53,671 nt of DNA, taken from a virus. Its lineage: Duplodnaviria; Caudoviricetes. Of this stretch, positions 1 to 53,671 are shown one piece after another. Both the position numbers and the translations under genes were made by a program. The stretch spans positions 1-53,671 of the IMG/VR virus record IMGVR_UViG_3300045911_000047; one strand, given 5' to 3'. The notes beneath the pieces were generated by a model that was given only the letters and a program-made list of their open reading frames with translations, searched no databases and was not told where the DNA came from. Each line of letters starts with the position of its first letter. Within the stretch, counting starts at the first letter, position 1.

Positions 1-27
1 GGAGGAAAGAACATGAGGAAACTATAC
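1..27 (+). repeat. 27-nt terminal direct repeat (copy at 53645-53671); circular assembly overlap
   Basis: GGAGGAAAGAACATGAGGAAACTATAC is identical at both ends, and the genes read continuously across the join. Confidence 0.95.
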
Positions 28-240
28 AAGCTTACGAATACAAAAAACACAATCATTAACTTCGGCTATCTTGCCGACATGCTACGTACTAGATCTTATT
101 TAAATAATTCCAAATTTCGAATTGAGGAATTAACTAGATCGGAAGCATTAAGATTATGGCGAAGCTATCGCGACGCATTACGAAATGGTAGTAATTGCCA
201 AGAAATTTTTACGATATTAGATGATTTCATAAATAATTAA
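13..240 (+). CDS. hypothetical early protein
   Basis: GGAGG RBS at 1-5, 75 aa ORF. Confidence 0.75.
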   Translation: MRKLYKLTNTKNTIINFGYLADMLRTRSYLNNSKFRIEELTRSEALRLWRSYRDALRNGSNCQEIFTILDDFINN

Positions 241-260
241 TTAAACCAAGGAACTAAAAC

Positions 261-1694
261 ATGACAGATACCGAAAGACTGTATTTAATCAATGATAGAT
301 CCAATGAATTAATTGATCTAGGCCTCTATAAACTTCACGGCAATTATATATATAATGAGAAATTACAAGAAATCTGCAATAAATTAAATATAATGAATCC
401 TACCTATATAAGATTACAAAAGTATGATCTACACGAATTATCAGTACTGATGAATTATAACCAGAGAATGCGATTAGTGAATCATTTCACAAATTGCCGA
501 AATTCAGGATCATTTAAAAGATACCATCACTGCGGAGAATACCTTAGCCAAGATCATTTTAATCAATCTAATATCTGCAATGATTGCATTGAAGAAGACT
601 ATGTATGTTGCTTTACATGCTCCCAAAGCATCACAATCGATACTGCATCACTAGTAAATAATCGATATTACTGCGAGGAATGCTTTTCTGAACATTTTGT
701 TTACTGTTGTAACTGCAACGATCCGATAGACATATCTAATTCAATCTACCAAAATGATGATTATTGGTGCGACATATGCTTCAATGAATCCTTTACACAA
801 TGCGAGCATTGCGAAAATTATCATTATTATGATTCCGAATGTCCCCATTGCGACAAATACTCGCTATTACCATATAACGCAAAGATAAGCGACATTTTGC
901 ACAAAGAACGATATAACGAAACATGTTTCGGTTTGGAAATTGAATTAAATATTGATGAAAAAGACAATCTTCAATATGCGATACGATATACAAAAGATCA
1001 TATAAGTATACCTCATATATGGAAGCAAGACGGATCCTTATCTAATGGCGGCGAATTAGTACTTGCTCCATGCGATAGAGAGCGGCTATCCAGTCTTAAT
1101 TGGCGAACAATACTAAAAGATTTACGTAATTTAGGTTGTCGCGGCTACGACTCAGGCGAGTGCGGAATCCACATCCACGTCTCAAAAACTGAATTCAATC
1201 ATCTATCATCTGATGAATTCAACGCACTGATCCTTGATTTTTTACTATCTCAAAGACCGTTTCTAAAGCCATTCTCACAACGTAAAAAATTCAATTATTG
1301 CGAATTGCCTGAAGACTTTTGTGATATTCAATGGCTTTTAAACTCACGATACCGAGCTATAAACGTATTGCCAACAAATACCTATGAATTCCGAATATAT
1401 CGGAGCACTACTGATTACCAACGCTTCTATGCATCATTACAATTTACTTTCCTAGCTCATAAGTATTTAGTTTACCAAGCTAGAAATAAAACCAGTAATC
1501 TACATCTAAAAGACTATTTGCTACAAAATAAAAATGAGCATAAGCCAATTTTCGACTACCTAATAAAATCTGATTTAATAAATTTATTAGATCGAAATTT
1601 TACAAGAAATCATTTTAATATTGAAAGGAAGAAATACTATGTGCGTTATATTTCATACCACCAACAAAGCAATGCTCAAACACTCAGAGCTTGA
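261..1694 (+). CDS. putative amidoligase (COOH-NH2 ligase, glutamine synthetase-like fold) with an N-terminal multi-CxxC zinc-binding region
   Basis: Motifs FGLEIE, DGSL, GELV, CGIHIHVS, RYRAINV and YEFRI; repeated CxxC pairs in about residues 90-200. Confidence 0.85.
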   Translation: MTDTERLYLINDRSNELIDLGLYKLHGNYIYNEKLQEICNKLNIMNPTYIRLQKYDLHELSVLMNYNQRMRLVNHFTNCRNSGSFKRYHHCGEYLSQDHFNQSNICNDCIEEDYVCCFTCSQSITIDTASLVNNRYYCEECFSEHFVYCCNCNDPIDISNSIYQNDDYWCDICFNESFTQCEHCENYHYYDSECPHCDKYSLLPYNAKISDILHKERYNETCFGLEIELNIDEKDNLQYAIRYTKDHISIPHIWKQDGSLSNGGELVLAPCDRERLSSLNWRTILKDLRNLGCRGYDSGECGIHIHVSKTEFNHLSSDEFNALILDFLLSQRPFLKPFSQRKKFNYCELPEDFCDIQWLLNSRYRAINVLPTNTYEFRIYRSTTDYQRFYASLQFTFLAHKYLVYQARNKTSNLHLKDYLLQNKNEHKPIFDYLIKSDLINLLDRNFTRNHFNIERKKYYVRYISYHQQSNAQTLRA

Positions 1695-2214
1695 ATCAAT
1701 GTATTATAGCAATCCCGACGGTATCGGACTTGCGGTTAGATTCAACAAGCATTGGGAAATCCTAAAAGGATTAGTAGATGCTTCAGATCTAAAATATCTA
1801 TATAAAGATCTACAATCCGCCAACGAGATAGTAGGTCATTTTAGACTTGCAACGCACGGAGCAATATCCAATGAGAATTGTCATCCGTTTGCAATCTCTG
1901 AGTGTATGGATACTGCCTCTAAGTGTGAATCCATAGACTTAGGCGTACTGTTCCACAACGGCGTTATCCAAGGGTTCGGCAATAAAGATGTTTCGGATAC
2001 CCTACATTTTACGACATCAGTATTAGCTAAGTGTAGGGATTCTATTCCAAACATACTGCAAGCTACCAATGGCAAATTCGTATACATCTCACCTGATGGG
2101 AAAGTGCATAGGTTTGGCTTGATCGAGCTTAGAAAGGATCTGTGGGTATCAAATACCTATTGGAATCCCAATTATGATTTAGATTTCATACATTGGGATA
2201 AGAAATGTGTATAA
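1639..2214 (+). CDS. class II (Ntn) glutamine amidotransferase
   Basis: Likely start is ATG 1639, giving MCVIF (N-terminal Cys nucleophile); motifs NPDGIG, HFRLATHG, NCHPF, HNG and SDT; AGGA RBS upstream. Confidence 0.88.
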   Translation: MCVIFHTTNKAMLKHSELESMYYSNPDGIGLAVRFNKHWEILKGLVDASDLKYLYKDLQSANEIVGHFRLATHGAISNENCHPFAISECMDTASKCESIDLGVLFHNGVIQGFGNKDVSDTLHFTTSVLAKCRDSIPNILQATNGKFVYISPDGKVHRFGLIELRKDLWVSNTYWNPNYDLDFIHWDKKCV

Positions 2215-2232
2215 TTTAGGAGGAATAATATT

Positions 2233-2934
2233 ATGAACAAACCAAAAGTAACATTTGAATTAAAGCAAGATGACCTAGACTTTATTAAAGAGAATGATAG
2301 TAAATTCTCTAATTATGGGATCACTCATATAGAATTAAATAGGAACCTATCAAGCATAATTTGCTATGTTGAATATTATGAATCTTTGCTTATTCATTCC
2401 TTTGAAAGAAAAATAGGAAATAATTTAATATTCAACTACGATAAGCATCTAATTATTCACAGACCCCCTACAATTAAGTGGTATAAAACATTAACCATAG
2501 GTACAAATTCAATAGAAATATACAAAGACGGTTCAGCAATACTATCCACTGCCAAAGGATCTTTCGAGATTTCGGAACATTGGATCGAACATATCCCACA
2601 GAAAATCTATAAGGTATCTGATTCCTGCGAAATCCTTAGATACCTTGATACTTTAAGCTTAGATTATACAGACAAGAGCTATAATATCTTTAAACTTAAA
2701 CAAGATATCGAGAATCTAATTATCAAAGAACTAAAAGAAAAGGATGAATATGAAAGATATGACAAGATAGAGATTGATAAGCTAACACTTATCCGAAAAT
2801 TCCTAAGCAATAAGTATAGATATATAGCTAGGCTTTTGAAGAAAGAGTACTTGGATGCGCAAACAACTATGGAATTAGAGCATATCTTAGAATCAATAAA
2901 AAGATACGCATCAGCATTTGAATTGCGTCTTTAA
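2233..2934 (+). CDS. hypothetical protein; N-terminal half paralogous to 53230..53634
   Basis: AGGAGG RBS; shares W..L..GTN.I....DGSA..S...GS with 53230. Confidence 0.8.
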   Translation: MNKPKVTFELKQDDLDFIKENDSKFSNYGITHIELNRNLSSIICYVEYYESLLIHSFERKIGNNLIFNYDKHLIIHRPPTIKWYKTLTIGTNSIEIYKDGSAILSTAKGSFEISEHWIEHIPQKIYKVSDSCEILRYLDTLSLDYTDKSYNIFKLKQDIENLIIKELKEKDEYERYDKIEIDKLTLIRKFLSNKYRYIARLLKKEYLDAQTTMELEHILESIKRYASAFELRL

Positions 2935-2952
2935 CTAAAGAGAAGATATGAT

Positions 2953-3117
2953 ATGGTAGACCAAAAAATATTTATAAATTCATTACACGATTTTCTATCT
3001 AAGGTAGTAATTCCAAACATGGAATATATAAATCAAAGATTAGGGCAAGAAAACGATCCTAGATTTATTAGCTATCTAATTGAATACATTTTAATAAGAG
3101 AAAGAACAATACAATGA
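2953..3117 (+). CDS. small hypothetical protein (54 aa, MVDQKIFINSLHDFLSKVVIP...)
   Basis: Read by hand; below the ORF-track cutoff and fills the gap after 2934. Confidence 0.55.
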   Translation: MVDQKIFINSLHDFLSKVVIPNMEYINQRLGQENDPRFISYLIEYILIRERTIQ

Positions 3118-3136
3118 CGGTCATTGACCGTCATTG
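3112..3136. promoter_or_regulatory. perfect 12-bp-arm palindrome CAATGACGGTCA-T-TGACCGTCATTG
   Basis: Seen directly; followed by a further TGACCG copy, with a related CCGTCATTG at about 3291. Confidence 0.7.
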
Positions 3137-3212
3137 ACCGCCATCATTAACAGCAACCTCTAAGAAATAAAACAGTATTTCACAAAAATCTTAAAAATAT
3201 TTCAAAAATCTC

Positions 3213-3555
3213 TGCCACCACTCTGCCACCACTTCTGCCACCACTAAAAACAAGATAAGTATTTGATTTTATTAACTTCTGCCACCACTGCCGTCATTGC
3301 CAGCACATACCCCTTTATATATTCCAAACACACTATATAACACCCACTTTATACATATCTTATATAGTCATTTTGTCAAAGTCTTAACAAAAAAATTTTA
3401 AGTGGTGGCAGTAAGGCATTTCAATAACTTAGCCTATGTTAAAAATCGATTTTGCCACCACATTTTTTAAACAAAACCCCTATGTTTATTGCCTCAAATC
3501 ATTTTGCCACCACATTGCCAAAAAAGTGGTGGCAAAAAATGGCAAAGTGGTGGCA
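3213..3555. repeat. iteron-like TGCCACCAC repeats (6 forward, 3 reverse); putative replication origin
   Basis: Forward copies at 3213, 3224, 3236, 3280, 3453 and 3505; reverse copies at 3402, 3526 and 3547; AT-rich non-coding DNA upstream of the replication genes. Confidence 0.75.
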
Positions 3556-3590
3556 GAAACACAAATTTTCAATATTTTGTATCTTTTCTG

Positions 3591-3619
3591 TTGACACTAC
3601 CAATTTTTTCTAGTAAAGT
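3591..3619 (+). promoter_or_regulatory. sigma70-type promoter for the replication operon
   Basis: TTGACA-17 nt-TAAAGT; inverted repeat TAGTAAA (3611) / TTTACTA (3634) overlaps the -10. Confidence 0.7.
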
Positions 3620-3660
3620 TTCACAAAAAAAGATTTACTATTGACAAAAGGAGAAAAAAC

Positions 3661-3903
3661 ATGAAAGCAACCCCACTAGACAATCCCCAATATTCCCTTG
3701 TAAAAGAAGCACTATTAAAACTTCCTGATCTAACAAAAAAGAAGATCACGATTGAACAAGTAGAGGATAGGGTTTATTGGTCATTTGATAAATACCCAGA
3801 TCTTGTATTTCAACAGATAACGATCAACTCTTGGCGTGTACTTTGTACGAATAAAACAATCGGACTTTCTAGGATGATAAATTTAATAGAGGAGTTTGCA
3901 TGA
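3661..3903 (+). CDS. hypothetical protein
   Basis: AAGGAG RBS; ATGA overlap with the helicase gene. Confidence 0.75.
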   Translation: MKATPLDNPQYSLVKEALLKLPDLTKKKITIEQVEDRVYWSFDKYPDLVFQQITINSWRVLCTNKTIGLSRMINLIEEFA

Positions 3904-5141
3904 AAACACTTTATCCACATCAAAGAGAAACAGTAGATTTCACCATCAATCGTTTCAAAACACATAAAGGCGTGTATAACGCATCAGATGTGGGAACAGG
4001 GAAAACGCTCTCAACTATTGAGACATGGAAAGCACTTGGATCACCCCTAACACTAATACTTTGCCCTGCTGTTGTTGTACACAACTTTGCACGGGAGTTT
4101 CGAGAATTTGCTCCCAGTGCAAACATTCAAATAACGACCAAAGACAATCAAACAGGAGATGTTCTGATTACCTCGTACGACATATTCTCAAGACACTACC
4201 AAAAATTCCCACGTGTATCTTTGCTTGTATGTGATGAAGCACATTACCTAAAGAACTATCAAGCAAAACGCACTCAAACGGTGCTAACCTACATAAGACT
4301 TCATGATCCGTATAGGATCTTTCTGTCAGGAACCCCATTTGTAAATTCAGCAGTGGATGCCTTTGTTTGTTTTCGTTCCTGCGATCCAAAGACATTCATA
4401 TCTTTTGAACAATTTGCTAATCGCTACACAAACATTCACACGATTCGTTTGCGTAACCGCATGGTTACTCAGTATAAAGGGATTCGCAATGCAGATTCAT
4501 TAAAGGAACTATACAAATCTTTCCTAATTCGTTTCACTAAGGAAGATGTTATAAAGACCTTGCCACAATTAATGCATTCAACGTGCTACTTTCCTAACAC
4601 TTCAAACTTTAACCGTGCAATAGTGCAACAAGCACTAGATGATTTCCATAATGGAAGGAGAGATTCAACCTCAGTTTCAACAATCAGGTATGAGTCTGGT
4701 CTTGCTAAAGTGAAATATGCCACTGATTATGTAAAAAATATGCTAGAGCAAGGCGAGCCAGTTATCCTATTTGCACATCATAGGGAAGTTATTAAAAAAT
4801 TAGCAGAAGCTTTACATGAGTATGCTCCCTCAGTTATCACAGGTGACACCATAGACCGACAAAACCAAGTAGATCGTTTTCAGAACGAACAAACGAATCT
4901 AATCATCATGAACATTCGAGCTGGCGGTGTTGGGATAAATCTAACCCGTGCGCGTCATGTCATCTTTGCTGAATTTGATTGGACGTATGCCGCCCAAAGT
5001 CAGGCAATCGGACGTGCTTATCGAAACGGTAATTCTAATGCCTATGTACAAGCACATTATTTATTGCTAGAAGATTCATTAGATGAGGTTATGTATAGAG
5101 CCATTAACTTTAAGGAGGAGATGGAAAAAACCCTGATGTAG
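3900..5141 (+). CDS. SNF2-family (SF2) helicase
   Basis: Motifs LYPHQ, DVGTGKT, DEAH, LSGTP, GVGINL and QAIGRAYR. Confidence 0.93.
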   Translation: MKTLYPHQRETVDFTINRFKTHKGVYNASDVGTGKTLSTIETWKALGSPLTLILCPAVVVHNFAREFREFAPSANIQITTKDNQTGDVLITSYDIFSRHYQKFPRVSLLVCDEAHYLKNYQAKRTQTVLTYIRLHDPYRIFLSGTPFVNSAVDAFVCFRSCDPKTFISFEQFANRYTNIHTIRLRNRMVTQYKGIRNADSLKELYKSFLIRFTKEDVIKTLPQLMHSTCYFPNTSNFNRAIVQQALDDFHNGRRDSTSVSTIRYESGLAKVKYATDYVKNMLEQGEPVILFAHHREVIKKLAEALHEYAPSVITGDTIDRQNQVDRFQNEQTNLIIMNIRAGGVGINLTRARHVIFAEFDWTYAAQSQAIGRAYRNGNSNAYVQAHYLLLEDSLDEVMYRAINFKEEMEKTLM

Positions 5142-5161
5142 TATATAAAACCACATCAGGG
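5125..5161 (-). terminator. intrinsic terminator on the antisense strand
   Basis: Minus strand reads CCCUGAUGUGGU-loop-ACUACAUCAGGG-UUUUUU (12-bp stem with one G-U). Confidence 0.65.
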
Positions 5162-5201
5162 AAAATAGTTAATTAGGAAAAACATGACGAACCTAACAAC
5201 T
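5125..5201 (-). ncRNA. predicted ~77-nt antisense RNA covering the primase RBS and start codon
   Basis: Lies between a minus-strand promoter (5236-5208) and a minus-strand terminator (5161-5125). Confidence 0.5.
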
Positions 5202-7544
5202 ACGACAACTATATCAGATTTGTCTCCATATATCAAGTTATTTGTGACAAATCCGTCCGACCCTTGGACATTTCGTTTTGAGCTAGATGGGCAGTCAAAA
5301 ATCCGTACCATATCCTTTAATGCTCTTATATCTTTGATAAATAATAATCGAGGTGTCTCAGTACACACCGTGTTAAACGCTACCAATGGGCTAGGGGCGT
5401 CTGCAAAGGACATCATAGGGGTACGCGTTCTCGCCTGTGATATAGACTCCCCTACGACCCTAAAATCGCTCCTAAGCTACAGATTTGCCCCACATTTAAT
5501 TGTTGAGTCTTCCCCTAGTCGTTACCACTGCTACTGGGCAATCCCCCCACAGGAGCAATCCTCGTTCGTTTATGACAATTTTAAGAAATGGCGTGATTAC
5601 CAGCTTTGCCTAAGCTGTGACCTTAAAGGCGATCCCTCCTTGGCAGTAATAACCCACCAATTACGCTTTCCAAGCATTTATAGGGCTGATAAGGACTTTA
5701 CCCCCGCGATTGTTCATGTAAATGATACTGATACCTTACCCATATTCACAGATGAGGAGATCCGATTAGCCAGAGAATATCAGAAAAAACATCGTTCTAA
5801 GCAAAAAAGACAATTAAAGAAAGGAACCCTAAGGGAGGGGCGTCACAACACAATCTATTTTTCTGTACTCTCAGGAGAATTATCAGCTAGCGAGGCACGA
5901 GCGTTTAATGATAGCCTTGAAAATCCCTTGAAAGAACATGAGGTAGAGCACGCAATTAAGATGGCAGAGAAACTTCGTGCACAAAAATTATCAGAATCTT
6001 TCCTACCCATTGAAGAGCAACTACCTAAAGCTCCATTCTTTGAGACCCTATTTGGATATAGTGGAATTAGTAAAACAAACACCAAGGGAGCAGGAGTGTT
6101 TTCTACCTTAAATGGCAATGCGATTGTATATCAAGACTATAAAACTCAGATAACCTCCTTAATAGGCGATATTGAGCCTATGGTAGCTGAGAGATTCGAG
6201 TCTTGTTTTGTCTCCATCGCTGGTGCCGCGCTTGTATATCATCCAAAGGATATTACTTGGTACAGCATCGAAGATAGATCAGCCATTAGGGCGGTAATCT
6301 TCATGATAGAAGCCTGCATGATTGATTGGGTAAATCATCCAAGATTTAATATGCCATCTGATATCTCAAAGATCCTAAAAGTTCTAAGGAACCAATCCTC
6401 GATATTTGAGATGGCCAATAGGATCCTAAAGAAAATAACCTATAAACCCATATCTCCTACTGTAATTAATAATGCCCTTGTTGGTGTTAAAAATGGAACA
6501 TTTAACCTAGAGACTGGAGAACACCGTGATAGTCTTGAGGAAGACTATATACTGCACAGGGTAGCTATTAATTACACCAAAACTACAAAGTTAGCACATG
6601 GAATAAGGAAGTTCCTAATAGATATGTTCCAATACTCATATGATGCATCGACTGATTCCATCCTAGATCTACTCTTTGAGATGTTTGCCTTATCATTGTC
6701 CAGAAGGCAAGGAGAATATTTCTTCTTCCATGTTGGTGTTGGTGGTAACGGGAAAACAACCCTGTTAGCAATATTGCAAGATCTATTTGGAGACACTTTC
6801 TCCCTAATGCCTGCTCGTTTCTTCTCGGATCGGACTATCTCAGAGGAGTATTTCTTCTCTGGCAAGGCTGGTAAAAGGCTTATTCATTTTGCAGAGGTTG
6901 ATGATAAAAAATTCGATACCCAGAAACTAAAGTTTTTCTCAGAGCGTGTAGTCTCTGCTCGTAGCCAATATGAGGCAAAGCATCAGATCCTAAATGAAGC
7001 TACGATCCATTTTACGGCTAATCGATTTCCTACCTATGATGAGGCAGATTTAGCCTTAGCAAGAAGATTAGTCATATTACCCTATAACAAATGTTATTCT
7101 CAGAATCTCTATGAAAGGTTCCCACCTCATCTAAGGGGAGAACCTAAAGAGCTAAAAGATCTTATACAAATATTTAGAGCAGAAGAGTCAGAGTTCTTAT
7201 ATGAATGCCATTTAGCCTATAAGAGACTTCTTAAAAACGACTTCAAATTATCCTTACAAGAAAAATTGGTAGAAGAGGCTAACAACCTTATCGACGAGCA
7301 AAATGAGATTGTCTCTTATCTAAGGGAGTCTTTGATCTTAATAACCCAATCAGAAGAAGAAGAAGAGCATGGCATGCAATTATCAGATATACAAGAGTTA
7401 CTTATGGCTAGATTCCCAATGGATAATCGTCTTAAAAGGAATAACTTTGTTGGGGCACAGCTTCGGTGTGCTTTTCCCAATATCATAATGAAAAGGGTAA
7501 ACAATAAAAGATTTTGGAACGTAATAAGAAAAGGTTATGAATAA
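5184..7544 (+). CDS. primase-helicase: N-terminal AEP/RepB-like primase, D5/P4-type SF3 helicase, C-terminal putative winged helix
   Basis: CDID and VESSPSRYHCYW primase motifs; GRHN; KNGTFNLETG (D5_N-like); Walker A GVGGNGKTT; FAEVD; TAN; ALARRL. Confidence 0.9.
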   Translation: MTNLTTTTTISDLSPYIKLFVTNPSDPWTFRFELDGQSKIRTISFNALISLINNNRGVSVHTVLNATNGLGASAKDIIGVRVLACDIDSPTTLKSLLSYRFAPHLIVESSPSRYHCYWAIPPQEQSSFVYDNFKKWRDYQLCLSCDLKGDPSLAVITHQLRFPSIYRADKDFTPAIVHVNDTDTLPIFTDEEIRLAREYQKKHRSKQKRQLKKGTLREGRHNTIYFSVLSGELSASEARAFNDSLENPLKEHEVEHAIKMAEKLRAQKLSESFLPIEEQLPKAPFFETLFGYSGISKTNTKGAGVFSTLNGNAIVYQDYKTQITSLIGDIEPMVAERFESCFVSIAGAALVYHPKDITWYSIEDRSAIRAVIFMIEACMIDWVNHPRFNMPSDISKILKVLRNQSSIFEMANRILKKITYKPISPTVINNALVGVKNGTFNLETGEHRDSLEEDYILHRVAINYTKTTKLAHGIRKFLIDMFQYSYDASTDSILDLLFEMFALSLSRRQGEYFFFHVGVGGNGKTTLLAILQDLFGDTFSLMPARFFSDRTISEEYFFSGKAGKRLIHFAEVDDKKFDTQKLKFFSERVVSARSQYEAKHQILNEATIHFTANRFPTYDEADLALARRLVILPYNKCYSQNLYERFPPHLRGEPKELKDLIQIFRAEESEFLYECHLAYKRLLKNDFKLSLQEKLVEEANNLIDEQNEIVSYLRESLILITQSEEEEEHGMQLSDIQELLMARFPMDNRLKRNNFVGAQLRCAFPNIIMKRVNNKRFWNVIRKGYE
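5208..5236 (-). promoter_or_regulatory. antisense sigma70 promoter inside the primase 5' end
   Basis: TTGATA-17 nt-TATAGT with an extended -10 TG. Confidence 0.55.
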
Positions 7545-7839
7545 ACAACAAAAACTAAGGATGCTTCTTATGGAGGCTTTGAATTTGCTAGAAGAGAATC
7601 ATACGGATCTTGTATGTATAGAGATTCTTCATGAGACCTATATTGTTGATTTTCTCGCTAAGACCCCATTAACGGAAATACAACAATTATTAGAAGATAT
7701 CCCTACTGCTCGCAAACGTGCTTGGGTAGCATCTATTGTACGGAGCGCTTTTCCAAACGTGCGTACGTTGAAGGTAAAAACAAAAACATATTGGACATTA
7801 AGAAGGAAAAAAGGAGTAATCTATGGCCAAGAAACATAG
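7537..7839 (+). CDS. small protein paralogous to the primase C-terminal domain (putative DNA binding)
   Basis: LTEIQQLL..RKRAWVASIVRSAFPNV..KVKTKTYW..RKKG aligns with the primase end LSDIQELL..LKRNNFVGAQLRCAFPNI..RVNNKRFW..RKG. Confidence 0.7.
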   Translation: MNKQQKLRMLLMEALNLLEENHTDLVCIEILHETYIVDFLAKTPLTEIQQLLEDIPTARKRAWVASIVRSAFPNVRTLKVKTKTYWTLRRKKGVIYGQET

Positions 7840-8953
7840 TGAATGTGGCGCGTCTGGAGCTAGTAGGTGGCTTACGTGTCTTGGCAGTGTGGCCTTATCT
7901 AGGACTGTTCCAAGACTTCCATCTACAGAACACGCTGATCGCGGCACCAAATTACACAGTGAAGTAGAGCGTTTTGTGAAACAAAAGATTCAGAATCGTA
8001 TTGATGGGTCGATTGTTGATGAGCCTACAGATGAGGAATCAAGGATCCTATGTAATCTAGTATGGGATACGCTTTATGAGCGAGTCTTTGAACATTCAGT
8101 AACAGGAAAGAATTTCTCCTTTGAAACCACACTCACCTTGTTACCTGAGTATGATATGTTTGGTACTGTAGATCTGATTGTAACTGGGATTGACTCTAGA
8201 GGAGAAAGGTACGGTTGGATCATAGATTATAAGTTTGGCTATCATGAGGTACCTATTGAAGATAATGCCCAAATTGCTTTCTATGCTTGTGCACTACAAA
8301 AGTTATGCCAAGCTAAAGGAAAGCCCTTAGCTTATATTCGTACTGCAATTCTGCAGCCTGCAAGCGAAGTTGTTTGGAAAGAAAGTAAACTTACAGAGAA
8401 AAACCTTGAATCTTGGATGAAAAGATTCAGGAAAGTAGCCCATGATATCTATATTAAGAAAGTTACAAAGCTAAAGGCAGGCCCCTATTGTGGGTTCTGT
8501 CCTGCACGAGCAATCTGTCCTGAGTATGCAAAGAACATACAGATAGACAAGATAGATTTTGAATTGCCAAATGTTCAAAGTATTCCAGTTGAGAAACTAA
8601 TTACAATTTGGGAACAATCAGGAAAGATAAAATCTTTCCTAGTAGATGTAGAAGAGTTCCTAAAAGCTGCCTGTTCTGCGGGAGCCCTCCCCGGATATGA
8701 GCTAAAAAGCGCTTCAAGGCGTAGATGGAGAGAAGATGTGCATCCACTTGAAGTTGAGAAAGCTCTAGGCACTATTGCCACTCGTTGTGAGCTATTACCG
8801 ATCACCGTATTAGAGAAGAAACTAGATAAAGCTAAGAAAGAGATACTTCAAGAATTTCTTGAGGTGTACAAAACAGCTCCTAGACTTACTCGAATCGGTG
8901 AAACATCAAACGTAGTTGTGTTTGATGCTATAGAACAAAAATTAACGGAGTAA
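7823..8953 (+). CDS. Cas4-like PD-(D/E)xK exonuclease (DUF2800-like)
   Basis: HS..GAS.ASRW..C, GTKLH, FGTVD, IIDYKFG, Q..FYA, C.FCPARAICP. Confidence 0.88.
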   Translation: MAKKHSECGASGASRWLTCLGSVALSRTVPRLPSTEHADRGTKLHSEVERFVKQKIQNRIDGSIVDEPTDEESRILCNLVWDTLYERVFEHSVTGKNFSFETTLTLLPEYDMFGTVDLIVTGIDSRGERYGWIIDYKFGYHEVPIEDNAQIAFYACALQKLCQAKGKPLAYIRTAILQPASEVVWKESKLTEKNLESWMKRFRKVAHDIYIKKVTKLKAGPYCGFCPARAICPEYAKNIQIDKIDFELPNVQSIPVEKLITIWEQSGKIKSFLVDVEEFLKAACSAGALPGYELKSASRRRWREDVHPLEVEKALGTIATRCELLPITVLEKKLDKAKKEILQEFLEVYKTAPRLTRIGETSNVVVFDAIEQKLTE

Positions 8954-8960
8954 TAATAAA

Positions 8961-9545
8961 ATGGAAGAATATTATAAAGATAAATACGGAAACATTCATG
9001 GGCCTGAAGTAATAACACCTATTCTTAGGTGCATGTACGTAAACTTGGCTAAGCCATCTGAGTACATTAAGGATAAACCTCAATGGGGATGCCTGCTTGT
9101 TTGGGACAAAACGGAGAGTCCAGATTGGGCACCTATTATAGGGGTTGCTAAGTCTGTGATTGAGCAACATCCAAAGAAAAAGAATTTCCAAGCTGATAGT
9201 TTTATAAAGGATGGAGATGAGCGGATCGATGATGAAGGTCGTGTTAAAAAAGATTTTGCTGGGCGTTATTATGTATCTCTTAGTAGCAGCAAGCCTATTG
9301 TGGTTCTTGACCGAAGCCGTAACCTTATGGATCCGGCTTCAATCTTAGGGGGGATGCTGATTCGTGCTCGTGCTCGTGTGATTGCCTCAACCCCAAGTGG
9401 CTCATTCAAGGTGTCCCTCAAACCTACTGCAATACAGCTTGTACAGGATGATGGGGTTCGTTACGGTGGATCTGCAATAGACAGGATGTTTGATGATCTG
9501 CCTATGGAAGGATTAGCGGAGGATGATCTTTTCAAGAATCTCTGA
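8961..9545 (+). CDS. single-stranded DNA-binding protein (DUF2815 / T7 gp2.5-like)
   Basis: ITP..R..Y, IKDGD, IQL..D.G..GG and an acidic C-terminal tail; sits between the nuclease and PolA. Confidence 0.82.
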   Translation: MEEYYKDKYGNIHGPEVITPILRCMYVNLAKPSEYIKDKPQWGCLLVWDKTESPDWAPIIGVAKSVIEQHPKKKNFQADSFIKDGDERIDDEGRVKKDFAGRYYVSLSSSKPIVVLDRSRNLMDPASILGGMLIRARARVIASTPSGSFKVSLKPTAIQLVQDDGVRYGGSAIDRMFDDLPMEGLAEDDLFKNL

Positions 9546-11250
9546 TCCTATTCCTGTAAGGGCGGTGTACATCGAGGATGTTACCGCCCTTTCTAGGGTT
9601 CTAGAAGCTTTTAAAGGGCAAGAAACCCTTGGTCTTGATACTGAGACCACGGGGCTTGACCCTTATACAGCTAAGTTGTGCCTAATCCAGATTGGAACAA
9701 AGCATAATAGTGCTGTTATTAGGTTTAAAAAAGAGATGGTTCCTGTGCTTCAGGAGTTCTTTAATAGTGAGCGACTGTTTGTAGCTCACAATGCTGTCTT
9801 TGATTATAAGTTCCTTGAAGCTAATGGCATCTTGATCAACAACATTTGCTGCACCCTGATTGCCTATAGATTCTATCAACATGAAAGAGGATTAGAAGGA
9901 AGTGGCTCCTTAAAGAGTCTAATGAGCAAGTTCTTTGGTCGAGATGTTATCAAGGGAGTTCAAGTATCTGATTGGGAGGGTGCCCTAACGCAGGAACAAT
10001 TTGAGTACGCAGCTCTTGATCCATGTTTTTCAATACTTTTATGGGAGAAATTAAAGCCTTTCGTACCAAAGACTCCATTTAAGCTTTCCTGTGAACTAAT
10101 AAAAGCAGTCTCTCGTATGGAATTAAACGGGATTGGGTTTGATGCTGTAGCACATAGAGAAGCTTACCGAGAATGGAGCTTAAAGGTATATGAAAAAAGA
10201 ACAGAGCTTGAGAAGATCCTTGGGGACAAGGTGACAAATGCGCGTATTGCAAATTACCTTGAGGCGAGCTTGCCTAAGGATGTCCTAGAGAATTGGCCTA
10301 GAACAAAGACTGGGATCCTAAAGACGGATTCGGATGTATTCTCTATGTTCCCTGATATTCCTGTGATTCGATTGCTTCAAGAGTTCTCTCATTATCTAAA
10401 GTTATGCTCCACCTATGGGGAGCGTTTTACTAGGTTCATAAATCCCGTTACCAAAAGAATCCATCCTAATTTCCTTATTCAGGGGACTAGAACAGGGCGT
10501 ATGAGTAGTCAGAATCCAAATGGGCAGAATATGCCGCGTTCTAAGGATTTCCGAAGGTTCTTTATCCCTGCTCCCGGGGCTTATCTTATAATTGCTGATT
10601 ATTCCCAGATTGAGGTTCGAGTGGCTGCAGAGATCTCAAAGGATCCTGAGATGCTAAAGGTGTATAGGGAAGGGCTTGATATCTATCTATACACTGCAAG
10701 TAAGGTTTTAAGGAAACCTATGGAGTCAGTGACCAAACAAGAGCGGCAGATCAATAAGCAATTAGTTCTTGGTCTTCTTTATGGTCTAGGAGCTAATGGC
10801 TTTATCCATTATCTACGCAAAGGGACTGGTGTTGTTATATCGCTTTCTGAGGCTCAAGCCTTGGTCTCAGGCTTTAGGAATACCTATCGTACCTATTATG
10901 AATGGCAATGTGCCCAAGCTAAGCAAGGGGAAGCCACCCTTGTTGCTAGAACAATCTTAGGGAAAATTAGAAAGCTTGAAGAAGATAATACCTATGGAAC
11001 CTCTATGAATGTGCCTATCCAAGGGACTGCATCTGAGATTCTAAGCTATGCGTTAATAAACTGTTTACAAATCCCTGATGTTAAGTTATGTTTAACAGTG
11101 CATGATGAGATTCTCCTAGAGTCCACTCGTGATTGTAGGGCGGAGCTAGAGGAGGCCATGCGTAGTGCGTATCTAAAGGTATTTCCACAAGGTATTACAC
11201 ATGGTTTGGTAGAAGCACAATTATGTAAGAATTGGAGTGAGAAAGCATGA
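9523..11250 (+). CDS. polA: family A DNA polymerase with 3'-5' exonuclease
   Basis: LDTETTGL, HNAVFD, YAALD, TGRMSS..PN.QN, ADYSQIE, R..NK..VLG..YG, N.PIQGT, TVHDE. Confidence 0.95.
   Translation: MIFSRISDPIPVRAVYIEDVTALSRVLEAFKGQETLGLDTETTGLDPYTAKLCLIQIGTKHNSAVIRFKKEMVPVLQEFFNSERLFVAHNAVFDYKFLEANGILINNICCTLIAYRFYQHERGLEGSGSLKSLMSKFFGRDVIKGVQVSDWEGALTQEQFEYAALDPCFSILLWEKLKPFVPKTPFKLSCELIKAVSRMELNGIGFDAVAHREAYREWSLKVYEKRTELEKILGDKVTNARIANYLEASLPKDVLENWPRTKTGILKTDSDVFSMFPDIPVIRLLQEFSHYLKLCSTYGERFTRFINPVTKRIHPNFLIQGTRTGRMSSQNPNGQNMPRSKDFRRFFIPAPGAYLIIADYSQIEVRVAAEISKDPEMLKVYREGLDIYLYTASKVLRKPMESVTKQERQINKQLVLGLLYGLGANGFIHYLRKGTGVVISLSEAQALVSGFRNTYRTYYEWQCAQAKQGEATLVARTILGKIRKLEEDNTYGTSMNVPIQGTASEILSYALINCLQIPDVKLCLTVHDEILLESTRDCRAELEEAMRSAYLKVFPQGITHGLVEAQLCKNWSEKA
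9558..9591 (+). promoter_or_regulatory. strong stem-loop at the SSB/polA junction
   Basis: AAGGGCGGT...ACATC-GAG-GATGT...ACCGCCCTT; it encloses an in-frame GTG at 9565. Confidence 0.55.
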
Positions 11251-11483
11251 ATCAATTAAAAGAAATATTACTAGATCGCTACGAAACAATTCAAAGAGCA
11301 TCTGAGGAGCTAGGTGTAACAAGGCAATTACTTTATAAATGGATTCGTAATGGAGTGTGCCTAAATAAGTGTGCAAAGGTTGGAAAGAAACTAAAGGTGC
11401 ATCCAGCAAAATTAAATTACCCTAAGATTAAAGAAATTGTTCCTGAATTGGAGGATTATGACGATCTGGTTGACCCCGACTGA
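11247..11483 (+). CDS. Cro/XRE-like helix-turn-helix protein
   Basis: TIQRASEELGVTRQLLYKWIR. Confidence 0.75.
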   Translation: MNQLKEILLDRYETIQRASEELGVTRQLLYKWIRNGVCLNKCAKVGKKLKVHPAKLNYPKIKEIVPELEDYDDLVDPD

Positions 11484-11676
11484 AGTATCAAAAAAAATGC
11501 GAGAGTGTCTCGAAGACGAAGAATGGAAGAAACAGGCTCTAGAGTATGTAATGTTTGCTTCTCAATTGTTCCCAGAAGACACTTTTAAGAAAGATGAGAA
11601 TATAGAGCTATTCCTATCTGGAATATTATTCTTGTACGCATTATCGCAGTTTGAAGATTCTAAGGAGATTAATTAA
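11458..11676 (+). CDS. hypothetical protein
   Basis: GGAGG RBS before ATG 11458; TAATG coupling to the next gene. Confidence 0.65.
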   Translation: MTIWLTPTEVSKKMRECLEDEEWKKQALEYVMFASQLFPEDTFKKDENIELFLSGILFLYALSQFEDSKEIN

Positions 11677-12662
11677 TGAAATTTGCAATTGATTACCTAG
11701 GTGGCGCCCGCTATGGAGATATAATCCTAAAAGCTCACCCAAAGGATTTTGGAGCAGGGTTTTTTTCTTTTGTAGATGGTTTTGGGTCTTCCTTGCCTGT
11801 TGCAAGAAAACTTGCATCTACCAATCGCTGTCCCTTCATTCGCTTTCATCTTTGGTGGCGTGATAATCATAACTTTAACGGCTATGAAGATGAGATCATA
11901 AACCAAGCCGAAGACGTAAGAAAGTTAGTTAAAGATTTCCCTAAGATTCAATTTGAAGTTTCCCCAGCTTGTGAGCATCTTTGGCGGAAGGAGAAAGCAG
12001 ACTTAGTTTGTGCTAATGTAGAGAAAATATTTAAAGGGCTTTCTAATGTAGAAGTAATCAATACCCCATATCTTGGCGGCGGTGGACAATTATCAAGCAA
12101 ATATAAAAACGAAGTACATAGAGCTGATAATCAAGTCCCTCGTCAAGGGCGCTTCAATTTCTCTTATGATGGGAGATCCGCTGTGGACTCTCCTGTCTCT
12201 AAAGACAAAAGAAGATGGCAGAAGGCTGAGTGGTTTTTCTTCTGGACATATCAGCTAAATCTAAAGCGAAATGAGAAAGATCGTACCCCAAGAAAAGATA
12301 GAAAAGCTAAGCCTACTAAAGAGCTTATTGAGTCTTTAGCTTACCTAGCTACAGAGAAAGGAAGAACTTTTATAGAAAAAGGATGGTTATTAAAAAGTCA
12401 TGCTGAGCAAATAGGGGATACTCCTACTGCTCGAGAAAATAAAGTATTAGTGCTTGCTCCAATTAAAGCTAGTAAATGTGAGCTTATTACTGAAGATGGC
12501 AAAGTTGTAGCAAGGGCTCCTTATTACGGGTCATTTGAAAAACTACATAGATACTACTTTGAAGTATGGGGCTATAAGCTTCCTAAAAGAGTTAGAGTAG
12601 TAATCAATGGGAAAAGTTATGGGATTGTAAATCCGGGGTTTCGAGAAGGATATTTTAGGTGA
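11676..12662 (+). CDS. hypothetical protein (328 aa)
   Basis: Long coupled ORF with AAGGAG RBS; no family recognised. Confidence 0.8.
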   Translation: MKFAIDYLGGARYGDIILKAHPKDFGAGFFSFVDGFGSSLPVARKLASTNRCPFIRFHLWWRDNHNFNGYEDEIINQAEDVRKLVKDFPKIQFEVSPACEHLWRKEKADLVCANVEKIFKGLSNVEVINTPYLGGGGQLSSKYKNEVHRADNQVPRQGRFNFSYDGRSAVDSPVSKDKRRWQKAEWFFFWTYQLNLKRNEKDRTPRKDRKAKPTKELIESLAYLATEKGRTFIEKGWLLKSHAEQIGDTPTARENKVLVLAPIKASKCELITEDGKVVARAPYYGSFEKLHRYYFEVWGYKLPKRVRVVINGKSYGIVNPGFREGYFR

Positions 12663-13606
12663 ATGGCTTGGATCTATTTTCGGGAATTGGAGGACTCACA
12701 CTTGCTCTTAAAGAATGGGTCACCCCAATCGCCTATTGCGAATCGGATGAGTACGCGCAAAAAGTTCTCCTTAAACAAATGGTTTCAGGAAACTTACCCG
12801 TTGCCCCAATCTGGGATGACGTTAGAACGCTCAGAGAGCTACCCTGCCCAATTGACATCATCTATGGAGGATTTCCATGTCAGGATATCTCGGTTGCAGG
12901 CAAGCGTCTCGGCTTGGAAGGAGAGCGAAGCGGATTATTTTTCGAGGTCGTGCGGTTGGTCAAAGCGTTCAAGCCCACGTTCCTATTCCTTGAAAATGTC
13001 CCAAACATCAGAACAAAAGGATTGGATAGAGTTCTCCAAGAACTTACCTCCGCAGGGTATGATTGTAGATGGTGTATGCTATCCGCTAAGGAAATTGGAG
13101 CGAATCACAAAAGAAATAGATGGTGGCTTTTGGGCTACTCCAAATACTATGGATTGGATGCCCTTAAGGAGCATGGAAGCCTTAAAGAGACAATTCAATA
13201 CTACAAGGAAGGGGAGAACGAAACCTTCAAATCTCAGAGAACAAGTACACCCCCAGTGTTGGCCCAAGAACCTAATGCTTCCAACGCCAGATGCAAGTCC
13301 AAGAGGGCCAACAAAATACTACGACCCAAAACACAAAAGCTACATATACAGGACATTGCAGAGCTTTGTTCGGATGTATCCAACCCCTTGTGCAAGAGAT
13401 TGGAAGGACAATGGTCAGAGCAAGGCAGAATTACAGAGGAACACAAAGACTTTATGCACCCATGCTGGTGGACTGTTGAACCCGACGTGGGTCGAGTGGC
13501 TAATGGGGTACCCTCTAGGGTGGACAGAATAAGAGCATTAGGAAATGCAGTGGTACCATTGCAGGCGAGGACAGCTTTCATGGAACTAATGGGAATAAAA
13601 GGATGA
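12659..13606 (+). CDS. DNA cytosine-5 methyltransferase, alpha polypeptide (motifs I-VIII and X)
   Basis: DLFSGIGG, GGFPCQD.S.AG, ENV, HKRNRW and ALGNAVVP; no motif IX in this frame. Confidence 0.92.
   Translation: MNGLDLFSGIGGLTLALKEWVTPIAYCESDEYAQKVLLKQMVSGNLPVAPIWDDVRTLRELPCPIDIIYGGFPCQDISVAGKRLGLEGERSGLFFEVVRLVKAFKPTFLFLENVPNIRTKGLDRVLQELTSAGYDCRWCMLSAKEIGANHKRNRWWLLGYSKYYGLDALKEHGSLKETIQYYKEGENETFKSQRTSTPPVLAQEPNASNARCKSKRANKILRPKTQKLHIQDIAELCSDVSNPLCKRLEGQWSEQGRITEEHKDFMHPCWWTVEPDVGRVANGVPSRVDRIRALGNAVVPLQARTAFMELMGIKG
12663..13532 (+). CDS. nested +1-frame ORF: C5 methyltransferase beta polypeptide (TRD-like repeats plus motif IX)
   Basis: 870 nt stop-free inside the alpha gene; repeated (W/L/Y)xTP elements; ends LNPTWVEWLMGYPLGWT. 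Confidence 0.75.
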   Translation: MAWIYFRELEDSHLLLKNGSPQSPIANRMSTRKKFSLNKWFQETYPLPQSGMTLERSESYPAQLTSSMEDFHVRISRLQASVSAWKESEADYFSRSCGWSKRSSPRSYSLKMSQTSEQKDWIEFSKNLPPQGMIVDGVCYPLRKLERITKEIDGGFWATPNTMDWMPLRSMEALKRQFNTTRKGRTKPSNLREQVHPQCWPKNLMLPTPDASPRGPTKYYDPKHKSYIYRTLQSFVRMYPTPCARDWKDNGQSKAELQRNTKTLCTHAGGLLNPTWVEWLMGYPLGWTE

Positions 13607-14025
13607 AAAAGAATCTAAAAAGAATCGCTAAAGAGCTCTTTCATTCTCAAGATATAGGCGGGCATAAAGGTCTTTTAGGAAGTCTCGCTCAACTTAGAGG
13701 AGATTGCACAAATATTATAGGGGAAGCTTCAAGAATTTATGGAGATGTTTCAAATCTAAGAGGGGATGTTTCGAATCTCGTAGGAGATGTCTCAGGGATT
13801 TCTGGGGGTATATTCATAAGAGGTTATGTCTCAGGACTTCGAGGAGAAGTCTCTAGACTTCGAGGTTCTGTTTCTTGGCTTACTGGTGATGTCTCAGGGC
13901 TTTCTGGAGAAGCTACAGGCGTTATTGGAGATGCTTCTGGGGTCATTGGAAACCTAGATGACTGTGAGCTTACTAAGGAAGAGAGAGCTAAAGGGGTTCT
14001 ACTAGAAGATTTAATAGGAGATTAA
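13603..14025 (+). CDS. heptapeptide-repeat (xGDVSxL) protein
   Basis: About 11 tandem G-[DE]-[VA]-S-x-[LIV] units. Confidence 0.75.
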   Translation: MKKNLKRIAKELFHSQDIGGHKGLLGSLAQLRGDCTNIIGEASRIYGDVSNLRGDVSNLVGDVSGISGGIFIRGYVSGLRGEVSRLRGSVSWLTGDVSGLSGEATGVIGDASGVIGNLDDCELTKEERAKGVLLEDLIGD

Positions 14026-14026
14026 A

Positions 14027-14128
14027 ATGCAACAGATTATTTATTTAAGATATGCTCCTTCTGGGTGTGCTGTTCCTTTCTGCTACCCGTTCTACTGCCC
14101 ATTTTGCTATCGATTCTATAGAAGCTAG
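14027..14128 (+). CDS. 33-aa Cys/aromatic-rich peptide MQQIIYLRYAPSGCAVPFCYPFYCPFCYRFYRS
   Basis: AGGAG RBS at 14016-14020; read by hand. Confidence 0.5.
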   Translation: MQQIIYLRYAPSGCAVPFCYPFYCPFCYRFYRS

Positions 14129-14143
14129 GGCTAATTAGAAGAT

Positions 14144-15145
14144 TTAATAAGGTGAATGTTTCTTTGCACGTATTAAGATACGGGTATATTTTTCAACACC
14201 ATTTATGAGTGGTCTTCCATGTGGAGTACCCTTATATCTTATACCTATATTTTCTTCGCCTGTATTCATAATTCCAAGTAACTCAAACTGTTCGGGATTG
14301 TATTTATTGATGAAGGTGATAGGTACGCCCATAACGCCATCATAATCTATTGGAATATCTGTGGTCTTAGAGACTTCTATTGCATCATAATTATCATATC
14401 TTGGGTACTTTTCAGGGATATATTTTTTATGAAGTATTAAATAATTCTGATAGCGTGTTTTGTAATCTAGGTTCGTAAACCATCTTACACCATTAACCGA
14501 AACATACTTATTGCCTTCATTATCAGTTCGATAGTTACTAGTCTTTAGTTGATAATCATTTGATATTCTAAATTCTAAAGTGCCGCTACGAATACTTGCA
14601 CCAAGCCACATTTTGTTTTCTTTAATATATTTGAAAACTTCTTTACATATTATTGCGTTTTGATTCCCTAAGATTAAAAACTTTTTCTCATATCTCATTA
14701 GTTGAGCAACATATTCCCTAAATAACGAGAATGGAGGATTAGTTACTACAATATCAGCTTGTTTTAATAACTCTATGCACTCTTCACTTCTAAAATCTCC
14801 ATCACCGTGAAGAAAGGTAGAAACGTTTTTATTATGTCTTAATAGCTCTATAACATCATCTTTAATAGGTTCTAATACTTCATTTATTTCAACCCTCTTT
14901 GGGGTTGAATGATAGTTTGTAACTATAAGTTTCTTTAGTCCTAGTTTGTTAAAATTTAAAGTGAAGTACTTAAAGAAATTACTCTCATACGGATCATCGC
15001 AGTTACAATAAACTATTTTGTCATAAAACTGGTCTTCATAGTGTGCTAACTCTTTCTCAATATCACTTAATTGAGTATAAAACTCATCTTTCTTGGCTTT
15101 CCTTGCATTGACTAATTTTCTATTTGATAGTTTTGTCATAGCCAT
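14144..15145 (-). CDS. N6-adenine DNA methyltransferase, EcoRI-methylase family (orphan)
   Basis: KKDEFYT, VYCNCDDP..SNF, GDFRS.EC, VVTNPPFSLFREY, MGVPITF. Confidence 0.92.
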   Translation of the reverse strand: MAMTKLSNRKLVNARKAKKDEFYTQLSDIEKELAHYEDQFYDKIVYCNCDDPYESNFFKYFTLNFNKLGLKKLIVTNYHSTPKRVEINEVLEPIKDDVIELLRHNKNVSTFLHGDGDFRSEECIELLKQADIVVTNPPFSLFREYVAQLMRYEKKFLILGNQNAIICKEVFKYIKENKMWLGASIRSGTLEFRISNDYQLKTSNYRTDNEGNKYVSVNGVRWFTNLDYKTRYQNYLILHKKYIPEKYPRYDNYDAIEVSKTTDIPIDYDGVMGVPITFINKYNPEQFELLGIMNTGEENIGIRYKGTPHGRPLINGVEKYTRILIRAKKHSPY

Positions 15146-15248
15146 TTTTATATTAAATTATCTTATAAACGGAGATAGCTAAATGCCAGTAGACAATATT
15201 GATGAAGAAAGAGCTAAAGGGGTTCTCCTAGAAGATTTAATAAGATGA
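15146..15248. repeat. chimeric inter-cassette junction made of duplicated flanks
   Basis: 15146-15169 matches 16350-16373 (23/24); about 15180-15206 matches the start of gene 16373; about 15204-15242 matches the end of gene 13603. Confidence 0.85.
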
Positions 15249-16343
15249 TTTCTTAAGAAGCCAAAGCAATTCTTTAACTTTTATATCTCTATTGCGTAAG
15301 TTTCTTGAACCACGATAGGTATTATAATCCTGCTCCATTAGTTCCCATGTTCCGTATTTGGAAAGGATTTTCTTAAATACCTCAATCGGTATAATACCTT
15401 CATCATTGTAAGATATAACTATAAACCTTGCTTGTGTGTCAGCTAAAAGCTGATCCATGGCTTCCTGAGCTTCCTTTCGTTTGTTGTACGCAGATCTATT
15501 CCATTCTTTTGCTATCCCACTTATGCCATCTTGTATCTCTACAGGCTTACCGCTGTTGATAATATTGAGCATAAAGTAATTAGATCCATATGGGTGCTGA
15601 TTATAGGGCGGATCGTAATAGGCTAGATCGAATACAGGTAATTTTGGATCTTTTACTAATTGGTTTATATCTTGTTTATAGATATAAACTGGACATTCGA
15701 AATCAGACAATTCTGGCATCTCAAGCTCAATTTCTTTTTTAATTCGCTCCAAAGCATTTTCGCCACGCCCACCAAAATGTCCAACACCATTTCGTTTGTG
15801 AAATCCCTTGAAGACTCCAGATGTATTAGTGTGAATTGATGCTTTTACTAAGAGTGAAGCAAGGCAAAAATGTCTGTACTCTTTCGGCACTTTTTCAATC
15901 AATCTACGAAGATTATCTATAATTTTTGCGTTAATGTTCGTATAAAAAACTCTTTCTCCCGGCTGAACATTATTATCGTCTTTTGGAGCATAATTTGTCT
16001 CGATAAACCCCGGGGCGTCTGTTCCTTTTAGTTTGTTCTTATTAAGCCAGTCTATGTATTTCTTTAATTGCTCTAGGTTCACTTCAGATTTATTTGCAAG
16101 ATAAGCACGATTCAAGGTCTCTGCATAATCCTTTAGGTCGTTTACATGAAGCTCTTTAGCAAATATCTTTAGAAGCCTAGAAACCGCACCGCTTCCTGCA
16201 AAGCCGTCAAACACAATTAGTTTTTCCTTATTAAGATTTTCCCTGACCCTAAGGAAACCTTTGTATAGAAAGGGAATTAGTTTCCGTTTATTTCCAATAT
16301 AGGTGATTAACTGTGAGGTTAGGTTAATATTATATTTTATCAT
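15237..16343 (-). CDS. N6-adenine DNA methyltransferase, D12/alpha class (orphan)
   Basis: YIGNKRKL, DGFAGSG.VS, YYDPPY, ISYNDEG. Confidence 0.92.
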   Translation of the reverse strand: MIKYNINLTSQLITYIGNKRKLIPFLYKGFLRVRENLNKEKLIVFDGFAGSGAVSRLLKIFAKELHVNDLKDYAETLNRAYLANKSEVNLEQLKKYIDWLNKNKLKGTDAPGFIETNYAPKDDNNVQPGERVFYTNINAKIIDNLRRLIEKVPKEYRHFCLASLLVKASIHTNTSGVFKGFHKRNGVGHFGGRGENALERIKKEIELEMPELSDFECPVYIYKQDINQLVKDPKLPVFDLAYYDPPYNQHPYGSNYFMLNIINSGKPVEIQDGISGIAKEWNRSAYNKRKEAQEAMDQLLADTQARFIVISYNDEGIIPIEVFKKILSKYGTWELMEQDYNTYRGSRNLRNRDIKVKELLWLLKKSSY

Positions 16344-16372
16344 TATTGTTTTTATACTAAATTATCTTATAA

Positions 16373-16630
16373 ATGCCAGTAGACAACATTGATGAATGTG
16401 GGATTTTCGGAATAGGGCGTTGTAAGAGATTCCGCACTGCCTGTAAATGGCACGATGATATGTACGTGATGAAGGAAGAAAAAGGAAATCCTCTATCTAG
16501 GGAAGAAGTAGATAAGAAATTCTATAATGCCATGCTAGCTGCTGCTGGGGATAGTCTTTATTATCAGCTTAAAGCAAAGGTTTATTATGGTATAGTGAGG
16601 GCAGTTGGCTGGTATTTTTGGAGATATTAA
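16373..16630 (+). CDS. DUF1353 / phospholipase A2-like fold protein
   Basis: ACKWHDDMY ... REEVDKKF...ML ... Y..VR.VG. Confidence 0.6.
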   Translation: MPVDNIDECGIFGIGRCKRFRTACKWHDDMYVMKEEKGNPLSREEVDKKFYNAMLAAAGDSLYYQLKAKVYYGIVRAVGWYFWRY

Positions 16631-16632
16631 TT

Positions 16633-16776
16633 ATGCCATTGACTAAGAAAGGACAGAAAATAAGAAAAGCCATGCGTAGGTTCTACGGCCAAAAGAAAGG
16701 CGATCAGGTCTTTTATGCTATGATCAACGAGGGGAAACTCACCAAGGTAGAACAAAAGAGTAAAAAGAAACGGTGA
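16633..16776 (+). CDS. small basic phage protein (MPLTKKGQKIRKAMRRFYGQKKGDQVFYA...)
   Basis: 47-aa ORF read by hand; GGAG upstream; GTGA overlap with the next gene. Confidence 0.7.
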   Translation: MPLTKKGQKIRKAMRRFYGQKKGDQVFYAMINEGKLTKVEQKSKKKR

Positions 16777-17231
16777 ATTATCTCGGTATTGACCCCGGGA
16801 AAGATGGGGCTATAGCAATATTATTACTCCCTAATAATCTTCAAGTATTTAGGTTCTCTAAGGATCTTCCTAGTTTCCTAGACCTATGGCGTACTGTGCA
16901 CCTAGACACCATAGTGTATCAAGAAGATGTGCATGCCATATACCGAGCCAAGGCAAGCTCTACCTTCTCCTTTGGCCGCTCTGTTGGTTTTTGGGATGGT
17001 CTTTTCTATGCCTTACCGCCTAAAGATAGATTCTTTGTAACTCCTACTGTATGGCAAAAATCGGTGCAGATTGCTCAAGCTAGAGTAAAAGGTAGATCTA
17101 GGAAGGAACATAGGCAAAGAATAAAGGCTGCCTCCATGAGGGTAGCGTCTTTGTATGCTGGATTTAAAGTCTCGCACGATGGGGTTGCAGATGCTATAAA
17201 TATATTACGATATGGGTTATTACAAGACTAA
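16773..17231 (+). CDS. RuvC-like Holliday junction resolvase
   Basis: YLGIDPG, QED, FSFG, PTVWQK, ADAINI. Confidence 0.85.
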   Translation: MNYLGIDPGKDGAIAILLLPNNLQVFRFSKDLPSFLDLWRTVHLDTIVYQEDVHAIYRAKASSTFSFGRSVGFWDGLFYALPPKDRFFVTPTVWQKSVQIAQARVKGRSRKEHRQRIKAASMRVASLYAGFKVSHDGVADAINILRYGLLQD

Positions 17232-18000
17232 TAATTGTGGGTGCACCCAGTCAGTGATTGTGGAGGAAACTCCTATTACTCCTGTAGATACAAACACTGT
17301 TGATCTTAGTGTCTCAGGGCAATATAACCATACGCTCAAGGCGGATGTTAAGGTGTCAAATGCCTCTGGGAACTCTTTGACTATAAACTCAGATGGCCTG
17401 TATTGTTCTTTAGATGTATCAGATTGTGAGGCACTCAGGGATTGTATAGATGTTGAAGATACTAACACTGTTGATCTAATTTATCTTGCTGGAGCACTTA
17501 GTGCGAATGTTAAAGTATCTCCCAATTCTTGTAACTCCTTACAGACTCTTAACAATGGACTATATATAAATGCTAATAATCGTTTTGGTGCACAAGAGGC
17601 CTTAGCTGTATATCAAGGAAGCCCTATACAGGTAGGAACTACTCCAATTATTCTTCTTACGACTGGTACTGTTTCAGCTATCCCCGCTCAATGTAGAAGC
17701 ACCTCGGTTGGGTTTGTGGTAACTGGACGGTTAAGGATCCAGAAAAACGTAGGTCTTGATTTTGTGATTGATATTCAGATTCAAAAGAATACCAATGGTT
17801 GGGGGCCACAAAGCACTTTTAGGATAGGGAATAATATGCTTTGGGATGCTGATTATGTATTCACGGATGTGGGAACAGTGTTAGGCCCCGGGCAAGTTCC
17901 AGATACATATCAAATTAGAATGCTAGTTTATTCTAATGGATCCTTTGTTACTGTCACAGGCGGGGAATTAAATTTATTATTATTCTACGGGTCTGTATGA
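17212..18000 (+). CDS. putative virion fibre/decoration protein A
   Basis: Duplicated D.NTVDL...A.VKVS..GN.L....DGLY units; beta-rich C-terminus; paralogue of 18236. Confidence 0.6.
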   Translation: MGYYKTNNCGCTQSVIVEETPITPVDTNTVDLSVSGQYNHTLKADVKVSNASGNSLTINSDGLYCSLDVSDCEALRDCIDVEDTNTVDLIYLAGALSANVKVSPNSCNSLQTLNNGLYINANNRFGAQEALAVYQGSPIQVGTTPIILLTTGTVSAIPAQCRSTSVGFVVTGRLRIQKNVGLDFVIDIQIQKNTNGWGPQSTFRIGNNMLWDADYVFTDVGTVLGPGQVPDTYQIRMLVYSNGSFVTVTGGELNLLLFYGSV

Positions 18001-18185
18001 TAAAATATTATCGTTATATCGATGAGAATGGAACTTATCTAGTTACCAGTGATTCTGAGATGCCTGAACCTTTCCTAGAGATAACTAAGACTGAGTTCCT
18101 AACAACATATTCTAATATCTTAGGTATGGGGACTCAGGTGCAAGATTGGCTATTCCCAGAGTCAATACAAGAAGCGCCTCAATAA
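17997..18185 (+). CDS. small protein, possible fibre chaperone
   Basis: Coupled to the fibre gene; YY...IT.xE[FY] pattern shared with 19171. Confidence 0.55.
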   Translation: MIKYYRYIDENGTYLVTSDSEMPEPFLEITKTEFLTTYSNILGMGTQVQDWLFPESIQEAPQ

Positions 18186-18235
18186 GAAAAAGTTCTAATG
18201 CATCTATATTCATTAGATGGTATAAAATAAGAGGT

Positions 18236-19174
18236 ATGTCTTGTTGTTGTAAGCCTCAAGAGTGTAAATGTATCAGTATCACCTCTATTGCAGAGGAGAC
18301 TCCGATTACCCCCTTAGACAGTAATACCGTAGATCTTACTGTCTCGGGAGCCTATGATCATACAATCAAGGCTGATGTGCGGGTATCCGCTGCCTCTGGG
18401 AATACTCTATCTGTACTTTCTGATGGGCTATATGTCTCAGGTACCAATGTTGATTGTAATCAGGTTCGATCTTGCCTGTCTGTAGAGGACACTGACACTA
18501 TTGATTCAAGCTATAATCAGATTACAGGGCAATTCTCTGCGAATGTTAAGGTATCTTCTAATCCCAATAATAATCTATCAATCGCTTCAGATGGCTTATT
18601 CGCTTCTGGGGTAGATAATCTAGTAACAGTTAATCCGGGCAATCCAAACTGTCAGCTTGTTGGGCCTAATAGCATGATAAAGAATGCTAGTATCGTAGGG
18701 GATACCCTAAATATTTGGGGTGCTCCAGAGGTAGCACAGCAGATAACTAGTATCAGTGCCTTTAATATCATTTCCTATTCTCCACCAGTTGGCTCCTTAG
18801 GATTGGCATTAGAGACCACCAATTTAATTGTCTCTTTTAATCCTTGTAGAAGCACCGTTGGATATATATTTATAAGATTAGCCATAGAGTTAAATAAGCC
18901 TAGTGCTGTTGGGTGGTATTGTGAGTTAGACGTTAGTACCAATAGTGGCGTTACTTGGACAACCATCTCAACCTATAATCTAAACTCTGGGGTAGCTTAC
19001 AATGGAACTTTTGATGTTTCTGCTAGTCCTTTTCCAGTAGCAGTTCCTATAGGAGGCCCAAACCAAACTGTTAGGGTACGAGCTAGGATGCGACAAAATG
19101 GTGGCGCTTTTGGAGATATTGTTATAGTGTCTAGGAACATAGTATTAAGTAGTTTTGGAGTTTCCCTAGGATGA
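18236..19174 (+). CDS. putative virion fibre/decoration protein B
   Basis: Likely start is ATG 18236 (GAGGT adjacent, MSCCCK); N-terminal ~120 aa paralogous to 17212. Confidence 0.6.
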   Translation: MSCCCKPQECKCISITSIAEETPITPLDSNTVDLTVSGAYDHTIKADVRVSAASGNTLSVLSDGLYVSGTNVDCNQVRSCLSVEDTDTIDSSYNQITGQFSANVKVSSNPNNNLSIASDGLFASGVDNLVTVNPGNPNCQLVGPNSMIKNASIVGDTLNIWGAPEVAQQITSISAFNIISYSPPVGSLGLALETTNLIVSFNPCRSTVGYIFIRLAIELNKPSAVGWYCELDVSTNSGVTWTTISTYNLNSGVAYNGTFDVSASPFPVAVPIGGPNQTVRVRARMRQNGGAFGDIVIVSRNIVLSSFGVSLG

Positions 19175-19317
19175 ACTATTATTATACTAAAAATGGTGAT
19201 ATTGATATCCTAATTGCTACAACAGAGGAGTTAACAGGGTATACGGTTATCACCGAAGCTCAGTATAGAGATGCCCTAGATTCCTTGGCTAAGAAGGAAC
19301 CTGTTCAGATACAATGA
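19171..19317 (+). CDS. small protein, possible fibre chaperone (MNYYYTKNGDIDILIATTEELTGYTVITEAQY...)
   Basis: 48-aa ORF with ATGA overlaps at both ends. Confidence 0.6.
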   Translation: MNYYYTKNGDIDILIATTEELTGYTVITEAQYRDALDSLAKKEPVQIQ

Positions 19318-20048
19318 ACATTGTAACTATCATTTACAACGAAGCCCCCTATCTAAAGGAGTGGATTGAGTTTCACCTAGCTCAAGGTTTCCAGAAGTTC
19401 TATATCTATGATAATGACTCTACGGATTCCCCGTTAGATGTCCTAGCTAAGTATATGGATACAGGGATTGTATCCTATATTAGATGGCCAATCGTGCCCG
19501 GCCAAATTGCAGCGTATCAGGATTTTATAAACAAGAATAAGCACCTTGAGACCTTGACAGCTTTTATAGATCTGGATGAGTTCATTGTGGGGGAAATACC
19601 TAAGGATGCAGATGGGGTGCTACTTAATTGGTATCTATTTGGATCTAATGGGCATGAGCATTATGTGGATCTGCCTGTAACTCAAAGATTCACTAAAAGG
19701 CAAAAGAAGATTAATCCTCATGTGAAATCTATAATAAGGCCTAATAAGTTCATAGGGCCTCTAATTGACCCTCATTATATCCCTGTACAAGGCCTGATTG
19801 TAGATGGTAATGGGACAAAGATTGAAAAGCCTACGCCCCTATATACCCCTAAGAAAAAGACCTTAAAATGTAGGATTCATCATTATGTAGTTAAGTCTAA
19901 GGAAGAGTGTCATAAGAAATGTACTAGACCTAGGGCTGATAGTGGGGAGATTAGGGATTTCTTATGGTATTTTAAAGAGCATGATTGTAATGAAGTAACG
20001 GATGAAAGTGCTAGTAACACTTATAACCGCAACAGGGAACAGGCCTGA
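19314..20048 (+). CDS. glycosyltransferase, GT92/GT2-like
   Basis: NEAPYLKEWIEFH, YDNDSTD, Q..AY, FIDLDEF, W.LFG, KSI, IHHY. Confidence 0.88.
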   Translation: MNIVTIIYNEAPYLKEWIEFHLAQGFQKFYIYDNDSTDSPLDVLAKYMDTGIVSYIRWPIVPGQIAAYQDFINKNKHLETLTAFIDLDEFIVGEIPKDADGVLLNWYLFGSNGHEHYVDLPVTQRFTKRQKKINPHVKSIIRPNKFIGPLIDPHYIPVQGLIVDGNGTKIEKPTPLYTPKKKTLKCRIHHYVVKSKEECHKKCTRPRADSGEIRDFLWYFKEHDCNEVTDESASNTYNRNREQA

Positions 20049-20703
20049 GGCGTTTAAGATTTGTGAACAATTAATTGATGCCCAAACGTATAAGAACATT
20101 CAATGGATTGTTGTGGATGACTCTGGGGATACTGTGTGCACCAAAAGGCAAACGGTCTTAGAAGGGCCATTAAGGTGGCGTAAGGGGTTTAATACCCAAA
20201 GGTTTAATCTATGGAAGGCATTACCCTATGTAAAGGGGGAATATCTATTCTTCATAGAGGATGATGATTTCTACCGAAGTGATTACCTAGAGTATTATCT
20301 CAAGCTATTTGAGTCTGGGGCTGATATAATAGGGGAAGCAAATGTTAAGTATTATAATCTGCCCTATCAGGCCTACCAAGCAATGCAGAATCTAGAGCAT
20401 ACTTCCTTATCCGCTACCGCTATTAGGACAAAGACTATGTTAGATACCTTTGAGGAGGCCTTGCATAGTGGGGAGAAGTTCTTTGATATTACCTTATGGG
20501 AGTTAGCAAGAAAGAAAAATACTCTTTTATTTACAAATCAAAATGTTAGTATAGGGATTAAGGGCTTACCCGGAAGAGCTGGGATAGGGTATGGGCATGA
20601 ACCAAAGGGGTTCATAACTGATACTGGCGGCAGACAATTAAAGAAATGGGTTGGGCCTGAGTGGTTTAATGTTTATTCAAAATATCTAGGAGTTAGGAAA
20701 TGA
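20002..20703 (+). CDS. glycosyltransferase, GT2/GT-A fold
   Basis: ITAT..RP, QTY, WIVVDD, FIEDDD.Y. Confidence 0.85.
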   Translation: MKVLVTLITATGNRPEAFKICEQLIDAQTYKNIQWIVVDDSGDTVCTKRQTVLEGPLRWRKGFNTQRFNLWKALPYVKGEYLFFIEDDDFYRSDYLEYYLKLFESGADIIGEANVKYYNLPYQAYQAMQNLEHTSLSATAIRTKTMLDTFEEALHSGEKFFDITLWELARKKNTLLFTNQNVSIGIKGLPGRAGIGYGHEPKGFITDTGGRQLKKWVGPEWFNVYSKYLGVRK

Positions 20704-20789
20704 AAAAGAAATGTAGCACTAAAGCTAAAGATTCTTTGAAACTTCATATAAAGAAGCCAAAAGTCAAGATCTCTAAAGGTAAAAAGTGA
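20700..20789 (+). CDS. 29-aa Lys-rich peptide
   Basis: Overlap-coupled to both neighbours (ATGA and GTGA). Confidence 0.45.
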   Translation: MKKKCSTKAKDSLKLHIKKPKVKISKGKK

Positions 20790-21097
20790 GTTCTAGAAGA
20801 TTAAAAGGACAGATATTGGCGGGTAAGCCAGTATCTGTTCGTCAGATTAAAAAATACGCTAAAGAACCTGTAAAAGATAAGAATCCTATACATGCTGAGT
20901 TTAGGAATAATCTGATACAGCAGGTAATGAGACAAGTTGAGCAAGGACGTAATTTGTCTTCGGATAAGAAGATGGTTACCCCTACAAACATACAGGTAAC
21001 TCCAAATCAGCAAACAGTCATAGAGGGGCCTAGGATTAAGACCACATCTAATATGGCTGGTACTCTTACTACTAACAAGAAAGTTAAAAAGAGGTGA
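20786..21097 (+). CDS. hypothetical basic protein
   Basis: ORF within a contiguous operon. Confidence 0.65.
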   Translation: MSSRRLKGQILAGKPVSVRQIKKYAKEPVKDKNPIHAEFRNNLIQQVMRQVEQGRNLSSDKKMVTPTNIQVTPNQQTVIEGPRIKTTSNMAGTLTTNKKVKKR

Positions 21098-21100
21098 GAT

Positions 21101-21424
21101 ATGTTTAAATCAAAGACAGTAAAAAGAGTGATAGCTTCTGCCTTGGCAACAGCTACAAGTGTCCTGACTTTTATCCCGGGAACTAGCGAAGTTGTTGCGG
21201 CATTAATATGGATTACTGGAATCCTAGGGGGTGTTGGTGTAAGCCATGCGGCAATAGCAGGTACCTTAGGAGCTAATAATCTAGCAACGCTCTCTAGTGT
21301 GCTCTCAGCCTTAGTTCTTGTATTCCAAAGCGTGCCCGAGCTAGCGCCTTATGCTGAATGGGTCTTGTACTTAGCAGGAGTTCTTGGTATCCCTGTAACA
21401 ATAAAGAAACTTGGAAAAGTTTGA
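21101..21424 (+). CDS. multi-pass membrane protein, holin candidate
   Basis: 3-4 hydrophobic segments, basic termini, internally duplicated helix pairs; GAGGTG RBS. Confidence 0.55.
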   Translation: MFKSKTVKRVIASALATATSVLTFIPGTSEVVAALIWITGILGGVGVSHAAIAGTLGANNLATLSSVLSALVLVFQSVPELAPYAEWVLYLAGVLGIPVTIKKLGKV

Positions 21425-21671
21425 AAATATAAAAATAGATGAAGAGGTAAGCGAGACTTATGTTCCAGAAAAAGCTTTAATGCTTGCTATCTTGGAACGT
21501 GCTTTAATGGATCTCAATCTTCCAGACACAAAAAATCGTAGATGTGCACTGAAATGGTTTATGGGGGAATCTACAGATTACATATTTTCTTATAAAAGTT
21601 GTATAGAGACACTTGATCTTACTAAGGATCAAATACAAGCTATTCAAGCTAAGATTAATAAGAGGGTTTAG
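21411..21671 (+). CDS. hypothetical protein
   Basis: Last + strand ORF before convergence with the late operon. Confidence 0.7.
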   Translation: MEKFENIKIDEEVSETYVPEKALMLAILERALMDLNLPDTKNRRCALKWFMGESTDYIFSYKSCIETLDLTKDQIQAIQAKINKRV

Positions 21672-24600
21672 TCAAATATTTTAAAAATTTCTCAGACTCC
21701 TCGTCTAACTTATCTATCCAATATTGATATTCTTCTAAATCATCTTTCTCTTTAGCGTTTAAGATATTAGATTCAATCTCTTTATATCTTTTATACCAAT
21801 TCATAACAACTTTGGCTTCTTTAACTTCGTTTTTATTTCGTCTCTCTTTCTTTACAGATTTAACTTGAGTATATCTAAAGTACATCTCATTAGCAGCATC
21901 TCCAGCTTCCAATCTAATTCCGCTAAGATCCGCTAAACGATCCTTGAACTCTTCCTCAGAAGCTTCTACGTCTCCATAATTAGAGACCCTAAAGAAAGAC
22001 CTAGACAGTGGCCCTGCCAAAGGAATCTTAGACAGTTCATCATACCAAGTTCTAGCGGTAATAGTTCTATAAGGATCAAACCCTATTATATTAGGTGCTA
22101 ATTGATTAGCCATGTATTGTGCCATGATTGAGGTTCTATCCCAAAATCCACCAGCTTGTGCAACGTCTTTAGGAAACACTGGCTTATTCCTAAAAAAATC
22201 ATGTGGATTACCTCCTGTGGCGTATTGAGCTATATTGTATGCCCACTGTAATGGTGGGGTCATTCTTCCCAATAGACCAGATCCTAGTGACATTATTCCT
22301 TCCCCAGTCTTAGAATACACGTCTTTAAAAGGATCGTCCTGTCCTGCTAAGAACTTACTTGTAGCATTAATCAGAGGCCACAAAACCCTAGTAAGATCTG
22401 TGTAAGTATGTGCTTGTGGTATCCCAATGTTAGCAGATTTCCAATTTGCTCCTATTTCTTTTGATTCAAAAGTTCCCCAAACTCTTAAATCACCTTTATC
22501 ATCGATAAATCCTATAGGAATCATCAATCTCGATATTTTATCAAAAGAAGGAACTTTTCGTAGGAATTTTTTATAAATATCTTCAGCTTCCTTCCCATAG
22601 ATAGCCGCAATAATCGATAAAAATCCACTTGTATATAGAATCCTAGGTAAGATTATATTTATCCCTGCAGCAGCAACTCCGTAGGGGCCATAGTCTTTAA
22701 TTAAAATTGCAGAGTTTCTAATACTGTTTAAATATACCCTACCAAACAAAGTAAAATTATTTATATCCTTGGCTAGGTATCCCCCTCCTGTAGGATCAGG
22801 AACTCCTCCATGGTTCCTTGCAAAATTAGCTGCAACTTCTTTAGGCATTCCAGAATCTATAGCCATTTTATAAGTGGCAAACTTAGATATAGCATCTACA
22901 TGTTCTGCCATAGATTCAGTAGCTTTAAACAAACCTTTTGTTTTACGACTAAGCCAAGTTTTATCTAATAGTTCAGCTCCTTTCTTGTGGACGCTTTCTA
23001 GGAAAGTATTTGGAACCTCTAACTCAACTTCATACGCCATTGCCATGTTAGTGAGGAAATTATCTAGTACAGATTTTGTTCTTAATCCAGCCCCATATTC
23101 CATCTGAATAGATGGGAATAGATTAAATCTAATGGCATCTTCAAGTAATTCAGATTTTGGAGCATCAGGATTTTTAAAGTATTCCCTAACTTCCTTAGTT
23201 GCTTCTGGTAAAGTTTGAGCCAATTTTTTAGCTATAATGAAAGGATTTATAGTTTTATAAATAGGCATAGTTAAAGAAGCAAGGTTTTGAAACTCTCTTA
23301 TTGGCTCGTTTATAAAAGAAAATACGGGATTAAAGACAGTTCTAAACTGTCTTACCATTAATAAGTCTCTAATATATCCAAGAGTATTTCCTATAGTTCC
23401 TAGTACAGGGCCTAGATGCCCTTGATCTGGAGTGTTAATAATAGGTGATAATTGTTTTCCTCCTTTTATAATTGCAGCATAGGGAACTCCGTTGGCATAA
23501 ACAGGCACTACTAGATCATTTGGGTCTACTTTAACGTCATTAGCCTTAAAGCTCTTAGAAAGTCTTTTATATTCAACGTTATACCCAAGATTACTTGCTA
23601 AAGATGCTAAGGTGTTTTTAGCAATTTGAACGTATGATCTAGCTACTAATGCTTGTACCTTAAATATGCTGGTAGGGATTACTGGGGTTCTATCTCCATA
23701 AGCTCCTGTAGCAGCTTTTATAGCCCCGTCAATATCATAAAAGTCTGTAAAATAATCTACTAATTGATAATGAACCCAATTATCTGCATTAAGTGCTATT
23801 GTACTTAAAAGCCGATTGTTAAAGATTCCTGCTTTATCGTATATTGGAAGAGCATTGCTAAGGACTTTATAAAAATCCTTACTAGCTTTCTCTAATAAAA
23901 AATAATTCTCTCCCCATTTATCTTTTAGATTTTTGATTGTTTGATTAGCATCAAACCAAGTAGTACCTCGTTGGTTTAACATGTATTTTCGTACATGATA
24001 AGTCTTAGGGTCAAACAAGACAGTTGCAATATCGCCAGTATAAAGTTCCTTGAATATATCATTAAAAGCTTTTCTATTAGGAGCTACATCAATTTTTTCA
24101 AATCTACGATAATAAGATTCTATTATGTTTTGTTTTTTTAATTCATATTCTGGGTCATTAACATCTAATCTGTCTATTCTTCTTATAATATAATCTGGAA
24201 GTTTATCTGGGGGTTTAGTAGATACCTCCATATCAAAAGTAGCCATTAAATCTATAAGATCATTTATGGATCTCACTTCCTTTAAAGCGTTTCGTAATTT
24301 ATCGGGAATAATTTTTTCAAAAACAGGGTTTTCAAAAACATTTTTAACAATAGAATAAGCATCTTCAAATTTTACTTTTTTTATAATTTCGATTCCAAGT
24401 GAAGTATTTCTAAGAAGTCTTCTAGCGTTTAGGAAGTTATTCCAATCAACCATAGCTTCTTGTTTTGAAATTTGATAAAGATTTCCGTCTTTATCTTTAA
24501 CCATTGGCAAATTTTTTATAAAATAATTTATTATTTTTTGTGTGGGAGATACTAAGAAGTTTTTAGTGTAATCTGATATAAAAGTATTCCTATCTTTTAT

Positions 24601-27036
24601 AATCCTAAGCATACCTTGTAAGATATTACGAGTGTCTGGGTTAGATACTCGGTCTATTTTGCTTTGTAATATTCCATTAACATTAAATAATGCGAGTCTA
24701 ATTTCTTGAATTAAGTTTTTCCCAATAGTCCATAAAGATTTGTTATTTTGTTTTAATTTTTGAGAAGCCTCGTGTCTTTTAAATGTCTTTTCAATACTAG
24801 AAACAGTGTCATCAATATTAAGGTCTTCTAATACCCTAAGATTGTTTGAAATATTCTTCCACCAATTCCAAAGATTTTTTAGCTCTGGGGACTTACTAAA
24901 TCCTTCATCTAGTGTTTTATAGACTTGCGGATACTCTTTAACTAAATCTGGAGCCAGCATAAGAGCTGAGAATACATCTGCATATATTTCTTTAGCAGTG
25001 TTGCGATAACCATCTTTCTTATATCCCGGACGCCATCTAGCCGATATATCTTCAGCTTGTCTCCATAACTCTGTATTTTCAGGAAGTCTGAAAGACAGAT
25101 CATCTTTCATAAACTTTAATTTCATTACTAGGGTTTTAGTATTTGGATTTACCTCTACCCCTTGATTAAGCATGTAATCATTTAGGATATCTATAAAATG
25201 CCCTAATTCATGTGCCATTGTTTTTATAGCTGCTATTGGGTTAGAGAATAGTTTCTTAGATAAGACAACCCTAGCATCTCGTATAGTTGTGTCGTTTGGT
25301 TGTACTGTTTTAGTATCTTTCTTTGGCCAAGAAAAATAGCCATATTTACCTACCGTATTCTTGACAAACTTTAAAAACTCCTGTGGATTTTTTTGTACTA
25401 ATTCTGCTGCTAAAGAAGTAGCTACTCTTAAAGCTCCTGGGGCATACTCAAGGTCACTAAAAACTCCATTAGGAAATCTTGATATAAAAATCTTATCTGA
25501 AGTGTTAACCTTACCATCTTCTGTAAGAACTGTATTATCTACTACAGATTCTACTACTGTATCATTAGGGTCAGCGATACTATCTAATTCTGGAAGTTCT
25601 ACTGGTTTTAACCCTGTAACTTCTTCTGGAATAGGAACTACAGACTCACTTTCTATTACTTCCCCATCTTTAAGTATATATGTAGAATCCTGTTTATTAA
25701 ATACAACTTCCTCTGGAGTTGGTTGTCCCATTAAGTCTTCTTCTCTAAGAACACTTGCAGCCTCTAGTCCTCGCAACCTAGCTTCATCGTTCTTAACCCC
25801 TTTTTCTACTGCTTCTACGCCAGTTAAAGCTGTATCTATCTCTGAAATGTCTTCTTTTGGTTTTATAGGGGAACCATAAGAAGCTATCCCTTGTAAAGCT
25901 CCTCCTAATATACCTCCATACACCGCACTTTTAGCCACCCCATCAAAGAATCCTATGTCTTTATTATCAAGAGCATAGGCTAAAGACTCATTAGAAATCC
26001 CTGATTGAATTGCTTCTACAGTAGCTCCTTCAAGAGCTGCCTTAGAAATTAAAAATTTACTACCTTCAAATATCTGTTTTTTTAACAATCTATCAACAGC
26101 TCTACCACCATATCTAACAAAAGGAATAGTTCCTATTATCTGAGCTGCTGCTTCTATCCCTGCTGCTTTTGTTGCTCGATCTTCTTCTCCTGTAACATCT
26201 AATCCAGTCTCATACCGCTCTCTTACAAATCCTAACATGGCTGGTATACTTCCTAGAGTGAAAGCAACAGAAGAGCCAGCTCCAGATATAATTAAAGGTA
26301 CCGCTGGAATAGTATATCCTGCTAAAGTTCCTAAGATACTAGATACTTCCGATGAAATATCCTCATTCCTAGAAGGATCTATATATTTATCCAAACTCTT
26401 AAAGTCTTCCCCAGTTACTAATCTGTACAATGGGTCTACAGCCCCCTCAGCAAACCTTAAAGGAGCGTCCAGCACTTTGCCAAATATCCCACGAGAACGA
26501 CCACGAATACTCCCCTCTGTAAAATTAGCTGCTGTCTCTACGGAATTTTTCCAGATATCTTTGTTTAAAATTACTCTAGGGTCTGTAGTATTTTCTATAT
26601 ATTCTAGGTTAGCATCTCGCCACCGTCTAATTCGATCTATATCATCTTCTTCGATGGTATCAGACTCTAACTCGCTTAAATGAACAATAATATCGTTATT
26701 ATAAGTAAAATTAGGATCAAACTCTTTTATTCTAAATCTTTGTCTAAGAAGAGCTCCTACCTTAGACAATTCTTCCTCTGCTCCTTCCCCAGGATATATA
26801 TCAAGAATTTTTTGATAAGCACTCTCAAAAGAATCTTCTTCGGCAATAATAGCCATAGCCTCTATTTCAAAATCTACATTTGATTTAATTTTTGATGCCT
26901 TTGATATAGGCTCTTCTGCTATAGGCTCTTCTGCTGTAGAACTTTGTTCAGAAATTGGTGTTAGGGTATTGGGAGAGGTTAACGCCTCTTCTTTCTCTTC
27001 TCCATCATCTCCCTCATCATAAATAATTTTATGCAT
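21655..27036 (-). CDS. large internal virion/ejection (polyvalent-type) protein with a zincin-like metallopeptidase motif
   Basis: 1793 aa; AHELGHFID plus a downstream E..AD; last gene of the virion operon. Confidence 0.65.
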   Translation of the reverse strand: MHKIIYDEGDDGEEKEEALTSPNTLTPISEQSSTAEEPIAEEPISKASKIKSNVDFEIEAMAIIAEEDSFESAYQKILDIYPGEGAEEELSKVGALLRQRFRIKEFDPNFTYNNDIIVHLSELESDTIEEDDIDRIRRWRDANLEYIENTTDPRVILNKDIWKNSVETAANFTEGSIRGRSRGIFGKVLDAPLRFAEGAVDPLYRLVTGEDFKSLDKYIDPSRNEDISSEVSSILGTLAGYTIPAVPLIISGAGSSVAFTLGSIPAMLGFVRERYETGLDVTGEEDRATKAAGIEAAAQIIGTIPFVRYGGRAVDRLLKKQIFEGSKFLISKAALEGATVEAIQSGISNESLAYALDNKDIGFFDGVAKSAVYGGILGGALQGIASYGSPIKPKEDISEIDTALTGVEAVEKGVKNDEARLRGLEAASVLREEDLMGQPTPEEVVFNKQDSTYILKDGEVIESESVVPIPEEVTGLKPVELPELDSIADPNDTVVESVVDNTVLTEDGKVNTSDKIFISRFPNGVFSDLEYAPGALRVATSLAAELVQKNPQEFLKFVKNTVGKYGYFSWPKKDTKTVQPNDTTIRDARVVLSKKLFSNPIAAIKTMAHELGHFIDILNDYMLNQGVEVNPNTKTLVMKLKFMKDDLSFRLPENTELWRQAEDISARWRPGYKKDGYRNTAKEIYADVFSALMLAPDLVKEYPQVYKTLDEGFSKSPELKNLWNWWKNISNNLRVLEDLNIDDTVSSIEKTFKRHEASQKLKQNNKSLWTIGKNLIQEIRLALFNVNGILQSKIDRVSNPDTRNILQGMLRIIKDRNTFISDYTKNFLVSPTQKIINYFIKNLPMVKDKDGNLYQISKQEAMVDWNNFLNARRLLRNTSLGIEIIKKVKFEDAYSIVKNVFENPVFEKIIPDKLRNALKEVRSINDLIDLMATFDMEVSTKPPDKLPDYIIRRIDRLDVNDPEYELKKQNIIESYYRRFEKIDVAPNRKAFNDIFKELYTGDIATVLFDPKTYHVRKYMLNQRGTTWFDANQTIKNLKDKWGENYFLLEKASKDFYKVLSNALPIYDKAGIFNNRLLSTIALNADNWVHYQLVDYFTDFYDIDGAIKAATGAYGDRTPVIPTSIFKVQALVARSYVQIAKNTLASLASNLGYNVEYKRLSKSFKANDVKVDPNDLVVPVYANGVPYAAIIKGGKQLSPIINTPDQGHLGPVLGTIGNTLGYIRDLLMVRQFRTVFNPVFSFINEPIREFQNLASLTMPIYKTINPFIIAKKLAQTLPEATKEVREYFKNPDAPKSELLEDAIRFNLFPSIQMEYGAGLRTKSVLDNFLTNMAMAYEVELEVPNTFLESVHKKGAELLDKTWLSRKTKGLFKATESMAEHVDAISKFATYKMAIDSGMPKEVAANFARNHGGVPDPTGGGYLAKDINNFTLFGRVYLNSIRNSAILIKDYGPYGVAAAGINIILPRILYTSGFLSIIAAIYGKEAEDIYKKFLRKVPSFDKISRLMIPIGFIDDKGDLRVWGTFESKEIGANWKSANIGIPQAHTYTDLTRVLWPLINATSKFLAGQDDPFKDVYSKTGEGIMSLGSGLLGRMTPPLQWAYNIAQYATGGNPHDFFRNKPVFPKDVAQAGGFWDRTSIMAQYMANQLAPNIIGFDPYRTITARTWYDELSKIPLAGPLSRSFFRVSNYGDVEASEEEFKDRLADLSGIRLEAGDAANEMYFRYTQVKSVKKERRNKNEVKEAKVVMNWYKRYKEIESNILNAKEKDDLEEYQYWIDKLDEESEKFLKYLTKPSY

Positions 27037-29089
27037 AATAAGCGTATAAGAATTTAGCTACTTGATCAGGATATTCTTTTATTTCATCTGCCTTTTTCTT
27101 AGACAATCGGCCTTTTTTAACTTCTTGGTCTAGGAAATTCTTTACTGCTGTAACATCTGTTCCTACTTTTCGCACTGCTTTTCTAATTAACCCCGGGCCT
27201 CCATTGTATGCCATAAGCATTAAAGGCAGATTCCCTTCAAACTCTGCTAATAATAAAGCAAGATACGCCGTACCTGCTGCAACATTTTCTATAGGGTCAG
27301 TAACATCAAAAGGTTTTTCACGTCCTACAAACTTAGCAGCATCTATAGCAGCAGCTTTTGTAACTTGCATTAATCCTTTAACTTCTGTAGGGCTTACAGC
27401 TTTACGGTTTCCAGCAGATTCTTGAGCAATCACAGATTTTACAACAGGGTGTAATGGTTGAGTTAATGGGTCTCGGTCTATTCGTTCAAATATTTTATTT
27501 ATACTTTTTATGTCTTTATCAATCATTTTCTTAATATTAGAAGGAATTAACCCAACTCTAGATCGTGTTTCAACATCTTGAACAGTTGTTAGCATATTTC
27601 TAAAAGGAGATGAGGAAAGATCAATATCTCCTACATCTGCTTCTCCTCTAAATACTGCTATTTCCGTAGGAATAAGAGGTTCTAAATCATTTACAGATAT
27701 TGGGAATTTTGCTGTAATTTCTTTAAATAAAGATGGTGTAGGCGTAGGCACAGGTATAGACATAGATGTAGGAGTAGATGCAGGTGCAGGTGCAGGTGCA
27801 GGTGCAGGTGCAGGTGCAGGTGTAGGTGTAGGTGTAGGTGTAGGTGCAGACGTATCCTCCTCTAACAGATTATTCAATCTTAAGAATCTCTCTCTTGCTG
27901 CTGGATCTTTAATTTGTTCTGCTCTTTTACGCAACCTATTCTCACGTTCCTCTGCTGTAATATTTTCTTTAGTATCTTGACTCGATCTTTCTGGTAAAGA
28001 TTGTCTTTCTGGTGAAGACCGTTTCTCATTGGATTCTCTATCTCCTTTAGCAGTCGCTAAATTATCGGCTAAATCCACCTCATAAGCACTTTTAGCAGCT
28101 GTAAAAGCATTTACATCCTCTCTAGATAGATTAGAAGAATACACTCTACCAGTAGTACGATTTATAAGAGAATATTGCTTATCAGAAAGATTTATTCCTG
28201 CTCCTGTACCAGGAACAGCTTTTTTAATTTTTGTTGTTTTTTGTTTCCCCGTTGTAGGATCTATAACGGCAGTTGGAACATCTTCTTCTTCTATATCTAT
28301 CTCGGAATTAGGAACTGCTATTACAGAATCCAAAAAAGAAGCTTTTCCAAAACTTTTAGGAATTTTTCTTGTTTTATTTTCTTCAATTATTTCATTACGA
28401 AAAGCATCATAAGCAATATTAATATTAAAGTTTGAAGTAAAAGCCTTATTCAACATTTTCTGTCTTTCTGTGGCTTCTTTAGTTTCAGCTCTAATAATAG
28501 ATTCTCTTATCTTATCGTCTAAATCTTTATAGATAATCCTATCAGCGATCTCTCTCTGATCTGCATTATACATTGAATAAAAACTTAATAATCCTTTTTC
28601 CTGTAACCCTTTCTTTTCTTGAAAAATAGGTGCAAATCTTGGGTCTAAGAAAGCCTGTGCTTTTTCTTCATCGCTTCCTTGAGCTAAGATTTGATTAAAT
28701 TGGTTCTGTAATAGAGCTTTATCTCTTAGATTCTTAGCTTCATACAAAGCTGCTTCTTTGGTTTCTTCTTCTGTAATTTGAGCGGCTTCGGCTTTTAGTT
28801 GGTCTAAGATGTTTTTATACTGAAGTTGTTTAAGCTGTTCAGCCTCCATCTCAGGAGCAAGTTCAGCAATAACTTTATTCCTATCAGCAATAGCTTGCCT
28901 ATTCTCGTTATCAATAGCGTTTGCTTGAATTTTTTGACCCCTTTCTATTCCAGAAAAAAATCCTTCAACCGCAGAAGCAAAAGGGCTTGGAATAGCGTTA
29001 CCGATGTTTGCTCCTTGAGTAGCAGCTTGTCCGAATAATGATATATTTATATTTGGGCCTGTCGGTTGTGAGAAAATATTATAAGCCAT
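27029..29089 (-). CDS. internal virion protein with C-terminal soluble lytic transglycosylase domain
   Basis: IAQESAG, GLMQV, ENV.AG..YL, AYNGGPG; Pro-Thr/Pro-Ala linker; likely start is MAYNIF at 29089. Confidence 0.85.
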   Translation of the reverse strand: MAYNIFSQPTGPNINISLFGQAATQGANIGNAIPSPFASAVEGFFSGIERGQKIQANAIDNENRQAIADRNKVIAELAPEMEAEQLKQLQYKNILDQLKAEAAQITEEETKEAALYEAKNLRDKALLQNQFNQILAQGSDEEKAQAFLDPRFAPIFQEKKGLQEKGLLSFYSMYNADQREIADRIIYKDLDDKIRESIIRAETKEATERQKMLNKAFTSNFNINIAYDAFRNEIIEENKTRKIPKSFGKASFLDSVIAVPNSEIDIEEEDVPTAVIDPTTGKQKTTKIKKAVPGTGAGINLSDKQYSLINRTTGRVYSSNLSREDVNAFTAAKSAYEVDLADNLATAKGDRESNEKRSSPERQSLPERSSQDTKENITAEERENRLRKRAEQIKDPAARERFLRLNNLLEEDTSAPTPTPTPTPAPAPAPAPAPAPASTPTSMSIPVPTPTPSLFKEITAKFPISVNDLEPLIPTEIAVFRGEADVGDIDLSSSPFRNMLTTVQDVETRSRVGLIPSNIKKMIDKDIKSINKIFERIDRDPLTQPLHPVVKSVIAQESAGNRKAVSPTEVKGLMQVTKAAAIDAAKFVGREKPFDVTDPIENVAAGTAYLALLLAEFEGNLPLMLMAYNGGPGLIRKAVRKVGTDVTAVKNFLDQEVKKGRLSKKKADEIKEYPDQVAKFLYAYYA
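27779..27849. repeat. coding hexamer tandem repeat (GCAGGT/GTAGGT) encoding a PT/PA linker
   Basis: Seen directly. Confidence 0.9.
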
Positions 29090-29090
29090 A

Positions 29091-32000
29091 TTAGCCCACA
29101 CTCCTAAGCATAAGAGGAGGTAACTTACGTTTACCAGAGATAGAGGTTTCTGCATCCTTCGGTCTCCTTGTGAATCTAGGATCTGGAGCCTCGACAGAAT
29201 TCAAATCAGACTCCTCTCTTGACGTTGAATAAGTTGGAGAACTTTTAACACCCTTACTACGGTATTTAGCCTCTAACTCTTTAATTCTTTTTTTATTATA
29301 AATTATAGGAAGATCGTCTGGTCTGTTTATTGTAATACGATTATCTAATTCCTTTATCTCTATAGGATCTTCATCTGGATACATTTCGTAGTATTTTTCA
29401 GGATATTTTTCTCTTAAGTACATTAAGCGATACGCATCATTTTTATCTTGAATAACTGCTTTATTGTCTTTAGTTATTATAATGCCGTATTTTTTACTCT
29501 CTTCAAAATTAATATTAGCATTACGCCCTTTCATCAAGTTTAAAGCATAATCATAATTTTTATTTCCATAAAGCATCTCTGCCGTTTGATGCATACTAAT
29601 CATCTGAGTTTGATTTATTCTACCTTCTTTAAACATTAAATTAGCTAACTGATAAAGATCTTCTCGACTTTTAATTCCTGCCTTAGCATAAATAGCTCTA
29701 GCATTAGTAATAAGCTTATCAAAATTTTCTTTAGTTAATTCTTTTCCTGTTCCAATATTAGCTAATAATGCATTACCCATTTGACTTCCAACTTGATTTA
29801 CATTAGTAGCCACTGCTCCAGAGAGAACTCTTGATAATGTAATTCCAAACATAGAAGACATGAAATCTAAATCGTTGGTATAATCAGTATCATAAGGATT
29901 TAATTTCCTATCATCTTTGCCTATAAACTTAGATCTATCTTTAACTTCTCGTTGCTCTGATTTTCCATCTTTCCCTATCGTTGCTATAGTTCCATCTGGA
30001 AGTTCAAATTCTCCTCTATCATTAGTAACTCCAAGCTCTTTAAACACATTTCTAACAAGGTCTCTTTTTAACTGTTCTTTACTTTTCCCAGTGTGCACAG
30101 CCCCTCCAGCAATAGCAGTAACAGCTATAGCTGCTGCTACATATGGGTTCCACATTCCAATAGCAGTCATCCCTGCTGATACACCAGCAGCACCTATAGC
30201 TCCTTGTATACCCCCTTGAACTCCCCCAGTACCCCAAGAATTATATATAGTATATAATCCAGAGGCTATTGATAAAGCTCCTCCAGCTACTTGAAGGCCA
30301 CTAGTAGCGCCAGCTCCCCCAGCTCCCCCAGCTGCGCCAGCTCCCCCAGCTCCCCCAGCTCCCCCAGCTGCGCCAGCTCCCCCAGCTATCCTAGAAGCGG
30401 ACTCAATAGTTGGGGCAGTTAGTCCACTTACAGCAGATGAACTGCTTCCAGAAAGTAATCCCAAATTATCAGCCAATCTAACAATAGACTGTATTGTTTG
30501 ACCTGTTCCAAGAATTTTTCCTATTGCATTTAATTGATCCCAATTTTTTATAAGATTATGAGCATTGTATCCGTTAGAAATTAGATCCATTGCTTGTCCA
30601 AGGTTCATCCCAGTGAACATTCCGTTAGGTGACATAATCTGTTTACTAAACAGATTAGTTCCATCTGCAAAGTGGTATAGCTTCATTGCATTATTAGCTA
30701 AAGCCAAACCTTTTTGCATGGTACTCATATTTCCCCAGTTTAAGAACATATTAGCTAGTCCTAATATTCCTGAGATACCTGCTGAGTTCTGACCTAGTTT
30801 CTCTAGCTGTACTTTCTCTGCATCCGTTAGATCGCCTTTTGCAATTCTTGCAGGGTCGATTCCAGATAGCCACTCAATAACTGGTTTATTAAATTTATTC
30901 TTTAAAAGGTTTAGGAACCCAAGATAGTTATTATTAGAAGCAGCACTAGTTAAGCTGTTAATAAAAGATATATCCCCTACAGTATCTTTTATCCCCTCCC
31001 AAGAGGTTAAATCCTCTGTGTTAAAAGGTATTAACTGAGCTATTTGTTCTCCCCAGAAATCTAAGGCAGACTTTCCTGCAAAAGTGCTGTTTCCTTTTGC
31101 GAACTCTTCGTAACTGTATGTAGGCTCTCCAACAGCATTGTATCCTGAAAACTTAAACCCAAGTCTTTCTTCATTGCTGATACCAGCAACTTTTAAAGCC
31201 TGTTTACCATAATTTTGCAAAGAGAATTTTTGAATGTCTTTAGTATTTCCAAAAGTCTTAATAAAACTTTTTGATAAATTTCCGCTAGATTTTATTAGAG
31301 TGTTAGATGTGGGAGAATACTTTGTACTAGATACCTGACTTTCCAGATTTAATTTTGGCCCTAAGGTATACTTTCCACTATCAGAATTAAGTCCAAACTT
31401 ATAATCAGATCTTGAGTTGTATTGCTCTGGATCAAAATAATCAAAATCTGGAGTACCAAATCCAGATTGTTGATCTCCGCTAAACCATCCTATAATAGCG
31501 TCTCCAAAATTATTCCAAAAAGCACCTGCAATTTGACCAATAGTAGCCCAATCTTTACTTCTTCTAGCTTTTTTCTCGTACTCACGAGCTATCTCTTCAT
31601 AACGACGTTGCTGCTCAATGGCTAGTATTGTGTTAATATCTGTCTGCAACGCTCCCGCATAAGCCCCTGCCAAATTAGCCATATAGCTAAATTTTCCAAG
31701 AGCAAAGTTATTTATATTATTAGCATTGAATTCGTTAGTTCTTTGAATAAGATTAGCAAGAAATTGTCTTTCATTTGTATTTAACTGTGATGCTGCTATG
31801 GTAGAGATCATAGTCTGTGCATCAAGTCTTTGCTGCTGAGAACCCATTAACTGGCTTGCAGATTGACTGGGCATTACTCTAATTTGTGATCCTGCTGTAG
31901 AGTAAGCAGTTGGAGCCAATTCAAATTGAGACCTAGTAGTAATGTTTGACTGTAGCAACTTATCTCCGTACTCGGAAAGTTGTAGCCTTCTGTCTGCTGA

Positions 32001-32852
32001 CATCAGATCCGAAACTTTCCTAGCAACGCTAGAAGATGCTCCAAAACCGCCTTGAACAGCTTGGTCAGCAGCAGCACTCCGCCCTGTTAATTCAAACGCA
32101 CGGTCTTCTATTTCATCTGGAAGTCTACCTTTAGCTAAGGTTTGTGCTCTTTGTGTCTGTTCTGCAAGAGCTTCTCGTGTGCCTGGCATCGCTGCATCAA
32201 TCTGAGAAGTACGCTGCAATTGATTAAATATGTTATCAATAGCAGTTTCCCTTCTAGCTAAAGCAGCAGCGGCTGGAACAAAACTTTGCATCCCAGCAAG
32301 CTCAGTGTCTAACGTATCTAAAGCTAAACGTTGCGACATTTTGTAATTCTTAAGAAGTTCCTGCCTATTAAAATTTCCAAAAGCTTGTGCAAACTTTGGA
32401 ATGTCCATGGGGTCATATGGGGCTGGTTTTATGAGAAATGGGTTTGGATACAATGATGTTAGATTTGCCGGCACTGCTCCATACCCAATCTGACCCGGTG
32501 CTAATGGCCCTAGATTCTTAAGATCCTTATTAGGAGCCTCAAATACGGCAGATAAGCCCCCATCTTCAGTCCTATACTCTGTAGTAGGGTTTAATACTAT
32601 TGATTTCCTAGAGCCACCAAACTCTATATCAATAGGCTGACCATAATCAGCCTCAGTAAAATCTGGAAATGCCCACTGCATGGTGGGCTTTCCCTGATCT
32701 ACTCCCTTAGAGACCCCACCGACTTTCTCTGCAGGCACAGCAGTAATGACTCGACCATTTGGAAGATAAATTTTTGGTGGAGGAGAATTGACATCCGTCG
32801 TCAGGAACACTAAACCTTTTCTTCTGGTTGGACGAATTACAATCTTGGCCAT
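29091..32852 (-). CDS. internal virion / DNA ejection protein
   Basis: 1253 aa; helical Gln/Ala-rich region, Gly-Ala hydrophobic segments; positioned before the SLT gene. Confidence 0.6.
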   Translation of the reverse strand: MAKIVIRPTRRKGLVFLTTDVNSPPPKIYLPNGRVITAVPAEKVGGVSKGVDQGKPTMQWAFPDFTEADYGQPIDIEFGGSRKSIVLNPTTEYRTEDGGLSAVFEAPNKDLKNLGPLAPGQIGYGAVPANLTSLYPNPFLIKPAPYDPMDIPKFAQAFGNFNRQELLKNYKMSQRLALDTLDTELAGMQSFVPAAAALARRETAIDNIFNQLQRTSQIDAAMPGTREALAEQTQRAQTLAKGRLPDEIEDRAFELTGRSAAADQAVQGGFGASSSVARKVSDLMSADRRLQLSEYGDKLLQSNITTRSQFELAPTAYSTAGSQIRVMPSQSASQLMGSQQQRLDAQTMISTIAASQLNTNERQFLANLIQRTNEFNANNINNFALGKFSYMANLAGAYAGALQTDINTILAIEQQRRYEEIAREYEKKARRSKDWATIGQIAGAFWNNFGDAIIGWFSGDQQSGFGTPDFDYFDPEQYNSRSDYKFGLNSDSGKYTLGPKLNLESQVSSTKYSPTSNTLIKSSGNLSKSFIKTFGNTKDIQKFSLQNYGKQALKVAGISNEERLGFKFSGYNAVGEPTYSYEEFAKGNSTFAGKSALDFWGEQIAQLIPFNTEDLTSWEGIKDTVGDISFINSLTSAASNNNYLGFLNLLKNKFNKPVIEWLSGIDPARIAKGDLTDAEKVQLEKLGQNSAGISGILGLANMFLNWGNMSTMQKGLALANNAMKLYHFADGTNLFSKQIMSPNGMFTGMNLGQAMDLISNGYNAHNLIKNWDQLNAIGKILGTGQTIQSIVRLADNLGLLSGSSSSAVSGLTAPTIESASRIAGGAGAAGGAGGAGGAGAAGGAGGAGATSGLQVAGGALSIASGLYTIYNSWGTGGVQGGIQGAIGAAGVSAGMTAIGMWNPYVAAAIAVTAIAGGAVHTGKSKEQLKRDLVRNVFKELGVTNDRGEFELPDGTIATIGKDGKSEQREVKDRSKFIGKDDRKLNPYDTDYTNDLDFMSSMFGITLSRVLSGAVATNVNQVGSQMGNALLANIGTGKELTKENFDKLITNARAIYAKAGIKSREDLYQLANLMFKEGRINQTQMISMHQTAEMLYGNKNYDYALNLMKGRNANINFEESKKYGIIITKDNKAVIQDKNDAYRLMYLREKYPEKYYEMYPDEDPIEIKELDNRITINRPDDLPIIYNKKRIKELEAKYRSKGVKSSPTYSTSREESDLNSVEAPDPRFTRRPKDAETSISGKRKLPPLMLRSVG
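30307..30387. repeat. coding repeat (CCAGCTCCC units) encoding Gly-Ala low complexity
   Basis: Seen directly. Confidence 0.9.
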
Positions 32853-32855
32853 AAC

Positions 32856-33809
32856 TTAAAATATAATGTTCTTAATTGAACCTCCTGCTAATGGTACAAA
32901 CATCTCTACAGGTTTACCATTATTTACATTCTTAGTCTCATTTTCCCTAATTATTATATCTCTTAATTGAGTATCCTTCGCTATAGCAGTCTCAGGATTA
33001 TTATTATAATTAGAGTATATAGCCTGTGCTGCTAGGGACAAAGCATAAAGATTATCAAAAGGGATAAGATCATTGTCTGAATAATATTCTTTAAGGCGTA
33101 TTCTTCCTAAGACCTCTACCCTAGCATTAGGAGCACAAGCTATCTTGATCTTATAACGCCTATACTTAGGATATTGCTCAAATGGAGAATAATCAGAGAG
33201 GAATCCTTTCTCTAGCCCTTTTATCCAATATAATTGCACATAACCGTTGGTCTTAGTTTTCACTACCTCAGTTATCTTAGAGAAAGCAACATGAGAGACT
33301 CGAATCTGACCTTTCCGAATGGATAGATATTCTCCTACAAGCTGTTCCCCCTTATGATCCGTTATTACCTCTCGACCAGTAGCATCTAGTCCTTTGATTA
33401 TTACATGAGCATTGGGGTCTTCCTCGCAGATCGATTGAACCCCAACATTAGCTACTCCCGGAATATCATAAGCTGTAGGGACATAATTAGGCTCCTCTAA
33501 TACCGCATTGGCTGGGATACAATCTGATAGATCCGAGTACCCATACCACTCAAACCAACGATCCCAAGAAGAAGCTATAGCACCATCAATCTTTACCTTC
33601 AGTATGCTTTCTAACTCATAAGGTACAGTAAAGGAACCATTAACCGCATTGAATACAAATTTGCGTAGATTACCATATTGCCCACTTATGAGCATGTAAT
33701 CTAGTACTTCACGTAGGAATAAGGCTACCTCAGCATTAGAGGCACATTTACCGCCCCTACCTGCCCATTGAGCGACTCGTTTCTTGGCATCACCAAAAGT
33801 TATAGCCAT
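32856..33809 (-). CDS. putative head-tail adaptor / tail tubular protein A
   Basis: Size, helical termini around a beta core, and position in the podovirus-like module; inference only. Confidence 0.45.
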   Translation of the reverse strand: MAITFGDAKKRVAQWAGRGGKCASNAEVALFLREVLDYMLISGQYGNLRKFVFNAVNGSFTVPYELESILKVKIDGAIASSWDRWFEWYGYSDLSDCIPANAVLEEPNYVPTAYDIPGVANVGVQSICEEDPNAHVIIKGLDATGREVITDHKGEQLVGEYLSIRKGQIRVSHVAFSKITEVVKTKTNGYVQLYWIKGLEKGFLSDYSPFEQYPKYRRYKIKIACAPNARVEVLGRIRLKEYYSDNDLIPFDNLYALSLAAQAIYSNYNNNPETAIAKDTQLRDIIIRENETKNVNNGKPVEMFVPLAGGSIKNIIF

Positions 33810-33815
33810 TGGTGA

Positions 33816-33968
33816 TTACCCTTTCTTTCTTATTACACCACGTACTACTACCTGAGTGTTCTTAGATTGAGCCTGATTAGTGGCACTATTGCTAGTGCCA
33901 TTATTACTTGGCTGCTGAGGCTGAGGCTGTTGTTGCATTAGTGCTCCCAATTTCTTACAAGAGCACAT
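33816..33968 (-). CDS. small hypothetical protein (MCSCKK...)
   Basis: Likely start at 33968, just after the upstream stop. Confidence 0.5.
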   Translation of the reverse strand: MCSCKKLGALMQQQPQPQQPSNNGTSNSATNQAQSKNTQVVVRGVIRKKG

Positions 33969-33972
33969 ATAG

Positions 33973-34212
33973 CTAAGAATTAGCCTGATTAATGCACACA
34001 CCAGCTGCCTTAACAAACTCTAATTGTTTATAAGGCGCTGAAGTAGTCAAAGATTGATTCTGCGGTACTAATGCATTAGGGAAAGACAATCTCTTTCCAT
34101 CAGCATACCAATAACCATAGAAAGGTAGCATGAATCCTGCATTAGCTCCAGCATAACCATCCCTAGTAGCTAACTTTGGGAGTTCGCATAAAGGTAACAA
34201 ATTAAGTGCCAT
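33973..34212 (-). CDS. hypothetical protein
   Basis: AAGGAG RBS; tight packing. Confidence 0.65.
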   Translation of the reverse strand: MALNLLPLCELPKLATRDGYAGANAGFMLPFYGYWYADGKRLSFPNALVPQNQSLTTSAPYKQLEFVKAAGVCINQANS

Positions 34213-34214
34213 AA

Positions 34215-34424
34215 TTATCTCCTTGCCCCATTATTAGGCCTACGCTCAGACCATGGATTATCCACAAACCCTTGCACAGGCTCAGTTTTCATAGCTTTCA
34301 TTTTATTAGACCCAATGCCTTCTACAAACTTAAGCTCAGGTACTTTGTTATAAGTATGTCCACTTGAGGTAATTCCTGCTCGAAATTTCTTCAAATGAAC
34401 TTCTTCATCAAATTCTTCAACCAT
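34215..34424 (-). CDS. hypothetical protein
   Basis: AGGAG RBS, with TATAAT upstream. Confidence 0.65.
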   Translation of the reverse strand: MVEEFDEEVHLKKFRAGITSSGHTYNKVPELKFVEGIGSNKMKAMKTEPVQGFVDNPWSERRPNNGARR

Positions 34425-34471
34425 AGACTAAAAATCTCCTATGAAAGAATTATATAAGAATATCTAAGATT

Positions 34472-34936
34472 CTAAAAGCCACTAAAAGTAACTGCAAAAT
34501 AACTATATGGCCCAGCTCCTGCAGGGTAATAGAAACTTTTAATATGGTTAACTTGAGCAATCGTGAAATTCGGATTATTTGAATCCACTAACTGGAACCC
34601 AACAGGGACATTGTTACTATCTCCATACATCCAGATCACCTGATTAGGAGCAGGAATTACCTGAGCCCATGTGGTGCCAGTGAACATGTAAATGCCCGTG
34701 AAGGTTCCAGAGTTTGAGAGTCTAAACCAAACTGAGTTCCTCTCAGTAGATTGCGGTTGTGCATTAGAGACTATTACATTGGTAATTGTATTAGGAATAA
34801 CAGCCTTAAAGTTTTGCTCTATTGCTTTCAATAACTCTGAGGTACTACTGAAGCAAAAATCATCAGCTAGCCCTACACTCCTAAGATTTGCTAAGGTTAC
34901 ATCTACATCTTCGGTTGACATTCTGGTATCCTCCAA
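34472..34936 (-). CDS. hypothetical virion protein
   Basis: ORF in the tail module; GGAGG precedes the internal Met (MSTEDV). Confidence 0.65.
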   Translation of the reverse strand: MEDTRMSTEDVDVTLANLRSVGLADDFCFSSTSELLKAIEQNFKAVIPNTITNVIVSNAQPQSTERNSVWFRLSNSGTFTGIYMFTGTTWAQVIPAPNQVIWMYGDSNNVPVGFQLVDSNNPNFTIAQVNHIKSFYYPAGAGPYSYFAVTFSGF

Positions 34937-36729
34937 TCAGTATCACAATCAGCACAAATGGTTATTGCTGGGTAGCCCCCACAATCGGTCTCTGTAACAT
35001 TCATAGGCAATTCCGAGGCCATTATTAGAAATTCCTCTAGTTCCCAATAAATCCCCTCAATCTCAAATAGTAATTGTACCCTGTTAAACGTATCATAGGT
35101 CTCTAAGGTCACGGGGTTGCAACCCGGATCCTCTGGAGACCCTAGCATAATCTCCCTAAGATCATGAGGGGAGAAATTAAAACAAGTAAGATCCCCTTCA
35201 CAATACCTATAAGGAGCTTCATGCGTAAATTCCCTCCAAAGAATGAAGGTACTTCCATGACTTGGCTTATAACTTATCCTAAGTCGAAAATTTCCTTTAA
35301 TCTTGGAGATCCCAAGTATTATCTGATTTAGCACCTTTGGTTGGAAAGGGGTTTGAAAAGAGTATTCCCTAGTATAAATCTTTGATCTAATCTGTCGCGG
35401 CTTACCTTTGACTATATCATAGCTCAGATCTGATCTAAGCTCCCACAAGGTATTTATGCCAGATTCCTTAGATATAATAAAACATCTATTATCATTCTGA
35501 ACAATATCCATCGGCCTACAGCTAACCCTAATACCTGCCCATGCAGGGAAACTATCTTTACCTAAGGTAGCTATGCTATCTAACTCTAAGACCCCAAAGC
35601 CCCCAAAGGCATAATCAAATGTTTGCTTATAATCTGTAGTCTGAGCCAAAGTTCTAAAGGGGTTTATAGTAAAAAGCACCTTATTCTTGTAATAGGCCAT
35701 TGTAGAGAATCTAAGTAACTCTAAGGGAGGATCCCCTATGTAATTCTGCATCTCCTTTGAGATAGCAGATCTACTCCATTTCCCTAGATCCTCCCTAGAC
35801 ATAGAAAGGGAATAAACAAACCCATCTGCTCCTATAAAGAATAGATCAGCATTTACATTGCAGAATGCTCTAGGGCCTACAATACCTGTACCATACAAGA
35901 ACACACTTCCAAACTGGCTAGCTTCCCACTGATTCCTAGGTAGATTCGTTTGATATGAATAGATAGCATTGATCGTTGATACTAACAAAGGGCCAATGCC
36001 TGTAGATCTATCTACAACCTGCAGGAACGTCATAGCTGTTATAGGATCATTATTGTAATTGGTAGAGAGCTGGAATATCTGTCCAAAATATGGAGCAAGA
36101 AGAACCTCCTCAAAGGTCACAGGCCCATCAGGAAATCCTACAGCAGCAGGATCTCCTGCAGTAAACTCATTACCTGCATTTGCAATAAAAAGTCTATTCT
36201 GGTTATATGTTCCAAGAACTGATCTAGGAACCTCTAACTTATTAGGATCAGCCCTCTTGGCAGTAAGACCCTCTATGATCACTGGATACGCAGGAAAATC
36301 AAAGATAACAATGAAACGACCAGCAGCACTCCAGTTTATCCTAGGATGTAGCTCATTTAGCTTACTTCCATCAGATATCTCTACTACAGTTACTTCTCCT
36401 GTACCTTGATTATAAAAGAATATAACTCCTGAGATAATAATTATTAAGAAAGATTCCGTTCCTACAGAATACGGGATAATCGCCTGATATTTTCCATAAC
36501 GAAAGATACTTTCATAACTTCTAGTATCTCCATTAGGAAACTCAAAGAATCCGTAGATATCTAAAGATTTCTCCTCTAGGCCATAAGGAGGGGATATTGC
36601 ACCATCTTTGGTAGATACATTAACCCCAGCATAGTACGCATTCTCAGGTATCTTATGTGGGACTAAGGCCGCATTCTGGCCACCTGAGAAATCTGCTGAA
36701 CCATCCTGAAGCACACTAATCAACCCCAA
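34903..36729 (-). CDS. putative tail tubular protein B / DNA stabilisation (nozzle) protein
   Basis: 608 aa, beta-propeller-like; F.GG.N N-terminus, NRLF motif, IYTREY.F..P...K tail pattern. Confidence 0.6.
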   Translation of the reverse strand: MGLISVLQDGSADFSGGQNAALVPHKIPENAYYAGVNVSTKDGAISPPYGLEEKSLDIYGFFEFPNGDTRSYESIFRYGKYQAIIPYSVGTESFLIIIISGVIFFYNQGTGEVTVVEISDGSKLNELHPRINWSAAGRFIVIFDFPAYPVIIEGLTAKRADPNKLEVPRSVLGTYNQNRLFIANAGNEFTAGDPAAVGFPDGPVTFEEVLLAPYFGQIFQLSTNYNNDPITAMTFLQVVDRSTGIGPLLVSTINAIYSYQTNLPRNQWEASQFGSVFLYGTGIVGPRAFCNVNADLFFIGADGFVYSLSMSREDLGKWSRSAISKEMQNYIGDPPLELLRFSTMAYYKNKVLFTINPFRTLAQTTDYKQTFDYAFGGFGVLELDSIATLGKDSFPAWAGIRVSCRPMDIVQNDNRCFIISKESGINTLWELRSDLSYDIVKGKPRQIRSKIYTREYSFQTPFQPKVLNQIILGISKIKGNFRLRISYKPSHGSTFILWREFTHEAPYRYCEGDLTCFNFSPHDLREIMLGSPEDPGCNPVTLETYDTFNRVQLLFEIEGIYWELEEFLIMASELPMNVTETDCGGYPAITICADCDTDWRIPECQPKM

Positions 36730-38176
36730 TTACAAAGAATAAACCTCTTACTCCTAGGGTACTACCTCCTCCATACTTCAATCCATAATTTATATCATTT
36801 GCTAGATCAGAGACACTACGAATAGAAGCTCTAATCCTAAAAGATGATACTTGAGTATTGGTAAAGGAATACACTAACCCAAAAGATGGCTCTATATTAT
36901 GAGGTCTAGTAGCTGCACTATCATTTTGATTACGCAGGTACACATATTGCTCTTGTAAATTACTCTGATTATCTGAGGTTGGAAGGATACGGTCTATCTC
37001 AACCCTTGCTCCTATAACCCCAGCTGCAGGGGTGCTAGGCTGAGCAGGTGGAGGCGGGGTTGCAGGCCCAATCCTACAATTAGCTTGTCCAATTAATATA
37101 ATATAAACTATATAATTCCTGCCCAATGGGGGCGTGATTGTTAACACAGAACTCCAAGCAGTATTATAGGTTTGTCCCGGCTCTACAAAAGGAACAGAAG
37201 AGTCTGAGACTATCAATTCATAGGCTTGAGGAACATACTTAGGAATAGTTCTAATGACTCCGCTAGCAGAACAGTAGATAGGAGATCCATTTGTATCAGG
37301 GCCTGAATAGGACAAGGAAGGGTCACCCCATATCCCAGAGACATTCACTGAAGGGGTAAAGGTATTTGGATCAATCCTTAAACCACACCCAGCAGGTTTA
37401 AAAATCCCAGCCTTATTTGAGTGATTCCCTATTAAGAATGATGGAGAATCTGGAACTGTAAGTGGTGCAGATACCCCTTCCTTACATACTATTACTGGCC
37501 CAGAGTCTACAGGATCTACAGCACAAGGATTCCTACTAAGAAGTATTACTCTGTTCTGACATCTACCAAACTGATCTAATCCATATACAGGAGTCCCGGG
37601 AATAGCTCCTTCCCCTTTATTTATAATCGTAACTACATTATTTGGCTTAATTGTTTGAAGTAAATATATAGCTGAACCAATCTGGATATAATTCCCAGCA
37701 ATTAAACCCTCTACAGAAGTCAAGGTAATATCTACAGGAGTGTTCAAAGGAGGAGCAGTAAAGTCTAGCTTTACACATACTCCTGTGTTTAACACATCCT
37801 CACAACATGGAGGATCCGTGACTATGAATGTGGTACATTTTGGAACACTGGTTCCCGGAGCAGCATTGTCCACTAAGCATGGATTAGTAATGGTTATTGT
37901 TTGCTTCTCTGTATCAACAGATACAATCTCAAAATACCCAAAAGAACTATTCCAAAGATAGGAACCGGGAGACGCTCCATAAAGTCCGGGCACAGAGATT
38001 ACTGCAGATCCGCCACAGGTCGGAATATTCCATGCTGAGGTTATCTGAATACCTAATGAATATTGAGGGACATAGGTAACGTTACAATGATCCTCCTTGC
38101 ACATTATCCCACTTAGATAATATGGCTCTGGGGTAGCATGACAAACACACGGATTCTTATTGCAAGAACAGCTCAT
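36716..38176 (-). CDS. putative tail fibre/appendage protein
   Basis: Cys-rich N-terminus; two copies of a domain shared with 38173. Confidence 0.55.
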   Translation of the reverse strand: MSCSCNKNPCVCHATPEPYYLSGIMCKEDHCNVTYVPQYSLGIQITSAWNIPTCGGSAVISVPGLYGASPGSYLWNSSFGYFEIVSVDTEKQTITITNPCLVDNAAPGTSVPKCTTFIVTDPPCCEDVLNTGVCVKLDFTAPPLNTPVDITLTSVEGLIAGNYIQIGSAIYLLQTIKPNNVVTIINKGEGAIPGTPVYGLDQFGRCQNRVILLSRNPCAVDPVDSGPVIVCKEGVSAPLTVPDSPSFLIGNHSNKAGIFKPAGCGLRIDPNTFTPSVNVSGIWGDPSLSYSGPDTNGSPIYCSASGVIRTIPKYVPQAYELIVSDSSVPFVEPGQTYNTAWSSVLTITPPLGRNYIVYIILIGQANCRIGPATPPPPAQPSTPAAGVIGARVEIDRILPTSDNQSNLQEQYVYLRNQNDSAATRPHNIEPSFGLVYSFTNTQVSSFRIRASIRSVSDLANDINYGLKYGGGSTLGVRGLFFVIGVD

Positions 38177-38874
38177 ACACCTCTATAGATAATAGATAAC
38201 ATTAAGGTATTAGCCCCAGCGGCGTAGGCTCCAGAATTATCTATCCTTATTGTACCTTCATTAGCTAGAGCAAGTCTTCTATTTACAGAGACCACTGCAT
38301 AATTATGGCTTGGAGAGTTTAAGGTACCATGCCCTATTAGGATATTAGGAACAGCTCCAAAAACAGTAACAGGCAGATTAATATACAATTCTGTACCAGA
38401 CCCAGCCAAGGTAAAGTCTATATGCATCCTAAGAGATACATCCTTAGTTACATTATTAACGGAATATTCTGAGAGATTAAACACTATCCCAGAGGCAGCT
38501 AGGGTTCCATTGCCCGTTATGGCAGTAGTCCAGTTATTCCAGCCAGAGAACGCTGGCGGCCCTGCTAGTACAAACATAGTGCTAGCAGGCACTACAGTTC
38601 CCGGAGGTGGATTGACTGCTTGACATTCATTAACAACCACCATCTCTCCAGTTACAGCATTAAAAGAAGTTATCTTTAGATATCCGTATGTAGGACTATA
38701 AAGGTAGCTTCCAACAGATACGTTCTTTAGATTTGCAAATGTGAGTACAGCAGTGGAATTGCATGCAGGCAGATTAAAAGAGTTCTGAACTACAAGAGCG
38801 CCACACACTGTTGCACAATTTGTAGTAGATACGCATGTAGTTACTATATTACTATTGCACCCACAATTACTCAT
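38173..38874 (-). CDS. putative tail fibre/appendage protein
   Basis: N-terminal domain (F/W)N.P.C...AV...GSYL....GY..I.S...PGT.VP shared with 36716. Confidence 0.55.
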   Translation of the reverse strand: MSNCGCNSNIVTTCVSTTNCATVCGALVVQNSFNLPACNSTAVLTFANLKNVSVGSYLYSPTYGYLKITSFNAVTGEMVVVNECQAVNPPPGTVVPASTMFVLAGPPAFSGWNNWTTAITGNGTLAASGIVFNLSEYSVNNVTKDVSLRMHIDFTLAGSGTELYINLPVTVFGAVPNILIGHGTLNSPSHNYAVVSVNRRLALANEGTIRIDNSGAYAAGANTLMLSIIYRGV

Positions 38875-39239
38875 AAGTCCTCTATTAACATATAATCTTT
38901 CTTTATAACATCTAATAACTTAGATAATGTATTCCTACTTTCCCTTACAGAGTTACCATGTCGCACCCCTACCAAGATACACCCTTCAGTATCTGCCACA
39001 GTGTTCCCAGCATGGATTAGTATCCCAGATCTACCTTTGACCTCAGATACAGCAATACATTTTCCATGCCTAGATGATAATATAGATTCTACAGGATAAA
39101 TACCTAAAGGAATACAGGATATATTCTGCGCATTCTGTCTCCAAGGTAATTCCAAGGTGTCACAAAAGTAATGCCCGTCTACGATTAGTACGCCTAAGGT
39201 CTCAGTATTGGATCGTTTGTACCTAAAAATTCTAAGCAC
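38871..39239 (-). CDS. DUF5675-like L,D-peptidase-fold protein, putative endolysin
   Basis: TLG.L, TLELPW..N, SCIP.G.Y, RSGILIHAGN, DTEGCILVG. Confidence 0.8.
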   Translation of the reverse strand: MLRIFRYKRSNTETLGVLIVDGHYFCDTLELPWRQNAQNISCIPLGIYPVESILSSRHGKCIAVSEVKGRSGILIHAGNTVADTEGCILVGVRHGNSVRESRNTLSKLLDVIKKDYMLIEDL

Positions 39240-39546
39240 TACAAACCTGCGTATTAGTAGGGGTTATCCCAGTCACTATTGAATTAGTATTCTCATTTAT
39301 ATACGTAACGATAAAAGACGTAGGCGGTAGTTGTGCGGTATCAAACCACCGAATAACTTGGATTCTATCCCCTACAGAACCCCAAGCCCCAGCTACAGTA
39401 ACAGTTAGGCAGCTAGTTATGGGCACTAAGGATTGTTTACAGAGGATCTGTTGTAAAAGACAAACGACATCCGAGCAACATCGCTCTAACTCTGAGCTTT
39501 GCTTAGTGCACCCAAGATCTTTAACACCAAAAGAGGCAACAACCAC
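39232..39546 (-). CDS. hypothetical Cys-rich virion protein
   Basis: GGAGG upstream of GTG; LQQILC resembles LQILC in 40492. Confidence 0.6.
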   Translation of the reverse strand: MVVASFGVKDLGCTKQSSELERCCSDVVCLLQQILCKQSLVPITSCLTVTVAGAWGSVGDRIQVIRWFDTAQLPPTSFIVTYINENTNSIVTGITPTNTQVCSA

Positions 39547-39595
39547 AAAAATCCTCCGTAATACATTGTATCCTAAAGCCTATATTAGCCCAATA

Positions 39596-39808
39596 CTATT
39601 CTTTAGTTTTATTCTTAGCCCACTGCCTTGGAGTGAATACCAATTCCTCAAACTGATCGTCTGTATGGAATGTGACAGTGACCGAGACATCCAAGAAATC
39701 AGCAAACTCTTGAACATCATCCTTGAATATTTCTAATTCTTTCTTTATCTTTGCTAAAGCTATTTCCTCTTTATTTCCCATATCTGTACCCTCCCTAACT
39801 AACACCAC
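39596..39808 (-). CDS. hypothetical protein
   Basis: GGAGG before the internal Met (MGNKEE). Confidence 0.6.
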   Translation of the reverse strand: MVLVREGTDMGNKEEIALAKIKKELEIFKDDVQEFADFLDVSVTVTFHTDDQFEELVFTPRQWAKNKTKE

Positions 39809-40490
39809 ACAATGGTAATAAATTTACACCACTTGGTGGCGCTGAATCAATTAAAGCATACTCTAGGAAAGCGCTATTCTTATTAGCTCCAGTAAAAGTT
39901 ACTGACATCGTATTAGAAGAAGGTGTGCCTAGATCCCCATCAGAAGATACCATTCCTATGGTATTATAAGCTTGGATCTCATTCTGGGTTGTTACCCCTC
40001 CAGAATACGCTGTAGCTACAGAGTTATCCTGTGCTCCAGTGTATGCATAAAATCCTACTAACTTACAATTAGGATTCGATGTAGGGCCTATAGGATTATT
40101 ACTTTGTGGCGAGCCGCCACTAGCTGTTCCAGTAACAGAGGAGTCTAGGTATGTAGGAGATGCTACACCTGAATAAACCCTAGCATGTATAACATAATTA
40201 TAGGATCCAGATAAGATTGGCCCACTTATAGTAGTAGATGCTCCTGCAAAGGCGCTTATTACAATAAAAGATTGAATTTGTATCCCAGCAGAGTTTACAG
40301 ATGAAAGGAAATCAGTATACGTATTACCTAAGGTATCACTGGGAGAGCCTGCCACAGGAACTAAGATAGGAGCAGGCAAGGCATAGGTGTACATTATCAG
40401 ATCTCCAACAGCTATTGAATTAGACAAGGTAATACTAGGATTAGTTCCACTTCCTGTATTAGTTGCTGTTTGAGTTAATACTATTGCCAC
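39795..40490 (-). CDS. beta-rich Ser/Thr/Gly-rich virion appendage protein
   Basis: Composition and context. Confidence 0.55.
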   Translation of the reverse strand: MAIVLTQTATNTGSGTNPSITLSNSIAVGDLIMYTYALPAPILVPVAGSPSDTLGNTYTDFLSSVNSAGIQIQSFIVISAFAGASTTISGPILSGSYNYVIHARVYSGVASPTYLDSSVTGTASGGSPQSNNPIGPTSNPNCKLVGFYAYTGAQDNSVATAYSGGVTTQNEIQAYNTIGMVSSDGDLGTPSSNTMSVTFTGANKNSAFLEYALIDSAPPSGVNLLPLCGVS

Positions 40491-40491
40491 A

Positions 40492-41802
40492 TTAAGGAGC
40501 TATAAAACCACTAACAGAAATATAAATTGTTGTACTAGCTGTCTCAGCTTGTACAAACAAGGCAGTGTTGGCATTGGTAAAGAAAGGCACATGCAATGTT
40601 ACATTAGAGCCTCCTTTATTAGGAGCTATTGTCCTCCATAATGTTGCTCCTCCTGATCCATTCTGGAATGTGATCAATGAATCATTAGTGCCTGTATTAG
40701 TAATAGAGATATTAGTTACATAGATCCTAAGACCTGCTCCAGCAGCTGCTACTAAAGAGGTAGAAGATGTATTCGTCAAGGATAAATTGCCAAATACATA
40801 AGAATTAACAGGAGCAAAAAGATTTACTAACCTTCTACCAAAGGAATCTACAACACCTACAGATATATCTAAGTTAGCATCCGTTCTATTCGCTAAGGAA
40901 TCAGTTCTAAGGAACAAGGAAGGTATACCAGAAGCATTACTTGTAGTAGGCTCATCATTTGTATAAATGGATCGCTCAGAAAACGCTAAGGCATTTGCCC
41001 TAACCAAGGTCTCTAAGCCAACCCCCTTCACCGTCTTAGCATTGGCAATATAATCCCCTTCTTGAGCAAGGTCTATTAGGTTCTGATTCGCTACCCCCAA
41101 TGGAAATACACCAAAATGCCCAGAGGCATGAGGAGCATCTTCTTGCTTTAATAACCCAAGCGTAGAACTAGTCTGATCTGAGGCCTGTACTGCAACCTTT
41201 AGATGCCCTGCAGGGCCAGTTGATAAAGGAATATACTCTTGGTTAGCATTGGTAAGTATAGAATCAGCATCATTTCGAACCCCTAGAATGAACTGCCCCA
41301 CTGAACCAGAAACATGAGCTGAGTCTTCTGCGTAGATCCCAGAGCATCCACCAGCCTGCACCAATGACCAATTAGTAGGCGCTGTAGAGGCTGTCCTATC
41401 TAATAAAAGATATACAGGCGTCCCTAGAACGCCATTATTTACAGGAATCTGAACAATCTTATTAACACCATTATCGCAGATTAGATACTCAATTACAGAT
41501 ACAGAGCCACCACATGCAACCAAAGAACTAATAGAACCAGTGTACACTGATCCATTTAGGTTATAGGCCGTAGGGGTTCCACGAGTACCATCTACATTAT
41601 AATTATAACTATAGATTACAGGCTGTCCTGTATTTGGATCACATAGAATCTCTACATCAATCCTATTCCCGGGCAACCCGCCACCACCGCCCCCACTATT
41701 AGCAATAGAGCATAGGATCTGTAGAACTGCCGCCTGATAAGAACTTTGAACCCTTGCAAGCTCTATAGGATTACAACATGGATCGCAATTCGATCTAGGC
41801 AT
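40492..41802 (-). CDS. putative fibre/appendage protein with internal repeats
   Basis: Three ~60-aa repeats (ED.AH.SG..G...LGV...D/EY) and two ILCD-type repeats. Confidence 0.55.
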   Translation of the reverse strand: MPRSNCDPCCNPIELARVQSSYQAAVLQILCSIANSGGGGGGLPGNRIDVEILCDPNTGQPVIYSYNYNVDGTRGTPTAYNLNGSVYTGSISSLVACGGSVSVIEYLICDNGVNKIVQIPVNNGVLGTPVYLLLDRTASTAPTNWSLVQAGGCSGIYAEDSAHVSGSVGQFILGVRNDADSILTNANQEYIPLSTGPAGHLKVAVQASDQTSSTLGLLKQEDAPHASGHFGVFPLGVANQNLIDLAQEGDYIANAKTVKGVGLETLVRANALAFSERSIYTNDEPTTSNASGIPSLFLRTDSLANRTDANLDISVGVVDSFGRRLVNLFAPVNSYVFGNLSLTNTSSTSLVAAAGAGLRIYVTNISITNTGTNDSLITFQNGSGGATLWRTIAPNKGGSNVTLHVPFFTNANTALFVQAETASTTIYISVSGFIAP

Positions 41803-41803
41803 A

Positions 41804-43441
41804 TTATATGAAGTCCTTCAGATCTATATTCTGTGCTATCAATACATTAGAGATTGATGTTGGATGTAGACCATCCCTAGTGTACGGATCATATATCTTG
41901 TAGGTATCACCAACGGCTGGGGTAGGTGATATAATAGCTAGGGTCTCAAAAATATTAGCAGTGTTACCTGCAATACTCACCCTTTGACCTAACGCAGCAC
42001 CGCTAGTTATCTCTACTACATATCCTTTCCACTGATTAAGAGTCCAGTTCTTTATAGAATCTGTATAACTTGCGCCTGTTATAGAGGTTATACTCCCTGT
42101 AACAAGAGATGCGGCTTGAGCAGGTGGCCAATAACCACCATTTAAAGCATAAACCCCTTGAGAGTTCATTTCAAAGTTCTTACAAATGTCTATAACAGCT
42201 ACCTTCTTAGTGGTCTTGTACGTAGATAACACATTAGTTACAAAACCATCAGGGCCAGTATCACGAAGCCAATTATTCACCTCCACACGCTTAGACTCAA
42301 AGCTAGTTACAGATTGATTAGCTATAGTTAACCAACCATCTGTAGAAGTAGTCCTTGGTAAAAACGTAGTATGAATATAATTCTTATTCTGAGATAAATA
42401 ATACCAAGCTATATTAACTATCTTAGCTTTGATCTGAGCAACAGTTAATGAAGGTAGATCATTGGTACCACAATTATTAACCACTGTATCATGGAACTGA
42501 GCAAGCCATCTTCTAGCATAAGATTGAGATGCATTCTCCATCCTACCTAGAATCTCAGAGTTAATTCCAAACGCAGTATATGCAACCTTTGGGGTAGCAT
42601 TTAAAGAGTATACCCTTGATAATTGCCCAGTAGCATATCGCTCAAAAGGGCCACCACGTTGGATCTTGAAACCACCATCATCTAGACCAGAAATAATAGA
42701 ATCCCCTAAGAATATAATAGACTTAGGCCTATAAGAAGGATCACGTGGCTTCCCTAGGATCAATACAGGATAACACTGACCTCCTGTGGTGGATATATTG
42801 ATATTTCCAGAACCATCATAAACACGATCAGCACTTTCTGCGCCTTCCCCAGAGTTTAAACCTCCTATACCAGTACCTCCTACAAGACCGCCACCGCCCA
42901 TGTACTGCTCTGTATTAGAAGTGAAAACACCAGTACGTACAAAGAAACGCTCATTCTTATTTACTTCAAAAGGAACAGGATCGGTTATTAAGAATGACCC
43001 AACATCTAATGGCATTAATCTAGCACCCCTAGCAGTCACCCATGGTCTTGGAGCTGTTTGAGCATTCAGATTACCTCCAGCAACCTTCTCCAAAGATGCC
43101 CTAATATTCATAGGGTTATTACCTAATAACTCTAATCCACCAGATTGTCTAAAGTTACCATAGATCAAGACAATAGAAGAGGCATCAAACAAAGCTATAT
43201 GCCTTGATCTGGCAGTTCGAACACCAGCACCATTGACTAATCCAAACCTCATCTGACATCCTTCGGTTGCCAAAGGGTAATACCCCCTATAACCATGATC
43301 AGCTACTATATGATCTGCATAAACATGTTTAAAAGGCTTATCTGGACTTCCTATGTTTATTGTATGACCTTTAGTAGGAATTATATCTGTATGAGGCCCT
43401 CTAGGGTCATCCGTCCAAACTTTATCCTTTCCGTATGTCAT
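41804..43441 (-). CDS. SGNH/GDSL esterase-containing virion protein (tailspike deacetylase candidate)
   Basis: FLGDSI, GTNDL, DGLHP. Confidence 0.8.
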   Translation of the reverse strand: MTYGKDKVWTDDPRGPHTDIIPTKGHTINIGSPDKPFKHVYADHIVADHGYRGYYPLATEGCQMRFGLVNGAGVRTARSRHIALFDASSIVLIYGNFRQSGGLELLGNNPMNIRASLEKVAGGNLNAQTAPRPWVTARGARLMPLDVGSFLITDPVPFEVNKNERFFVRTGVFTSNTEQYMGGGGLVGGTGIGGLNSGEGAESADRVYDGSGNINISTTGGQCYPVLILGKPRDPSYRPKSIIFLGDSIISGLDDGGFKIQRGGPFERYATGQLSRVYSLNATPKVAYTAFGINSEILGRMENASQSYARRWLAQFHDTVVNNCGTNDLPSLTVAQIKAKIVNIAWYYLSQNKNYIHTTFLPRTTSTDGWLTIANQSVTSFESKRVEVNNWLRDTGPDGFVTNVLSTYKTTKKVAVIDICKNFEMNSQGVYALNGGYWPPAQAASLVTGSITSITGASYTDSIKNWTLNQWKGYVVEITSGAALGQRVSIAGNTANIFETLAIISPTPAVGDTYKIYDPYTRDGLHPTSISNVLIAQNIDLKDFI

Positions 43442-43712
43442 ATACCTTCTCCAATAATCCCCAAGAATCTAAACCATGTAAAATAATTATTATAAATGCG
43501 GCTATACCTGCCAATAAAAGTAATACATCTTTTCCAGAGAATTTATCAGTTCTTGATATAGCCGTAGTCGCTACAGTGATTAAAGCCTTAGACAAAGTTT
43601 CAAATCCACCATGAAGTGTATCTTTGATTTCCACCACATGCAGATTCAAATCATCTATTTTCTTCTCTAAGACTTCCATTCTTTTTTCAGCATTAAAAAA
43701 AGCTTTATTCAT
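43422..43712 (-). CDS. coiled-coil plus single transmembrane protein, holin candidate
   Basis: N-terminal coiled coil, then VLLLLAGIAAFIIIIL. Confidence 0.55.
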   Translation of the reverse strand: MNKAFFNAEKRMEVLEKKIDDLNLHVVEIKDTLHGGFETLSKALITVATTAISRTDKFSGKDVLLLLAGIAAFIIIILHGLDSWGLLEKVYDIRKG

Positions 43713-43727
43713 ATTTACAAAAGATCA

Positions 43728-43746
43728 GAGGGGGCAATGCCCCCTC
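43728..43746 (-). terminator. GC-rich hairpin after the capsid gene
   Basis: GAGGGGGCA-N-TGCCCCCTC followed on the minus strand by TGATCTTTT (imperfect U tract). Confidence 0.7.
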
Positions 43747-43757
43747 CTTAAAAAACC

Positions 43758-45596
43758 CTATGTACATTGTGAAACTACAGGCCCAGTGCCACAGCTTGGG
43801 CATGTTGCATCCGTTGTAGGCGGTACACAGACACTAACAACGCCACCGACTTTGTCACAGAACGCCGTATTGCCGATATCCACCTTCCATGTAGATGTAA
43901 CCATATCAAACGATACAACAGTCGCAGATACCGTAGTACCATTTCCATAGTACAATGTAACCACCTTGTTAACAGCATCAGCTTTGATCGGATTACTGAG
44001 TACCAGATCAAGTCTAGTATTATCGTTACAATCAACCTCGTAACTAATAACATTTGCTGAGCAGCCAAGTGTATTATCACAGAATAGACTGACGAAGTTA
44101 CAGTTAGGAGGTAACTGTCCTGTATAGATCACCTCAATAGTCTTCCTATCAGAAGATACTGCTACTAAGGTAGTATTCAAATATCCGCCAGTATCTAAGC
44201 CCAATTGAATAGTGTCATCTGGAACTACCAACGAGCTAAGCGGAGCAGATAGTTGAATAAATGCTCTGTTAGATTCTGTTGGATGTAGATAGCTACTTAG
44301 TATCAATGGACATGGACATCCCACAGGCGGTACCTCATTAGTACAAGTCTCAGTTACTGGAGGACATGATTGTTCTGGCAAGAATGTAGCAATAGCGCTC
44401 ACTTTTGGTCTCTCTACCAAGATACCTATCACACCCTCACTTGCCGCAGAAGATACAGAGATCTTAGCAGCAGTAATAAAGAATCCACTTCTCCTTAACG
44501 GATCTGTAGGAGTCTCAGGGTTCACAAACTTCCAATAATCAAAGTAACTAGGCTCAGGGCCAAAAGAAGTGTTACTGCCTAAAGAAGTCTCTGTAGGTAA
44601 TACCATAATCTCCATTGGGGTTTTACCCATCAATAGAACTTCCTCATACTCCGCACTCTCATATGCAGGATTCAATCCAGTATAGGATCCATAGTTCATA
44701 GGTATTCCTTGAACTGTAGGTAGCACCTGAACTAGGTTTCCTTGAGAGTCCTTATTGAATCTTCTAGGCCATAAGAAAGTAACTGGGAAGAACTGCCCCT
44801 GAATTGTGTTAACAAAGTTGTACTTGGTAATTAGGCTATTAGCATAGCCTGAGAACCTAAGATCCTGCCTTAGATTAGGATCATCCCTATACATATGCGA
44901 GATTAATTGCTTTGAAGCAACCAATGCATATACAGGAGAACCTTGGATAACCTCATAAGGTTCAATCTCAGGCATCTTAACCATCCACTCATAGAAGAAC
45001 TCTAGAATGTATGGGTTTAATGCTGAGATTCTTGCATTACCCAAAGGTCTATAAACATAAGGATTATCAGGATTTGGTTTAACGCCCGTAGAATCTACAA
45101 CAAACTTTTTAGCAATCTGAGTTAGGAAGTTAAAGTTAATATTCACTTCCTTCATCCAAGATACTTGCCTATAGAGATTCTCTACGAGTTTAGAGAATAC
45201 CTCTTTGAAATGAGCAGTTGTCTGAATATCTGCAATGCAGAACTCCTCTGAGACAAGCTCCCTTTGCATCAGCTCGCGGATCTTTTGATTAAAACCAAAA
45301 CCGCCAACCTTAGTTATATTATAACCACAACCGGGGCCTTGACATGGATCACAACCTACATTGTTTCTAAGCTTCGCCCATTTATCAAAGCTGGTCTCTA
45401 TAGGAGGCATTTCACCACGGAACTCAAGCTGAATCATAGCGGTTCCTTGACCAGTTTCCCATGGAATGATCTTGGCCGCATCACCAATAAAGGAGGGTGT
45501 TCTGATTGTGTAATCTTTGATTTCTTTTGCGAGTGCAGGAGGAGCTGCGAAAAACGCTCCCCTAACCTCGTCTAAGGAAAGTAAACAATTAGACAT
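43758..45596 (-). CDS. major capsid protein with a ~200-aa Cys-rich C-terminal extension
   Basis: Follows portal and scaffold, has its own leader and a downstream terminator; the call is mostly by synteny. Confidence 0.7.
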   Translation of the reverse strand: MSNCLLSLDEVRGAFFAAPPALAKEIKDYTIRTPSFIGDAAKIIPWETGQGTAMIQLEFRGEMPPIETSFDKWAKLRNNVGCDPCQGPGCGYNITKVGGFGFNQKIRELMQRELVSEEFCIADIQTTAHFKEVFSKLVENLYRQVSWMKEVNINFNFLTQIAKKFVVDSTGVKPNPDNPYVYRPLGNARISALNPYILEFFYEWMVKMPEIEPYEVIQGSPVYALVASKQLISHMYRDDPNLRQDLRFSGYANSLITKYNFVNTIQGQFFPVTFLWPRRFNKDSQGNLVQVLPTVQGIPMNYGSYTGLNPAYESAEYEEVLLMGKTPMEIMVLPTETSLGSNTSFGPEPSYFDYWKFVNPETPTDPLRRSGFFITAAKISVSSAASEGVIGILVERPKVSAIATFLPEQSCPPVTETCTNEVPPVGCPCPLILSSYLHPTESNRAFIQLSAPLSSLVVPDDTIQLGLDTGGYLNTTLVAVSSDRKTIEVIYTGQLPPNCNFVSLFCDNTLGCSANVISYEVDCNDNTRLDLVLSNPIKADAVNKVVTLYYGNGTTVSATVVSFDMVTSTWKVDIGNTAFCDKVGGVVSVCVPPTTDATCPSCGTGPVVSQCT

Positions 45597-45748
45597 AATA
45601 AGCCCTTAAAATAAGTAATAAACAATTAATTTATTTCCCATTCCCAGGCTTGTAACGGAGCTATCCGAATAAAGGTATGGTGCAGGTATTACGACCCTAC
45701 GCAACTCGTAATAACAAGATACTGTAAAATCGTCTATTTTAGCAATAG
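45597..45748 (-). promoter_or_regulatory. capsid gene promoter and structured 5' leader
   Basis: TTGCTA-18-TATCTT; TATTACGA/TCGTAATA stem; CGGA-TAGC-TCCG hairpin. Confidence 0.45.
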
Positions 45749-47002
45749 CTATCTTCTAGCATATTGACGCCCAGCCTCCAGAAGGGCATTAATTCTATCT
45801 GCCCTAGTCTCTTCCTTAGGAGCCATGCCCCCATTAGGCCCATGCGTAAATCCTACCTTTGGACGTTCATAGGAGGTTTTCCTACGACTAGTTTCCACAA
45901 GCTCCTCGACCAAAGATAACGCTCTATCCCTAGTCTCATGAGCTACAGCAGAGGTGTGTGCCCTTTGAGTCATATTTGCTAAGGCATAAGCTAGATCATC
46001 AGGCAATTCTGTTAGCCCATGCTTTGCAAGCATAGTCACTATTTTTCCATACTCAGTTGCAGCTTTTACAGTTATAGGCTCAACGTAGGTGCTATTAAAC
46101 TCTGTATCATCTGGCCTTGGGATAAGCTCTATGATTTTCCCTTCCTTTTGTATGTCATTTAAAGACCTTTCCCAAGCTGCTTTAGCCTTAGAAGATATGG
46201 TATGCATACGAGATTGGATAGCTTCAGCGTGGGAACGCTCTAATTCCTCAATGATTTTCTGAGGCTCATTCTCGGCTTCTTTTGCTTGGATAATTATTTC
46301 CTTTGCGTCTTTTAAATGTTTTTTAATCTCTATAGCATCAAGATCATCAAAGTTTTCCCGAAGGTATTGATTTAATTCCCTAGAATTCTCTATCTTCAAT
46401 AATTCCTCTTCCAACCCTTCAGGAGCCTCATAGTTCTTAAGCACAGATTTAATGTTTTCTTTTATAGTCTGTAAAGGTTCTATAAATCTTTTTCGATACT
46501 CTGGAGAAGACTTTAGAGCATAGATTTTCTCATACTTTTCTAACTCTTTAATTCTCTTTTCTTTCTCAGAGAGAAACTCAGGTACAATAGTACCATTACG
46601 AATCCCCTCTAATTCCTCCATTAGCTTCGAGTATTCTTCTTCTTTTTTCTTTAATTCCGCCTTTAACTCTTGGTTAGCTTTCCTTAATTTTGAAAAATTT
46701 AATTCTTTGTCCGAAAGAATCTCCTCTACTATTTCTGTAGGCTTTGGTTCTTCTGTCTTTTGGACAATCTTTGGCTCTTCAGTAGGCTTAGTCTCTTCAG
46801 TAGGCTTAGTCTCTTCAGTAGGCTTAGTCTCTTCAGTAGGCTTAGTCTCTAACTTCGCTTCCTCTGGCTGCTTAATCTCTGTAGAAGTTACTGGTTTATT
46901 CAATTGACTAGTCGGCTCACGCTCCATTATCTTCTGAAGAAGTTCCATTGGATTAGATGCATCTGGTAGATTTGCTTTTACCTGTTCTTCTATCGCTCCC
47001 AT
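45749..47002 (-). CDS. capsid scaffolding protein
   Basis: Glu/Lys-rich coiled coil between portal and capsid. Confidence 0.65.
   Translation of the reverse strand: MGAIEEQVKANLPDASNPMELLQKIMEREPTSQLNKPVTSTEIKQPEEAKLETKPTEETKPTEETKPTEETKPTEEPKIVQKTEEPKPTEIVEEILSDKELNFSKLRKANQELKAELKKKEEEYSKLMEELEGIRNGTIVPEFLSEKEKRIKELEKYEKIYALKSSPEYRKRFIEPLQTIKENIKSVLKNYEAPEGLEEELLKIENSRELNQYLRENFDDLDAIEIKKHLKDAKEIIIQAKEAENEPQKIIEELERSHAEAIQSRMHTISSKAKAAWERSLNDIQKEGKIIELIPRPDDTEFNSTYVEPITVKAATEYGKIVTMLAKHGLTELPDDLAYALANMTQRAHTSAVAHETRDRALSLVEELVETSRRKTSYERPKVGFTHGPNGGMAPKEETRADRINALLEAGRQYARR
46775..46850. repeat. 18-bp tandem repeat x4 (CTCTTCAGTAGGCTTAGT) encoding TKPTEE
   Basis: Seen directly. Confidence 0.92.
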
Positions 47003-47304
47003 AATTGTTTAATTTCCTCCTCAGTCAAATACTCATTCCCTTGTGTCGCCCCATAACTGGGCCTTAATGTACCCCTGTTTGCTGTAGTAAGGAATTTCTC
47101 TTTAAAGTACATCAGATTCTCTAGGGCTTCCATGTACCCTGCTACAAACCCTGCTGCATTTGCCATAGCATCTCGGTTATCTGATAGCTTAGGTCTAGCC
47201 AAGGTTTGCAAAAACTCTATTAGGCTTGGGTTTGATTTTAATTCGTTTGATATCCTAGACACCGCTATAGGGTCTACATTTTTTAAGATCTCATTCAAAA
47301 TCAT
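46990..47304 (-). CDS. hypothetical protein between portal and scaffold
   Basis: Overlap-coupled ORF. Confidence 0.7.
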   Translation of the reverse strand: MILNEILKNVDPIAVSRISNELKSNPSLIEFLQTLARPKLSDNRDAMANAAGFVAGYMEALENLMYFKEKFLTTANRGTLRPSYGATQGNEYLTEEEIKQLWER

Positions 47305-49735
47305 ACTCTGCTGGTCGTTCCCCTGCTAGACGTTCTACCTCATTTTTTAACTGGTTGGTAGACATTTGTTCAAGCTGATTCTTCTGGGATTTGACTTGTA
47401 CATCCCCTTGAGCTTTTTGAGATTTGACTTGAGCATCTAGCTCTACAGCTAGACGCTTAATCTCAGCGTCTTTTTCAACCTTAGCCCTAGCAATCTCAGC
47501 CCTTGCCTCACTTTGTTGTTTACCACGATCAATCTTAGCTTGAGCCTCTCGTTCTTTTCTAGCTAATTCTGCTTGCAACATCATATTCTTTCTTTGCTCT
47601 TCATTCATTGCGGACTCAGTAGCAGCCTCCTCTTCTTGACGTTTACGCACAGCCGCCTCAGCCATCTTAGCAGCAAGAACCCTATTATTCCGAGCAAATC
47701 TAGTTATCTCTTTCCAAGCTGGATCAAATCCTGCAAGGAACTGCTTGGAGAATATTGATTGACTGTAGATCTGCAAATGCTCCTCAACATGAGGAATCAC
47801 TTGGGCAAATATCTTATCTCCATCTAATGGGGTCATTTGTTGTTGCTTAATAGCCCCAATTACTTCATTTAACAACGCTGCATGTGTAGAGATGTGCGCT
47901 TGATGCACATTAGATGGGGATACAACGGCGGACTCACCCATACGCATTACACTATTTTCTACAGCAGCTAGGGATGCTCCTTCTCCCTCATCTTCAGAGT
48001 TATCTGATTCAATGAAAGTATCTACGTACTCTGGGCCCATAACAGCACGAACCCACTGACGCTGATATTCTTTTGCGCCTTTTTCACTAAAATTAGGTGC
48101 AACAGGGGCTAAGGCTTCTAATCCAGCAATAAGTGCAGCAGTAGAGCCGTCACCAGCAACACGAGTAGCTGCAACATTAATATGACTTGGTAACTCATGT
48201 CTCTTAGCTCCTTTTAAATCAAACAATTCTTCTGGAACCCCGTCTGCTATACAAAGAGATTTCCATTTACTGACCGTTTCATGATTGGGGTATCCTTTCT
48301 TTGAATGAAGCATTTTGGTAACCATGTTCTGCAACAGTCTATCAAAGAAAGAGTAGAAATGTTGAATGTTGTTTTTCAACACACCAAACTCACGAAAGCT
48401 TCTCATCCTAGCTTCTGTAGGTGAAATACTTCCCTGATTACGATCTGCAAACGAAGGGTCATCCCCAGCATTTGCAGCATTAAAGTTAATCTTATTTAAA
48501 AGAAACTGTGATGTTCCGATTAGCTGAGAAATATTGGCTCCAAAGTTTGTTTGAACAAACTCCGCAGTTCCAATATTAGTTGGAGTTCCCGGGTACACTC
48601 GGATCTGTTCCATATCCTTTGAGGTTCCTTGAAGCGTCTTTAGGAATGGTGTGGATGTAATCTTAGCCATGTCCACAGTGGCACAGTCTATTTGCATCAT
48701 AGCTTGACAAGCTGAGAATATCTTATGCCCTACTCCACGATTTGAGTGGATGAGAAACTCTCCCGGGGATGCGGTAAAGATAATAAGGGCTTCCTCAAAA
48801 GAATTATATTGACGGTCGACAAAGTACAAGAAAGAGCCATTATCGAAATAACGATCAAACATATAATGAGAAATCTTTCCATCATACTCACGATAATACA
48901 AAGAAATCAGCTTGAATGAGTCAGAGAAAAACGCCTCAAACACCTGACCTCCAGATTGCAATTGCTGTTGAAGCTCCATCATATCTTGGTATTGCTTATC
49001 AGGTTTTACATAGCTATTAGCATAGAATAAAAGTAACTTAGCTAATGCGTCACAGTCCCAAGGAGAATTTGGATCATCTTTATAGGTCTCATAGACTTCC
49101 ATCAGATATTGAGCTGTATACATAGACTCAATACAAAGATTAGTTATCAGCTCTGTATCTGTTGATGTCTGGGGAGGTAGGAAAAATCTTTGAACCTCAA
49201 TAGTACGCCATTTCCAATCTAGCTCGTCATACCAGAACACAGGGGATATACCGAACTTCACAATCTGAGCTATTAGGGTATTAACTGCGGTGCGGAATGA
49301 AGGCCAATCTTCGTTTACTACCTGCCACCAACGATCACTCATAATCCTAGAGAACCTAGTAGCATCTGGAGTTCCTGGAAGATTAAAAGAAATATTTATA
49401 ATACACTCTGCATTGTGAAGAAGGCTCCAATATGCAAGAGCTGCTCTTTCATACAACGCACGACCATCAAGAGAATTAAAATTAGCGATATGGGAAAGAC
49501 CATTCTTTTGTAATTCAACTGGATCATAGGGAGGGTTTCCTGCAATCAAGCCCTCAATCTGGGAATATAGAAGTATCCGCTTTAGATGGTCACGACGATA
49601 TATCTCATACAAAGATCTTGCGGCTTGGGTAGTGGTGATAATGTTCTTTGGAGGTTTGATACTTCCATTATCGGTAGCAGTAATCATCCCACGAATAGGG
49701 GTAGAGGACATTCCAGGGGGATTATAAGTGCTCAT
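47291..49735 (-). CDS. portal protein
   Basis: 814 aa with a long C-terminal coiled coil (barrel-like); lies between terminase and scaffold. Confidence 0.75.
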   Translation of the reverse strand: MSTYNPPGMSSTPIRGMITATDNGSIKPPKNIITTTQAARSLYEIYRRDHLKRILLYSQIEGLIAGNPPYDPVELQKNGLSHIANFNSLDGRALYERAALAYWSLLHNAECIINISFNLPGTPDATRFSRIMSDRWWQVVNEDWPSFRTAVNTLIAQIVKFGISPVFWYDELDWKWRTIEVQRFFLPPQTSTDTELITNLCIESMYTAQYLMEVYETYKDDPNSPWDCDALAKLLLFYANSYVKPDKQYQDMMELQQQLQSGGQVFEAFFSDSFKLISLYYREYDGKISHYMFDRYFDNGSFLYFVDRQYNSFEEALIIFTASPGEFLIHSNRGVGHKIFSACQAMMQIDCATVDMAKITSTPFLKTLQGTSKDMEQIRVYPGTPTNIGTAEFVQTNFGANISQLIGTSQFLLNKINFNAANAGDDPSFADRNQGSISPTEARMRSFREFGVLKNNIQHFYSFFDRLLQNMVTKMLHSKKGYPNHETVSKWKSLCIADGVPEELFDLKGAKRHELPSHINVAATRVAGDGSTAALIAGLEALAPVAPNFSEKGAKEYQRQWVRAVMGPEYVDTFIESDNSEDEGEGASLAAVENSVMRMGESAVVSPSNVHQAHISTHAALLNEVIGAIKQQQMTPLDGDKIFAQVIPHVEEHLQIYSQSIFSKQFLAGFDPAWKEITRFARNNRVLAAKMAEAAVRKRQEEEAATESAMNEEQRKNMMLQAELARKEREAQAKIDRGKQQSEARAEIARAKVEKDAEIKRLAVELDAQVKSQKAQGDVQVKSQKNQLEQMSTNQLKNEVERLAGERPAEYDFE

Positions 49736-50298
49736 TTAACCTTTGCCCAACAAAAATCAGGAAACTTATCATTATATTGTTTATCTTTTGTAACATTTCC
49801 ATTCCATATCTTAACACGAAGGGGGCATGTGCAAACAGCACAAGTCCCTAGGCGCTCGTCTACCTCGGTAGAACGGCCTCCAAGAGAATGGTACGCTATC
49901 TCATTTGACCACTTTTCAAAGGCATTACGATCCTCTGGGAAGGTATTGTTTGGACAGGATAGGCAAATCTCGGCTCTCCTCATAGCCACTTCCTTTGTTG
50001 CATATGAGTTAAAGGCCATATTCCATAGGAGAGTTATTCCTCCTTTTAGATATCCCATAAGCCCTCTTGGAGGGGTGTAAGGCACGCAATTACCTCGATT
50101 CTCAGGCAAGGTGCAAAGATAGTTTTCTATTACGTCTGGTAGATTTTCAATCTCTTCTAGATTATTTTGTTTTCTATAATTTCGAACCTTCATCTCAAGT
50201 TCTAATCTTGTCTTTGCATGGAATAAATGCTGGGTGTCAGGATCTATAAATTTTAATTTACGAGGGCCTACAAACGGTTTAAACTTATAAAGAATCAT
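49732..50298 (-). CDS. Cys-rich putative metal-binding protein
   Basis: RRAEICLSCP, CAVCTCP, FCW; likely start is MILYKF at 50298. Confidence 0.7.
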   Translation of the reverse strand: MILYKFKPFVGPRKLKFIDPDTQHLFHAKTRLELEMKVRNYRKQNNLEEIENLPDVIENYLCTLPENRGNCVPYTPPRGLMGYLKGGITLLWNMAFNSYATKEVAMRRAEICLSCPNNTFPEDRNAFEKWSNEIAYHSLGGRSTEVDERLGTCAVCTCPLRVKIWNGNVTKDKQYNDKFPDFCWAKVK

Positions 50299-52171
50299 GT
50301 CAATTCTCATTGAAAAAGAAGGGTGGGAAGAAATAGAGGAAGACGATAAAAGATATATTATCGCTTATGGCCAAAAGTTCCCCTATTGTCACCCTCTTAG
50401 TATTCACCTAAAACTTTACAAAGAAAATACAAATCCTGTCCAGAAGTTATTTCACTTAAAGAGTGCTCATGACTACCTTTGGCCAGACACTATATGGCAT
50501 TATTGGACAGAAGAGAGATTCCGTGCACATTGTGAGGGTAGGAATTATATAGTTCTTGCTGGGGGTGCTAGTACTGGAAAAAGCTTTTCTGCGGCACAGC
50601 TAGCGTTATTATTCTGGCTTGCATCCCCTCAAACAAGAGCGGTGATCGTAGCAAGCACAACATTAGAGAGTTTAAATAGCAGGATATGGGGGTACGTTAT
50701 AAGCCTATTAAAAACAGCCAAGATCAGGCTCCCTGTGATATATACAAAATCCCCAAATCAAAAAATTCTTTACGATGATGGTCAAAAGAAACAGGGGAAC
50801 CTTAGAGATACAATCCATGGAATGTTCGCAATCGCGGCTAAGAAAGGAGATGATGATGAGGCTATAAGCTCTTGGATTGGTCGACACCCAAAGGAAGGTT
50901 TGATGCTGGTACTCGATGAGGCAACCGATATGCCTCTTAGTATCATGAAAGCGTTACCTAACTTAGAAGCAAAATCAGACATATTTCAATGTATTGCAAT
51001 AGGAAACAGCCTTAGTAGATTTGACCTACATGGCACCTTGGCTACCCCTAAAGCTGGTTGGGATTCCATAGACCCAATGAAAGATAAGCAGTGGGAAACT
51101 ACACAAAGGAACGGAATCTGTCTTTTCTCTAGTTGTTACGATAGTCCAGCAATTCATGAGACAGACCCAGAAAGAAAGAAGAAGTTAAGTAAGTTCCTAG
51201 TTACACAAGAAGAAATAGAAGCAAAGAAAAAAGAGTTTGGAGAAGATTCTGATTCTTTCTTTCGATTTGTGCTTGGATTTTGGCGCAAAACATCCTCTGT
51301 TGAGGTTGTCATAGATCCTGATTACATAGACCGTTTTAGGGTACGAGAGGGTGTTTATTGGAGCGGTCTATACCCTTTAACATTGATTGGTGGGCTAGAT
51401 CCAAGCTTTAGTAGTGGTGGAGACGATTGCATACTCAGATTAGCCTATCTAGGAGTTGCTTCTAACGGGAAAGTGGTATTGGACTATCAAGGAGATAGAT
51501 TCCTATACAGGATACCAATCATAGCAAGTAGCCCGAAAGCACCTGAATTGCAGATTATCGATAGTGTCATAGATATAATGCGAGCTGAGGGGCTAGACAT
51601 TCGCTACCTTGCTATAGATTCCTCTGGGGCAGGGCGTATGCTAGGGGAGACCTTAAAACTTCGATTAGGGACTAATTACACGCCAGTAAAGATACTTACT
51701 GGTTACTATGGGGGAAAAGTCAAACAGCATGATCATGAGTGGGTTACAAAAGATGCTTATAATCTTTGGACTGATTTTCGTCCGTTCATAGAGCGAGAGC
51801 AAATTAAAGGACTTGATAGTACATCAATATTTCAACTAACCCATAGACTTACTTTTGTTAATGTAAAGACAGGTAAGATGACCTTGGAGTTAAAGCACGA
51901 ATACAAACGACGTATTGGGGCTATAATCAGAAACCAAGCAAAAAGCCCAGATGAAGCTGATGCTGCTGCGTTGACGTTACAAGCAGCTATATTAAGGGCA
52001 GGGTTTGTCCCAGGAGCTACGATGAACATTAATGTTGACCTAGATTGGATGCAACAAAAGTTAGCTGCATTAAAGCCACAAGAATCTGAGAAAAAAGTTG
52101 AGAAACCAGAGCTAAAAGCAACCTTTACTGGAGATATTCACGACCTGAATTTTCGGAGGTTTTTCTGGTAA
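50297..52171 (+). CDS. terL: terminase large subunit (opposite strand to all neighbours)
   Basis: Walker A GGASTGKS, Walker B VLDEA, IGNS, nuclease GLDPS..G.D, IDSSGAG, SPDEADA. Confidence 0.92.
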   Translation: MSILIEKEGWEEIEEDDKRYIIAYGQKFPYCHPLSIHLKLYKENTNPVQKLFHLKSAHDYLWPDTIWHYWTEERFRAHCEGRNYIVLAGGASTGKSFSAAQLALLFWLASPQTRAVIVASTTLESLNSRIWGYVISLLKTAKIRLPVIYTKSPNQKILYDDGQKKQGNLRDTIHGMFAIAAKKGDDDEAISSWIGRHPKEGLMLVLDEATDMPLSIMKALPNLEAKSDIFQCIAIGNSLSRFDLHGTLATPKAGWDSIDPMKDKQWETTQRNGICLFSSCYDSPAIHETDPERKKKLSKFLVTQEEIEAKKKEFGEDSDSFFRFVLGFWRKTSSVEVVIDPDYIDRFRVREGVYWSGLYPLTLIGGLDPSFSSGGDDCILRLAYLGVASNGKVVLDYQGDRFLYRIPIIASSPKAPELQIIDSVIDIMRAEGLDIRYLAIDSSGAGRMLGETLKLRLGTNYTPVKILTGYYGGKVKQHDHEWVTKDAYNLWTDFRPFIEREQIKGLDSTSIFQLTHRLTFVNVKTGKMTLELKHEYKRRIGAIIRNQAKSPDEADAAALTLQAAILRAGFVPGATMNINVDLDWMQQKLAALKPQESEKKVEKPELKATFTGDIHDLNFRRFFW

Positions 52172-52421
52172 GTTGATGACGTATCAAAGCTTTCCATTCT
52201 TTCTTTGCATGTTTTAACAAAGCATCTGGATGGATATAGAGGGTATTGTTGTGAATGAATCCGTAGGTCTTAGGGATTTTATTTAATGTCTCCAAGTTTC
52301 CTGCAAACAAAAGATAGTTAGTTATATACTTAGAGATTGGGTATGATCTTAGATTGTACTTTTCTTCTAAGATGTGTTTAAGAGAATCCGCATCTAGATA
52401 TTTAGAACGTAGAACTTTCAT
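52125..52421 (-). CDS. hypothetical protein
   Basis: ATGA-coupled to the upstream gene; its 3' end overlaps terL tail-to-tail. Confidence 0.65.
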   Translation of the reverse strand: MKVLRSKYLDADSLKHILEEKYNLRSYPISKYITNYLLFAGNLETLNKIPKTYGFIHNNTLYIHPDALLKHAKKEWKALIRHQLTRKTSENSGREYLQ

Positions 52422-52714
52422 AGGATTTCAAACGGAAGTTCATCTAGCTTCTTCTCTGGAATCCTATTTAGGTCTGAATAGGAAGCGGGTTTAATTAAAA
52501 GATCACGACGTTTTTGTACAACATCCATCGTAGTGCGAGCCATCTCACAAACATGACGCACTGATTTCACTTGTCCCCAAGTATGATAAAGAGCTTTTAA
52601 AACAGAATTAGCTATGGCTACGTCTTCTTCTACGATCTGTTTTAAAGTTGAATCTGCTGTTAACTCTGCATACGGAGTTGGAGGCATCGATGGAGCGTTA
52701 AAATCTTTTGACAT
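52418..52714 (-). CDS. hypothetical protein (terminase small subunit candidate by position only)
   Basis: First gene of the late strand, next to the non-coding region. Confidence 0.6.
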   Translation of the reverse strand: MSKDFNAPSMPPTPYAELTADSTLKQIVEEDVAIANSVLKALYHTWGQVKSVRHVCEMARTTMDVVQKRRDLLIKPASYSDLNRIPEKKLDELPFEIL

Positions 52715-52827
52715 ATAATTAAATTAACACAGAGTTAATATGTTCGGATAGAGGCGATAAGTGTAAGGGGGAATTGTTGTTTAAATAAAATTGATAAAAA
52801 TTAGTTGCGGTAGGTATGTAGTGTATA

Positions 52828-52859
52828 GGGGGGCGCGCGCGCGCGCGCGTGCGTGCGTG
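52828..52859. repeat. G6 run followed by (GC)8 and GCGT units; 27-nt alternating purine-pyrimidine tract
   Basis: Seen directly. Confidence 0.9.
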
Positions 52860-53080
52860 AAGCGGAGAAATAATAGATTCCTTAAATTTCTCTAAGAAAG
52901 TCGCAATTCATATACAATGCTCCTAGTATCCTACTGCACTAGTTTTATACTTCTAGTTCAGTATAACATGTTGATATGATTAAATAGTTCACTAACATTC
53001 ATTATAGCCCAATAAAAACATAACCAATTCAATAAGTTAGCCGACAGCAAGTAAAAAAACTAGTTCAGTAAGCGTGTTAA

Positions 53081-53127
53081 AAAAAAGTGTAAAAAAGTGT
53101 AAAAAAGTGTAAAAAAGTGTAAAAAAA
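53081..53127 (+). repeat. phased A-tracts (AAAAAAGTGT)x4 plus A7
   Basis: Exact 10-bp period immediately upstream of TTGACA. Confidence 0.9.
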
Positions 53128-53130
53128 CTA

Positions 53131-53160
53131 TTGACAAGAGCAAGGAAATTAAATAATAGT
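53131..53160 (+). promoter_or_regulatory. early sigma70-type promoter
   Basis: TTGACA-17 nt-TAATAG(T). Confidence 0.65.
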
Positions 53161-53186
53161 ACGATTAGTCGAGAATGACTCGATTA

Positions 53187-53216
53187 AATAATAATAATAA
53201 TAATAATAATAATAAT
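53187..53216 (+). repeat. (AAT)10 in the leader before the GAGGAG RBS
   Basis: Seen directly; preceded by the hairpin TTAGTCGAG/CTCGATTAA. Confidence 0.9.
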
Positions 53217-53229
53217 TAGAGGAGAAAAC

Positions 53230-53634
53230 ATGGCAAAAACAAGACTATCAACAATTAAGATTGAACTACTACATCGAGACTATAATATCATTCGAGAGTA
53301 CTGTAATAATGATACCTATGATAGATTTCAATGGTTAGAATTCAGTAAAAACCACAATTACATCACTGCATACTGCTCGTACTCAGAGAAGCGTAAGTAT
53401 CCGCATATTCGAGAATTCGGGAGAATCTACTATTATAACACGCCATATAATTTAATTCGAATCCGATCAATTCCGTGTTTTAAATCATGGCAATGTATAC
53501 TCTCATTCGGAACGAATGAAATTAAATTTCTTCCCGACGGATCGGCTACGATATCTAGTATACAAGGATCATATACGCATATACCAAAAACCGATATAAA
53601 ACTCAATCCTGACCAAGTATGGCTACTTTGGTAG
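53230..53634 (+). CDS. hypothetical early protein, paralogue of 2233..2934
   Basis: GAGGAG RBS; shared GTN.I...DGSA motif. Confidence 0.8.
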   Translation: MAKTRLSTIKIELLHRDYNIIREYCNNDTYDRFQWLEFSKNHNYITAYCSYSEKRKYPHIREFGRIYYYNTPYNLIRIRSIPCFKSWQCILSFGTNEIKFLPDGSATISSIQGSYTHIPKTDIKLNPDQVWLLW

Positions 53635-53671
53635 GATTAAAGTAGGAGGAAAGAACATGAGGAAACTATAC

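Follow-up and report, generated by a model that had tools for sequence, protein, structure and literature searches.

An integron keeps an IntI tyrosine recombinase beside its cassette array, and its attC site is an imperfect palindrome that folds as a hairpin. PeSL-mediated modular shuffling in T4-type phages has reportedly been treated by Comeau et al. in 2014. In the part of the literature on T4-type phages drawn on here, PeSLs are promoter and stem-loop cassettes at many genome sites; non-essential ORFs of hyperplastic regions are bounded by these short conserved sequences, and recombination there inserts, deletes or replaces ORFs, possibly with mini-circles that carry a chimeric joint, and involves no dedicated recombinase (PMC2839356). 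For temperate coliphages, the sections used here describe a mosaicism that arises by illegitimate and by relaxed homologous recombination with Rad52-like recombinases (PMC3945230). Orphan methyltransferases (MTases) of phages, as far as the portion of the source cited here goes, protect against host restriction enzymes, and several may occur in one genome (PMC4190342).

The window analysed here, which is the whole stretch of 53,671 nucleotides, is a complete 53.7-kb phage genome that originates from hot-spring mat metagenomes. An initial annotation had pointed to two adenine MTases standing in tandem between copies of two short motifs, L and R, and had proposed that bare ORFs are captured there in an integron-like manner. 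We find a variable slot with stacked alleles, which was probably remodelled by less orderly means.

Anatomy of the slot

The locus consists of the following features.

12659-13606, plus strand: C5-cytosine DNA methyltransferase (PF00145, E 5e-42; TIGR00675 dcm)
13603-14025, plus strand: rep140, the upstream anchor, 140 aa with 7-residue GDVSxLx-type repeats, function not known
14003-14016, plus strand: L copy 1, within the intact 3' end of rep140
14018-14135, plus strand: filler of about 118 nt between L and L', from ORF and blastn evidence
14136-14155, plus strand: L', 20 nt, 19/20 identical to 15229-15248
14144-15145, minus strand: MTase1, N6-adenine MTase (PF13651 EcoRI_methylase, E 1e-126, profile positions 2-345 of 345)
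15146-15182, plus strand: R copy 1 (15146-15169) and a 13-nt segment with a GGAG ribosome-binding site, as in the relatives L001 and L002
15183-15248, plus strand: recombination scar, a 21-codon chimeric ORF that contains L copy 3 (15229-15242)
15237-16343, minus strand: MTase2, D12-class N6-adenine MTase, 368 aa (PF02086, E 4e-17)
16350-16373, plus strand: R copy 2, directly abutting the ATG of gene 16373
16373-16630, plus strand: p85, the downstream anchor, 85 aa, function not known (phrog_6098)

The C5 MTase is the third MTase of the island and has a GC content of 46.5%, against 38.5% for the genome; it is absent from L002, and L001 retains a 69-nt relic of its 3' end (13439-13507 against L001 1496-1564, 90%). 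The stacked adenine MTases lie at 29-36% GC, with MTase1 at 29-33%; these departures from the genome value count in favour of the reading preferred below. Both are intact, and they are unrelated to each other, the latter as the initial annotation had it. MTase1 (333 aa) scores 423 bits against its profile, where the gathering cut-off is 26.4, and MTase2 scores 63 bits against a cut-off of 22, which places each in its family; the DPPY motif of MTase2 (D244-P-P-Y247) is invariant in alignment A3. Sequence searches of the PDB matched neither adenine MTase, and NCBIfam has no name for either.

Both are orphan enzymes with no cognate restriction endonuclease alongside, as no endonuclease family match was found among their neighbours (rep140, the other MTase and p85). 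Nevertheless, both belong to types that partner EcoRI-family endonucleases, and an EcoRI endonuclease (PF02963) adjoins an MTase2 homologue in one further locus (L004); the same adjacency is seen in 21 of 80 bacterial loci. Homologues of MTase2 number in the thousands and are widespread in bacteria, the best at 81%; IMG/VR holds one in an unrelated phage, at 53%. Palindromes are mildly depleted, with 8 GAATTC where 18 are expected (z -2.4) and 7 CAATTG where 14.7 are expected, which is too weak for targets to be assigned. The phage DNA would be methylated by three predicted enzymes, one of C5 and two of N6-adenine specificity.

The ends of the two ORFs are as first described: each takes its last codon and stop, TAT TAA, from the minus strand of L (14144-14149 and 15237-15242) and starts at most 6 nt from R. 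The ATG of MTase2 lies 6 nt from R; MTase1 has one ATG that abuts R and a second, 6 nt off at 15139, which is the likely true start and the only one that relatives keep. Comparison with homologues, which had been suggested as a check, finds both ORFs trimmed to within about three codons of their native ends. One point counts against the reading that we favour below: although unrelated, the two ORFs meet L in an identical frame and at an identical nucleotide, and each begins 6 nt from R. Had each entered independently by illegitimate recombination, such matching boundaries would require selection for maximal trimming, or else a hypothetical allele replacement.

The slot in related phages

Only two relatives of the phage were found, L001 and L002, both of them fragments. 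Their layout is rep140, one antisense EcoRI-type MTase, R with the 13-nt segment, and p85, and their slot matches window positions 14611-15206 at 94-95%. Their rep140 is 86-88% identical in amino acids to that of the window, with an alignment (A2) that terminates ...ERAKGVLLEDLI; p85 is 96% identical in both, and the genomes diverge directly past it. A loose end is found at 16628, near the 3' end of p85.

In these two relatives, a small sample from which to judge cargo variation, the slot holds one EcoRI-type MTase whose 3' half differs from that of MTase1, so that the interval 13603-16373 is a variable antisense MTase slot, and the D12-class MTase was not found (G001/G002), so that alternative alleles are stacked in tandem in the window. 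The initial annotation had made both claims and had expected relatives to differ in cargo between the same ends. This is true of R, which is the same, and of the cargo, but not of L: the relatives' MTase stops 22 nt past the rep140 stop, with no overlap with L, and the L-side boundary is therefore not fixed.

MTase1 itself is a mosaic. In sliding identity against L001 and L002 its 5' half (about 14611-15145) is 93-98% identical and its 3' half (14144-14610) merely 30-78%, with a sharp drop at about 14610. The 5' half, at 94-95% against a backbone of about 90%, shows a modest excess (Fisher p 0.002 and 0.014) that could reflect purifying selection.

Wider searches added little. With p85, IMG/VR gave no phage beyond L001 and L002, a set of 5.8 billion proteins gave 2 clusters only, and alignment matched 0 of 376 stretches in metagenome contigs and 0 of 117 in genome contigs. 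DNA patterns of R and of the tail led to the same two contigs and no others in IMG/VR, as did a search with p328; the RuvC-like protein gave 5 distant loci at 27-32% identity. In INPHARED, blastn of 12600-17300 returned short MTase matches only, and the other EcoRI-type MTase loci (L007-L016) have no flanking genes in common with the window. Neither IMG/VR nor the metagenome and genome contigs yielded a donor phage whose slot holds only MTase2. The rep140 family occurs at 23 more distant metagenome loci, as multicopy paralogues; none has MTase1, MTase2 or p85 nearby, so these loci are uninformative on the slot.

The chimeric junction

The spacer between the two MTases fuses the start of gene 16373 in frame to the end of gene 13603, spelling MPVDNIDE followed by ERAKGVLLEDLIR*, in agreement with the initial annotation. 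Its first 24 nt (15183-15206) are the first 8 codons of gene 16373, and the following 42 nt (15207-15248) are the final 13 codons and stop of a rep140 allele that ends in LIR*. The two meet at a common 3-nt GAA microhomology, which connects codon 8 of 16373 with codon -13 of 13603. The stacking breakpoint lies within both flanking coding sequences and not at L or R. Further microhomology scars occur close by: in L001, 81 nt are deleted between CTAATGGG repeats, and the C5-MTase relic is another.

On either side of the scar the slot is repetitive. Position 13971-14019 is 88% identical to 15197-15245, 15131-15169 is 82% identical to 16335-16373, 15180-15206 is 96% identical to 16370-16396, and 14136-14155 is 95% identical to 15229-15248; the geometry is head-to-tail, with periods of 1190-1226 nt. 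This geometry, and a junction of exactly the predicted form, in which the end of a unit meets the start of a unit, would also be expected of an old intragenomic tandem duplication of tail, L, MTase, R and head, after which one ORF was swapped for an unrelated methylase by exchange with another phage through the duplicated arms. We consider such a duplication unlikely, since a replacement step would come on top of the same illegitimate join, and a donor carrying MTase2 within those arms is still required. The repeat copies also diverge, with 2-3 mismatches in the 39-nt tail, 1 in R and 1 in the head, plus a 13-nt indel, which is the pattern expected of arms from different lineages. The 13-nt segment is present in R copy 1, as in the relatives, and deleted between TAAA repeats in R copy 2, for which two parental lineages are the simpler explanation.

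The upstream end of the slot carries traces of its own. L', read from 14135, spells LEDLIR and a stop in frame, with synonymous differences and with no rep140 body attached, and it overlaps the final 4 codons of MTase1. Its homology beyond the 20 nt is not significant, being reached in 638 of 5000 shuffles upstream and in 3238 of 5000 downstream. As a clean 20-nt copy, L' looks more like a defined end than like a decayed gene tail, a second observation that counts against our preferred reading. The filler before it provides the last two codons and the stop of rep140 and holds a Shine-Dalgarno sequence and a 33-codon Cys-rich ORF (14027-14128). A stretch of 40-44 nt in the filler shares about 80% identity with the repeat region of a 501-aa DUF6745 gene in L002 (blastn of 14075-14119 against L002 5207-5370, E 1e-5 to 5e-4). 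We read the filler as the remnant of an earlier rearrangement, bordered by a 14-nt duplication of L.

Physical evidence for the tandem

Strain mixtures are present in the sample, and they raise the possibility that two strains with one methylase each were co-assembled, an outcome that the initial annotation had named as fatal to its proposal. An L002-like single-MTase phage occurs in the same sample at roughly 6-fold greater depth (102-134 against 12-18). However, Logan contigs cross the chimeric junction with zero mismatches in three runs (X1, 14882-16614; X5, 15158-16438; X7, 15091-15303), and a further zero-mismatch contig covers 13953-14645. The junction sequence is unique and must therefore exist in the reads. 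The longest exact repeat between the copies is 17 nt, so that assembly at k=31 could not have invented the junctions, and because k=31 contigs span every junction without mismatch the tandem is physical. The depth of the MTase2 contig in X1 also equals that of the backbone (8.9 against 9.1 and 8.9). An assembly artefact is thus contradicted and we hold it to be very improbable indeed.

All junction-bearing runs come from one sample, and the window itself may derive from it. A different sample supplied run X9, which has zero-mismatch pieces of both MTases at a depth of 2-3 and no contig across the junction, and so gives no independent support for the tandem. In X5, a contig of depth 20.5 joins position 14017, the end of L, directly or indirectly to 15154, inside R.

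The motifs L and R

The repetition of L at three sites and of R at two is real and non-random. The L 14-mer is exact at 14003, 14136 and 15229 and has an extra match with 1 mismatch at 44753 on the minus strand; these 4 matches compare with 0.13 expected, and 4 were reached in 0 of 100 shuffles. R is found at 15146 and 16350 only, even with 3 mismatches permitted (0.00 expected). Across the genome, both motifs are confined to this locus, save for the near-match of L. The idea that L and R are imperfect inverted repeats of each other stands in so far as 11 of 14 positions are complementary, but 946 of 20000 composition-matched shuffles equal this. By-hand comparison shows that in the relatives R is substituted at some of the L-pairing positions, so that pairing drops to about 9 of 13.

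Folding of the R...L junction (15140-15255) is at the level of shuffles (z -0.37 to +0.37), and neither this nor the L/R complementarity amounts to an attC-like hairpin. A PeSL motif would contain a strong sigma-70 promoter together with a stem-loop terminator. A scan with the sigma-70 consensus, which may not be that of the host, gave 9 promoter-like sites where 12.1 are expected and none on the minus strand in R; a terminator scan found none at L. L is made up of the last five conserved codons of the upstream gene, LEDLI, and is no free-standing site; R is a 24-nt divergent leader common to the methylase and the downstream gene, from which both may be expressed. At most, L and R would act as short homology arms during allele exchange between related phages.

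The genome encodes candidate recombination functions.

7823-8953, plus strand: PD-(D/E)XK exonuclease, from phrog and Pfam matches
8961-9545, plus strand: Gp2.5/Enc34-type ssDNA-binding/annealing protein, from phrog and Pfam matches
16773-17231: RuvC-like resolvase

The plus-strand module at 7823-9545 is supported by matches to phrog_69, phrog_112, phrog_1770, PF12705 and PF10991, resolvase included. No match to a site-specific recombinase family, integrases and transposases included, appeared among the 39 window ORFs scanned with Pfam; the remaining ORFs are small, being nested or no longer than about 125 aa. The absence of a visible attC or integrase, which the initial annotation had conceded, is thereby borne out.

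These results bear on whether a dedicated cassette system is at work, with L and R as recombination ends at which bare ORFs are excised, captured and stacked at fixed nucleotides, either by an unrecognised recombinase or by hairpin formation or slippage at the L/R inverted repeat. The identical L-side and R-side boundaries of two unrelated ORFs speak for it, as do the lone 20-nt end L', the lack of native flanks on both cargo ORFs, the 11/14 complementarity and the X5 joint, which would be an L/R-precise excision if nothing lies between its ends. Like an integron, the locus has apparently promoterless ORFs in one orientation stacked beside a fixed upstream region. Unlike an integron, it has no IntI in the 39 ORFs, no attC-like fold and no attI, and in place of a clean core-site boundary its inter-cassette junction carries coding fragments of the two flanking genes (24 + 42 nt), which means that neither L nor R was the end of the stacked unit. 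The 22-nt spacer of the relatives, an inverted repeat that is near chance and weaker still in those relatives, and the restriction of L and R to one locus tell against the system as well. We regard a dedicated cassette system as improbable, and integron-like capture at L and R is not upheld: the breakpoint lies elsewhere, L is coding, the L-side boundary is not fixed, and neither a recombinase nor a structure was found in the scans above.

It is similarly doubtful that L and R define a slot for ORF-precise exchange, into which any methylase ORF could be grafted, with a fixed start context (R, 6 nt and ATG) and a fixed stop supplied by the antisense of the last codons of the neighbouring gene. 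We also give little credence to the idea that cassettes leave and re-enter exactly at two points, the L end and the interior of R, with the L/R inverted repeat as guide and no dedicated recombinase. If such a slot existed, the X5 contig would be an empty or re-filled site of the same lineage that coexists with the tandem.

Probable remodelling of the slot

We consider it likely that the locus is a variable anti-restriction slot, reshaped as co-occurring phages recombined illegitimately or through short homology. The slot, which lies between two conserved genes of the plus strand in this lytic-type phage, would hold orphan MTase genes antisense to their neighbours. The illegitimate join at GAA would have linked codons 1-8 of the downstream gene, in a genome with the EcoRI-type allele, to the terminal 13 codons of the upstream gene in a genome with the D12-class allele. 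This may have happened by a single unequal crossover between co-infecting genomes, or a small circle may have been excised and have re-entered by homologous recombination in the arms. In either case both methylases would have been retained, with the 21-codon chimeric ORF left as a scar. The same sloppy processes could have detached L' and left its 118-nt relic, exchanged the 3' half of MTase1 and removed the 13 nt that R copy 2 lacks.

Such remodelling resembles phage mosaicism, in which, in the sections of the source used here, related phages exchange at short or diverged homology, leave traces at fragment borders and rely on phage-encoded annealing proteins as likely agents; the putative agent here is a Gp2.5/Enc34-type annealing protein, in contrast to the Rad52-like proteins described there (PMC3945230). 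With PeSL shuffling, as presented in the part of the account drawn upon, the locus shares ORFs of a variable region between short conserved sequences and no dedicated recombinase (PMC2839356). It differs from that account in that L and R are found at one locus and not at many, L belongs to the coding sequence of its neighbour, the stacking join falls in neither of the conserved motifs, and neither a stable fold nor a promoter-like (by a sigma-70 consensus that may not be the host's) or terminator-like signal was found. Compared with the orphan MTases in the portion of the survey cited here, what sets the locus apart is two non-homologous adenine MTases in one slot, in tandem and with a readable scar (PMC4190342).

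Significance

No new class of mobile element comes to light in this locus. What the locus does offer is an unusually readable account of the way in which a phage gathers counter-defence genes: two methylases of EcoRI-partner type, not homologous to each other, would be alternative fillings of one slot, stacked through one sloppy join, and the parental-type phage persists in the same mat. As direct repeats of about 40-60 nt (88-96%) flank each gene, the tandem is predicted to be able to segregate to single alleles, and the locus could therefore serve, at the population level, as a reversible 'both / either' anti-restriction switch.

Organisation of the stacked methylase locus

Two motifs, L (14 nt) and R (24 nt), mark a locus in which two antisense adenine methylases lie between two anchor genes, downstream of a C5 methylase:

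12659-13606, +, C5 methylase
13603-14025, +, rep140, upstream anchor gene
14003, 14136 and 15229, motif L (L' is the copy at 14136)
14144-15145, -, MTase1, EcoRI-methylase family
15146 and 16350, motif R (copies 1 and 2)
15237-16343, -, MTase2, D12-class
16373-16630, +, p85, downstream anchor gene

Table. Segments of the locus, left to right
1. rep140 with L
2. Filler between L and L', 118 nt
3. L', 20 nt; overlaps the MTase1 end and reads LEDLIR-stop with synonymous differences
4. MTase1
5. R copy 1 and a 13-nt segment
6. p85 head, 24 nt
7. rep140 tail, 42 nt, holding L; overlaps the MTase2 end
8. MTase2
9. R copy 2
10. Intact p85

All coordinates and strings of the initial annotation proved correct: L has three exact copies (0.13 expected) and R two (0.00 expected), and a search of the rest of the genome found neither, bar one distant match to L with one mismatch. 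The two adenine methylases are indeed unrelated (PF13651, E 1e-126, full length; PF02086, E 4e-17), both take their TAT-TAA end from the minus strand of L, and both start at an ATG 6 nt off R, which in MTase1 is the second ATG and the sole one conserved in the two relatives of the window, the fragment contigs L001 and L002. Its single weak claim was that L and R are inverted repeats of each other: 11 of 14 positions are complementary, but 946 of 20000 composition-matched shuffles reach this value, the R-to-L junction folds no better than shuffles, and by hand comparison R of the relatives differs from the window's at some L-pairing positions. L encodes LEDLI, residues conserved at the C-terminus of rep140, after which the rep140 alleles have one or two differing codons and a stop (GD*, R*, E*). 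R is the 24-nt leader between the divergent methylase and p85, whose start codons are 29 nt apart at copy 2.

The spacer between the methylases holds an ORF (15183-15248) that is, as had been proposed, an in-frame fusion, here with 8 codons from the p85 start and 13 from the rep140 end, joined at a GAA found in both parental sequences. An order in which the end of a unit precedes its start is characteristic of two copies of the region having been joined unequally, and each copy here brought a different methylase. The repeat copies differ (tail by 2-3 differences, R by 1, head by 1, with the 13-nt segment in copy 1 only), which would be the look expected of arms from two lineages. Because the join lies within coding sequence on both sides, the moved unit was larger than an L-to-R cassette, which weighs more than anything else against site-specific action at L and R. 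The integron-like capture first suggested was accordingly not borne out, all three tested integron features also being absent from this locus, and we consider a cassette system acting at the two motifs improbable. A Pfam scan of the 39 window ORFs gave no match to integrase, transposase or other site-specific recombinase families.

The stacking is probably ordinary phage mosaicism with an unusually clear scar, in which two anti-restriction genes have come to stand side by side. It could have arisen by one illegitimate crossover between co-infecting genomes, or by illegitimate excision of a circle (tail-MTase2-R-head) that then re-entered by homology through arms of 40-60 nt; the two routes yield the same product and are indistinguishable here. 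A mini-circle route has been demonstrated experimentally for PeSL in T4-type phages (PMC2839356).

Physical reality of the tandem

The junctions were compared with Logan contigs (k=31) from runs of one sample, possibly the window's own source, and every junction was crossed without mismatch. The runs holding the window are hot-spring and microbial-mat metagenomes.

Table. Logan contigs across the junctions (window coordinates)
X1, 14882-16614, zero mismatches
X5, 15158-16438, zero mismatches
X7, 15091-15303, zero mismatches
X1, 13953-14614, zero mismatches
X5, 13984-14645, zero mismatches

Exact repeats between the copies reach at most 17 nt, and every 25-mer of the region is unique in the genome, so these paths cannot be the invention of a de Bruijn assembler. 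Depth in X1 is even (8.9 for the MTase2 contig, 9.1 and 8.9 for the backbone); X9, a run of another study, gave low-depth pieces of MTase1 and MTase2 only. In the same sample, an L002-like phage with a single methylase (joints 14017 to 14601 and 15197 to 16388) reaches about 6-fold higher depth, so the opportunity for co-infection exists. A further X5 contig (depth 20.5) leads from 14017, where L ends in rep140, to 15154, a position within R copy 1, so that the filler and MTase1 are skipped. It may represent an empty slot or a third allele or cargo; a precise L-to-R joint would favour a cassette system, and the contig is one reason for leaving that reading some small probability.

Fit of the methylases to the slot

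Both methylase ORFs are trimmed to their ends. The MTase2 C-terminus, LLKKSSY, equals those of its homologues (ILEKxxA, LLQKK) in length, with just its last three residues coming from L; its N-terminus is some 20 residues shorter than in most homologues, and its start matches some natural ones. The MTase1 C-terminus lies 2-4 residues or fewer from family norms. That the two ORFs have identical boundaries, sharing both nucleotide and reading frame where they meet L, is the strongest point for a cassette system. Tentatively, we attribute this fit to selection: neither the rep140 stop nor the R leader can be dispensed with, and only one antisense frame of the three across L meets a stop within four codons; allele replacement at a Lys-codon microhomology is a possible alternative.

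Relatives and other scars

The collections searched held no relatives beyond L001 and L002, in which rep140 is followed by a single antisense EcoRI-type methylase, R with the 13-nt segment, which carries a GGAG, and p85. MTase2 was not found in these contigs, which are fragments estimated to be 57% and 73% complete, and relative to them the D12-class methylase is an addition. Window positions 14611-15206 (the MTase1 5' half, R, the 13-nt segment and the p85 head) have the relatives' arrangement at 94-95% identity, above the roughly 90% of the flanking backbone genes (Fisher p 0.002 and 0.014). Leftwards of about 14610 the relatives' methylase is only 30-78% identical to MTase1, a sharp loss which indicates that MTase1 is itself mosaic, its C-terminal half having been exchanged; right after p85 the sequences diverge again. 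The relatives' methylase stop lies 22 nt past that of rep140, and the L-side boundary of the slot is not fixed.

Other scars are found nearby. The filler is bounded by the 14-nt duplication of L, whose free-standing copy L' again speaks for a cassette system, and holds a stretch of 40-44 nt that resembles, at about 80% identity, the repeat region of the L002 DUF6745 gene, which sits upstream of rep140 there. L001 retains merely a 69-nt relic of the C5 methylase gene, and 81 nt (its last 27 codons) are deleted between two CTAATGGG direct repeats (L001 1557-1575 against window 13510-13606), another microhomology deletion in the same island. R copy 2 lacks the 13 nt, the gap lying between TAAA repeats. 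With scars across 12.6-16.7 kb, the whole stretch is a patchwork of short-homology and illegitimate events, the generally accepted route to phage mosaicism (PMC3945230).

The window is a complete virus record (53,671 bp, GC 38.5%) with direct terminal repeats, exact over 27 nt. The exonuclease, the annealing protein and the resolvase that it encodes may plausibly have carried out these events.

Table. Replication and recombination genes
SNF2 helicase, left third, +
D5-type primase-helicase, left third, +
PD-(D/E)XK exonuclease, left third, +
Gp2.5/Enc34-type ssDNA-binding/annealing protein, left third, +
Family A DNA polymerase, left third, +
RuvC-like resolvase, farther along the window than the others

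Observations on neighbouring genes

The filler contains a 33-codon ORF (14027-14128, +) with a strong GGAG ribosome-binding site, encoding a Cys- and aromatic-rich peptide of seven Cys/Tyr/Phe-rich repeats of the CxxF/CYxF type; it may be accidental. The rep140 family (window 13603-14025, L001 1047-1481 and the distant loci L017-L039) consists of small proteins whose 7-residue repeats are of the GDVSxLx type and whose C-terminal tail is conserved (...C.LT.EER....E.L); phage-like metagenome contigs often carry 2-5 paralogues in tandem (five in L018). It matched nothing in Pfam or PHROG; an NCBIfam match to the RiPP peptide TigB is sub-threshold (32.5 bits, cut-off 70).

The C5 methylase (315 aa; PF00145; phrog_363, E 4e-63) is overlapped almost fully by a second open frame on the same strand (12663-13532, 289 codons), which matches phrog_1008, annotated as DNA methyltransferase (E 8e-18), and has the motifs WATP/PTP and LNPTWVEWLMGYPLGWT. 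In Acinetobacter phage vB_AbaM_ABMM1, a second frame that is open throughout its 298 codons (601-1497) overlaps the annotated 304-aa methylase CDS (597-1511) in the same way. Aligned over their full length, the alternative frames of the two phages share 29% identity (E 1e-21). The main frames share 37%, with little conservation in their central part, over which the alternative frame is conserved. The alternative frame may be a conserved gene overprinted on the methylase, or it may be expressed through a frameshift; a literature search found no paper linking overlapping or alternative frames to cytosine methyltransferases.

Depth bumps and loose ends at 13466-13513 and 15583-15896 in all four runs show that other mat organisms carry C5 and D12 methylase genes with stretches at least 85% identical to the phage's; these are possible donors or recipients. 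One 2330-nt X9 contig matches the window only at 13466-13513.

Methylase function and the nature of the slot

The island methylases deviate in GC (C5 46.5%, adenine enzymes 29-36%) from the genome, and family searches of their neighbours revealed no endonuclease beside the three. MTase1 belongs to the M.EcoRI family. The MTase2 family is very large and bacterial (best match 81%; at least 594 matching stretches in species-representative genomes), with an EcoRI-family endonuclease directly beside the homologue in 21 of 80 retained bacterial loci and in the unrelated IMG/VR phage contig L004 (PF02963, E 9e-38). There the endonuclease overlaps the start of a D12-class methylase 53% identical to MTase2, a complete-looking restriction-modification pair (3256-5066), and a neighbouring 366-aa gene is apparently duplicated in inverted orientation (5101-6201, 6264-7364). 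The genome shows only a mild depletion of GAATTC and CAATTG. Orphan methylases with which phages ward off specific endonucleases are well documented (PMC4190342).

PeSL-mediated shuffling is the closest described case, although here the borders are confined to this locus, one of the two is part of a coding sequence, and a promoter-terminator structure is not detectable. The locus behaves like a hyperplastic-region slot whose conserved borders permit allele exchange. Given the EcoRI-type endonuclease partners of both families, MTase1 and MTase2 are plausibly two different answers to a single class of host restriction enzymes, which would explain them as alleles of one slot.
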